A DNA stretch of 48,366 nt, from the NCBI GenBank assembly GCA_030612495.1, contig JAUWNT010000001.1, positions 1-48,366 on the forward strand. The letters are read 5' to 3'. Shown here piece by piece: positions 1 to 48,366 of this stretch. The position numbers and the translations under genes were made by a program. Source of the stretch: Candidatus Aminicenantes bacterium. Its GTDB lineage: Bacteria; Acidobacteriota; Aminicenantia; UBA2199. Position 1 is the stretch's first letter. Each line of letters begins with the position of its first letter. The notes under the pieces were generated by a model, which saw only the letters and a program-made list of their open reading frames with translations, was not told where the DNA came from and ran no database searches.

Positions 1-3000
1 TCTTTTGTTATATCATATTTTTTTATAAGGTTGAATAAACACATTCTGCTGATTTCTAACTTTTTGGCTGCATTTACCTTATTCCATTTATTTTCTCTAA
101 GAGCCTCGATAATTAAGGACTTCTCAAAATTTTCTCTTAAAGATTTCAGACTTAAACTAGAATCAGGAATCGCATTTCTATTCTCTATTTCAAAATCAGG
201 ATAAAATGTAATCAACCTTTTAATCTTGGATTCAAGTCCTCTCACATTACCCTTTAAATCAAAATTCTCTAAATATTTAATGATTCTTTGGAATTCAAAT
301 TCATCTTTTAATTTAAAACCATGATTTTTCAAAAAATATTCAGTCAATAAAGGAATATCTTCCCTCCTCTCTTCTAAAGATGGAACTCCTATGGATAAAT
401 CCTGAATCCTGAAATATAAATCTTCTCTAAATTGGTTGTTCTTGATTAACTCATCCAAATTTTTATTTGTAGCTGAAATTAACCGAGCATCTACTTTTCT
501 TATTCTATTCTCCCCCAATCTTCTTATTTCTTTTTCCTGTAATGCACGCAATAACTTAGCCTGAAGAGATAAAGGGAGATCCGCTATCTCATCAAGAAAC
601 AATGTCCCATTATTAGCAGCTTCAATAAGTCCAACTCTATCTTCATTTGCTCCTGAAAAAGCGCCTTTCTTATTACCAAACAATTCGGCTTCCAATAAAT
701 TTTCAGGAATTGCAGCAGAATTTACAGGAATAAAAGGATTTTTAGATCTATTGCTCAACAGATGTACACCTTTAGCCACAAGTTCTTTACCTGTTCCACT
801 TTCTCCTGTAATTAAGAGGGAAAAATCAACCTTACTGACTTTCAAAATTTGCTCTTTTAATTTTTTAATAGCTTTAGATTCACCAACAATAAAATCCAAT
901 TTTTTATTAAGTTTATAATCACTCTCATAATATCTATAAATTAATGATGCAAACTTTTTAAAAAAGCCTATATTATTTTTATAAAGGTCAATATTAAAAT
1001 AATCACCTTTTAAAAAAGCTAACAAAAGTACACCAAATAAATTTTCTGAAATTCTCCACAAAAAAATTTTCGTATTTTTATAAGGGTAAAATATCTTTTC
1101 ATTAATTCTAACATTATTTTTAACATCTTCTAAAGTTAGATTCTGGTTTTCAGCTAAACAAATGGCTTTGTTCATAACTTCTTCTGTTATTTTATTGAAT
1201 TTTTCTAAATTTGAAAAATCAAATACAATTTTTTTATCCTCAAAAATTTTTAATTTTACTAAATCAGCACTTATATTTCTATTTAACTCATTTAAAAAAG
1301 ATTTAAAAAGATCCTCAGGAACTTTCCAACGAATATAATCATTAACCAATTCTGCGCTTTTAAATATATCATGTATTGAATCTATATCGTCAATGGATTT
1401 TTTTAAATTTATTATTCTTGATGAAATCTTCCTCTTATTTCGTAAAAAGAAATAATACATCTCTTTAAAAATTTCTTTGTCTTTTTCTTTTATCCTATCT
1501 TTAAAATTATCAAAACAGATATAGTAATATTCATAGAAATAATAATTTTTTATTTTTTTACTTAATCCCATTGATAAACTTCTCAAAGATTCCATAAAAT
1601 TTAAAGTTTTATACTTATAGATAAATAATGCAAACATCTCAAATTGGACTCTCTTTGACTCAATTTTTTCAATTTCTTTACTTATTGAGTCAATATTATC
1701 TAAAGCTTCATTTTTTAAAATCTTCAATAAACTCAAAACAACCTTTTGGTCTTTGTTTAATAGTTCAGAATTTTTTAACAAAAAATTAAAATTCATTTTT
1801 TTTGAATTAATTATAAAAATAATTTTCAACTTTAAAAACTCAGATTCAATCATACTGTTTAAGTTATTACTCTTTTTAAAAAAGGATCCAGATCTTTCTA
1901 CGAATTCTAACGCCTTTGTATAATTCTTCTTCATATATTTTAAATGAGATATATTATAAAAATCTACAGCAATTGAAGAAATATAATTATTCTCTTTATC
2001 ATATTTTAAAATAGATTTTAAATAATTTTCTGTTTCCCACCAATTACCTTTAACCTTATTGATCTCAACAAGGTTTGATTTAACTAGCATCTTTCCATCT
2101 TCACTGTTTTCACTAATAAATATTTGTAGAGCTTTTTTATACCAGAACTCAGCTTGGTTAAAATCATCTTGAAAGAAAAACAAATTTCCAAGGTCAACAG
2201 AAATCGAAGCTGAAATTAATTTAAAATTTTCAATTTCACTTCTAACATAAATATTTTTATACAACTCTTCAGCTCTATAAAAATCACCCTCCTCTCTCAG
2301 TAATTTAGCAACTTGAATCTTTGCTTCTATCTCTTCTCTGTAATACTTATTCTTATTTAGATAAGAAACAGTTTTTTTTAACAAATAATCTGCAGTCTCA
2401 TAATCCCCTTTATAAATATATCTTTCTACTAATTGAATATTTGCATAAAAGATATAGTATTCCTTTTTTATTTTTTTTAAATATTTATCTGCCTTTTTAA
2501 AGTCTGAAATTTTAACAAAATATATAAACCTTAAATAATAAAACTCATCTTTAAAATTATCTTGAATTTTACTTTCCATTTCCATAAGAACTTCATTCAT
2601 TTTTTTATAATTTTTCTGATATTTATATATATGAGCCAACTTAAGATCAAAAAAAACAGGGCATCTATCTTTATACTTAACAATTAACTCTTTTGATAAA
2701 TTTAAATCACTATGTTCTAATAAAATTTCAATAAATAACTCTATTAATTCTAAATCTTTTGACAAATCAGTTATATTTTTTATAACATTTTTCTTTAAAA
2801 AACTATAACTAATTTCATTATTATATTTATTTTCTCTATATTTTTTTAAGATACTTTTCAATCTATCCAACTTATTGGTAATAATCAAATATTTGATTTG
2901 TAAATCTAAAGAATCATAATTATCCAAAAACATTTTCAATAGTTCTTTTTCTTCTTTTTTAGTTACTTTAATATTAGAGGTGAGGAAACTATTATCAACC

Positions 3001-4202
3001 TCAATATTACCTGAATTTACTACCAAACATCTTTTCTTAACCAAATTTTTGACAACAATAAGGTCTTTTTCTAAAAATAACTCTCCTAATCTTTTAAAAT
3101 TAATCGGAAATGAAATTGATTTAAATATTTTTAACTTTATTATTTCTTCCTTATTTAATTCTATTTTCTTTTTATTATTATTTGGTTTTAAATACTTTTC
3201 TAATAAATTTTTCGGAGTTTCCCTTAATTCAAGATCAAAACCAAGTGAGTTACTACTGTTAAAAGCTATAAGTACAATATTTGAAATTCCCGAAGAATCA
3301 AGTAAATATTTAACAAATCCTACATCCTCTTTGCTTTTAAAATAATCAATTATTAAAACAAAAGATTTAAATGGAGATTTATCTAAATAAATTTTCAATT
3401 CATTAATAGTCTGTACAAAATCATCCTTTTTAGGCTCATTTTTTTTTTGAAAGATCTTTGAAATCAGATCCGGAATATTATTATAATTCCCATTAATATC
3501 AATAAAAAAGAGATCTTCAGACAACAAGTTTCTATATAAATTTTTTTTAATAATCCTCTTTTGTATAATACTTTTTGTATCAATATTTACCCTGACATTA
3601 AAATTATTTTCTAACTCACTAATGGGATATAGATTCAAAATATTCGATGCAAAATCTTTATAGCGATAAATATAAAAATTCTCAGTCTCAAACTTATACT
3701 CGTCAATTCTATTGAAAAATCTCATATAGTTTTTTTCGTTTACATCTTTAAAATATCTGTTCCCCTGGAATAATCTTAATACATTATCAATATTTAATTC
3801 TTTCTCTTTACATATACTTATAGAAAATCTCACCACAAAATCAGAAAAAATCTCAAACTTATTAAAATCTATAAAATCTAATTCAATAGACTTTGAAATC
3901 TCAAAAACCATTATAAATTGAACATAAAGCTTTTCTGCATTTTTTTTGCTTAGTTCGTGGATTCCCTCTATATTCGACTCATTCAAATCTTCCAATAAAA
4001 TATCTATTTCAAAATTATTATAACTATAGGAAATAATTTTCTGAAAAAAATTTGAGTTTATATCAAAAATATTATTCAGCCTTTTTAAGTTCGAATCGGA
4101 ATAAGGTATAACTATATTTTTTAAATTTTTAATACCTGTGCTTTTTATAATAAAGTCTTTTTTCTCAATAAAATCTTTATAAATTTTTTTTTGTTCCAAC
4201 AA
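1..4202 (-). CDS. Giant sigma-54-dependent enhancer-binding protein (>1399 aa, 3' end beyond nt 1): unknown N-terminal region + TPR repeats + AAA+ sigma-54 interaction domain + Fis-type HTH
   Basis: Missing from the ORF track because it has no stop inside the window. My reverse-strand translation is open from the TGA at 4205-4203 down to nt 1, and the Walker A codons are in frame with the TTG at 4199. The track lists no minus-strand fragments for 1-4200, consistent with one uninterrupted frame. Motifs read: LLITGESGTGKELVAKGVH (Walker A, ~783-806), ELFGNKKGAFSGA (GAFTGA-loop variant, ~648-665), GTLFLDEIADL (Walker B), RLISATNKNL, REDLYFRI, and C-terminal NKVNAAKKLEISRMCLFNLIKKYDI (HTH, nt 1-120). 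TPR-like repeats lie at ~1900-2700, e.g. LGNLFFFQDDFNQAEFWYKKALQIF. Start is TTG at 4202 or 4199, with no obvious SD. Confidence 0.85.
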   Translation of the reverse strand, partial: MLEQKKIYKDFIEKKDFIIKSTGIKNLKNIVIPYSDSNLKRLNNIFDINSNFFQKIISYSYNNFEIDILLEDLNESNIEGIHELSKKNAEKLYVQFIMVFEISKSIELDFIDFNKFEIFSDFVVRFSISICKEKELNIDNVLRLFQGNRYFKDVNEKNYMRFFNRIDEYKFETENFYIYRYKDFASNILNLYPISELENNFNVRVNIDTKSIIQKRIIKKNLYRNLLSEDLFFIDINGNYNNIPDLISKIFQKKNEPKKDDFVQTINELKIYLDKSPFKSFVLIIDYFKSKEDVGFVKYLLDSSGISNIVLIAFNSSNSLGFDLELRETPKNLLEKYLKPNNNKKKIELNKEEIIKLKIFKSISFPINFKRLGELFLEKDLIVVKNLVKKRCLVVNSGNIEVDNSFLTSNIKVTKKEEKELLKMFLDNYDSLDLQIKYLIITNKLDRLKSILKKYRENKYNNEISYSFLKKNVIKNITDLSKDLELIELFIEILLEHSDLNLSKELIVKYKDRCPVFFDLKLAHIYKYQKNYKKMNEVLMEMESKIQDNFKDEFYYLRFIYFVKISDFKKADKYLKKIKKEYYIFYANIQLVERYIYKGDYETADYLLKKTVSYLNKNKYYREEIEAKIQVAKLLREEGDFYRAEELYKNIYVRSEIENFKLISASISVDLGNLFFFQDDFNQAEFWYKKALQIFISENSEDGKMLVKSNLVEINKVKGNWWETENYLKSILKYDKENNYISSIAVDFYNISHLKYMKKNYTKALEFVERSGSFFKKSNNLNSMIESEFLKLKIIFIINSKKMNFNFLLKNSELLNKDQKVVLSLLKILKNEALDNIDSISKEIEKIESKRVQFEMFALFIYKYKTLNFMESLRSLSMGLSKKIKNYYFYEYYYICFDNFKDRIKEKDKEIFKEMYYFFLRNKRKISSRIINLKKSIDDIDSIHDIFKSAELVNDYIRWKVPEDLFKSFLNELNRNISADLVKLKIFEDKKIVFDFSNLEKFNKITEEVMNKAICLAENQNLTLEDVKNNVRINEKIFYPYKNTKIFLWRISENLFGVLLLAFLKGDYFNIDLYKNNIGFFKKFASLIYRYYESDYKLNKKLDFIVGESKAIKKLKEQILKVSKVDFSLLITGESGTGKELVAKGVHLLSNRSKNPFIPVNSAAIPENLLEAELFGNKKGAFSGANEDRVGLIEAANNGTLFLDEIADLPLSLQAKLLRALQEKEIRRLGENRIRKVDARLISATNKNLDELIKNNQFREDLYFRIQDLSIGVPSLEERREDIPLLTEYFLKNHGFKLKDEFEFQRIIKYLENFDLKGNVRGLESKIKRLITFYPDFEIENRNAIPDSSLSLKSLRENFEKSLIIEALRENKWNKVNAAKKLEISRMCLFNLIKKYDITK

Positions 4203-4210
4203 TCAATTAA

Positions 4211-7084
4211 CTATTCTATTTTATTCTCAATTTCCTCAAGTAATTCGGAAATATTACGAAAATTTTTATTTACTCTCAAAATCTCATTTGCTAATTTTCT
4301 TGCTGTTTCATAATCCTCTTTTAATTTAAATGTTATAAGAAGCTCATATTTCACAGCAAGGTATTCCCCCTCTTCTCTTCCTGGAGTTTCCATAGCTTTT
4401 TCAAACCAACTCAGCGCATCATCATACAGCCCTTTTTCTCTAAAGCACATTCCAAGTAATCCAGCTGAATCAAAGAATTTTAAAGGATGTTTGGAAGAAA
4501 TAAGAAACTCATGAATTGCCTCTTCTATCAATCCCATTTCTTTATATGCTATTCCTAAATTATATCTTGTATCATAATCTTCCTGTCCAATCTTCTCATC
4601 AACGCCTTTTCTGAATTCTTCAAAGATTTCACTCATGTTTTTTTCGATTGTTGAAGTTTTTTGCTTTTGAATCTCTTCAATCCAAGAATTAATAGATTCT
4701 ATTTCTTCAAACACACAATTTTCTGGCTTTAAGTAAGCTTCGTCGTCTAAAAAGAATTCCCCTTGTTTTAATATTTCTTCATCACTTTCAAGTGTAAATA
4801 CATCCTGATGAGTAATTTCCTCAAACGGAGATTCAACCTTAGAAACAGAATCCTCTTTCATCATAACATCATCAATATCCAAAAAATTACTACTTGAAGA
4901 CAATTCACGTTCTTCTTTTTTCTCTTCCTCCTCAGGTCCAAATGATGGAGATTGAATTATCTGATCCTTATCAACCTCAATTATTGGAATATCTTCTGTT
5001 TGCTCCGGTTCTTCCATTTCAATATTAAAAGAGATATCGTCAAGATCAGTAAATTCATCTTTTGACGATTTTATATCTAACTCTTTATCTAACTCACCAA
5101 CATCAATATCAATCTTTGAATCTTCATATTCCTGGGCTATATGACTTTCATCCGTTATAGATGATTCTATTTCAAAATCTTCTTTAACTTCTTCCGAAGT
5201 AACCGCAGACACATCTTCCTTAGATATTTTCTTCTTGGCTTCTTCTAACCTTCCTATTCTCAAAGCTAATTCTCTACTTTCAGGGTATTGTTTTTTTATT
5301 TTTTCAATTAATTTCTCAGCATCTCCAAAATATCCATCATTAATATAAAAATCCAATTCTGACATATTAGATGATAAATTTTTTAATACTTCTTTTTCTG
5401 GTTGAATATCTAATGTAGATTTATGTTCAACCTCTGAAAGGACAAATACATCACTATCCTTTCCAGTCTCTTCTGTAAAACCAACTTCTTCTAAACTTTC
5501 TGAATTTATTTCATAAATTTGTTGCTGCACTTCTTCCTTATAAAAGTTAAGTTGAATATTTGTTCTTTCATTTCCAGACAATTCAATCAGTCTTTCATCA
5601 TTCGGTTTAAGAGTAGATAATTTATTAAGCAATGTATTATATTCTTCATCTAAATTTTTTGACTTATACAATTCTAATAGATCAATACCCTCTTCAACCA
5701 ATAATTTAACATTATCTGATAGTTGATAAACATCAAATAGTTTTAATCTGGCTTCAATATTGTTTGGAAATGCATTCTTTGTTCTAGTCAAAACCTCAAT
5801 TGCTTTTGTATAATCACTAACTTTTATAGCATCTTCGACAATTCTCAAGTTAAAGCTAATAAATTCCTTCTCTTTCTCATCTTCTCCCTTCCCTTCTTCT
5901 ATCTCCTCTCCTCTCTTTTCACCTTCTAAAACCGATAGTTGCTCTTCATATGTAAAGGGAGAATCAGATAATTTAATCAATTGTTCTAAAACTCCTTTTA
6001 ACTCTTTGCTCATTCCCCTTTTTTCATATATTGGGATAAGAGACTCATATAAAGCTATCAAATTGTTCTTCTTTCCAGTTGATTTAAATAATGTAGATAG
6101 CTTCAATAAAGCAGGTAAATAAGAATTATTAGAAGCAATAACAAACCGCAATAAGGATGCTGCCTCTTCATATTTATTATCTTTAATGTTTTTCTCAACA
6201 AGTGGAAGAAACAAATTGTATGCTTTGTCATAATCTTCTCTCTGCAAATAGACTTTCCCTAATTTCATAATAACTTCTGTCTCTTCTGGATCAATATCAG
6301 CGATCTTCATATAAATTTTTTCAGCTTCATCCATTAAATTATTTTTAAAAAGCAACTCTCCTAAAATTTTCAATAAGTCAATATGCTTAAATAACTCTGA
6401 ACCAATACCCTTCAATAAATTAATCGCCTTTTGATCATTCCCCTGTACTTTATAGCAATAGGCTAGTTTCTCAAGTATCTTATAATCTTTTAACCTAGTA
6501 AATATATCTGAAAGTAAAGTTTCAGCTTTTTTAAAGTCTTTTTTATTTATCATTATCTCAGAAGCTGTCAAATATTCACTTATAGCATTTTGTTCCAGAC
6601 CTTGCTTAATATAGCTATCTGCAAGAAGAAGTCTCATTTTCATATTATTTCTATCAAATCCCAATATTTTTTTATACATATCAAGAGATTTTGTGTAATT
6701 ATTTTTACTTTTGTATTTGTCAGCAAGCTCAAGATAAATCTGTCTGGAATCTATTACTAATCCCTGTTTTGTATATAAATCTGCTAATTTAAAAAGAATT
6801 TCTTCATTATCAGAGTCAATCCTTGAAATACGTTTATACATAGCAATAGATTTAGAAAAAAATCCCTCTTTTAAATAATAATCCGCAATCCACTCAAAGT
6901 GCTTCATCGCCTCAGTTTTTTTATTTTCTTTGAGCTGAAGATCTGCTAAAATTCTTCTTATTTCAAGATCCTCTGGCCTAATTTCCAATATTTTTTCATA
7001 CTGTTTAATGGCAGGCTCAATCTTCCCCTGTCGGAAAAATTTGTTTGCCTGTTCTAATAAAATTACCCTCTTTTTTCCTGACAT
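4211..7084 (-). CDS. Large TPR-repeat protein (957 aa) with long D/E/K/S-rich acidic low-complexity stretches between N- and C-terminal TPR blocks
   Basis: The ORF-track protein shows TPR-like repeats at the N-terminus (AIKQYEKILEIRPEDLE, AMKHFEWIADYY, AIAMYKRISRIDSDNEE) and C-terminus (YNLGIAYKEMGLIEEAIHEF, GMCFREKGLYDDALSWFEKAME). The acidic region is roughly nt 4700-5950. Its stop lies 8-11 nt upstream of the EBP start, so the two are probably co-transcribed. Confidence 0.7.
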   Translation of the reverse strand: MSGKKRVILLEQANKFFRQGKIEPAIKQYEKILEIRPEDLEIRRILADLQLKENKKTEAMKHFEWIADYYLKEGFFSKSIAMYKRISRIDSDNEEILFKLADLYTKQGLVIDSRQIYLELADKYKSKNNYTKSLDMYKKILGFDRNNMKMRLLLADSYIKQGLEQNAISEYLTASEIMINKKDFKKAETLLSDIFTRLKDYKILEKLAYCYKVQGNDQKAINLLKGIGSELFKHIDLLKILGELLFKNNLMDEAEKIYMKIADIDPEETEVIMKLGKVYLQREDYDKAYNLFLPLVEKNIKDNKYEEAASLLRFVIASNNSYLPALLKLSTLFKSTGKKNNLIALYESLIPIYEKRGMSKELKGVLEQLIKLSDSPFTYEEQLSVLEGEKRGEEIEEGKGEDEKEKEFISFNLRIVEDAIKVSDYTKAIEVLTRTKNAFPNNIEARLKLFDVYQLSDNVKLLVEEGIDLLELYKSKNLDEEYNTLLNKLSTLKPNDERLIELSGNERTNIQLNFYKEEVQQQIYEINSESLEEVGFTEETGKDSDVFVLSEVEHKSTLDIQPEKEVLKNLSSNMSELDFYINDGYFGDAEKLIEKIKKQYPESRELALRIGRLEEAKKKISKEDVSAVTSEEVKEDFEIESSITDESHIAQEYEDSKIDIDVGELDKELDIKSSKDEFTDLDDISFNIEMEEPEQTEDIPIIEVDKDQIIQSPSFGPEEEEKKEERELSSSSNFLDIDDVMMKEDSVSKVESPFEEITHQDVFTLESDEEILKQGEFFLDDEAYLKPENCVFEEIESINSWIEEIQKQKTSTIEKNMSEIFEEFRKGVDEKIGQEDYDTRYNLGIAYKEMGLIEEAIHEFLISSKHPLKFFDSAGLLGMCFREKGLYDDALSWFEKAMETPGREEGEYLAVKYELLITFKLKEDYETARKLANEILRVNKNFRNISELLEEIENKIE

Positions 7085-7321
7085 TTTTTTATTTTAAAAC
7101 TTTTTCTATGAAACCAAGTTATGTTATTTGATAAAATTGTATTTATATGACTAAGAGTGGCATACCCTTTATTTTTTTTCAAATGATATTTCGGAAAATA
7201 TTTCGAAAAAGAGATTAATAAAAAATCAAGCCCCATATTATCTATTAAAACATAATTTGGAGAGATTTGCAATCTACTTATATCCATTTTCATAGATTTT
7301 ATTCTATAGCAAAATCACACA

Positions 7322-7870
7322 TTAACGAAGTTCTTTTAATCTTGCAGCCTTTCCCTTTAGTTTTCTGAGAAAATAAAGTTTTGCCCTTCTAACTTTAGAA
7401 CGTTTTTTTATCTTAATCTTTTGAACTAATTTAGAATTCAAAGGAAAAATTCTTTCAACAAATATACCAAAAGAATTTTTCCTTACAGTAATTGTTTTTG
7501 AAATCCCGGAATTCTTTAATGCAATCACAGTACCTTCAAAAAGTTGAATACGCTCTTTACCCCCCTCAATAACTCTGTAATATATTATAGCTATATCTCC
7601 AGGTTTTATTTCAGGAAGGTCATTTCTAACATCAATATAATAATTTAAATTATCTAAAGCTTTTAATTTATCTTGCTCCAATTCCTTTTCCTGATTTTTT
7701 TCTGTATCTTGGTCTGATTCAATTTTTTCTATTACTTTTTCCTTTATTTTTTCTTTTTCTTTCGGCTTTATATCAATCTTCTCCTCAACTTTTTCTTCAA
7801 TAATTTTAGCGGCTTCTACTTTTTTATCCTTATTTTCAACTGAGTTCTTTTCTTCCTTTTCTTTCGGCAT
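7322..7870 (-). CDS. rplS: 50S ribosomal protein L19 with ~70-aa K/E-rich N-terminal extension
   Basis: The C-terminal ~110 aa match the L19 core: PEIKPGDIAIIYYRVIEGGKERIQLFEGTVIALKNSGISKTITVRKNSFGIFVERIFPLNS...KVRRAKLYFLRKLKGKAARLKE. An AGGAG SD lies upstream of the ATG at 7870. There is no internal Met before the core. Confidence 0.93.
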   Translation of the reverse strand: MPKEKEEKNSVENKDKKVEAAKIIEEKVEEKIDIKPKEKEKIKEKVIEKIESDQDTEKNQEKELEQDKLKALDNLNYYIDVRNDLPEIKPGDIAIIYYRVIEGGKERIQLFEGTVIALKNSGISKTITVRKNSFGIFVERIFPLNSKLVQKIKIKKRSKVRRAKLYFLRKLKGKAARLKELR

Positions 7871-7908
7871 TTTTATTCTCCTAATAAAAATATTGATTTA
7901 AGTTTCCT

Positions 7909-7937
7909 ATTTTACTATTTTTTTGACCATTTTTCAA
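7909..7937 (-). promoter_or_regulatory. Candidate sigma-70 promoter for rplS (TTGAAA-17-TAAAAT), ~30-nt leader with SD
   Basis: On the minus strand, -35 TTGAAA is at 7937-7932, the spacer is 17 nt, and -10 TAAAAT is at 7914-9. AGGAG lies downstream, before the ATG at 7870. Confidence 0.4.
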
Positions 7938-7976
7938 CATATTTAGCTTTATTAATTTATATTTAATAATATCAAT

Positions 7977-8005
7977 TTGACTGAATTCTCTTATTTTGCT
8001 ATAAA
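7977..8005 (+). promoter_or_regulatory. Candidate sigma-70 promoter placed for a leaderless transcript of the protease gene
   Basis: TTGACT (7977-7982), 17-nt spacer, TATAAA (8000-8005), then 6 nt (atcaac) and ATG at 8012. No SD. Confidence 0.5.
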
Positions 8006-8011
8006 ATCAAC

Positions 8012-9484
8012 ATGAAGAAAGATATTATTCTTATTTCTCTATATATTATAACATCATCTTATCTGTTATTTTCAGAAACAAATAATAAATGGGATGAACA
8101 GCTATATAAATATTCTGAAATTTTTTCAATCATAAAAAAGCATTTCCCTAAAAAAATCAATGAAGAAAAAATAGTTTTTTCTTCAATTAGAGGGTTTCTA
8201 AAAAAACTCGACCCACATTCTTATTTTCTTGACCCTATAGCTTTTAGATCAATGTTTGAAGACCAGAGTGGTAATTATTACGGAATCGGAACAAAAATAA
8301 CTAAATATGGAGACAATCTGACCATTATTGCTCCATTAAAAGATTCACCAGCTTACAAATTGGGAATAAAACCAGGTGATATAATTATCAGCATAAATGG
8401 GAAAGATGCAAGAAACATGAGCCTTGATGAAGCTATGAAAAAATTAAGAGGTTCAAAAGGTACTTATGTAAATATAAAAATAATAAGAGAAGGAATAAAC
8501 AATCCTATTCCCTTTAGAATTAAGAGAGCTGAAATTCCTTTAAATTCTATTTCATATTCCATAGTCCATCCAGAAGAAGCTGAAATTGGATTTATAAGTA
8601 TCAGAACTTTTAGTAACACAACCTGTGAAGAATTTAAGCACTCTTTAGATCTATTAATAAAAAAGGGGAATATAAAAGCTTTAATTCTCGATTTAAGAGG
8701 GAATTCTGGAGGATCACTCTATGCTGCTGTTGAAATTTCTGATTTTTTCCTTGGAAAAGGGAAACTCATTGTTTCCATAAAAGGGAGGAATACAAACCAG
8801 TATTTCTTTGCAAAAAAAAACAACCAATACGAAAACCTCCCCATTGCAGTTTTAATAAATAGAGGAAGTGCTAGTGCCTCTGAGATTGTTGCAGCAGCAC
8901 TTCAATATCATAAAAAAGCAACAATAATTGGGAGAAGATCATGGGGAAAGGGCTTTGTGGAAACAGTTCATAAGTTATCATTGAAATGTGCACTCGCATT
9001 AACTACAGCAAAATATTATACACCTGCAGGTAAATGCGTTCAAAGAGATTTTAAAGAACTTGATGATTATTTTTTCTTTCTAAATAAAAACTATGATTAT
9101 GACAAAAACATTGAAGGAGGAGTAATTCCTGATATATATATAAAAAATGATGTTTTACCAACACCAATCGTAAATTTCATATCAAAAGGAATATTTTTCA
9201 AATTCTCAATGAATTTAATAAACAGCAACTTAAAAATAAGAAAAAATTTTAAAATAGATAAAAAAATTATAAATAAATTTAAGGATTTTTTAAAAAAAAA
9301 TAAGATAGAATATAACCAAACTGAGCTAGAACATTACCTAAAAAACATTAAATATGAAATAGAAAGAGAAGTTGTATCTAATAAATTCTCTGCTGAGGAG
9401 GGGTTAAAAATATTTTTGAAATCTGACTTAGTTACAAAAAAAGCAGTGGAAATCTTAAAACATAAGATAGAAAAAGGAGCTTAA
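8012..9484 (+). CDS. Carboxyl-terminal processing protease (peptidase S41, PDZ domain), secreted
   Basis: N-terminal hydrophobic signal. PDZ region: GIGTKITKYGDNLTIIAPLKDSPAYKLGIKPGDIIISING. S41 motifs: LILDLRGNSGGSL, LINRGSASASEIVAAALQ, and a GKG region. Confidence 0.88.
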   Translation: MKKDIILISLYIITSSYLLFSETNNKWDEQLYKYSEIFSIIKKHFPKKINEEKIVFSSIRGFLKKLDPHSYFLDPIAFRSMFEDQSGNYYGIGTKITKYGDNLTIIAPLKDSPAYKLGIKPGDIIISINGKDARNMSLDEAMKKLRGSKGTYVNIKIIREGINNPIPFRIKRAEIPLNSISYSIVHPEEAEIGFISIRTFSNTTCEEFKHSLDLLIKKGNIKALILDLRGNSGGSLYAAVEISDFFLGKGKLIVSIKGRNTNQYFFAKKNNQYENLPIAVLINRGSASASEIVAAALQYHKKATIIGRRSWGKGFVETVHKLSLKCALALTTAKYYTPAGKCVQRDFKELDDYFFFLNKNYDYDKNIEGGVIPDIYIKNDVLPTPIVNFISKGIFFKFSMNLINSNLKIRKNFKIDKKIINKFKDFLKKNKIEYNQTELEHYLKNIKYEIEREVVSNKFSAEEGLKIFLKSDLVTKKAVEILKHKIEKGA

Positions 9485-10933
9485 ATGGGTAAAAATAATG
9501 ATTTTGTAAAACAAATAACAAAGAAATCTGAAGATTTTTCAAAATGGTATATTGATGTAATTAAAAGAGCAAAACTTGCAGATTACTCACCCATGAAGGG
9601 AATGATGGTAATTAGACCTTATGGTTATGAGATCTGGGAATTGATAAAAGAGAATTTGGATAGAATGCTCAAAGAGACTGGACATAGAAACGCCTATTTC
9701 CCTCTACTTATTCCAGAAAGTTTCTTAAAAAAAGAAGCTGAACATGTCAAAGGTTTTGCTCCTGAAGTTGCGTGGGTTACTATTGGAGGTAACGAAGTAT
9801 TGGAAGAAAGATTAGCAATAAGACCAACTTCAGAAGCAATTATATGTTCTATGTACTCTAAATGGATTAAATCATGGCGAGATCTTCCTTTATTAATAAA
9901 TCAATGGGCAAATATTGTAAGGTGGGAAAAGGTCACAAGGCCTTTTTTAAGAACCACTGAATTTTTATGGCAAGAAGGCCACACAGTGCATTCAAGTTAT
10001 GAAGAAGCTGAAGAGGAAACCTTGAAAATATTAGATATTTATAAAACCCTTGCTGAAAAATATTTGGCAATTCCAGTTATTCCAGGCTTAAAATCAGAAA
10101 ATGAAAAATTTGCTGGTGCTCTGAGAACCTATTGCATTGAAGCATTAATGCCCGATGGTAAGGCATTACAAATGGGTACTTCTCATAATCTTGCTCAAAA
10201 TTTTTCAAAAGCATTTAATATAAAGTTTGAAAATAAAAAACAGGAGATTGAGTTTGCATGGCAAACCTCATGGGGTGTGACAACCCGGTTAATAGGTGCA
10301 TTGATAATGACACATGGTGATGATTCAGGCTTAATTCTACCACCTGAAATTTCCCCATTCCAAGCAGTAATTATTCCAATAGCAAAAGGGAATTACACAA
10401 AAAGCATTCTATCAGAAGCAAAAAAAATCCATAATAAATTGAAAGAAAAAGGAATTAGATCTTGTCTGGATGATAGAGACTCGTATACTCCAGGCTGGAA
10501 ATTTTCTGAATGGGAATTAAAAGGAGTTCCTGTCCGAATAGAAATCGGACCAAAAGATTTAGAAAAAGGACAAGTTGTGCTTGTAAACAGGATTGACAGA
10601 AACAAAATATTTGTAAAACAAGAAAATTTATTAAGTACATTAAAGGAATTGTTAAATGAAATTCAAATCAAACTTTTCAATAGAGCAAAAGATTTTAGAG
10701 AAAATAACACTAATAATGTGGAAAGATTTTCCGAATTAAAAGAAATTATTGAAACAAAAAAAGGATTCATAAAAACTGGATGGTGCGGTTCAAATAAGTG
10801 TGAAAAAGAAGTGAAAGAGAAAACTTCCGCAACAATAAGAGCTATTATCAATGAAAAGAATTCTAATTTTAAAAAATGCGCCATTTGTGGAAAAAAAGCC
10901 AAGCACACAGTCCTATTTGCAAAATCATATTAA
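9485..10933 (+). CDS. proS: Proline--tRNA ligase (archaeal/eukaryote-like class II type, C-terminal zinc-binding region, terminal Tyr)
   Basis: FSKWYIDVIKRAKLADYSPMKGMMVIRPYGYEIWE, LAIRPTSE, RTTEFLWQEGHT, SWGVTTRLIGALIMTHGDD, C-terminal CGS..C...C.IC and ...SY end. GGAG SD upstream. Confidence 0.93.
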   Translation: MGKNNDFVKQITKKSEDFSKWYIDVIKRAKLADYSPMKGMMVIRPYGYEIWELIKENLDRMLKETGHRNAYFPLLIPESFLKKEAEHVKGFAPEVAWVTIGGNEVLEERLAIRPTSEAIICSMYSKWIKSWRDLPLLINQWANIVRWEKVTRPFLRTTEFLWQEGHTVHSSYEEAEEETLKILDIYKTLAEKYLAIPVIPGLKSENEKFAGALRTYCIEALMPDGKALQMGTSHNLAQNFSKAFNIKFENKKQEIEFAWQTSWGVTTRLIGALIMTHGDDSGLILPPEISPFQAVIIPIAKGNYTKSILSEAKKIHNKLKEKGIRSCLDDRDSYTPGWKFSEWELKGVPVRIEIGPKDLEKGQVVLVNRIDRNKIFVKQENLLSTLKELLNEIQIKLFNRAKDFRENNTNNVERFSELKEIIETKKGFIKTGWCGSNKCEKEVKEKTSATIRAIINEKNSNFKKCAICGKKAKHTVLFAKSY

Positions 10934-10967
10934 ATCATTTTACGGAGAATGTTTATTCTTTTTATAT

Positions 10968-10995
10968 TTGAAAAAATAATTTTTAATGCTATAAT
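10968..10995 (+). promoter_or_regulatory. Candidate sigma-70 promoter placed for a leaderless transcript of the zinc-ribbon/FHA gene
   Basis: TTGAAA (10968-10973), 16-nt spacer, TATAAT (10990-10995), 6 nt (tagaat), ATG at 11002. No SD. Confidence 0.5.
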
Positions 10996-11001
10996 TAGAA
11001 T

Positions 11002-11529
11002 ATGATTATTGAATGCCCAAACTGCAATACTAAATATACTGTTCCAGATGAAAAAATCAAAGGCTCAACAAAATTAAAATGTTCAAAATGCCATGCATTG
11101 TTCTCAATAAAAGAAATCGAAGAAGACTCTTCCAGTAAAAAGGATACTGCAAAAATAATCAATAGACCTGTAAGCGATTCCTTGTGGACAAATGAAAATT
11201 TACAACTTCCTGATGATGTAAAAATATCAATCGCTGTTATAAAAGGAGCAAGAGCTGGCTTTATTTATAAGGTGACAAAACCTTATATTTTAGTTGGCAG
11301 AGGTAAAGTTGACTTAATAATTCCTGACAAAGAAGTCTCAAGAAAACATCTTGCTATTGAAATTAGATACGATAAAATATTTCTAAGAGATTTAGGCAGT
11401 ACAAATGGAACCTTTATAGATGACAACAGAGTCTCAATAACTAGAATTACTGACCAAACAGAATTTAAAATTGGACAGACTACAATGATGTTAATTGCAA
11501 CTCCAATAATTAAAGATTTCGATAAATAA
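11002..11529 (+). CDS. MJ0042-type zinc-ribbon + FHA domain protein
   Basis: N-terminus IECPNCNTKYTVPDEKI...KLKCSKCHALF (CxxC...CxxC zinc ribbon). C-terminal FHA signature: ILVGRGKVDLIIPDKEVSRKHLAIEIRYDKIFLRDLGSTNGTFIDDNRV. Confidence 0.8.
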   Translation: MIIECPNCNTKYTVPDEKIKGSTKLKCSKCHALFSIKEIEEDSSSKKDTAKIINRPVSDSLWTNENLQLPDDVKISIAVIKGARAGFIYKVTKPYILVGRGKVDLIIPDKEVSRKHLAIEIRYDKIFLRDLGSTNGTFIDDNRVSITRITDQTEFKIGQTTMMLIATPIIKDFDK

Positions 11530-11530
11530 T

Positions 11531-13165
11531 TTGTGGAAATCAATAAAACTCTTCATAAACTTATTAATAGCATCAATTGTATTTAACTTATTCATCACAA
11601 CACTCATTTTACTATTAAATCCACAAATTATATTAAATACAAGGGAATTTTTTATACTATATTTTGATTTATTTATTTTTTATGGGCCATTGTGGCTTAT
11701 CTTTAGTGGAGTAGTTTTCTTTATAACTCAATTTTTTTCTGGAAAAAAATATCAAATTGGAATCTTATTTCCACCTACGATAACATATTTTTTATCATTT
11801 ACTATTTTTGTAATTTCCTTTATTTTATACTTTAATTATGATTATTATTCCAGTTTTTTCCCAAGCAATATAAAATTCGAATTCTTAAAAATTCTTTTAA
11901 CAAACCTTATACTAATAATAACAAGTATTCTATTTTTAACAATAAAAAAGGTTAATAAGAAATGGATACAAACCTTTTTTCTTATAATTTTGTTGTATAA
12001 TATTATCATATGTTACAGCTCAACAATATATAACAACAACTCTTACATGAATAATATAGATACAGATAAAAAAAAATTCTCTCAAGAAGTATCACCAAGA
12101 AAAATTAGAATTGTAATAATGGATGGTCTATCCTCAAATTTCATTCTTTCACTCTCATCTGAGCAAAAATTACTGAATTTCAAATACCTTATGAATAATG
12201 GTGTGAGAGGGAGTATTACAACCTTCAAACCAAATCTTAATCTCTCATTAATGAATTCAGGCTTAACTGGACTTAAACCATCTGAATTCGATTTACATTC
12301 AAACAATAAATTTAAATTCCCGGATCTTGAATACGAATTCAATGTTTTCCCAAGATATATATTTTTCAGATATTCTTCAAACTTTAAATTTACACTATTT
12401 TACAAAACTAATAATGATAGGGTTATTGATAACATAAAAAAATATTATGAAACCAACAACTATAAAACAGCTCAACTTATTAATCCCTTTTATGTGCCAA
12501 TGTACTCAAAAAAATCATTATATAGGAATAACCTCTTTATCCATTTGTATTCTGATATTATTAATAAAGAGAGCCCAAAATATGAAATATTAAAGAAATC
12601 ATTCTTTTTTGATGACTATTTAAAAAATAGAATTCCCGAATTAAAAAATAGTGAAATTTTCTATTCCACTGTTCGGATGCCAGGCCTCGGTACAATAAGT
12701 AAATACTTTTACCAATATTACATGAATTATTTATTTCCAAACATACCTAGAAAAGAGATAAAAAAATATAAATGGATTATCGAAAAATACTATGAATATT
12801 ATGATTCTATAATTGGAAATTTAATAAGTACTACTGGAGAAAATGAGTTACTTGTAATTTTAAGTTTTTTCGAATATGAACCCTTACCTGTATGGAGAAG
12901 AATTCTAGTCAATCTATTCGTTCATAAAGATATTTATGTATATAAATCCCTCAACTCTAAGGGAACAATATTTTTATATGAAAAAAGTGCTTTAAAAAAG
13001 GATTACCCCTTAAAAAGCATATCAATATTTGATATATTTCCAACCCTATTGTATTATTCAGGGTTTCAACTTTCAAAAAATTTGCATGGTGAAGTTATAA
13101 AAGAGATATTTACAGATGAATTTCTTTTAAATAACCCCATTGACATAAATACAAATTACAGGTAG
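11531..13165 (+). CDS. Polytopic membrane protein with C-terminal alkaline-phosphatase-superfamily-like domain (possibly degenerate)
   Basis: About 5 hydrophobic helices in the first ~165 aa. Then RIVIMDGLSSNFI and KPNLNLSLMNSGLTGLKPSEFDL, which resemble the 'DG' metal site and 'TG..P..HG' motifs of type-I phosphodiesterase/sulfatase-like enzymes, with HG replaced. TTG start is 2 nt after the FHA gene stop. Confidence 0.4.
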   Translation: MWKSIKLFINLLIASIVFNLFITTLILLLNPQIILNTREFFILYFDLFIFYGPLWLIFSGVVFFITQFFSGKKYQIGILFPPTITYFLSFTIFVISFILYFNYDYYSSFFPSNIKFEFLKILLTNLILIITSILFLTIKKVNKKWIQTFFLIILLYNIIICYSSTIYNNNSYMNNIDTDKKKFSQEVSPRKIRIVIMDGLSSNFILSLSSEQKLLNFKYLMNNGVRGSITTFKPNLNLSLMNSGLTGLKPSEFDLHSNNKFKFPDLEYEFNVFPRYIFFRYSSNFKFTLFYKTNNDRVIDNIKKYYETNNYKTAQLINPFYVPMYSKKSLYRNNLFIHLYSDIINKESPKYEILKKSFFFDDYLKNRIPELKNSEIFYSTVRMPGLGTISKYFYQYYMNYLFPNIPRKEIKKYKWIIEKYYEYYDSIIGNLISTTGENELLVILSFFEYEPLPVWRRILVNLFVHKDIYVYKSLNSKGTIFLYEKSALKKDYPLKSISIFDIFPTLLYYSGFQLSKNLHGEVIKEIFTDEFLLNNPIDINTNYR

Positions 13166-13239
13166 TTATAAAACTATATTGCAAACAAAACAGTTAAAAG
13201 GATTCATGAATTTATCTTCACATTGTTTTTCAGATCAAA

Positions 13240-13268
13240 TTGACTGGCAATAGTAATTCATTTATAAT
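13240..13268 (+). promoter_or_regulatory. Candidate sigma-70 promoter (consensus-like) placed for a leaderless lipoprotein transcript
   Basis: TTGACT (13240-13245), 17-nt spacer, TATAAT (13263-13268), 7 nt, ATG at 13276. The ORF-track TTG start at 13240 coincides with the -35 hexamer. Confidence 0.55.
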
Positions 13269-13275
13269 CACATTA

Positions 13276-14700
13276 ATGAGAAAAATTATAATAATCTCAA
13301 TAATTTTACTGTTATTTTTGTCATGCAAAAAAAAACCTAAAACTATCCCTGAGATCACTTCAGCTCTTAATGACAAAAAGTTATATGAAATTAAAGATAA
13401 CAATAAAAACTTTAAATTATTAAAATCAAATTCAAATCTTATTTTACTAAATTCAAATGGAGAAATTTTTAAATTTAATATTGACAAAAACATCTTTGAT
13501 TCTTTATACAAGATTAATACAAAAATTGATTCAAAGATATTCAATCAAAACAATAAAATCATTTTTAACGAACTGAACTCAAACATATATATGATTTTTG
13601 ATTTAAATAAAAACAAAATAATCAAGACAATAAAAAATATTAAAATTGATAATCTTATTGAAATTGACAAAGAATATTTAATTTTTTTAAGAGAAAAAGA
13701 ATTGGTTTTTTACAACCTCAAGAAAAATAAAATTATAAAAAAACTTAATACAAAAGGAGAAATTTTTTACAATAGCAAATATAACGACAACAGTGTATTA
13801 CTTCTCTCCAGCAAAAAATTCTACATATTCAACAAGAAAAACAATAATTTAAAAACACTAAAATTAAAAGATAGAGCAAGCTCAGGATTCCTTTTAGAAG
13901 GGGATTGCATATACTATGGTTCAGAAAAAAGAGAACTAATAAAATTTAAATATAAAAAGAACAAAATTAAGTGGAAACTTAAATTGTCAAAAGTATTAAC
14001 CATTGAGCCAAAAAAAATAGGAAAATACATAATTGTAACTCCTGAAGATAATAATATTTATTTTTTTAACAAAAATGGGAATCTCTACTGGTGGGAAAAA
14101 TTCGATTCAACAAGGCTTAAATCTCCTATAATAATGAAAAAAAATGTCTGTGTGTTCTTAATGCCAGCATACTCTCCAAATTTAAAATTTTATGATTTTA
14201 AAAACAAAAATATAATTACGTATAAACTAAATTACATAATAAAGAGTAACCCAATTTACTTAAATAATTCTATCTATATATTGGTATGCGAAGAGAAAAA
14301 TAAAGAAATAAGCATTTTAAAAATAGGAAATAAATATAATGTTGACATAAAAATAACACCAGAGTTTTTAAAGCCCTTAGGAAAATCAATAAAGTTTGAT
14401 TTACAACCAAACAACCTTATCGAACCTGAATTAAAAATTAATATCCTTGATAAGTCAAAAAATAAGGTTTTTGAAAAATTAATAAAAAATCGAGAGTCTC
14501 TGTCTTTTGTATGGATACCTGACAAACCTGGAACCTATACTGTGGTTATAAAAGTAAATTCAAAAAATCAAAAAAAATTTGAAGTAGAACAAAATTTTAA
14601 TGTTGTAGATTTAGATAAAATCCTCAGAGAATATCTTTTTAAATTACAAAAGGGGTGCAAATTAGATTTAATAAACAATGGAGTTAAAAAAAATAATTAG
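13276..14700 (+). CDS. Probable lipoprotein, beta-propeller-like (PQQ/BamB-like repeats?) hypothetical protein
   Basis: Re-started at the internal ATG. MRKIIIISIILLLFLSCKKK is a signal peptide with a lipobox-like LSC. Repeated N/K-rich segments with motifs such as NGNLYWWEKFDS suggest propeller blades. No confident family assignment. Confidence 0.55.
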   Translation: MRKIIIISIILLLFLSCKKKPKTIPEITSALNDKKLYEIKDNNKNFKLLKSNSNLILLNSNGEIFKFNIDKNIFDSLYKINTKIDSKIFNQNNKIIFNELNSNIYMIFDLNKNKIIKTIKNIKIDNLIEIDKEYLIFLREKELVFYNLKKNKIIKKLNTKGEIFYNSKYNDNSVLLLSSKKFYIFNKKNNNLKTLKLKDRASSGFLLEGDCIYYGSEKRELIKFKYKKNKIKWKLKLSKVLTIEPKKIGKYIIVTPEDNNIYFFNKNGNLYWWEKFDSTRLKSPIIMKKNVCVFLMPAYSPNLKFYDFKNKNIITYKLNYIIKSNPIYLNNSIYILVCEEKNKEISILKIGNKYNVDIKITPEFLKPLGKSIKFDLQPNNLIEPELKINILDKSKNKVFEKLIKNRESLSFVWIPDKPGTYTVVIKVNSKNQKKFEVEQNFNVVDLDKILREYLFKLQKGCKLDLINNGVKKNN

Positions 14701-14703
14701 ATA

Positions 14704-15630
14704 ATGGAAAATTTAATTTTATTCCTAAAAAAAAGAAAAATAAAATATTTTAAAAACAAAGATATCAAAGGTTACACAACTATAAAAATTGGAGGCAAGG
14801 TAAGCTTAATTATTATAATAAACACATACTCTAAACTTATAGAACTTATATTAAAAGTTAAAAAACAAAAATATCCATTTATTCTGCTTGGGGGTGGGAG
14901 TAATGTAGTATTCCCAGATAATAATTCTAAATTAGTAGTTATCATTAATAAAACCTCAAATATAACCAGGTTATCTGGAAATTTAATTAAAATAAACTCT
15001 GGTGTTACAATCAAGAACCTCACAAAATGGTGTGTTGGGAATAAAATAGGAGATCTGGAATTTCTTTCAGGAATCCCCGGAACAATAGGAGGAGCAACTG
15101 CTGTAAATGCAGGAGCTTTTGGGAAATCTGTATCTGACAATTTAGAAAAAGCTGAAATATTAACGGAAAAAGGTGAAATAAAAATTGTTGATAAAAAATA
15201 TTTTCGATTTGAATACAGAAACTCTATTTTTAAATATGGCAAAGAAGTTATCTTAAATGTATTCTTACAATACATAAATCAGAACGAGAATAAAATTAAA
15301 GAGAAAATCACATCCCATATTAGACATAGGAAACAAAGTCATCCTTCTTATAAATGTTTCACTGCAGGATGCTTTTTTAAAAATCCAGTAAAAAACAATA
15401 AAAGAATTTCAGCAGGGGAAATAATTGAAGATTCAAGATTAAAAGGATTTCATGACAATAATCTCCTAATGTCCGAAAAACATTCGAATTTTTTAATAAA
15501 CAAAGGTAATGCAAGTTTTAGAGATCTCATTGATTTTGAAAACAATATTACTCAAGAGATCCTTAAAAGTGAAGGTATTAAACTTGAAAGGGAAGTTATC
15601 TATATTACTTCTGATGGTGAAAAATGTTAA
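14704..15630 (+). CDS. murB: UDP-N-acetylenolpyruvoylglucosamine reductase
   Basis: TTIKIGGKVSL, ILLGGGSNVVFPD, LEFLSGIPGTIGGATAVNAGAFG, FEYRNS, GCFFKNP, and SEKHSNFLIN motifs are typical of type-II MurB. Confidence 0.9.
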   Translation: MENLILFLKKRKIKYFKNKDIKGYTTIKIGGKVSLIIIINTYSKLIELILKVKKQKYPFILLGGGSNVVFPDNNSKLVVIINKTSNITRLSGNLIKINSGVTIKNLTKWCVGNKIGDLEFLSGIPGTIGGATAVNAGAFGKSVSDNLEKAEILTEKGEIKIVDKKYFRFEYRNSIFKYGKEVILNVFLQYINQNENKIKEKITSHIRHRKQSHPSYKCFTAGCFFKNPVKNNKRISAGEIIEDSRLKGFHDNNLLMSEKHSNFLINKGNASFRDLIDFENNITQEILKSEGIKLEREVIYITSDGEKC

Positions 15631-15659
15631 TAAAACTTATAAAAAAAGGAGATTAATAA

Positions 15660-16511
15660 ATGAATACAAAAAGAATACAAATATCTTTAATTTTATTTTC
15701 CATATTTATTTTCAATAATCATTCAGTTTCTGGAAAAATAAAACCAGAAAAAGAATTAATAGAGCAAAGAAAAAACTGCATTATTGTTTATGGTGATACC
15801 AGAACCAATCATAACATACACAGAGAAATTGTAAATTCAATAATTAAACTAAAACCAGTAGCAGTTTTCCATACAGGTGACCTTGTTGCAAATGGGAATG
15901 TTAAAAAACAATGGCACATCTTTAATAACATCATTAAAGACCTTTTAAAAATTACCAAATTCTATCCTGCTTTAGGGAATCATGAAAGAAATTCTCATTT
16001 ATATTTTGATAATTTTAAATTACCAAATAACGAAAGATGGTATGCTGTTGATATTGGAAACATACATTTTATTATCCTTGATACAAACCCGAAAATAGAA
16101 AAAGACTCCAAACAATACAATTGGTTGGAAAATGATTTAAAGAATATAAAGCCAAATATAAAGTATAAAATCGCTATTTTTCATCATCCACCTTTTAGTT
16201 CAGGACCTCATAGAGAAGATGAAAAAGATTTAAGAAAATCAATTATTCCTTTATTTGAAAAATATGGTTTAGATATAGCATTCAATGGACATGATCATAT
16301 ATATGAAAGATTATTTCGCAATAACATTTTTTATATTGTTACAGGTGCAGGGGGAGCTCCTTTATATGAGAAAAAAAGAGAGATCCCATTCAGTCAAAAA
16401 TTCATCTCCGAATATAGTTTTTGCTGTATGTACAAAAAAGAGGAGAAACTAATTATTGATGTTTTTGACAGAAAACTAAAATTAATTGACAGTTTTTATA
16501 TAAAAAAATAA
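15660..16511 (+). CDS. Secreted calcineurin-like metallophosphoesterase
   Basis: Signal peptide. Motifs: YGDTRTN, HTGDLV, GNHE, FHHPPFSSGPH, GHDHIYER. GGAG SD upstream. Confidence 0.85.
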   Translation: MNTKRIQISLILFSIFIFNNHSVSGKIKPEKELIEQRKNCIIVYGDTRTNHNIHREIVNSIIKLKPVAVFHTGDLVANGNVKKQWHIFNNIIKDLLKITKFYPALGNHERNSHLYFDNFKLPNNERWYAVDIGNIHFIILDTNPKIEKDSKQYNWLENDLKNIKPNIKYKIAIFHHPPFSSGPHREDEKDLRKSIIPLFEKYGLDIAFNGHDHIYERLFRNNIFYIVTGAGGAPLYEKKREIPFSQKFISEYSFCCMYKKEEKLIIDVFDRKLKLIDSFYIKK

Positions 16512-16516
16512 AAAAT

Positions 16517-17458
16517 ATGTCTCGATTGATCTTTATATTTCTTGATGGGGTTGGAATTGGAAAACCATTAAAATCCAATCCTTTTTATGCAGCAAGAACA
16601 GAATTTCTACCTTTTTATAACGATTACAGTGTCTTGCCTGATAAAACACCAATTAAAGCAATAGATCCTTTACTCGGAATTGATGGAGTCCCACAAAGTG
16701 CAACAGGGCAAACATCTCTTTACACTGGGAAAAATGTTCCTGCAATATTAAATAAACACAAGGGGAGTTTTCCTGACAAAACAATGAGAAGATTCATAAA
16801 GCAAAAAAACATATTTTCTTCTTTGAAGAATAAAAATCTCAAAACCAATTTTCTTAATGCATATCCAGTATATTCTAGGTTTTTCACAAATCAGCATATA
16901 AGAATAAATAATGATGGTGGATTTTTCTTCTCTGATGAGTTTCCACATATATTCAAAAAAAGAATTTCAACTACTTCATGTATAATGATTTCAAATGGTT
17001 TAATTCCATTTGATGAAAAAGACATTATAAATGAAAGATCAATATATCAGGATTTCACAAATAATTCTTTAATTGAAAAAGGATTAAATGTACCTGCATT
17101 TACTTCAGAAAAAGCAGCGCAAATCATATATAATAGCTCAAAAGGCTTTGATTTTGTTTTATACGAATATTTTCAAACCGACATATATGCTCATAGGCAT
17201 TCTATTAATGATTGTATATCTCTACTAAAAAAGTTAAACAAATTGATTGGAAAATTAATAACATTGTTAGATAAAAATAAAGATACTCTACTTATAACCA
17301 GTGATCATGGAAATATAGAAAATTGCTTAACAAGAGCTCATACTTTAAACCCAGTCCCTTTAATAGTGTGGGGAAATAAAAGTGATAAATTAAGAAATCG
17401 GATAAAAAGTCTCGTTGATGTAACACCAGCAATAGAAGAATTCTTTGACATCAATTAA
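16517..17458 (+). CDS. Metalloenzyme-superfamily (cofactor-independent phosphoglycerate mutase / phosphopentomutase-like, alkaline phosphatase fold) protein
   Basis: IFIFLDGVGIG (metal-binding D), PQSATGQTSLYTG (nucleophile region), TDIYAH, TSDHGNIE. Confidence 0.65.
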   Translation: MSRLIFIFLDGVGIGKPLKSNPFYAARTEFLPFYNDYSVLPDKTPIKAIDPLLGIDGVPQSATGQTSLYTGKNVPAILNKHKGSFPDKTMRRFIKQKNIFSSLKNKNLKTNFLNAYPVYSRFFTNQHIRINNDGGFFFSDEFPHIFKKRISTTSCIMISNGLIPFDEKDIINERSIYQDFTNNSLIEKGLNVPAFTSEKAAQIIYNSSKGFDFVLYEYFQTDIYAHRHSINDCISLLKKLNKLIGKLITLLDKNKDTLLITSDHGNIENCLTRAHTLNPVPLIVWGNKSDKLRNRIKSLVDVTPAIEEFFDIN

Positions 17459-17520
17459 GTGTCTTGATTAAAGAAAGTTGACAGAAAAAAAGTAATGAAT
17501 GAGTATAAAAAGTAAGCTGA

Positions 17521-17580
17521 TTTCGTAAAAACAAGTAAAGATATTGATTTAATTTACTTAATATAGCGATTTTTACGAAA
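17521..17580. repeat. Nested inverted repeat / extended hairpin in the non-coding stretch upstream of the accessory module
   Basis: Outer arms tttcgtaaaaa (17521-17531) and tttttacgaaa (17570-17580) are perfect reverse complements. Inner arms aagtaaa (17533-17539) and tttactt (17553-17559) are too. Confidence 0.6.
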
Positions 17581-17734
17581 GGTGAGTATAGTGTTCAGAA
17601 AAAATGACCTAAAACACTGCTTTTAAAGGGTTATGAGACAGCCACGAAGACTTGCTCCTTCTTATAAAATTGATGTTGTATTAGGTTGAAAATTATCTGA
17701 AATTAAATATAAAAAAATAATTATAGTTATCATG

Positions 17735-17763
17735 TTGACAAAAGTTGAAATTAATGTTATCTT
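17735..17763 (+). promoter_or_regulatory. Candidate promoter of the XRE-ImmA operon with GTTGAAA-type repeat inside the spacer
   Basis: TTGACA (17735-17740), 17-nt spacer containing GTTGAAATTAA (17744-17754), TATCTT (17758-17763). AAGGAGGA SD, then ATG at 17791. A near copy, GTTGAAAATTA, lies at 17685-17695. Confidence 0.4.
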
Positions 17764-17790
17764 TATTATAGATAAAAAAAGGAGGACAAT

Positions 17791-18969
17791 ATGGCCCATG
17801 AAAAGGGTTTTGAAAACATAGCCAATAATCTGCGCAAATTCAGAGAAGCCAAAGGCCTGTCTCAGGAAGAGCTGGCAAAAAGGGTTGGAATTTCGCGGGT
17901 TGGTTATCGAAAAATTGAAACTCAAATATCATTGCCCAGAGTGTCTACTTTAAAAGCATTAGCTGAAGCACTTTCAATAAATATTCAAGACCTGGTTACT
18001 CAAGTCAACCAACTTAAACATGTTCGGTTTCGATCACAGGGAAATATGAACAATAGAAAAGTAATATTAGATGAAATTAGCAAAAAACTTGAAGTTTACA
18101 ATGATCTAGAAGAAATTTTGGATGATCATATTGCAAGCAAGATTAAGCAGTCAATCAGTAATAAAGAATTTATTAAACTTAAGAATAAACCAAAAGAAGC
18201 TGCTGCCAAAGTAAGGGGACTTTTCTCTCTGGACAAAAAAGAGCCAATCCACAACATTTGTGGCCTATTGGAATCAGAGGGCATCAAGGTAATTTCAATT
18301 AGAAGAACTTCAAACAATTTTTTTGGTCTTTCGGTTTCTGAGAAAGATGGAGGGCCTGCGGTTGTGGTTAATATCTGGGAACGAATTTCTGTTGAACGGT
18401 GGATCTTTACTGCCGTTCACGAATTGGCCCATTTGCTTTTTCATCTTAGTGCTTTTGATGTACGCGAGATCAAGGAAAATGAGGCGGAAGAAAAAGAAGC
18501 AAACGAATTTGCTTCACATTTTTTAATGCCTGATGAAGTGTTTGATAGGGAATGGAGACAATCATCAGGAATGCTCTTTGTTGATCAAGTGCTAAAAATT
18601 AAAAGAATTTTTAAAGTGAGCTATAAAACTGTTCTCTATCGAATCCAGAAAAAGTATAGGGGAATAAATCCTTGGCAATTATTTCACCAAGGTTATAAAC
18701 AAAAAACTAACAAATCGCTAACCTCTATAGAAGAGCCGGATAGCCTCCCCAACAGTGCATATTGGAAAAGTTTTCCGGAAAGTGCCAAAGCACAAGAACC
18801 AGATGATCTTTCTCCTCGTGATTTTTATGGAGAAAGGCTGGGAGCACTAGTAAGGGATGCCCTTAAATTAGGGAAGATCACTCTGTCAAGAGGAGCTGAA
18901 ATCTTAGGACATGATCTTATGGAAATGAGGGAAATTGCCAAAGATTGGGCAGCAAGTGGGGAGAAATAA
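17791..18969 (+). CDS. XRE-family HTH + ImmA/IrrE (COG2856) zinc metallopeptidase fusion with C-terminal UPF0175-like antitoxin-type tail
   Basis: N-terminal HTH: LRKFREAKGLSQEELAKRVGISRVGYRKIETQISLPRVSTLKALAEAL. HEXXH at AVHELAHLLFH, followed by EEKEANEFASHFLMP. The C-terminal ALKLGKITLSRGAEILGHDLMEMREIAKDW resembles the GK(L/I)S.G.AAE(L)(A/L)G.S..EF motif of UPF0175 proteins. This match is from memory and was not searched. Confidence 0.8.
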   Translation: MAHEKGFENIANNLRKFREAKGLSQEELAKRVGISRVGYRKIETQISLPRVSTLKALAEALSINIQDLVTQVNQLKHVRFRSQGNMNNRKVILDEISKKLEVYNDLEEILDDHIASKIKQSISNKEFIKLKNKPKEAAAKVRGLFSLDKKEPIHNICGLLESEGIKVISIRRTSNNFFGLSVSEKDGGPAVVVNIWERISVERWIFTAVHELAHLLFHLSAFDVREIKENEAEEKEANEFASHFLMPDEVFDREWRQSSGMLFVDQVLKIKRIFKVSYKTVLYRIQKKYRGINPWQLFHQGYKQKTNKSLTSIEEPDSLPNSAYWKSFPESAKAQEPDDLSPRDFYGERLGALVRDALKLGKITLSRGAEILGHDLMEMREIAKDWAASGEK

Positions 18970-18972
18970 TGT

Positions 18973-19491
18973 GTGACTGATTTCACAGATGTTTATCTAG
19001 TTGATGCAAATGTTTTAATAGATTATTTAAGTTCAGATATTTCTATTCTTACGATTTATTCAAAGGAAATCGGGCAAATTTATGTGCCGACAGATGTCCT
19101 TGAAAAAGTGAAGCAAATGGATACTGGTGATTGCAATCGTCTTAATCTAAAAATTGTAGAACCAACGCTGGAACAATACTTGGAAGCTGCAGACAAAATA
19201 GGAGGGTTAGCTTTTGATGATCGGGTATGTTTTATTCTAGCAAGAGATAATAAATGGGATTGTATATCTAACGATAAACAATTGCGAGTTATTTGTGAGG
19301 AGAATGGGATTTCAGTGTTATGGGGATTAGAACTCATGTTACCTCTTGTAGAAAGGGATCTAATTAAACCACCTGAGGTATTACAAATAGCAAAAGGTAT
19401 CCACGAATCGAATCCTTTTTATGTTACTCAAACAATTTTAAAAAGATTCGAGACTAAGGTAAGTAAAATAACTAAAAAGAAAAAATCTTGA
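18973..19491 (+). CDS. PIN-like nuclease (DUF3368/COG2405-like), putative toxin
   Basis: GTG start 3 nt after the upstream stop. N-terminal VYLVDANVLIDYL. Further acidic positions at VLEKV, LAFDDR and ISNDKQLR. GISVLWGLELMLPLVERDLI resembles the G(T)LG.LL.A...G.I segment of DUF3368 PIN proteins. Confidence 0.6.
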   Translation: MTDFTDVYLVDANVLIDYLSSDISILTIYSKEIGQIYVPTDVLEKVKQMDTGDCNRLNLKIVEPTLEQYLEAADKIGGLAFDDRVCFILARDNKWDCISNDKQLRVICEENGISVLWGLELMLPLVERDLIKPPEVLQIAKGIHESNPFYVTQTILKRFETKVSKITKKKKS

Positions 19492-19503
19492 AGGAGGAAA
19501 GAA

Positions 19504-19688
19504 ATGGCTAATTTACAAAAACCCGGTGAAAATCCTGATAAACCGGGAGAATATATCGAACGTGGTCCAAGAGGTGGAGAAGTCACTGATCCCAGGCAAA
19601 AGTCACCATTGAGCCTGGAGATAAACCATTACCACCTACTCAAAAGCCAAATAGGACCTGGGAAAGAATTGGACGTCCAAAAAAATGA
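19504..19688 (+). pseudogene. YjzC-like small protein gene interrupted by a 1-nt frameshift in an A-run (restored product ~61 aa)
   Basis: Strong SD AAGGAGG lies 7 nt upstream of the ATG. Frame 1 gives MANLQKPGENPDKPGEYIERGPRGGEVTDPRQ. Shifting -1 at CAAAAG (19597-19602) gives KVTIEPGDKPLPPTQKPNRTWERIGRPKK, with a stop at 19686-19688, 11 nt before the next gene's ATG. The track's 75-aa reading instead ends in a low-complexity tail and overlaps the next gene by 32 nt. Confidence 0.55.
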
Positions 19689-19699
19689 GGGTTATTTAA

Positions 19700-20296
19700 A
19701 TGATTCAGAATTTTTTAAGTTTTTTAAATAATAATTCTAATCTTGTAATTGCAATAGCTACTGTGATTTATGTTGTTTTGACACTCATCATCATACGATC
19801 CAATAATCGGGTATTTAAATTAATGTGCAAAAAGTATGAGGAAGAATGGAGGCCATATATTCAAATAAAAACAATAAGTAGGAGCAGCTTAGCTATACTT
19901 TCCATTACAAATTGTGGGAAGACAATTGCTCACAATGTGAAATTCAAGATTGATAAAGACTTTCATCTTTTGGGAAATAGTTCAAAGGGCAAAATTAAGG
20001 ATCTAAACATCTTTAAGAATGGTATCAAACAATTTATTCCTGGTCAAGAATATTTGATAAATTTAGGTACATATCTCCAAATATTCAGTGAAGGCGACAC
20101 TTTACCTACATCATTCACAATAAAATGTACATATTCATATGATAATAAAAGCTATGACGAAGAAACTCTCATCGATTTTGAGCCAGAACTTTATACTTCT
20201 TGGAAAATTGATCCTATTGCTGAAAAGATTGGAAATTTAAACAAAACTATAGATAAGGTTGAGAATCATTTAAAGAAAATAATAATGGAAAAATAA
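19700..20296 (+). CDS. Orphan membrane-anchored hypothetical protein (one N-terminal TM helix + ~150-aa soluble domain)
   Basis: GAGG lies 9 nt upstream of the ATG. TM helix: LVIAIATVIYVVLTLIIIRS. The remainder shows beta-rich patterns (ILSITNCGKTIAHNVKFKI, FTIKCTYSYDN) and no recognisable family. Confidence 0.55.
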   Translation: MIQNFLSFLNNNSNLVIAIATVIYVVLTLIIIRSNNRVFKLMCKKYEEEWRPYIQIKTISRSSLAILSITNCGKTIAHNVKFKIDKDFHLLGNSSKGKIKDLNIFKNGIKQFIPGQEYLINLGTYLQIFSEGDTLPTSFTIKCTYSYDNKSYDEETLIDFEPELYTSWKIDPIAEKIGNLNKTIDKVENHLKKIIMEK

Positions 20297-20604
20297 GCTT
20301 TAGGATGCCCGGACCTCTGATCCAATTTCCTCATGGTAAGATCCTTTTATCAATATATTGAAACACCATAGGAAATTCCTTTTTTCATCTTAATGAAATA
20401 TTAGGAGAATTATTGTTCATTGTCAATAGATTTATGAAAAATTATGAACACATTCCTGAAAAAGGAGAAGAATGTTTAAAAAGCAAAAAAAAAGTATAAG
20501 GTTTTCTTGTGGACATAAATAGGGACAGAGACCATTTTCTTGACATTTAATTAAAATTGTATTAGAAATATACATTACAAGACATACATTTAATAACAAA
20601 AAAA

Positions 20605-21075
20605 ATGAAAAATAATAGATTTAAAATATACCTTGCTTCAGACCATGCTGGGTTTGAATTAAAGGAAGAAGTGAAGAGATATCTTATAAAAAAACAATAT
20701 AAAATAGAGGATCTGGGTACACACTCAAAAGAACCTGTAAACTGGGCTGAATATGGTGCAAAAGCTGCAGCCAAAATATCTGAAGACCCGGAAAATTCAA
20801 GAGCAATAAGCATTTGTGGTTCTGGGCTTGGCATGTCAATAGTCTCAAATAAATTTAAAAATGTAAGAGCAACCTTATGCAATAATGAATTTCTGGCAGA
20901 AATGAGCAGAAAGCACAACAATTCAAATATCCTAAATTTGGGAGCAAGAACCATTGATTTCGAAACTGCATTAAAAATCGTAAGTGTTTGGTTAAATACA
21001 GAATTTGAAGGAGGCAGACATCAAACAAGGCTTGATTATTTACAAAATATAATAGAAAATAATAATTTTAAATAA
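20605..21075 (+). CDS. rpiB: Ribose-5-phosphate isomerase B
   Basis: [40 protein letters not shown], and [14 protein letters not shown] are typical RpiB/LacAB motifs. Confidence 0.9.
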
Positions 21076-21085
21076 GGAGTATACT

Positions 21086-22360
21086 ATGTTAGAAAAAGAT
21101 CTATATGAATTGGACCCAGAAGTAGCTGAAGCTGTTTTGAAAGAAACTATAAGGCAAAATGAAAATTTAGAATTGATTGCTTCCGAAAATTTTGTTCCAA
21201 ATGGAATCATGGAAGCTATGGGTTCTGTTCTCACAAATAAATATGCTGAAGGATACCCAAAAAGAAGATACTATGGAGGGTGTGAAAATGTAGACATAAC
21301 AGAAAAGCTTGCAATGGATAGAGCAAAAGAGCTATTCAGCGCTGAATATGCTAATGTACAACCCCATTCTGGGACTCAAGCAAATATGGGAGTTTATATG
21401 GCAGTTCTGCAACCAGGCGACACAATGTTCGGAATGAACCTTTCACATGGTGGACATTTATCTCACGGACACCCCCTAAATTTTACTGGAAAATTATACA
21501 ATGTTGTATTTTATGGAGTTGATAAAGAAACTGAAAGAATTGATTATGATGAACTCGAAAAATTGGCTTTGGAACATAAACCAAAACTGATCATGGCAGG
21601 AGCATCTGCATACCCAAGATTTTTTGATTTTGAAAGATTTAGAAAAATTGCTGATAAAGTAGGAGCAGTCCTTGTTTTTGATATGGCTCATGTTGCTGGA
21701 CTAATTGCTGCAGGTATTCACCCCTCACCTATTCCATATGCAGATTTTGTAACTTCAACAACACATAAAACATTAAGAGGACCAAGAGGTGGTTTCATAC
21801 TTTGTAAAAAAGAATTCCGAAAAGAGCTTAAAAAAGTCGTATTCCCAGGAATTCAAGGAGGGCCTTTAGAACATGTAATAGCTGCAAAAGCAGTATGTTT
21901 TAAACTTGCAATGGAAGATGAATTTAAGGAATATCAAAAACAGGTAGTTAAAAATGCAAAAGTTCTTGCACACGAACTAAATAATAAGGGTCTAAGGATT
22001 ATATCTGGCGGAACTGATAACCACTTAATGCTCGTTGATGTAACTTCCCTGAATATAACTGGAAAGGATGCTGAAACTGCACTTGATATAGCAGGAATTA
22101 CTGTAAATAAAAATACAATTCCATTTGACCAGAATCCACCTTTTATCTGCTCTGGAATAAGAATTGGAACTCCTTCAGTTACAACTAGAGGTATGAAAGA
22201 AGATGAAATGAAAGTAATAGCAGAACTTATTTTTGAAGCATTGAAAAATCATAACAATGAAGAAATTCTAAGATCAATCAAACACAAAGTAATTGACCTT
22301 ACCTCTTCTTTTCCAATTTATAAGGATATTATTGAAAAATACTCTATCAAATTTAAATAA
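21086..22360 (+). CDS. glyA: Serine hydroxymethyltransferase
   Basis: [51 protein letters not shown] (PLP lysine), [22 protein letters not shown]. Confidence 0.96.
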
Positions 22361-22415
22361 TAGTAAAACTTATTTCTGTAAATATACTGATTAAAACATT
22401 ACTCTAAAAGACTAT

Positions 22416-22751
22416 TTAAAGCCCCCCTATTCCTTCTGAAAATTCATTTATTCTGTTTTTTAGCTTATTAGCTCTTTCTCTAGTTGATTCTGAAGTAAGT
22501 TTCTCCTTTAGCTCTTCTAATTTTTCCTTAACCAGTTTAACTTTATCTATAGCATCATCTAAATCTGCTGTAGTATCCATACCACTTATGCCAGCACTAC
22601 GTTCTGCTTGGTGAAAATCCTTTATTGCGGAATTAAATTCATCTTCCAATACCTTAACTTCCTGTTCCTCTTCCGAAAGTGGAACAATGAAATGATTATA
22701 AGCAACAATTCCAATAACCATTATAATTATTAACCAGATTAATTTCTTCAT
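22416..22751 (-). CDS. Small membrane-anchored coiled-coil protein, hypothetical
   Basis: Start moved to the ATG that lies 6 nt after AAGGAG (MKKLIWLIIIMVIGIVAY...). The track start at 22793 is a GTG upstream of that SD. The rest is charged and helical. Confidence 0.5.
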   Translation of the reverse strand: MKKLIWLIIIMVIGIVAYNHFIVPLSEEEQEVKVLEDEFNSAIKDFHQAERSAGISGMDTTADLDDAIDKVKLVKEKLEELKEKLTSESTRERANKLKNRINEFSEGIGGL

Positions 22752-22947
22752 CTTCATCTCCTTTAAATAAATAATATCATATATTAAAACCACATGTAAA
22801 TAATCGTTTTTCTATTTTGAATATTATATGAAAATCACTTATAATTTGATTTTAATGTTTTTTACTTAGACTAAGAGACTAAGAACAACTAATAATATTT
22901 ATTTTTTTTGAATATTATAAATAAAATTATTTATAAAAGGAGATAAA

Positions 22948-23376
22948 ATGAATTCAAAAGTAGTTTGGAAAGACGGACTATCCTTTGAAGCAACTCTGGA
23001 TGGGTTTAAGTTTATGATTGATGCAAAAGAGGATGTTGGAGGCAAAAATAGGGGGCCAAGTCCAAAAGGTCTTATTCTAATTTCACTTGCTGGATGCACT
23101 GGAATGGATGTAATATCAATCTTAAAAAAGATGAGAGTTGATATTGATTCTTTTGAAGTTAAAACTGAGTCAGTTCTTTCAAAAGAACATCCAAAAAAAT
23201 ATTTAGCAATTCTTATAAAATATGTATTCGAAGGAAAAAATCTTTCTCTTGAAAAAATTAAAAAAGCAATCTTACTTTCAGAAGAAAAGTATTGTGGAGT
23301 TTCAGCAACTCTAAAGCTATCTGTTAAAATTGCAAATGAAATAATCATAAATGGGAAAAAAATTGAAGATAAATAA
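22948..23376 (+). CDS. OsmC/Ohr-family peroxiredoxin-like protein
   Basis: GGKNRGPSPKGLILISLAGCTGMDVISILKKMR and EEKYCGVSATL carry the two conserved Cys regions. AGGAGA SD. Confidence 0.8.
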   Translation: MNSKVVWKDGLSFEATLDGFKFMIDAKEDVGGKNRGPSPKGLILISLAGCTGMDVISILKKMRVDIDSFEVKTESVLSKEHPKKYLAILIKYVFEGKNLSLEKIKKAILLSEEKYCGVSATLKLSVKIANEIIINGKKIEDK

Positions 23377-24019
23377 CTCTTTACTGACTTTAAAAAAAAT
23401 TGAAAAATTCATAATTCCATTCAATCCACCAGTTTTTACTTTTGAAAGAAGTATTAGAAATACTCCATTCAGGATACTTATTTCTGTTCTACTAAGCTCA
23501 AGAACAAAAGACACAGTAACAAAAGATGCATCTAAAAAATTATTTAGTATTGCTGATACCCCTGAAAAAATGTTTAGAACCGGAGAACAAAAAATTAAAG
23601 AGTTGATCTACCCTGTGGGCTTTTATAAACGGAAAGCTAAAAACATATATGAAATTTGTAAAAAACTCATTCAAATAAAAAAAGTCCCGGATAATTTTAT
23701 AGAACTAACAAATCTTCCTGGAGTAGGAAGAAAAACAGCAAATCTTGTACTTGCACTTGCTTTTAATAAGCCTTCAATCGCAGTAGACACACATGTTTTC
23801 AGAATATCCAAAAGACTTGGCTGGGCAAATGGCGAAAAACCCGAAATTGTTGAGAAAGAGTTAAAAAAAATGTTCCCAGAAATATTTTGGAATAAAATCA
23901 ATCAAACTCTTGTCGGTTTTGGACAAACAGTATGTAAACCCCAAAATCCCTCATGTAATATATGCATCTTGGAAAAAGAGTGCCCGTATTACACCCTCAA
24001 AAGGATAAATAAAATATAA
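23351..24019 (+). CDS. nth: Endonuclease III (HhH-GPD, 4Fe-4S)
   Basis: LISVLLSSRTKD, LTNLPGVGRKTANLVLA, VDTHVFRISKRLG, and C-terminal CKPQNPSCNICILEKEC cluster. Overlaps the OsmC gene by 26 nt. Confidence 0.9.
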   Translation: MGKKLKINNSLLTLKKIEKFIIPFNPPVFTFERSIRNTPFRILISVLLSSRTKDTVTKDASKKLFSIADTPEKMFRTGEQKIKELIYPVGFYKRKAKNIYEICKKLIQIKKVPDNFIELTNLPGVGRKTANLVLALAFNKPSIAVDTHVFRISKRLGWANGEKPEIVEKELKKMFPEIFWNKINQTLVGFGQTVCKPQNPSCNICILEKECPYYTLKRINKI

Positions 24020-24057
24020 TCTATAGACTTTCTATTCAAAAAATATGTGTTCAAAGT

Positions 24058-24086
24058 AATAAGTGTATAATTATTATACACTTATT
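24058..24086. repeat. 29-bp perfect palindrome (14-bp arms, 1-nt centre)
   Basis: aataagtgtataat-t-attatacacttatt, checked base by base. Lies 39 nt after the nth stop and ~190 nt before the PilZ gene. Confidence 0.9.
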
Positions 24087-24274
24087 TGTATATTAACTTA
24101 CTAATGTTTTATAAATTTTCTTGATTAAACCAGAACATATATTCCGGAGAACTTCATATAATGTATTTGATTGGTATTATTTTTAAATAAATCTTTTTAA
24201 AGCAATATATTTAATAAATTGGAAAACATATTGCATATAAATATTATAGAATAATAGTTTTATTTGGAGGCAAA

Positions 24275-24655
24275 ATGGGAAATAAAAGAGATAAAAGATA
24301 TAATAAAAAATTTATTATAAATATAGATCACAATGGGATCGAACAGGTTGGAGTAACATCAAATATATCTGAAAACGGCATGTACATTGAATTAAATAAA
24401 AACATCTCTAATAATTCCATTATAATTCTATTACTTGCTATTGATGATGAACTTTATGAAATGAGAGGAGAAGTGAAATGGTCAGAACGAATTTCTGAAA
24501 AAGATGCCCCACGTGTGCTTAAAGGTATGGGAATTAAAATAGTAGAAGCTAATCCCGGATATATCAATTATGTAAAATGCTTAAAATATGATAATTCTGA
24601 GAATTATATCAATAAAAAAGGATTTGATAAAGATGTTTTCCTGAAACCAGATTAA
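24275..24655 (+). CDS. PilZ-domain protein (putative c-di-GMP receptor)
   Basis: N-terminal basic KRDKRYNKKF followed by VTSNISENGMYI (N.S..G motif). Size is typical of a stand-alone PilZ. GGAGG SD. Confidence 0.6.
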   Translation: MGNKRDKRYNKKFIINIDHNGIEQVGVTSNISENGMYIELNKNISNNSIIILLLAIDDELYEMRGEVKWSERISEKDAPRVLKGMGIKIVEANPGYINYVKCLKYDNSENYINKKGFDKDVFLKPD

Positions 24656-24689
24656 TATATCAAATCTTTAAAGTTAAATAAAATATTTC

Positions 24690-26183
24690 CTAAAATAGAT
24701 TTATACCAAAATTGTAAACTTTTTTGTCAATTTTTGTTTTTAATTCTTCTTTGAGTTTTTTTGCAATATTAAGAGCCTCTAAAGAAAGCCCATAAGAATA
24801 AAGGGTTAAAAAATCTTTAGCAGATTCTTCACTATTATGATATAGCTTAAGTGCAATCTCCTCTACTAAACTCTGGAGAGAGAACAAACTATCCTCAAAC
24901 TCCTGCCACTTAAGCAGCACTTTATTAATCAATTTTAAAGAATTGGACTTAATAAGCATGGCTAAACACTTAAAATTCCAATACGCTGACTTACAATCAA
25001 AATCATTTTCAGCTAATCTAAATGATTTAAGAACCCCCTTAATGCCAAAATAATATGGGATGTAAGGTGTAGATAAAGATGAGCCCAACCCTCCCCATAA
25101 AACAGCCCCTATTTCTGCTGGCATCCAGTTTCTCAATTGGATAACATCTGTATGTACAGTACTAAAAACCCCGATTGACCTTTCTTTTAACTCAGACGAT
25201 AAGGGAGTTTTGTTCATAGTATCAAATTGAGTTTTGTTGTAATAATCTCTCAAAACTCCAACCAATCGTTTAACTGTAACCTTTTTATCCGGCCTTAATA
25301 CAAAGGGATATTTCGATAAACCAGGAAGCTGTGGCATAGATGGCGTTAGAAGATTCTGAACTCTCCAGACTCTTCTTGTGTTATAGAATTTGTTTTTTAT
25401 CCTTCTATTCCTCCCAAAAGTTCTTGAAAAGTTTAAAGGCCCTTTGTTAGGATCCCAAAGACCTTTTCTAATCGTATAATCTTTTAAATAGGAAGGAAAA
25501 ATAAAATTTTCTCTATCATTAAAATCAATATCCCCAATCCTGTATCCATTTGCTACAACAAGATAGCTATTATCAGGAACTCTTTGGGCTACCCAACATT
25601 TTCCACCTCCGCCCTCTATATACCACACTTCATTAGGATCAGCCACGCCAACTCCACTAGGATAGGATATTCCATACTTTGAGTACATCTCACCGATTAA
25701 CTCAACACATTCTCTTGCACTCTTAGATCTTTGTAATGCAATATAGCGGACATATCCGCTCACCCCTGCTTTTATAATTGGATCTGCTTCCTTTGCTTTT
25801 ATATTTCTATCTTCCTTAAGTGAAACTCCCCCAGCAATTGATACCTGAAACTGGTTTATTGCTACAGCATCTCCTTCAGAATAGCCATAATAACATTCCA
25901 TAATTAACATTCTATAAGTCTGTTTTGCTTGAGGTATTATTAATCCATTTTTAAACAAAATCTTATCTTCTGGTTTATGTTTACTCTCTGGAACGATTTT
26001 AATCAATGAGGAGATGCTTCCCGGAAGGTCATTATTATGTGCAAGAAGAATTGAACCATCTTTTGTTGAATTTTTTCCACATAGAATCATTGTACAGGCA
26101 TTGATATTACTATTTATATGTAGGAAAAACAGAAAGAGAACAAAAATAGATAATCCAAAAAACAGGAAATTCTTTTTTTTCAT
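24690..26183 (-). CDS. Secreted peptidase family C69 dipeptidase (Ntn-hydrolase, N-terminal Cys nucleophile)
   Basis: Signal peptide, then ACTMILCGKNSTKDGSILLAHNND. The Cys follows the predicted cleavage site, as in C69. Further motif: VWYIEGGGG. Confidence 0.75.
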   Translation of the reverse strand: MKKKNFLFFGLSIFVLFLFFLHINSNINACTMILCGKNSTKDGSILLAHNNDLPGSISSLIKIVPESKHKPEDKILFKNGLIIPQAKQTYRMLIMECYYGYSEGDAVAINQFQVSIAGGVSLKEDRNIKAKEADPIIKAGVSGYVRYIALQRSKSARECVELIGEMYSKYGISYPSGVGVADPNEVWYIEGGGGKCWVAQRVPDNSYLVVANGYRIGDIDFNDRENFIFPSYLKDYTIRKGLWDPNKGPLNFSRTFGRNRRIKNKFYNTRRVWRVQNLLTPSMPQLPGLSKYPFVLRPDKKVTVKRLVGVLRDYYNKTQFDTMNKTPLSSELKERSIGVFSTVHTDVIQLRNWMPAEIGAVLWGGLGSSLSTPYIPYYFGIKGVLKSFRLAENDFDCKSAYWNFKCLAMLIKSNSLKLINKVLLKWQEFEDSLFSLQSLVEEIALKLYHNSEESAKDFLTLYSYGLSLEALNIAKKLKEELKTKIDKKVYNFGINLF

Positions 26184-26189
26184 ATTCTT

Positions 26190-26218
26190 ATAATAAATAT
26201 ATAAAAATAAAATGTCAA
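26190..26218 (-). promoter_or_regulatory. Candidate sigma-70 promoter placed for a leaderless C69 dipeptidase transcript
   Basis: On the minus strand: TTGACA (26218-26213), 17-nt spacer, TATTAT (26195-26190), 6 nt (aagaat), ATG at 26183. No SD. Confidence 0.5.
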
Positions 26219-26295
26219 AGATAGAATATTAATGCAACTCCAATCCAAAGCTATTGACTTTTTATAGATTTTAACTAATATATAATATTAATAAA

Positions 26296-27510
26296 ATGAG
26301 ATCCAATCTAAGAAAAGATAAAATTTATAATATTTTAAAAATAAGTAAAGAATTAAACCTTTTGAAAGACCTTGATTCTCTTTTAGATCGTGTATTAATG
26401 GAAGCGAGAGATTCAGTCAATGCTGATGCAGGAACAATATATCTTACCGAAGGCAATCAACTTACATTTAACTACTTCCAAAACGATACTCTCTTCAAAA
26501 AAGATCTCACAAGTAAACGTTATATATACTCAAAACAAAAATTAGAGATCAATCACAATTCAATTGCAGGATACGTTGCTGAAACAAAAGAACCATTAAT
26601 AATCGATGATGTTTATAAAATAAAGGCGACTCCCCCCTATTCTTTTAATCCCGAATTCGACAAAAAATCTTCATATAAAACCAAAACCGTTCTTACAGTA
26701 CCTTTAATAACAGCTCGCAATAAATTAATTGGGGTTATGCAAATCATTAATCCTAAAAACAAAAAAGGGTTAATTACATCCTTTACAAAGAACGATACAC
26801 TTTTTGTAACCTATTTTGCCAGTCATGCAGCAGTTGCAATTGAGAAGGCAATAATGACAAGAGAGATTATACTAAGGATGATTAAAATGTCTGAAATGAG
26901 AGACCCAAAAGAAACAGGGACTCATGTTAACCGTGTTGGAGCTTACTCAATTGAAATTTACCATAAATGGGCATTAGATCACAGAATTTCAAGCAAGGAG
27001 ATTAAAATAAACAAAGATTTATTAAGAATTGCTGCCATGCTTCATGATGTGGGGAAAATTGGAGTTAGTGATACAATATTAAAAAAAGAAGACAATTTAA
27101 CTGATAAAGAATTTTCCCAGATGAAAATGCACACAATATTTGGAGCTCGCCTCTTTAAAGATTCTACTTCCGATTGGGATGATATGGCAAAAGAAATTAC
27201 TATAAGTCACCATGAGCGATGGGATGGTAAAGGATACCCTGGTCACATAAACAATATATTAAAAAAAAATATAGTTTTTGGACCAGGCAAGAAGGAAGAG
27301 GAAATTCCTCTAAGTGGGAGGATCGTCGCTTTAGCTGATGTTTATGATGCTTTAACTTCCTCAAGAATTTATAAACAACCTTGGTCTGAGCAGGGTGTAA
27401 AGGATTATATAGAAAAAGAAAGAGGTGCTCATTTTGATCCTTCAGTAGTGGATGCATTTTTTTCAATTTATGACATTATTAAAGCTATTCAAGAAAAATA
27501 TTCATATTGA
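26296..27510 (+). CDS. GAF domain + HD-GYP domain protein (putative c-di-GMP phosphodiesterase)
   Basis: N-terminal GAF-like region (DAGTIYL...LTVPLI...GVMQIIN). HD-GYP motifs: HVNRVG, AAMLHDVGKIGVSDTIL, HHERWDGKGYPG, ALADVYDALTSSRIYK. Confidence 0.85.
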   Translation: MRSNLRKDKIYNILKISKELNLLKDLDSLLDRVLMEARDSVNADAGTIYLTEGNQLTFNYFQNDTLFKKDLTSKRYIYSKQKLEINHNSIAGYVAETKEPLIIDDVYKIKATPPYSFNPEFDKKSSYKTKTVLTVPLITARNKLIGVMQIINPKNKKGLITSFTKNDTLFVTYFASHAAVAIEKAIMTREIILRMIKMSEMRDPKETGTHVNRVGAYSIEIYHKWALDHRISSKEIKINKDLLRIAAMLHDVGKIGVSDTILKKEDNLTDKEFSQMKMHTIFGARLFKDSTSDWDDMAKEITISHHERWDGKGYPGHINNILKKNIVFGPGKKEEEIPLSGRIVALADVYDALTSSRIYKQPWSEQGVKDYIEKERGAHFDPSVVDAFFSIYDIIKAIQEKYSY

Positions 27511-27544
27511 TTATAAAAATAAGGATATTAATTCAAAATTTAGC

Positions 27545-29116
27545 TTAGAAACTAAATTTAATCCTGGTATACAACCTGGTCTCAAATTCTTTATAAGAAA
27601 TATTTTTTATATTCCCTTTCCTATTAATCCCTTCTAAAGATAATTCGAAAATTAAAGGAGCTGAAGGCAGTTTAAATCCAAAAGAGACCCCGGAGATCAA
27701 TCTTGAATCATTTATATCAAAATCATCAATAACATTAACTTGATGACGATCCATCCCTTCAATTGAATTAAAACAATAATATTTAATTTTCCCTCTAAAT
27801 TTGAAATTATGATAAGAAAGAGTAAAATCCGATGATATTGTGAGACCTAAAGCATAATAATATCCGTGATTTTTTAAAGTGGATTTTGCCCCTGATATAT
27901 CATATTGGCTTGAATATTTATTCATAGCAAAAGAATTGATCAAAGCAAAATTAACATAAGCATCAGCTCTTAATCTTAATTTTAAACTACCTGAAAAAAT
28001 CGAACAACTAAAAAAAGGTCCAAACAGATTCATTACAGCCAATTTATCAGAGAAGTTGGCAGGGAAACTCACATTCTCAGTTTCATCTGAATCATCTGAG
28101 GAAAAAGAAATCTCTTTAAAGAGTTCAAACCCAGTTGCAGCTCCCCAAAAAAGGTTACTCCCTTTTAAACCATTTGACGATTTCTTCCTGATATCATGTT
28201 TAAAATGACCAAATAAAGCTACCTTTGCTAAAGCATTATATTCCTTAACTCCTGTAGAGCTGAAATTTATATCAAAAAAAAACTCACTTGAATAAACATC
28301 TTTGACAAACCGACTAAATTTTCCAGGTTCTTCAAGTTCTGGAACATTTATAATCTCAGTTTCAAGCCCAATATTTAAGCGCACATAATCATAACCCTTT
28401 TCAGGTTCAAAACCCTTTTCTTGGCCTAAAAAAAAATTAAATTCATGCCATGGAACTTTATAATCTATAATAGAATTCTTTTTTTTCTTCCGGTCCAGCC
28501 AATTATTAAAATATAAAATTGGGTTGAAAACAAAAGTTAAAATCTTATTTATTGTACCTGATTTTTTACTGAAATAATTACTTAATTGGAATAAGGATTC
28601 ACCAATACTAGGTCCACCAAAAGATGTAAAAATATTATCATTTACAGAAACTACCTCTCTCCACTCCACTAAATATTCCCAATATAGAGAAGCAACTGAT
28701 GTAAATATAAATGACTCTAACCATGTATGATTATTTGAGCGAGAGAAATTATAATATAGTGCACCTGAAAGAGAATGAGTCCAATTCGTTGTAAATTCGT
28801 TATCATCAAATCTATTTGCATCAAGAGTAAATAACCTCATTTTTTGATCTTCCCATCTTAATCTGAACTGCCAATCTTCTATCCAATCAGTATAGTTGAT
28901 CCAATAATTTGTTTGTGAAATTGCTATAAGTGCATAACATTCTAGAATAGCACGGCCCAATTTTTTCTTTTTTTCTAAGACTTGTTTTGAACGCAAAGAG
29001 AGTTCAAACCCGTGTATATTAAAATCCTTAGAATCAATAATATTCTCTGTTCCCTTATAACAAAACAGGTTCAAGGATAATATAAACACAGATATAAAAA
29101 AGACAATTTTTCTCAT
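27545..29116 (-). CDS. Secreted / outer-membrane-like hypothetical protein (possibly DUF3943-like N-terminal region + beta-rich C-terminus ending in F)
   Basis: Signal peptide MRKIVFFISVFILSLNLF. WEYLVEWREVVSVNDNIFTSFGGPSIGE segment. The C-terminal half alternates hydrophobic residues and ends ...RIKFSF, like a beta-barrel terminus. Confidence 0.4.
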   Translation of the reverse strand: MRKIVFFISVFILSLNLFCYKGTENIIDSKDFNIHGFELSLRSKQVLEKKKKLGRAILECYALIAISQTNYWINYTDWIEDWQFRLRWEDQKMRLFTLDANRFDDNEFTTNWTHSLSGALYYNFSRSNNHTWLESFIFTSVASLYWEYLVEWREVVSVNDNIFTSFGGPSIGESLFQLSNYFSKKSGTINKILTFVFNPILYFNNWLDRKKKKNSIIDYKVPWHEFNFFLGQEKGFEPEKGYDYVRLNIGLETEIINVPELEEPGKFSRFVKDVYSSEFFFDINFSSTGVKEYNALAKVALFGHFKHDIRKKSSNGLKGSNLFWGAATGFELFKEISFSSDDSDETENVSFPANFSDKLAVMNLFGPFFSCSIFSGSLKLRLRADAYVNFALINSFAMNKYSSQYDISGAKSTLKNHGYYYALGLTISSDFTLSYHNFKFRGKIKYYCFNSIEGMDRHQVNVIDDFDINDSRLISGVSFGFKLPSAPLIFELSLEGINRKGNIKNISYKEFETRLYTRIKFSF

Positions 29117-29233
29117 TAATATATCTTTAAACTAAGTGATTTAAATAGAAAAATAAATATCATAATTGCTTTCCAATGTCAAATTGATAGATATACAATT
29201 AAGATATCTTAAGCAACAAAGTCGTTAACAATT

Positions 29234-29890
29234 TTAATTGCTCTCAATTTCACCCAATAGAGTAATTGCATCATTATAATAGAAAGATTGGGGGAAATCA
29301 TTAGTTAAATTTTTTAAATTAGAAATAGCAAGTTTTTTATGACCCATTTTTAACTGGATCTTAGCAACTTTTAATAAAATAAAATCCTTTGATATTTCTA
29401 AATCTCTGTCTATCAAAAGCTCATTAAATAATTTAATAGCCTCTTTATGTTTATTCATGCTATTTGAAATTTCAGCTTTGAGTAATATCTTTTCATCATT
29501 GACCAATTTAATCTTACTCTTAGAAGATTCATCAATAATTTGCCTGGCAGTCTTCATTTCACCCTCTTCAAAATAGATTGAAGCTATGAATAAATCAATT
29601 ACTGAAGAAATACCTCTTTTAGGCTTTAATTTTTTTAATTCTGTTAATTTCTCACCTGAACTCAGTGTGTCTGAGCTCTTTATGCTAAAAGCTCTTGCAT
29701 ACAAATTGTTCTCATTTGAAATTGACTTTGATCTAAAAAATATAAAAATTACTATAACTAATACAATTACAATAAGAACCCCTCCGCCAAGCAATACCCA
29801 TTTTTTAGATTTATTAAATAGTTCTATTATTTTTCCAATAAAGTCTACAAATGGATCTTCTTTAAGATGTTCTCTTTCCTTTCTTTTCAT
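29234..29890 (-). CDS. Membrane-anchored TPR-like protein (YfgM-like architecture)
   Basis: One TM helix (WVLLGGGVLIVIVLVIVIFIFF), then helical-repeat segments (ASIYFEEGEMKTARQII, EAIKLFNELL, LKMGHKKLAISNLKNL). Confidence 0.5.
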   Translation of the reverse strand: MKRKEREHLKEDPFVDFIGKIIELFNKSKKWVLLGGGVLIVIVLVIVIFIFFRSKSISNENNLYARAFSIKSSDTLSSGEKLTELKKLKPKRGISSVIDLFIASIYFEEGEMKTARQIIDESSKSKIKLVNDEKILLKAEISNSMNKHKEAIKLFNELLIDRDLEISKDFILLKVAKIQLKMGHKKLAISNLKNLTNDFPQSFYYNDAITLLGEIESN

Positions 29891-29983
29891 TTTTTATCCT
29901 TATATAAGTTTCGATATTAGCATTTTAATATATTAGTGTCAAGATATATCCAGCTTTTATAACCAAAACCTACAAGAATATTA

Positions 29984-31504
29984 TCACTTACAAAATTTCA
30001 TGAATTTCTTAATTTTCTTGCTTTCAGGAAATAATTCTAAAGCCTCTGATACTATTTGAATCAAGTTTCCCTTATCACCCTTGGATTTATATATTTTAAT
30101 CAGCTCCAGAAAGTTTTTCTCTGATTTTTTCAAAAAGAGTGCACTTAATGCATACATCTCAGCTTTGCTTAACTGTTCCATATGTGAATATATTTTAGAC
30201 ATTAAATAATGAAACTCCGATACAAAAGGGTTTACTTCCAACAGATCTTGCAATTTCTCGAAAGTTTCTTTTATATTCCCTGAATTATATAGATTTTTTA
30301 TCTTACTTACTTCTAAAGAATAATCTATCCTTTTCTTAAATTCAAAATCGAATATACTTTTTAAACTTAATTGAATATCAGGTTCATCATCACCCATATA
30401 AATATCTGGAATATAACTTTTAAAAACACTAAAAAGTAAATCTTCTTTATCATTTTTTGACAAAAAATATGAGAACAAATCAATCAGTTTTTTCTCATCA
30501 GGAAAATAAAAAAGAGCTATATTTAATACTTCAGATGCCCTTTCCTTGTATTTAGTGATTAACAATAACTTTATATAATTTAAATATACAATAGAATCCT
30601 TTCTCACATTCAAAGAATGTATAAAATGTTTTTCAGCAAGTTCACATTTCTTTTCTTTGAGATATAAAACTCCTAGATTATTATTTGCTTCAGCATCAAA
30701 TTGATTTTCTTTTAACAATCGTTTAAACTCATTCTTTGCGCCCCTTAAATCTCCTTTGTAATAATATAGAAGGGCAATTAGAAAGCTTTTCTCGTACTTG
30801 AAAAAAAATTTGTTTGAAATCTTACCTAAAAATATCTCCAATTTATTAAACTCACCTTCATATAAATAACATTTACTGAGTTCAAAATTTAAAAAATCAG
30901 AAAATAAATTCACTTTATATGCTTTTTCAAATAATTTAACCCTGCCTGAGACATCGTTTAAAAGAAATCCTTTGATAAAGATCTCATACCCCTTATTGCT
31001 TAGATTTAATTCAGGGTAAGATACATCCTTTTTATTTCTATTAAAGTACTTTAATATATAATTCAATAATTCATTTTGTATTTTAAATAAATCTTTCACA
31101 TCCCCTTTAATCAAAGGAAAATATTTTTGGGTACGTTTTTTCAAATCAATTATATAAGAGTTCACCTCTACTAATGATTGACTATCTACCTTTGAAGATA
31201 ATATTTCGCCTCCAATTATTATGTTAGCATTAAAATCCACAGCAAGTTTTATTTTACTTGCTTTTGTTATATTATATGGAAAATCAATATTATTTAGATT
31301 AAGAATAGATTTAACTTTATCATCTTGCAGAGCCTTCACAGAATTCATTTGCAAACTTGTTGTTAGATAAAATGAGATTGCCCTACCTAACCATTGATGA
31401 GCTTTTTTTTCGCCAGGATCTACTTCAAAGGGGAAAACAATTACTTGAGCTGTGATAAAAGAATATAGAAAAAAAATAAAAATAATAAAAAATATCTTTT
31501 TCAT
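29984..31504 (-). CDS. Secreted TPR-repeat protein
   Basis: Signal peptide MKKIFFIIFIFFLYSFITAQ. TPR motifs: ALLYYYKGDLRGAKNEFKRLLKEN, NNLGVLYLKEKKCELAEKHFIHSL, MSKIYSHMEQLSKAEMYALSA. Start is 4 nt after the upstream gene's stop. Confidence 0.65.
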   Translation of the reverse strand: MKKIFFIIFIFFLYSFITAQVIVFPFEVDPGEKKAHQWLGRAISFYLTTSLQMNSVKALQDDKVKSILNLNNIDFPYNITKASKIKLAVDFNANIIIGGEILSSKVDSQSLVEVNSYIIDLKKRTQKYFPLIKGDVKDLFKIQNELLNYILKYFNRNKKDVSYPELNLSNKGYEIFIKGFLLNDVSGRVKLFEKAYKVNLFSDFLNFELSKCYLYEGEFNKLEIFLGKISNKFFFKYEKSFLIALLYYYKGDLRGAKNEFKRLLKENQFDAEANNNLGVLYLKEKKCELAEKHFIHSLNVRKDSIVYLNYIKLLLITKYKERASEVLNIALFYFPDEKKLIDLFSYFLSKNDKEDLLFSVFKSYIPDIYMGDDEPDIQLSLKSIFDFEFKKRIDYSLEVSKIKNLYNSGNIKETFEKLQDLLEVNPFVSEFHYLMSKIYSHMEQLSKAEMYALSALFLKKSEKNFLELIKIYKSKGDKGNLIQIVSEALELFPESKKIKKFMKFCK

Positions 31505-31507
31505 TTT

Positions 31508-33184
31508 TTAATGTTCATAAAAGCTTTTCAAAAAAGCTTTTAAAAAATTGGCTCCAGTTAATTCAGCTTTACCTGCTCTTTCAAGCCTAAAAGCAAATGC
31601 ATATTGAGGACTTTCAGCAGGGAAAAAACCAATTAAGACTGAATCAAACCCAAATTTTCTTTTCCCGGATGTCCCAGTTTTTAAAGCAACTTTCACAAAA
31701 TCAACTTTTGAACGGTGGCCAGTACCTTTTTTGTTTTCTACCACATCTATCATTGCCTTCTTTATTTTTTGAAAAACTGAATAATCACTGTCAATTTTAA
31801 TTATTCTTGGTTTATGGTTATAAAAACCAAGTTTCAATACATTCTTAATGTTTTTTACTAAATAAGGTGAATAAATCGAACCATTTTGAGAAATTATTGC
31901 TGAAATTAAAGCAGCATGAAAAGTGGTAATTTTTATCTCTTCAAGCCCAACAGATAATTTAGCCAATTGAAAGTCCTTTGAAATTTTTTCTTTATATTTC
32001 CCAGTATTAAAAGAAAGAAATAAGTCATTCAATCCATTTGTATTAAAATAGAACTTTTTATAAGTATCCGAAATTTTACTAAATCCTACAGAAAAAGCCA
32101 TCTTAGAAAATGCGATATTGCAGGAAACAGCAAGAGCTTCTCTATAAGTTTTTACATTTCCATGTTTTTTCCAATCATAAAAAATTCTATTATCAAGCGT
32201 TATATTCCCCTTACAAAAGAACGGGAAAATTTCATTGTGAGGGTATTTTAAATAAGAGAAAAGTGTGAGAACTTTTACAATCGAAGCTGGCTCATACTCT
32301 TGAGAAAAGACAGCATCCCTTATTTTTTGATTAAAAGGCTTGGAATAAGCAGCAATTATACTATTATCACTTAAATTGAATAAAAGAAAAGTTCCAAAAA
32401 ATTTCTTAAATAATTTATGTAGTTTGTTCTGGATTTTAGTATCAATTGTCAATTTGTAAAATTTTATTCCATCTTTAAAATAAAAATTGAACTTATCAAA
32501 ATTAATACCTGGGATTAAAGAATCTGTGTTTCCATTTTTTTGGTTATAATAAGCAATAGCTTTTCCATTAATATCAAAAATATAATTTATTCTTCCAGAT
32601 TTCAATTCAGTATTTATCTTTTTAACAATTTTTAAGGCTTTTCTTTCTCTTTTTAAACTATTTACAGATATCTTATCTATTAATTTTGACGATCTATAAT
32701 AATCAAAAGATGCTGTCATATACAATATTTTGAAAAATCCTACATCCTCACCTTTTTTTGCTAAGTAATCTACATAAATTCTTAATTTTTTATACTCAGC
32801 ATTATCTAAAAAATAATTCAGGAATTTTTCAAATTTAATAAAAGTTCCTTTAGCATGTAAATTATCAAAAATACGGCTTGCCGAAAAATAATCTCCTTTA
32901 AAAAGATGTATAAGTGCTCTTAACTCTTTTTGAGTTTTCCTAAAAAACAATGTATTTTCAACCTTTTTAAATGTGTTTAAAGCCTTTTCTGTTTTATTTT
33001 TCAACAGTAAAGTCTCGATTTTTTCTATCTTTCTGTATGATTGAAATATACTAAAGAGAAAATAAAAAATAATAATGATTAAAATCGCAAAAACAAACCT
33101 TAATCGCCTGAAACGTTTATATCTACGTTTTTTCTTAAATGAAAAAGAGATATCCTTGTAATCAATAATCATATAAAAAAACAA
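31508..33184 (-). CDS. Penicillin-binding-protein-type transpeptidase with N-terminal TM anchor and helical-repeat region
   Basis: LTIDTKIQNKL (class-B-like linker), EPASIVKVLT (SxxK), AVSCNIAF (SxN), ALKTGTSG (KTG). The start could instead be the ATG at 33172 (MIIDYK...). Confidence 0.7.
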   Translation of the reverse strand: MFFYMIIDYKDISFSFKKKRRYKRFRRLRFVFAILIIIIFYFLFSIFQSYRKIEKIETLLLKNKTEKALNTFKKVENTLFFRKTQKELRALIHLFKGDYFSASRIFDNLHAKGTFIKFEKFLNYFLDNAEYKKLRIYVDYLAKKGEDVGFFKILYMTASFDYYRSSKLIDKISVNSLKRERKALKIVKKINTELKSGRINYIFDINGKAIAYYNQKNGNTDSLIPGINFDKFNFYFKDGIKFYKLTIDTKIQNKLHKLFKKFFGTFLLFNLSDNSIIAAYSKPFNQKIRDAVFSQEYEPASIVKVLTLFSYLKYPHNEIFPFFCKGNITLDNRIFYDWKKHGNVKTYREALAVSCNIAFSKMAFSVGFSKISDTYKKFYFNTNGLNDLFLSFNTGKYKEKISKDFQLAKLSVGLEEIKITTFHAALISAIISQNGSIYSPYLVKNIKNVLKLGFYNHKPRIIKIDSDYSVFQKIKKAMIDVVENKKGTGHRSKVDFVKVALKTGTSGKRKFGFDSVLIGFFPAESPQYAFAFRLERAGKAELTGANFLKAFLKSFYEH

Positions 33185-33187
33185 ACC

Positions 33188-33784
33188 TCATTTTATCCTG
33201 CTATTTTTCTTATTACTTTTCACAAAGAACTCTTTTTCTAATACCTCAGCTATTGTATGCAATATAAACAGATGGGCTTCCTGTATTATTGGAGTATCAT
33301 TTGAATCAACTGAAATAATAACATCTATTCCTAATTTTTTAAAAAGCTCTACATTTTTTCCACACAACACAATTGTTTTCAATTTCAGCTTCTTTGAAAT
33401 TGTTAATGCTTCAATTACATTTTTTGATTTCCCACTTGTTGTTATGCCAATAGAAATATCATTTTTGTTACCAATTGCTTGTATCTGCTTTGAAAATACA
33501 TATTTAAAATCAAAATCATTTGCAATTGATGTTAAATTGGCAATATCTGAAGTTAAAGCTATGGCAGGTAATCCTTCCCTTTCAAAATAAAACTTATTAA
33601 CAAGTTCCGAAGCAAAATGTGAAGATTGAGTTGCAGAACCTCCATTTCCAAATACCAGTATTTTATTACCTTCTTTCAAAAAAGATTTGACCAATTCAAT
33701 TGCTTTAAAAATATCCTTATTCTCTTTTAAGCTATTAAGAATCATTACCCTTACATCAATCTTACTTTGAAACTGATCTTGCAA
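33188..33784 (-). CDS. gmhA: SIS-domain phosphoheptose isomerase (GmhA/DiaA family)
   Basis: ILVFGNGGSATQSSHFASELVNKF, LPAIALTSD, LTSIANDFDF..VFSKQIQA, ITTSGKSKNVIEA. GGAGG SD, TTG start. Confidence 0.8.
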   Translation of the reverse strand: MQDQFQSKIDVRVMILNSLKENKDIFKAIELVKSFLKEGNKILVFGNGGSATQSSHFASELVNKFYFEREGLPAIALTSDIANLTSIANDFDFKYVFSKQIQAIGNKNDISIGITTSGKSKNVIEALTISKKLKLKTIVLCGKNVELFKKLGIDVIISVDSNDTPIIQEAHLFILHTIAEVLEKEFFVKSNKKNSRIK

Positions 33785-33995
33785 TATTAGCCTCCTCCAT
33801 TTTTATTTATAAAACTATATTTAAAAAAATATATTTTATATTTATTCATAAACTAAAAAATAAGTTTTTTTTTATATTTTGTCAAGAGAAAATAAAAAAA
33901 TATATTTTAATTACTTGAATTATTTTTAGGTATATAATATATATAATATATAAAAAGCGTTTTAATTTTTTATAAATTGTATTATTAAGGATGTT

Positions 33996-35039
33996 ATGAT
34001 GGAAAATAATAGTTTTTTTGAAAATTACCCAAAAAAGAAGAAATTATCCGAAAGATGTAAGCAACCAAAATTTTGGGCTATATCAATTGTTGCGATTTTT
34101 GTACTTTTCTTTCTAATACTTTTTTTGAAAGAATTAAAAAACAGAATAAGCCCTGAAGAACTAAAAGAATCTATCAAAATCGTTTATCAAAATTCAAAAT
34201 GGGTTAATAAAAAAGTAAGCCCTTATGAAGTAACGATTGTACCTTCTATTACAATTAAAATAAAAAATATTGGGAAAAGAGCATTGAAAAATATTAGATA
34301 CTCTGGAGATTTCTTGTACAAAGAGGGCGGAGGCTTATTGGGTGATGGCATTACTCCAATGTACACAAAACCTTTAGATCCAGGTAAAACCAGTGAAGAA
34401 ATCCTTATAAAATCCTTTCATGGTTATACAGCATCTTCAAAAAAGGCATTTACAATAAACAAACAAAAATGGAAAAAAATTAAAGTTAAAATTTTCGCAA
34501 GAATAAGTTCTGCTTTAGTTAAAATCGGAGAATATCCAATAAAACAGGAAATTGAGGGGATTAAAAATGTCCCAGTGTCTGAATCAGAAGAAAAAGAAAC
34601 AGAAAAAGTAAAAATCACAAAACAGTTAAGGAACTCAATTCAAGTAGTTTGGAATGATACAAAATGGATATATAAAAAGTCAACTCATAAAGAAATCATT
34701 ATTGTCCCAAAAATTTCAATAAAGGTTAAAAACCTTGGTAAAAACCCTATTAAAAATATATCTTTTAAGGGCGATTTTGAAGTAGAAAACACAGGAGAGC
34801 CCTTCAGTTACGGAAGTACGATTGCCTTAAAAAAGCAATTAATTAATAACAATGTAAGCGATATAATTCATATAAAAGCTGAATATGGATACTCAATTCC
34901 ATCTATTCAGGCTCTGGAACAAAACAAAAGCAATATAAAAAAAATTAAAGTCAGATTATATGCAAAATCAAAAAATTCAGAAGATGTCCTTCTAGGGATA
35001 TACTCAATAGAACAAATCGTAAAACAAGATGAAGATTAA
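33996..35039 (+). CDS. Membrane-anchored hypothetical protein built from two tandem copies of a ~125-aa domain
   Basis: TM helix: FWAISIVAIFVLFFLILFL. Repeat 1 (~34167-34544): IKIVYQNSKWVNKKVSPYEVTIVPSITIKIKNIGKRALKNIRYSGDF...KKIKVKIFAR. Repeat 2 (~34632-35015): IQVVWNDTKWIYKKSTHKEIIIVPKISIKVKNLGKNPIKNISFKGDF...KKIKVRLYAK. Confidence 0.6.
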   Translation: MMENNSFFENYPKKKKLSERCKQPKFWAISIVAIFVLFFLILFLKELKNRISPEELKESIKIVYQNSKWVNKKVSPYEVTIVPSITIKIKNIGKRALKNIRYSGDFLYKEGGGLLGDGITPMYTKPLDPGKTSEEILIKSFHGYTASSKKAFTINKQKWKKIKVKIFARISSALVKIGEYPIKQEIEGIKNVPVSESEEKETEKVKITKQLRNSIQVVWNDTKWIYKKSTHKEIIIVPKISIKVKNLGKNPIKNISFKGDFEVENTGEPFSYGSTIALKKQLINNNVSDIIHIKAEYGYSIPSIQALEQNKSNIKKIKVRLYAKSKNSEDVLLGIYSIEQIVKQDED

Positions 35040-35057
35040 GGAGCAAAATTGATTTAA

Positions 35058-37643
35058 ATGAAAACAAGGCATTTAAAAATATTGTTTCTTTTTTTAATTT
35101 ATTCTCTTATGTTTTTTATAATTAATTTAGCAATAAAAAATCTTTTTATTGAAAAATGGCAAAACTATGATGGAATAAACAAATTTATTCTTATAAACCT
35201 AGCAGTTTTCATGTTTCTAACACTTATACTTTTTGCCTTTTTAAAGAAAACAATATTTTCTCCTTTAAAATCTTTATCAAAAAATTTAGAAGAACTCAAA
35301 TCAAAAGACACAAATGAAACAATTAAATACAAAAAAAACTTCTTTTTTCAGCTAAACGATTTTTTTTCAAATACTAAAAATTCATTTATAGAATTATACT
35401 CTAATGTTAAAGAGATAGAAAAATCTAGAGAATATATTGACACTCTTATGCAAACGGTCCATATAGGAATAATTATACTTGACAAGAAATTACACCCTAT
35501 TTATATAAATGAGTATGGCCTCAAAAAATTTGAAATATCAAAAGATGAAGTCAATAGATTAAATATATTTAACCTTATTGACAAAAAAACAATCAAAGAA
35601 CTAACTCAAGAACTTTCTGACAAAAATAATATTGTCGATAAGGAAGCAGCTCTATTTTTAAAAAATGGGAAAAAAATAGACATAAGTATTTCAATATCAA
35701 AATTATTAGACAGTTCAAATAAAATTAAAGGATATATTTCTGAAATACAAGATATTACAAAAAGAAAAAAAGCTGAAAAAAACTTAAAAAGTCAAATTTA
35801 TTTTTCAAGGGAAATATTTAAATCAATACCTGATATGATCTTGATTACTGACATAAATCTTAAAATCATATTTGCAAATCATAAAGCAGAAGGATTTATA
35901 AACAAATCCACCATATTTGAGAAAAATATAAAAAGCTTTTTATCAAATGAATCTTTGAAAAACGGCTCTGATGGCTTTTTTAAAAATGCAATAAAAAACG
36001 GAGATAATATAAAAAAAATAAATATAGTGAACCCTTTTAAATTCGGAGCTAATTATATTGATCTAATCATACAGCCACTTAGAACACAATCAAATATAGT
36101 TGGAAGTTTAATCTTAATCAGAGATGTATCAGAGTGGAGAAAATTAACTTCAAAACTAAAAGACTTACAGGAGTTTATGGGGAAATTAATTGATTCAAGT
36201 CCTTTTGCAATTATCTCTATATACAAAAACAATAAAGTTTCTCTCTGGAACTCAAGTGCTGAAAGACTATTCCAAATTTCAAACAAAAAAGCCATAGGTA
36301 ATAATTTATTTAAAATATCTCCTGTATTTAACAAATATAAAGATGCTATAAACGAAGTAATGATCTTAAATAGGACATCTTCCTTAAGTAATGAAAAAAT
36401 GATTTTAGACAAAAAAAGGAGCTTTACAGCAAATCTCACTTTATATCCAATTTTAAATGAAAGTGAAAATGTTGTAATAAATATTGAAGATATCTCAGAA
36501 ATAAAAAAATTAGAAGACTCTTTAGCTCTAGCTCAAAAAATGGGGTCACTCGGTCTAATCACAAGTGCAATCATACATGATTTTAACAATATTTTAAGCG
36601 GCATCCTGGGATATGCATCTTTGATTGAGAAAAAATCTTCAGAAAATCCAGAATTAAAAAAATACATTTCTTATATTATCGAATCAAGTGAAAGGGCTTC
36701 AGTAATGATTAAACAAATTCTTAATTATTCCAAAAAGAAATTTGAAAAAGGTAAATCATTAAATCTCAACAAGGTTGTTGAAGAAAGCCTAAACTTCATT
36801 AAACTAAATTTAAAGAATATAACCATAATAAAAAAAATATCTGATAAAAATATTTTTTTAAGTGCAGACAAAACAAAAATATCTCAAGTAGTTATTAATT
36901 TATTTATAAATGCTAAAGACGCTTTAGAAAATCGACCCAACCCAAAAATAAAAATTGAGCTAGAAGAAATTTCCATAAGAAATAAAAAAACTCTTAAAGA
37001 CGAATCATATGCAATGATTAAAATAACGGACAATGGGATTGGTATAGAAGAGAAAAATATTAAAAATATTTTTGAAACATTCTTTACAACAAAGGATAAA
37101 AAAGGTGTTGGCATAGGCCTCTCAACTGTTAAAGGCATAGTTAATAGTTGCAACGGAATTATTAAAGTTAAATCAGAATTCGGTGTTGGCACCAGCTTCA
37201 AAATCTTAATTCCCTCTATTAAACAAACAGTTTATGAACCTAAAGAAAATATAAAAGAAAAACATGAACCTTCCATAAAAGGTAATGTACTGTTAGTTGA
37301 TGATGAAGAAGTTATAAGAGAGATAGGAAACGATATGTTAAATTCACTTGGAATAAACTGCATAACAGCTTGCAATGGTGAGGAAGGAATTGAAATATAT
37401 AAAAAAAATAGAGACAAAATAGATATAATTATCTTAGACATAGAATTACCCGGGATTTCTGGAGAAAAGGTCTTTGATATTTTAAAGCAAATTAACCCTG
37501 ACATAAAAATTCTAATAGCAAGTGGATATGGGAAAGATTATCTCGAAAAAAAGATTTTTCAAAGAAAAATCAAAAATTTTATGGCAAAACCTTTTCAATT
37601 AAATCAACTGTCAAACAAATTGAACGAGTTAATAAAAGAATAA
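35058..37643 (+). CDS. Hybrid sensor histidine kinase (2 TM, multiple PAS-like modules, HisKA, HATPase_c, C-terminal receiver)
   Basis: H-box: SAIIHDFNNILSGILGYASL. N/G boxes: NLFINAKDAL, DNGIGI, FFTTK..GVGIGLS. Receiver: VLLVDDEEVIRE...DIIILDIELPGISG...LIASGY...MAKPF. Confidence 0.88.
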   Translation: MKTRHLKILFLFLIYSLMFFIINLAIKNLFIEKWQNYDGINKFILINLAVFMFLTLILFAFLKKTIFSPLKSLSKNLEELKSKDTNETIKYKKNFFFQLNDFFSNTKNSFIELYSNVKEIEKSREYIDTLMQTVHIGIIILDKKLHPIYINEYGLKKFEISKDEVNRLNIFNLIDKKTIKELTQELSDKNNIVDKEAALFLKNGKKIDISISISKLLDSSNKIKGYISEIQDITKRKKAEKNLKSQIYFSREIFKSIPDMILITDINLKIIFANHKAEGFINKSTIFEKNIKSFLSNESLKNGSDGFFKNAIKNGDNIKKINIVNPFKFGANYIDLIIQPLRTQSNIVGSLILIRDVSEWRKLTSKLKDLQEFMGKLIDSSPFAIISIYKNNKVSLWNSSAERLFQISNKKAIGNNLFKISPVFNKYKDAINEVMILNRTSSLSNEKMILDKKRSFTANLTLYPILNESENVVINIEDISEIKKLEDSLALAQKMGSLGLITSAIIHDFNNILSGILGYASLIEKKSSENPELKKYISYIIESSERASVMIKQILNYSKKKFEKGKSLNLNKVVEESLNFIKLNLKNITIIKKISDKNIFLSADKTKISQVVINLFINAKDALENRPNPKIKIELEEISIRNKKTLKDESYAMIKITDNGIGIEEKNIKNIFETFFTTKDKKGVGIGLSTVKGIVNSCNGIIKVKSEFGVGTSFKILIPSIKQTVYEPKENIKEKHEPSIKGNVLLVDDEEVIREIGNDMLNSLGINCITACNGEEGIEIYKKNRDKIDIIILDIELPGISGEKVFDILKQINPDIKILIASGYGKDYLEKKIFQRKIKNFMAKPFQLNQLSNKLNELIKE

Positions 37644-37732
37644 ATGACATATTTAGATTTCCAACATATTTGACTATTAATTAAAAAAGATTTATCGTTA
37701 TAAAGAAGATATATTGGTCTTAAGGAGATTTT

Positions 37733-39364
37733 ATGCAGAAAAATAAATTAACTGGCATGAAAGAGTGGAAAGAATTGAAAATTCATTACAATGAAATCAA
37801 AAAACATAATTTAAGAGAATTATTTAAACACGATAAAGAGAGATCAAAAAGATTTTCAATTTATATAGAGGATTTCTATTTTGATTATTCAAAAAATTTA
37901 ATTACTTCCAAAACAATCAATCTCCTTTTAAAACTTGCAAATTCAAGGCAATTGAAACTCGAAACAGAAAGAATGTTCAATGGTGAAAAAATAAACAAAA
38001 CAGAAAATAGACCAGCTTTGCATATTGCATTGAGAAATATGGATAAAAGTGCAATCTTTATAGATGGAAAAGATATAACACCTGAAGTTTTCTCTGTTAT
38101 TGAAAAGATGAGGGATTTTTCAATAAAAATAAGAAATGGAGAGCTGAAAGGCTTCTCCAATAAAAAAATAAAATATATCGTCAATATTGGAATAGGAGGA
38201 TCTGATCTTGGTCCAAAAATGGTTGTTAAAGCTTTGAAATATTATTCAAAAAGAGGTATAAAACTATTTTTTGTTTCAAATGTTGATGCCAACCATATTT
38301 CTGAAACTTTAAAAGAAATAGAGCCTGAAAAGACACTTTTCATAATTGCATCCAAAACATTTTCAACACTTGAAACAATGACAAATGCAAATACTGCAAA
38401 AAACTGGATCTTATCACATTACAAATCTAAAAAATCCATCCCCTTTCATTTTATTGCTCTCTCTACAAACACAAAAGCAGCAGTTGATTTTGGTATAGAT
38501 TCTAAAAACATATTTGAATTCTGGGATTGGGTTGCAGGTAGGTATTCATTAACCTCCTCTATTGGATTATCTATTATGATCTCTATAGGGTTTGATAATT
38601 TCATTGAACTATTAAAAGGTTTTCATTCAATGGATAATCATTTCAGAAATACTCCTTTTGAAAAAAACATCCCAGTAATAATGGCTCTACTTGGCATATG
38701 GTACAACAACTTTTTCAAAGCTGAAACGCATGCAATAATACCATATAATCAATATCTAAATAAATTTCCTGCTTTTCTTCAACAGTTAGATATGGAGTCA
38801 AATGGCAAACATGTTGATAAAGAAGGGAATGAAATTGAATATCAGACTGGCCCTATAATCTGGGGTGAGCCTGGGACAAATGGACAACACGCTTTTTTTC
38901 AACTTATTCACCAGGGGACAAAATTAATCCCAAGCGATTTTATTGGATTTATTGAACCCCTGAACAATTTAGGAGACCATCATAAAAAATTAATGGCTAA
39001 TCTTCTTGCACAAACAGAAGCTCTGGCTTTTGGGAAAACAAGAGAACAACTTATAAAAGAAGGAACTTCTTTAGAATTAATACCTTTTAAAATATGTAAA
39101 GGTAATAAACCAACAAATACAATTCTTATAAAAAAATTAACCCCTTTCTCTCTTGGTAGATTAATAGCAGCTTATGAACATAAAATATTTGTTCAAGGTG
39201 TAATATGGAACATTTTTTCATTTGACCAGTGGGGAGTTGAATTAGGGAAAACCCTTGCAAAAAAAATCATTCCAGAACTGGATAATTCTTACAATAAACC
39301 TTTAAAACATGACCGTTCAACAAATAATTTAATTAATCTTCTCAAGAAAGGATTTTCTTTATAA
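37733..39364 (+). CDS. pgi: Glucose-6-phosphate isomerase
   Basis: DYSKN, NIGIGGSDLGP, FIIASKTFSTLET, GGRYSL-like (AGRYSLTSSIG), ESNGK, GEPGTNGQHAFFQLIHQG, FDQWGVELGK. AAGGAG SD. Confidence 0.95.
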   Translation: MQKNKLTGMKEWKELKIHYNEIKKHNLRELFKHDKERSKRFSIYIEDFYFDYSKNLITSKTINLLLKLANSRQLKLETERMFNGEKINKTENRPALHIALRNMDKSAIFIDGKDITPEVFSVIEKMRDFSIKIRNGELKGFSNKKIKYIVNIGIGGSDLGPKMVVKALKYYSKRGIKLFFVSNVDANHISETLKEIEPEKTLFIIASKTFSTLETMTNANTAKNWILSHYKSKKSIPFHFIALSTNTKAAVDFGIDSKNIFEFWDWVAGRYSLTSSIGLSIMISIGFDNFIELLKGFHSMDNHFRNTPFEKNIPVIMALLGIWYNNFFKAETHAIIPYNQYLNKFPAFLQQLDMESNGKHVDKEGNEIEYQTGPIIWGEPGTNGQHAFFQLIHQGTKLIPSDFIGFIEPLNNLGDHHKKLMANLLAQTEALAFGKTREQLIKEGTSLELIPFKICKGNKPTNTILIKKLTPFSLGRLIAAYEHKIFVQGVIWNIFSFDQWGVELGKTLAKKIIPELDNSYNKPLKHDRSTNNLINLLKKGFSL

Positions 39365-39400
39365 TTAACTTAGCAATAAATTATCATATAACCCTGCAAG

Positions 39401-41197
39401 TTATGTATCTAAAATTTTTCGTATTTTCAAAGACAAATCTTTCATATCAATGGGTTTTTGAATAAACCCATTACAACCACGTCCCAAGATCTCTCTTGCT
39501 TCGCCCTTTAAGCTATAACCACTTGAAAGTAGAACCTTTATTCTTGGATTTATACTTTTCAAAAAATCATATACTTCTCCTCCACCCATTTCTGGCATAA
39601 TCATATCCAGGATAACCAAATCAATCTTTTTCTGATTCTCTCTATATATTTCTATTGCTTCTTTTCCAGTTCTGGCTTTCATAACTCTATATCCAATTTT
39701 TTCCAGCATCTTTACTCCAATATAGATTACCATATCATCATCATCTACAAGAAGAATAGTTTCATCTCCCCCTAAAATTTTCTCATTACCTACTGTTAAG
39801 GATTCTTTATCTGCTTTCTGTTTAGATGCAGGTAAATATATATTAAATGTTGTTCCTTTACCTTTCTCAGTGTAAACATTTATAATACCTTTATGAGTCT
39901 TAACAATCCGATAAGCAGATGCTAAACCTAACCCTGTTCCCCTGCCTTTCTTTTTTGTGGTGAAAAATGGCTCAAATATCCTCTGTTTTATTGACTCATT
40001 CATCCCAACACCCGTATCAGTTACAGAAATTTTTATATATCCACCGGATTTTAAATTAAATGGTCTAACATAATCTTCATCAAGTGTGATATTTTCTGTT
40101 TTAATATATAGCTCACCACCTCCAGGCATAGCTTGCAAAGCATTAACATATATATTTAAAAGTACCTGACCAATCTGGCCTTGATCAACCTCTACAAAAC
40201 ATAGATCTTCAGCATATTTTTCATATATTGCAATCTCTTTCGTTGTACGACTGAATATCCCTACTGTTTTTTTAACAAGATCATTAACATCAGTTTGTTG
40301 AACTTCATATTTTCCACCAATTGCAAAACTCAAAAGTTGTTTTGTAAGATTAGCCCCATTCTGGACATATTGTTCAAGGTTTTTTAATATCTCATAAATA
40401 GGATTACTAGAACTCATCCCTAAAAGCATAAGTGAAATATTTCCAAGTATACCAGTTAATAGATTATTAAAATCATGTGCAATACCTCCTGCCAGAGTTC
40501 CAATTGCTTCCATCTTCTGGATATTTTGAAGTTGCGTTTCAAGCTTCTTTTTTTCACTAATATTACGAGCAATACCTATCCTTCCAATAATCTTCCCTTT
40601 TGGATCCAAAAGTGATGTTACTTTTAATTCTACAGGAATTTTTCTCCCACTTTTATCTAAAAGTTCAATCTCATAAACAGGGATTTTTTTACCAGAAAGC
40701 CCTCCTTGGAAATTATTAATAGTTGATTCAATATACTCAGGAGCAAGAACATCAGTAAAAGGACGCCCCATCAATTCATGAACACTGTATTGAGCAATCT
40801 TTTCACATTCAGGATTTAAGTAGGTGAACCTTCCCTCAAGATCTAAAGTAAAGACTATATCACCAATAGTTTCAACCAGTGTACGATACTTCTCCCTGCT
40901 TTCTAAAATCGTTTCTTCATCTTGTTTACATTTTCTAATTCCTTTTATAATAATCAACATAACAACAAAGCCAATAAAAGCTATTAAAACTGTTTCACTC
41001 AATGATTCACGCCAGTTTATAAGACTACTTGGAGCTCCAAAAACAAGGTGAGGTATATCAAAAATCTCATTAATCCACACTAAAGTACAAAGTAATATAA
41101 AGGAAAAGAATACAGACATGCATACTTTGTTACCTATAATATGGCTATTTGAATTATTGTTAGACTTTAAATTACTATTTTCCCCATTTGAGTTCAT
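39401..41197 (-). CDS. Hybrid sensor histidine kinase (TM, PAS, HisKA, HATPase_c, receiver)
   Basis: PAS: YRTLVETIGDIVFTLDLEGRFTYLNP. H-box: GGIAHDFNNLLTGILGN. NALQAM, DTGVGM, FFTTK..GTGLGLA. Receiver: ILLVDDDDMV...DLVILDMIMPEMGG...LLSSGY...IQKPI. Confidence 0.88.
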   Translation of the reverse strand: MNSNGENSNLKSNNNSNSHIIGNKVCMSVFFSFILLCTLVWINEIFDIPHLVFGAPSSLINWRESLSETVLIAFIGFVVMLIIIKGIRKCKQDEETILESREKYRTLVETIGDIVFTLDLEGRFTYLNPECEKIAQYSVHELMGRPFTDVLAPEYIESTINNFQGGLSGKKIPVYEIELLDKSGRKIPVELKVTSLLDPKGKIIGRIGIARNISEKKKLETQLQNIQKMEAIGTLAGGIAHDFNNLLTGILGNISLMLLGMSSSNPIYEILKNLEQYVQNGANLTKQLLSFAIGGKYEVQQTDVNDLVKKTVGIFSRTTKEIAIYEKYAEDLCFVEVDQGQIGQVLLNIYVNALQAMPGGGELYIKTENITLDEDYVRPFNLKSGGYIKISVTDTGVGMNESIKQRIFEPFFTTKKKGRGTGLGLASAYRIVKTHKGIINVYTEKGKGTTFNIYLPASKQKADKESLTVGNEKILGGDETILLVDDDDMVIYIGVKMLEKIGYRVMKARTGKEAIEIYRENQKKIDLVILDMIMPEMGGGEVYDFLKSINPRIKVLLSSGYSLKGEAREILGRGCNGFIQKPIDMKDLSLKIRKILDT

Positions 41198-41203
41198 AGA
41201 GAA

Positions 41204-41232
41204 ATTTTAGATTAAATACATATATATTTCAA
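41204..41232 (-). promoter_or_regulatory. Candidate sigma-70 promoter placed for a leaderless histidine-kinase transcript
   Basis: On the minus strand: TTGAAA (41232-41227), 17-nt spacer, TAAAAT (41209-41204), 6 nt (ttctct), ATG at 41197. No SD. Confidence 0.5.
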
Positions 41233-41288
41233 TAGACAAATTCAAAAAAATGATTTTTATTTTTTTTTAATTTATTATAATTATTTTT

Positions 41289-42269
41289 TTATAAAAAACC
41301 CTTTTTTTTCATCCACTCATTATTAAATATTGTACTTAAATAACGTGAAGCACTATCCGGAAAAATCGTAACAATTCTTGCTGACTTTTTAAGAGATTTT
41401 GCCAATCTTAATGCACCCCATATTGCTGCGCCACTTGAACCTCCAGCAAGTATCCCCTCCTGGCTCACTAATTTTCTTGTATATAAAAAAGAGGTTTTAT
41501 CACTTACTCTAAACATATCATCAATAACACTGAAATCAACACATTTGATCAAAAATTCATCTCCAAGCCCTTCAATTAAATAAGGAGCAGGTTTAACTTT
41601 TTTTTTAAAGTAAAAATAATCATAAAAAATCGAACCAACAGGATCAATTGCTATCACCTTTATATTCGGGTCTTGCTCTTTTAAATATTTTGCAACTCCA
41701 CATATAGTACCACCAGTACCAATTCCTGCAATGAAATAATCAATTTTCCCATGCATCTGTTTCCATATTTCAGGTCCTGTTGTTTCATAGTGTGTTTCAT
41801 TATTTTCTCTGTTATTATGCTGGTCCGGGAAATAACAACCAGGAGTTTTTTCTACAATAGAAGGGGTTATATTATTATAGCTATTTGGGGACTCTGGGGG
41901 TAATGAACTGTCAACCATATGAATTTCAACACCTAAAGCTTCCAATTGGTCAATCTTCTCTTTACTTATTCTATCTCTAACAATTACCTTTAGTTTATAT
42001 CCCTTTTGTATTGCAACAAGAGCTAATCCCATGGCAGTATTTCCAGATGAATTTTCTATTATAAGTTGCCCTTCTTTTATTCTGCCCTCCTTTTCTGCTT
42101 TTTCTATCACATATTTTGCAATCCTATCTTTAACACTACCCATAGGGTTTAAAAATTCAAGTTTTGAAAAAATCTCACTTTCAACATCTTTTGTTATCTT
42201 GTTAAGCCTTACAAGAGGAGTATTACCTACAGTACCTAAAATATTGTTATACACATTTTCTTTATTCAT
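41289..42269 (-). CDS. PLP-dependent cysteine synthase / cystathionine beta-synthase family enzyme
   Basis: IGNTPLVRL, NPMGSVKDRIA (PLP lysine), SSGNTAMGLALVA, GIGTGGTICG, GGSSGAA. GAGGA SD. Confidence 0.85.
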   Translation of the reverse strand: MNKENVYNNILGTVGNTPLVRLNKITKDVESEIFSKLEFLNPMGSVKDRIAKYVIEKAEKEGRIKEGQLIIENSSGNTAMGLALVAIQKGYKLKVIVRDRISKEKIDQLEALGVEIHMVDSSLPPESPNSYNNITPSIVEKTPGCYFPDQHNNRENNETHYETTGPEIWKQMHGKIDYFIAGIGTGGTICGVAKYLKEQDPNIKVIAIDPVGSIFYDYFYFKKKVKPAPYLIEGLGDEFLIKCVDFSVIDDMFRVSDKTSFLYTRKLVSQEGILAGGSSGAAIWGALRLAKSLKKSARIVTIFPDSASRYLSTIFNNEWMKKKGFL

Positions 42270-42432
42270 AATTTTATCCTCACTTCTTTCAAAGCATAGA
42301 TTCTTAAAACAATTTTATATTAGTTTAACTGATATGTAAAGTAAAATGGATTAAAGATTTTTTGTTTTGAAATTTTATGTAGATTTTTTTAAAAAAATAA
42401 AGTAGAATTTAAACTAATTTAGGAGGTGCCAT

Positions 42433-44556
42433 TTGAAAATTTTAAAATCTTTCTTCTATATTTTATTTTTTCTTATAATTTCATTCAATCTTTATACAAA
42501 AGAGAAAAGAGCATTCACATTAGATGACCTTTACAAACTAAAAAGCATCTCAAGTTTAAATGTTTCTCCTGATAGCACAAAACTGCTTTTTAAAGTAACA
42601 AAATACTGTTTGAAAAAAGGAGAACAAAATAGTGATATTTTCCTATTAAATCTATTAACAGGACAACAAAATCAAATCACCTACAATAAAAAATCAGATT
42701 TCAATCCTTTCTGGGGTTCAGATGGACGCAAAATCTATTTCATTTCAAACAGAGAAAACAAAGAACAATTATGGGAAATAAGCTTAAATGGAGGCGAATC
42801 AAAAGAGATTTTAAGCTTTTATACTGGTATTTCCTCTCCAAAAATATCAAAAAAGAACAAAAAAATATTTTTCTTATCATCAGTATTTCCTGAATGTATG
42901 GAAAATTGTGAATGTAACAAAAGATTGTCAACCAAACTGAAAGATGGACCTATACAGGCTCATTTTGCTAATTCCCTACTCTATAGACATTGGACTTCTT
43001 ATAGAGATTGGAAATATAGTCATCTCTTTTACTTTGATATAAAAGAAAAAAAGGTTAAACCAGTAACAAATGGAAACTGTGATTATCCTTCATTTTCTTT
43101 AGGCGGAGGAGAAGGTTTTGATATCTCCACTGATGAAAAAGAAATATGTATTGTTTCAAATCATGATAAAAACCAGGCAAATTCAACAAATAGCGACCTT
43201 TTTCTTATCAACTTAGAATCAAAGGGGTTTAACCCAATTAATATTACAAAAGAAAATAAAGCTTATGATGGATCTCCAAAATTCTCTGCAAATGGTAAAT
43301 ATATTGCCTTTACAACACAAAAAATACCTTCATATGAATCTGATAAAATAAGACTTGCAATATATAATAGAAAAAATAAAAAAATAGAAATTTTAACTGA
43401 AGAAATTGATAACTGGGTCTCTGATTTTACCTGGTCTCCTGATTCAAAGCACATCTATTTCACTGTCCAAGAGAAAGGACATTTACCTCTGTATAGAATC
43501 AATATAAACAATAAAAGAAAAGAAAAAATCATTGATGCTGAATATATTAGGGAATTTGTTATAACTTCTGACGGCAAAAGATTGATTTTTACTCGCTCAT
43601 CAGTTGGAGAACCTTATGAAATATGGAGTTATAGAATAGGGAAAAAGAACAGCTTAAGAAGATTAACTTTTTTTAATAAAAAAATCGAAGATAATGTTGA
43701 TATAAGACCAGCTGAAGAACTCTGGATAAAAGGGACAGATAGCAAAAGAATTCATGTTTTTATAGTAAAACCCCATAATTTTGATCCTTCCAAAAAATAT
43801 CCTTTAATACTAAACGTACATGGTGGACCACAAATGCAATGGGCAGATTCTTTCAGAGGTGACTGGCAAGTATATCCAGGTGCTGGATATGTAGTTGCAT
43901 TTCCAAATCCTCATGGTTCAACAGGTTATGGTCAAGAATTCACAAAGGCAATCTCAGGTGATTGGAATGGGAAAGTTATTAAGGATATTGAAAAAGTGAG
44001 TGATTTTCTCGCTGCTTTACCCTATGTTGATGAAAATAGAATGGGTGCAATGGGTTGGTCATGGGGTGGTTATGCAATGATGTGGCTTGAAGGCCATAAT
44101 AAAAGATTTAAAGCTCTTGCATCAATGATGGGTGTATATGATCTAAGATCAATGTATAGTGCAACAGAAGAATTGTGGTTCCCAGAATGGGATTTAAAAG
44201 GTACTCCCTGGGAAAATATGGAATTTTACAAAAACACATCCCCTTCATCATACGTAAAAAACTTTAATACTCCATGTCTAATCATTACTGGAGAAAAAGA
44301 TTATAGAGTTCCCTACACACAAAGTTTACAATTCTTTACAGATCTACAGAAAATGAAGATACCATCACAATTGATTATCTTTAAATACAATGGACACTGG
44401 CCAAACTATGTGAAATCAATGCCTGTTTATTATAATGCTCATCTTGAATGGTTCCATAAATACTTAAGAGGAGGCAAAGCTCCATATAATACTGAAAAAC
44501 TTATAAGAAATCTTGAATTTGATAAGAAAGAATGTAAAAAATGTAAAAAGAAATAA
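42433..44556 (+). CDS. Secreted S9 family serine peptidase (beta-propeller + alpha/beta-hydrolase; acylaminoacyl-peptidase/DPP-like)
   Basis: Signal peptide. TolB/WD40-like propeller repeats (SPDS..L.F, PKFSANGKYIAF, WSPDSKHIYF). Catalytic GWSWGGY, later GEKDYRVP and the NGHW region. GGAGG SD, TTG start. Confidence 0.85.
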   Translation: MKILKSFFYILFFLIISFNLYTKEKRAFTLDDLYKLKSISSLNVSPDSTKLLFKVTKYCLKKGEQNSDIFLLNLLTGQQNQITYNKKSDFNPFWGSDGRKIYFISNRENKEQLWEISLNGGESKEILSFYTGISSPKISKKNKKIFFLSSVFPECMENCECNKRLSTKLKDGPIQAHFANSLLYRHWTSYRDWKYSHLFYFDIKEKKVKPVTNGNCDYPSFSLGGGEGFDISTDEKEICIVSNHDKNQANSTNSDLFLINLESKGFNPINITKENKAYDGSPKFSANGKYIAFTTQKIPSYESDKIRLAIYNRKNKKIEILTEEIDNWVSDFTWSPDSKHIYFTVQEKGHLPLYRININNKRKEKIIDAEYIREFVITSDGKRLIFTRSSVGEPYEIWSYRIGKKNSLRRLTFFNKKIEDNVDIRPAEELWIKGTDSKRIHVFIVKPHNFDPSKKYPLILNVHGGPQMQWADSFRGDWQVYPGAGYVVAFPNPHGSTGYGQEFTKAISGDWNGKVIKDIEKVSDFLAALPYVDENRMGAMGWSWGGYAMMWLEGHNKRFKALASMMGVYDLRSMYSATEELWFPEWDLKGTPWENMEFYKNTSPSSYVKNFNTPCLIITGEKDYRVPYTQSLQFFTDLQKMKIPSQLIIFKYNGHWPNYVKSMPVYYNAHLEWFHKYLRGGKAPYNTEKLIRNLEFDKKECKKCKKK

Positions 44557-44568
44557 ATAAGAAAAAAA

Positions 44569-45756
44569 ATGGAAATTTTACTTATATTAGCTGGAATAGT
44601 ACTTGGAGTGTTAATAGGTTGGATAATTGCGCAACCAAAGCTACAAAGCCTGAAATCTTCTTTTGTAAAAAAAGAGACTGAGTATGAAATACTTCAGAAA
44701 AATTACAAAGAAGACAAAGTTGAACTCCAAAATATAGAAAAACAATTTACTGATGCATTTAAAAACCTTGCAGCACAAATTTTGGAAGATAAAAGCCGCA
44801 AGTTCACTGAACTTAACCGTAACAATATAGAAGAAATCTTAAAACCCTTAAAAGAAAAAATAAAAGATTTCCAGGACAAAATCGAATATACTAATACTGA
44901 AAATATTAAGAGAAATACTTCTTTAATTGAGAAAATCAGCTATCTTGAAAAGTTAGGGCTGCAAATGAGTGATGAAGCTCTAAAACTCACAAAAGCGCTA
45001 AAAGGAGAGACAAAAACTCAGGGTAATTGGGGAGAGATGATTCTTGAGAAAATCCTTGAAAATTCCGGTTTGATAGAGGGTGAAGAATATATATCTCAAA
45101 CAAGAGGGATTAAATTAATAGGTGAAAATGGTAATTTGCAAAAACCTGATATTATAATCAACCTTCCCAAAAATAAAAACATTATTATTGATTCTAAAGT
45201 TTCACTTGTAGCTTATGAATTATGGGTTAATGCAAAAACAGAAAATGAAAGGAACAATCATACTAAAGAACTTGTAATATCAGTTAAAAACCATATAAAC
45301 GAACTTAGTAAAAAACACTACCAAAATCTTGAAGGAATTAATTCTCCTGATTTTGTTCTATTATTTATGCCTATTGAAGCTAGCTTTAGTGTTGCTGCTC
45401 GCTCGGATAACACTCTTTTTCAATATGCATGGGATAAGAAAATCGTAATTGTCACACCTACTACTTTAATGGCAACATTATACACTATTAAATCTTTATG
45501 GAGACAGGAAGATCAAACAAAAAATGCCCTTGATATTGCAAAAAAAAGTGGCGCTTTATATGACAAATTTGTAAACTTTATGGAATCTCTTCAAAAAATC
45601 GGAGAACATATTGATAAATCAAAGGAGATGTATGAAAAAGCCTTTAATCAATTAAAAAAAGGAAAAGGTAACTTAATAAATCAAGCTGAGAACATAAAAA
45701 AGATGGGCGCAATAACAAAAAAATCTCTCCCAAAAGATATTCTTGATGAGGAATAA
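44569..45756 (+). CDS. rmuC: DNA recombination protein RmuC
   Basis: N-terminal TM + coiled coil. KGETKTQGNWGEMILEKILE, PDIIINLP..K.IIIDSKVSL, DFVLLFMP.E and IVIVTPTTLMATL are characteristic RmuC motifs. Confidence 0.88.
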   Translation: MEILLILAGIVLGVLIGWIIAQPKLQSLKSSFVKKETEYEILQKNYKEDKVELQNIEKQFTDAFKNLAAQILEDKSRKFTELNRNNIEEILKPLKEKIKDFQDKIEYTNTENIKRNTSLIEKISYLEKLGLQMSDEALKLTKALKGETKTQGNWGEMILEKILENSGLIEGEEYISQTRGIKLIGENGNLQKPDIIINLPKNKNIIIDSKVSLVAYELWVNAKTENERNNHTKELVISVKNHINELSKKHYQNLEGINSPDFVLLFMPIEASFSVAARSDNTLFQYAWDKKIVIVTPTTLMATLYTIKSLWRQEDQTKNALDIAKKSGALYDKFVNFMESLQKIGEHIDKSKEMYEKAFNQLKKGKGNLINQAENIKKMGAITKKSLPKDILDEE

Positions 45757-45782
45757 AAAGGTGTCCGATCTCCAAATTACTG

Positions 45783-45811
45783 TTGACATGTTCAGTAATT
45801 TATGGTAAAAG
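45783..45811 (+). promoter_or_regulatory. Candidate promoter for the tRNA-Lys/tRNA-Glu pair (extended -10)
   Basis: TTGACA (45783-45788), 17-nt spacer ending in TGg, TAAAAG (45806-45811). tRNA-Lys begins at 45825. Confidence 0.45.
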
Positions 45812-45824
45812 TAAAAATCAATAT

Positions 45825-45897
45825 GGGCCGTTAGCTCAGTCGGCAGAGCACCGCCCTTTTAAGGCGGGTGTCACTGGTTCGAACCCAGTACGGCTCA
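45825..45897 (+). tRNA. tRNA-Lys (anticodon UUU), CCA not encoded
   Basis: Manual cloverleaf. Acceptor GGGCCGT/ACGGCTC, D-stem GCTC/GAGC, anticodon stem CCGCC/GGCGG with loop CTTTTAA, T-arm ACTGG-TTCGAAC-CCAGT, discriminator A. 73 nt. Confidence 0.93.
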
Positions 45898-45908
45898 CTT
45901 CTTTTTAT

Positions 45909-45980
45909 GGCCCGTTCGTCTATCGGTTAGGACACAGGGTTTTCAACCCTGTAAGAGCAGTTCGATTCTGCTACGGGCTA
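45909..45980 (+). tRNA. tRNA-Glu (anticodon UUC), CCA not encoded
   Basis: Manual cloverleaf. Acceptor GGCCCGT/ACGGGCT (G1-U72 wobble), D-stem GTCT/GGAC, anticodon stem CAGGG/CCCTG with loop TTTTCAA, 4-nt variable loop, T-arm AGCAG-TTCGATT-CTGCT. 72 nt. Resembles bacterial tRNA-Glu (TTCGTCTA...AGGACAC). Confidence 0.9.
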
Positions 45981-45988
45981 TTATTCCC

Positions 45989-46017
45989 TTGAAATTTCTA
46001 CTTTTATATGCTAAATT
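45989..46017 (+). promoter_or_regulatory. Candidate sigma-70 promoter placed for a leaderless mgtE transcript
   Basis: TTGAAA (45989-45994), 17-nt spacer, TAAATT (46012-46017), 6 nt (aatccc), ATG at 46024. No SD. Confidence 0.45.
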
Positions 46018-46023
46018 AATCCC

Positions 46024-47397
46024 ATGAAAGATGCTGCATTAGAAAAATTACTGAGATTTACAAAACAATTTATAAAACTTAGAACAATGGGGCACCTATG
46101 GAATGCCCTTGAAAAATTACACTATGCTGATGTAGCAACTTTAATAGAACATCTAAACTATCAAGAACAAAAAATAATTCTTCAACTATTTTTTGATAAA
46201 AATATAGAGATGTCAAAACTTGCAGAAATTATAAGTGAAATCAAACCTGACATTGCTGTAGAAATTCTTTCACACTTAGATATTGATCAAATAACACCCA
46301 TTTTAGAAGAATTATCTTCAGATGATGCTGCCTCACTAATTTCACTCTTTAAAGAAGATATCCAAATTGAGATCCTTAAAAAAATGAAAAAAGAGGAATC
46401 AAAAGATATTCAAGAACAGTTAGCCTACCCTGAAGAATCTGCTGGAAGAATTATGTCTTCCGATTTCTTAGCTTTGGATGGGTCAACAACTGTTGGTGAT
46501 GCAATCTCAGCAATCCAACTTTCAAGTGAAGAGGTGGAAGTTCCTTTTTATCTCTATGTAATAGATGAAGAACAAAGACTAAAAGGTGTTGTTTCCTTAA
46601 AGCAACTCATCGTTGTTAACCCAAAATCTAAATTAAAAGATCTAATGAATACTGAAGTTTACAAAGTGGATGTTTTTACTGATCAAGAAGAGGTTGCTTC
46701 AGTAGTAGCAAACTACAACCTTCTGGCAATTCCGGTTGTTGATGAATCAGATCGATTGACTGGGGTTGTAACTGTAGATGACATTATTGACATCATTCAG
46801 GACGAAGCAACTGAAGATATATACAAAATGGTAGGTGTTACACAAGATTACAACCCAAATCAAAACATAGCTCAATCCTTAAAAAAGAGACTACCATGGT
46901 TATTCCTTAGCCTTTTAACAGCATCTTTATCTGCAATTGTTGTTGGAGTATTTAAAGGTTCAATACAAAATTTTATATGGCTCGCTGTTTTCATGCCTAT
47001 TGTAGCAGCAACTGGAGGAGTTGTTGGTAATCAGACAGTAGCTATAATGGTAAGAGAATTAGTTATTGGCAATTTAGAATGGAAAACATCAAAATCTATT
47101 CTAATTAAACAGTTTATGTTTGGAATAGGAAGTGGAATTGCAATTGGTATATTCGCAGGACTTATATCCTATATTGTATCAGGACTATGGATATTTGGCG
47201 CCATATTTGCAGCTGCACTCATTATTAACTTATCCACTGGTGCTTTGTTCGGTGCTTTAATCCCAATGGCTTTAAAATCTCTTAAATTAGACCCTGCCCT
47301 TGCCTCTGGTATGATTGTAACAATGACAACAGATGTAATGGGGTATCTAAGCTTTCTTGGATTAGCCACACTGATCCTTCCTAAATTTATTTCCTGA
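46024..47397 (+). CDS. mgtE: Magnesium transporter MgtE
   Basis: MgtE N-domain (HYADVATLIEHL, ILEELSSDDAASLI), tandem CBS (AGRIMSSDF..., LLAIPVVDESDRLTGVVTVDDIIDIIQDEATED), and C-terminal 5-TM domain with GNQT and DVMGY motifs. Confidence 0.93.
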   Translation: MKDAALEKLLRFTKQFIKLRTMGHLWNALEKLHYADVATLIEHLNYQEQKIILQLFFDKNIEMSKLAEIISEIKPDIAVEILSHLDIDQITPILEELSSDDAASLISLFKEDIQIEILKKMKKEESKDIQEQLAYPEESAGRIMSSDFLALDGSTTVGDAISAIQLSSEEVEVPFYLYVIDEEQRLKGVVSLKQLIVVNPKSKLKDLMNTEVYKVDVFTDQEEVASVVANYNLLAIPVVDESDRLTGVVTVDDIIDIIQDEATEDIYKMVGVTQDYNPNQNIAQSLKKRLPWLFLSLLTASLSAIVVGVFKGSIQNFIWLAVFMPIVAATGGVVGNQTVAIMVRELVIGNLEWKTSKSILIKQFMFGIGSGIAIGIFAGLISYIVSGLWIFGAIFAAALIINLSTGALFGALIPMALKSLKLDPALASGMIVTMTTDVMGYLSFLGLATLILPKFIS

Positions 47398-47401
47398 TTA
47401 T

Positions 47402-48139
47402 ATGCCTCAGGGTTTCGTAAGAGCTTTTATTCTAGGCTCATCACCAATTAATGAACAGGATAAATTTGTCTTCCTTTTAAGCCAGGAGAAGGGATTCTTA
47501 AAAGCAATAGCCCCCGGGTCATTAAAAGTAAAAAATAGATTCGGCTCATTATTTGAACTTTTTACAAAAGGAGAATTTTCTTGTTATTGGAAAGAAAATA
47601 AAGAAATAATCACAATTTCAAAAGGAGAAATTATTAAAAGTTATTTCAATACCGTTTCGAATCCTGAAAATATTTTCTACTTTTACTTGATATCAGAAAT
47701 TCTTTTAAAATCCCTTGCCCCAAACCAACAAGATAAAAGAGTATTTAAATTAATGGAATCAATACTGAATAATAGAGTAGAAGGTGTTGAAATAAATTTC
47801 TTATTACTCTATTTTTTAATATGGATCCTGAGAATTGAGGGTATGATGTTTAACCCTTCAATCTGCTATAATTGTTTTCTGAAAGATATAAACAAAGCCT
47901 GGGTGAAAAATAATTTTAGAGGGATTTTATGTGAAAAATGCAAAAGCAATGAGAAATTTACTTTAAACACAGAAGAGCTTAACTACATAAAATGGACAGA
48001 AAAAAACCCTCCAAAAAATTCCAATATCTGGAAAAACAAAATAGATATAAATAAAATGATAAAATTATTTGTAAAAAAAATCGAATCTCATACAGAATCT
48101 ACTCTTAAATCTTCACGATACATTACTGAACTTAATTAA
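47402..48139 (+). CDS. recO: DNA repair protein RecO
   Basis: OB-fold N-terminus (RAFILGSSPINEQDKFVFLLSQEKGFLKAIAPGS...), helical middle, and zinc-finger CYNC...CEKC. Follows mgtE by 4 nt. Confidence 0.8.
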   Translation: MPQGFVRAFILGSSPINEQDKFVFLLSQEKGFLKAIAPGSLKVKNRFGSLFELFTKGEFSCYWKENKEIITISKGEIIKSYFNTVSNPENIFYFYLISEILLKSLAPNQQDKRVFKLMESILNNRVEGVEINFLLLYFLIWILRIEGMMFNPSICYNCFLKDINKAWVKNNFRGILCEKCKSNEKFTLNTEELNYIKWTEKNPPKNSNIWKNKIDINKMIKLFVKKIESHTESTLKSSRYITELN

Positions 48140-48178
48140 CATTTATTACAAAAAAAGAAAGAAAGAAAAAAAAAAGAA

Positions 48179-48208
48179 AAAAGGGGGTCAATCTGAAAAG
48201 GGGGTCAA
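48179..48208. repeat. Two direct copies of AAAAGGGGGTCAA separated by 4 nt, preceded by a ~40-nt polypurine tract
   Basis: Copies at 48179-48191 and 48196-48208. The polypurine run aaaaaaagaaagaaagaaaaaaaaaagaaaaaa spans ~48150-48182. The second copy overlaps the stop codon of the minus-strand partial ORF. Confidence 0.85.
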
Positions 48209-48366
48209 GTCTTTATTTGACACTTCAAGCATAAACCTTCAATTTCTTTAAACTTTTCATTAAATTCTAAGTTGTTTTTTTTCAATTTCCTGATACCGGT
48301 TATGATGTTGCTTGCAGCACTGTGAGAATTTAAATTAAAATTCTCTCCTAACTGCTCTAATGTACT
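48205..48366 (-). CDS. Partial CDS (C-terminal 53 aa only): HTH tail resembling the DnaA-C-like HTH found at the C-terminus of some Y1-transposase-like proteins
   Basis: My translation of the reverse strand is STLEQLGENFNLNSHSAASNIITGIRKLKKNNLEFNEKFKEIEGLCLKCQIKT*. It is open to the window edge, so it is absent from the track. Family assignment is by resemblance only. Confidence 0.3.
   Translation of the reverse strand, partial: STLEQLGENFNLNSHSAASNIITGIRKLKKNNLEFNEKFKEIEGLCLKCQIKT

Follow-up and report, generated by a model that had tools for sequence, protein, structure and literature searches.

Promoter-to-ATG spacing points to a minority of leaderless genes in a Candidatus Aminicenantes genome

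Introduction

Six genes in the window, i.e., the whole stretch of 48,366 nt that was analyzed, raise the question of whether their mRNAs have a 5' untranslated region at all. In a sequence-only reading of the window, they had been described as first-in-operon genes at which a -10 box is followed by only 6-7 nt before the ATG, with no Shine-Dalgarno (SD) motif, and leaderless mRNAs had been proposed. The accepted computational mark of leaderless genes in bacteria is a TA-like signal located about 10 bp upstream of the start (PMC3160421, PMC6028130).

The window is part of a MAG of 2.23 Mb (276 contigs, 30.8% G+C) from an uncultured sediment bacterium. The encoded MgtE protein is 92-93% identical to MgtE of Candidatus Aminicenantes MAGs, which are the nearest named relatives. 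GTDB places Candidatus Aminicenantes in Acidobacteriota. Aminicenantes were absent from the survey of leaderless genes by Zheng et al. 2011 (PMC3160421), and we found no paper that mentions both 'leaderless' and 'Aminicenantes'. The phenomenon itself is known, and the lineage is a new one for it.

Results

Six promoter-to-ATG layouts in the window

When the sequence was re-read, all six layouts were present exactly as they had been written (Table 1). GGAG, GAGG and AGGA were absent from positions -18 to -4 of all six, in agreement with the claim that SD motifs are lacking. The gene names also agreed with Pfam, which yielded S41/PDZ, Zn_ribbon_4 plus FHA, a beta-propeller lipoprotein, C69, a PAS/HisKA/HATPase/receiver kinase, and MgtE. 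The promoter of the Zn-ribbon/FHA gene matches the consensus at 11 of 12 positions and contains the TG in addition, and the Zn_ribbon_4 domain begins at residue 1 of the protein. The product of the lipoprotein gene has a lipoprotein signal peptide at its N-terminus (MRKIIIISIILLLFLSC), and the TTG at 13240 in the ORF track is the -35 hexamer and not a start. In the ctp product, a signal-like hydrophobic stretch comes after the N-terminal MKK. At several sites an extended -10 was observed, with a TG that is separated from the -10 by a single base (TGcTATAAA, TGcTATAAT, TGcTAAATT), a feature that is absent from the sequence-only reading.

Table 1. Start regions of the six genes and of the TPR gene in the window
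Start region	Positions	Strand	Elements
ctp (S41/PDZ protease)	7977..8014	+	TTGACT 7977-7982, 17 nt, TGc+TATAAA 8000-8005, 6 nt, ATG 8012
Zn-ribbon/FHA	10968..11004	+	TTGAAA 10968-10973, 16 nt, TGc+TATAAT 10990-10995, 6 nt, ATG 11002
Lipoprotein (beta-propeller)	13240..13278	+	TTGACT 13240-13245, 17 nt, TATAAT 13263-13268, 7 nt, ATG 13276
C69 dipeptidase	26181..26218	-	TTGACA 26218-26213, 17 nt, TATTAT 26195-26190, 6 nt, ATG 26183
Hybrid histidine kinase	41195..41232	-	TTGAAA 41232-41227, 17 nt, TAAAAT 41209-41204, 6 nt, ATG 41197
mgtE	45989..46026	+	TTGAAA 45989-45994, 17 nt, TGc+TAAATT 46012-46017, 6 nt, ATG 46024
TPR gene	7082..7113	-	ATG 7084, TAAAAT 7096-7091, conserved motif TTTCATAG 7113-7106

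Promoter-like hexamer pairs were not in excess in this DNA: a scan with the standard sigma-70 consensus yielded 31 sites in the region from 7850 to 13300, versus 33.1 +/- 6.1 after dinucleotide shuffling. Because hexamer matches alone are at chance level, a good promoter match was dropped as evidence, and the distribution of distances between promoter and ATG was used.

A genome-wide peak at a distance of six nucleotides

The gene set was built from stop-to-stop ORFs with a length of 100 codons or more, from which shadow ORFs were dropped, resulting in 1590 genes. The first ATG of the ORF was taken as the gene start (a simple ORF rule). A promoter was defined by a -35 hexamer with at most two mismatches to TTGACA, a distance of 16-18 nt, and a -10 hexamer of the TAnnnT type with at most two mismatches to TATAAT. 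The number of nucleotides between the end of the -10 and the ATG, k, was scanned from 0 to 39, and GGAG, GAGG or AGGA within -18 to -4 was scored as an SD motif. A profile of the -10 alone (TAnnnT) was rejected; it rippled with a period of three nucleotides (spacers 0, 3, 6 and 9), because in-frame TAA/TAG stops occur under the first-ATG-after-stop rule. TATAAT-type hexamers at spacer 6 were checked and contain no in-frame stop, and the full promoter model was used instead.

At k = 6, 57 of the 1590 genes had a full -35/16-18/-10 promoter. The adjacent values were 11 genes at k = 5 and 15 genes at k = 7, and all values of k other than 6 and 7 yielded 2-18 genes each, with a mean of 10.3. The Poisson probability of at least 57 genes at k = 6 is 5e-24, and when the 60 nt upstream were dinucleotide-shuffled 100 times, 5.6 +/- 2.4 genes were obtained at this distance, with a maximum of 11. 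No spike was observed at 9191 internal in-frame ATGs, at all 73,794 genomic ATGs, or at the control codons ATA, ATT, AAG, AAA, ATC and CTG. SD 4-mers were found at 0 of the 57 genes with k = 6 and 0 of the 15 genes with k = 7, versus 41.5% of all genes; among genes with a promoter-like site 20-39 nt upstream the fraction was 64%. Both the spike in the distance distribution and the SD depletion that the sequence-only reading had named as its genome-wide consequences are thus present. It is the position of the promoter relative to the ATG that carries the signal, and the excess is beyond chance, with about 10 of the 57 genes being expected background matches. The k = 6 set includes five of the six sites of the window, and the lipoprotein gene falls into the k = 7 set.

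These distributions bear on the possibility that the layouts are an artefact, caused either by chance matches in A+T-rich DNA or by wrong starts, with the true SD-led starts lying downstream. The low G+C content of the genome, the chance level of the local promoter scan, and the choice of the first ATG of long ORFs as starts would all favor such an artefact. However, it is hardly conceivable in view of the 57 genes versus 5.6 in the shuffles and 10.3 at the other spacers, and of a spike that is specific for ATG starts while internal ATGs are flat. The in-frame-stop effect touches only TAA/TAG-type hexamers, and leaves TATAAT, TATAAA and TATTAT unexplained. Wrong starts, in addition, are at odds with conserved domains that start at residue 1-4 and with N-terminal peptides and a codon periodicity that are conserved from the ATG onwards.

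Properties of the k = 6 genes

The spike at spacer 6 depended on the start codon. It comprised 62 cases for ATG (about 15 at other spacers) when every ATG among the first 80 codons was allowed, 6 cases for GTG (about 2), and 3 for TTG, which showed no spike. Leaderless initiation relies strongly on a 5'-terminal AUG. TG was enriched although it had not been imposed, with T at -15 in 36 and G at -14 in 23 of the 57 genes, and the distance between -35 and -10 was 17 nt in the great majority of them. An A at +4 was mildly in excess (72% versus 57-60%). Beyond this A, the second codon was not special, and N-terminal hydrophobic stretches did not differ between the set and other genes.

The position in the transcription unit could be classified for 48 genes, of which 38 were first and 10 internal. 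The internal genes have short upstream gaps, which implies internal promoters. The median upstream gap was 95 nt in the k = 6 set versus 58 nt, and gaps below 40 nt were found for 15% of the set versus 46% genome-wide. Several Pfam domains (Zn_ribbon_4, DnaJ, Response_reg, RsmD, and YicC_N) start at residue 1-4 of the proteins with profile position 1. Together with conserved N-terminal peptides and codon wobble, these computational results indicate that translation begins at the ATGs in question. The predicted leaderless total is about 57-65 genes, or ~3.6-4% of the genes (~1 in 28), and the leaderless share of first-in-unit genes would be about 5-7% (38 + 12 of 728).

The same genome makes extensive use of SD motifs. 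The 3' end of the 16S rRNA (GGATCACCTCCTTA) carries the canonical CCUCC anti-SD, and GGAG, GAGG and AGGA show a peak 5-8 nt before most gene starts. The genes that had been named for comparison as SD-led, i.e., glyA, pgi, rplS, the XRE-type gene and an OsmC-like gene (22948), all have AGGAG. The anti-SD and the SD peak alongside the leaderless-type set bear out the view that two modes of initiation coexist; the genome is SD-dominant with a leaderless minority.

Conservation of the layout in related genomes

Orthologous loci were collected from 40 relatives of the same genus, family and class, and the starts were placed by tblastn. For the Zn-ribbon/FHA gene, the -10 was located exactly 6 nt from the ATG in 21 out of 21 family orthologues with intact upstream sequence. 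The layout TTGAnn-16..18-(TGn)TATAAT-6-ATG was found in about 17 genera, G+C-rich genomes among them. Positions -12T, -11A, -8A and -7T were invariant, -15T was present in 20 and -14G in 19 of the 21, and the sequence of the 6-nt spacer varied freely (0.04-0.55 bits). Third-codon-position wobble set in right after the ATG in all 21 sequences. The gene is instead preceded by GAGG or AGGAG, 7-10 nt upstream, in two other families of the class, one of which has a GTG start.

Similar results were obtained for three further genes. Most same-family orthologues of ctp have TTGACn-17-TGnTATAAA-6-ATG; one other family of the class has TTCAAA-16-TGaTATATT-6-ATG, and others use SD sites. For mgtE, most family orthologues have TGn and TAnnnT 5-6 nt before the ATG, and so do three other families of the class, for example with TGnTATCTT-6-ATG. 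In two genera mgtE is operon-internal, and GGAG or AGGA precedes it in two of their four genomes. The C69 gene has TTGAnn-16/17-TATnAT-6-ATG in five of six loci, the window's own counted, and AGGA instead in one. Across orthologues, the layout TGn-TAnnnT-6-ATG of these four genes (Zn-ribbon/FHA, ctp, mgtE, and C69) also occurs in genomes with 55-59% G+C.

The remaining two genes of the window yielded different pictures. Most orthologues of the lipoprotein gene have a promoter of the type TTGACn-17/18-TATAAT, followed by 7-14 nt to the ATG, always without SD; the spacing is looser, and the mRNA may begin with a very short leader. The hybrid kinase family is too paralogous for a broad comparison, and only one clear orthologue, from the same genus, was usable. 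Hexamers and spacing are identical and one spacer base differs, and this gene has the weakest comparative support among the six.

The distance test was repeated on three relatives with 54-59% G+C, each represented by a 400-kb sample, in which the background is near zero. A clear peak was observed in G014 of the same family (8 genes at k = 6 versus 0-3 elsewhere). The excess was weak in G039 of another family (k = 6, 4 genes; k = 7, 5 genes) and in G007 of the same family (k = 6, 3 genes; k = 8, 4 genes). These samples fit a trait that occurs at low frequency in the clade, rather than a product of A+T-richness.

Two further explanations can be weighed against the comparative data. The hexamers could be no promoters at all, with transcripts arriving from upstream and the A+T-rich stretch serving as an SD-independent ribosome-loading region. 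SD-independent initiation is possible on A+T-rich unstructured leaders, and the chance frequency of promoter-like hexamer pairs would fit. However, a loading region has no need of a -35 at 17 +/- 1 nt, a TG at -15/-14, an invariant T-12, A-11 and T-7, or a 6-nt spacer that is free to vary. The elements persist in the relatives with 55-59% G+C, where the flanks are not A+T-rich, and upstream of mgtE there is only a tRNA gene, 8 nt from the -35. We regard a loading region as very unlikely.

Alternatively, the promoters could be real and transcription could start on either side of the A, at a distance of a few nucleotides, resulting in a very short leader of 1-5 nt. Known promoters vary the choice of the start by 1-2 nt, spacer 7 (15 genes) and spacers 8-10 exist in the genome, the -10 of the lipoprotein-gene orthologues lies 7-14 nt from the ATG, and the distance is 5 nt in some mgtE orthologues. 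These cases make a short leader worth considering, but it is unlikely for the set as a whole: the peak is one nucleotide wide (57 genes at 6 nt versus 11 at 5 nt and 15 at 7 nt), all 21 Zn-ribbon/FHA orthologues have the same spacing, and there would be no reason to expect such precision unless it matters where the ATG lies relative to +1. Moreover, leaders of this size still act as leaderless.

The mgtE upstream region and the TPR gene

The -35 of mgtE begins 8 nt past a tRNA-Glu gene (45908-45981), and the 42 nt between this gene and the ATG are filled by the promoter. An Rfam scan of the window at gathering scores did not find the M-box (RF00380), and two tRNAs were the only matches. A leader riboswitch at mgtE is excluded because of the position of the -35 and the lack of an M-box, so that the statement of the sequence-only reading that there is no room for an Mg-sensing leader holds. 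The transporter belongs to the same family (MgtE_N, CBS, and MgtE domains) as that of Firmicutes, whose mgtE leaders contain the M-box (ykoK) Mg2+ riboswitch; here, in contrast, there is neither a riboswitch nor space for one. From the established biology of MgtE, any control by Mg2+ would have to operate at the promoter or through the cytoplasmic sensor domains of MgtE.

The TPR gene had been listed as a weaker seventh case. TAAAAT is indeed present 6 nt before its ATG, but the assignment as a leaderless gene with a sigma-70-type promoter was rejected, because there is no acceptable -35 and the orthologues conserve a different element. What they keep, in place of a -35/-10 pair, is TTTCAT(A/C)G at about 21 nt upstream of the ATG, with a TTTnA-rich stretch downstream of it. 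A brief look at this upstream motif revealed no convincing sigma-54- or sigma-32-like spacing.

Discussion

The leaderless reading of the shared geometry is supported, as far as sequence comparisons can tell, by the 6-nt peak, the SD depletion, the ATG specificity, the TG enrichment, the larger upstream gaps, the domain starts, and the orthologue geometry. In all probability, sigma-70-type promoters are placed such that the mRNAs of these genes begin at the A of the ATG and are translated as leaderless mRNAs. The promoters would be housekeeping promoters, many of them with a TGn extended -10. In E. coli, the -10 hexamer occupies positions -12 to -7. With the -10 in this position and six intervening bases, the A of the ATG therefore falls at +1; it is from this geometry that we infer the transcription start and the pathway of initiation. 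The mRNAs would have no 5' untranslated region and no SD motif, and ribosomes with initiator tRNA would bind the 5'-terminal AUG directly, with no SD/anti-SD contact. The true start is possibly 1-2 nt off the A, and extra upstream promoters could give rise to leadered transcripts as well. For the Zn-ribbon/FHA, ctp, mgtE and C69 genes, the leaderless layout would have been passed down within the family and maintained there by selection, while the same genes in other lineages or inside operons would have SD sites instead.

A more far-reaching proposal is that the leaderless genes form a conserved Aminicenantia set, including the Zn-ribbon/FHA protein, the Ctp protease, MgtE, and IS200-like transposases, in which SD-independent translation has been selected as a regulatory class. 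We consider this rather unlikely. If it were true, such genes could, for example, be translated preferentially in starvation or stress, when leaderless initiation is favored. The 6-nt geometry is held across at least 17 genera, and other lineages have replaced it with SD sites.

The results have several consequences. For annotation, starts in this lineage can be misplaced by gene finders that look for a ribosome-binding site, which concerns about 60 genes per genome. They also provide a promoter consensus, TTGAcn-17-(TGn)TAtaaT, for an uncultured and environmentally abundant group, the housekeeping promoters of which resemble those of E. coli. With respect to evolution, layouts predicted to be leaderless were held at single genes over family-level time and exchanged for SD sites elsewhere. 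The current understanding of translation initiation is left as it is. The comparative support for individual, putatively leaderless genes is unusually clean; the phenomenon itself is already known, and its prediction for Acidobacteria dates from 2011.

Zheng et al. 2011 (PMC3160421) predicted leaderless genes in three out of three Acidobacteria genomes, with 9.7-19.4% of the genes, and in more than 20% of the genes of Actinobacteria and Deinococcus-Thermus. They also described that orthologues switch between SD-led and leaderless starts in related genomes. The genes described here share with theirs a TAnnnT that ends 6-7 nt before the start, the lack of an SD motif, a mostly first position in the operon, the coexistence with SD-led genes, and the switching of orthologues between both modes. 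They differ in a lower fraction (~3.6% of genes), in the very A+T-rich genome, and in promoters whose -35 is clear and whose -10 is often extended by a TG.

In the GeneMarkS-2 classification (Lomsadze et al., PMC6028130), genomes of group C have a Pribnow box 6-8 nt before first-in-operon genes, and 25-50% of their operons are leaderless. The signal and its distance are the same here, as is the dual start model with either a promoter box or a ribosome-binding site. However, only ~50 of 728 first-in-operon genes, roughly 7%, belong to the leaderless type in this genome, and the SD peak dominates. Judged from our own counts, the genome more likely belongs to the SD-dominant group A, with a leaderless minority.

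Positional and comparative support for leaderless promoters

In the region 7850-13300 of the window, 31 matches to the sigma-70 consensus were counted, compared with 33.1 +/- 6.1 in dinucleotide shuffles, and thus there was no excess; any promoter call in this Candidatus Aminicenantes genome (G000) needs positional or comparative support. In the promoter and start region of the lipoprotein gene (13240-13278), the longest ORF starts with a TTG at 13240, a triplet that forms the first half of the -35 hexamer TTGACT, and the orthologues begin at the ATG and have a lipoprotein signal peptide.

The -35 box of mgtE starts 8 nt after the end of the tRNA-Glu(UUC) gene. In two genomes of the same genus the mgtE promoter was conserved, whereas the sequence 5' of it differed from the window in both, and therefore the promoter is linked to mgtE rather than to the tRNA genes.

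Switching between initiation modes

A Shine-Dalgarno (SD) site preceded the Zn-ribbon/FHA orthologue in all six loci from families f2 and f4 (L096-L101), and mgtE in two of four loci from genera g8 and g9 (L009, L013, L015, L016), with some GTG starts and some operon-internal genes among these loci. The orthologues of these two genes clearly represent evolutionary switching between leaderless and SD-led initiation.

Upstream of the TPR gene and its orthologues a sigma-70 -35 box was absent, and an SD motif was usually absent as well. A TTTCAT(A/C)G motif, followed by a TTTnA-rich stretch, is located about 21 nt upstream of the TPR gene ATG at 7084 (7106-7113, minus strand), and orthologues family-wide, as well as those from further families of the class, have kept this motif. 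It may be a promoter for a different sigma factor or the site of a regulator.

Probable leaderless transposase genes

The leaderless set of G000 (57 genes with a promoter ending 6 nt before the first ATG) includes seven genes for IS200-like transposases, all outside the window, and one of the encoded proteins additionally has a DnaA_C helix-turn-helix domain (Pfam). Three of the seven copies share the identical promoter TTGAAG-16-TGtTATAAT-6-ATGAGACATGCACGA. This transposase family, mobile or REP-associated, seems to come with a leaderless promoter of its own.

Positions of the tRNA genes (window) and of the transposase gene starts (contigs of G000)
Feature	Position	Strand	Remark
tRNA-Lys(UUU) and tRNA-Glu(UUC)	45825-45981		immediately upstream of mgtE promoter
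IS200-like Y1 transposase	C26:1525	+	Y1_Tnp (Pfam); leaderless set
IS200-like Y1 transposase	C170:9936	-	Y1_Tnp (Pfam); leaderless set
IS200-like Y1 transposase	C187:1351	-	Y1_Tnp (Pfam); leaderless set
IS200-like Y1 transposase	C231:9223	-	Y1_Tnp (Pfam); leaderless set
IS200-like Y1 transposase	C68:8411	-	Y1_Tnp (Pfam); leaderless set
IS200-like Y1 transposase	C84:277	+	Y1_Tnp (Pfam); leaderless set
IS200-like Y1 transposase	C89:1769	-	Y1_Tnp (Pfam); leaderless set
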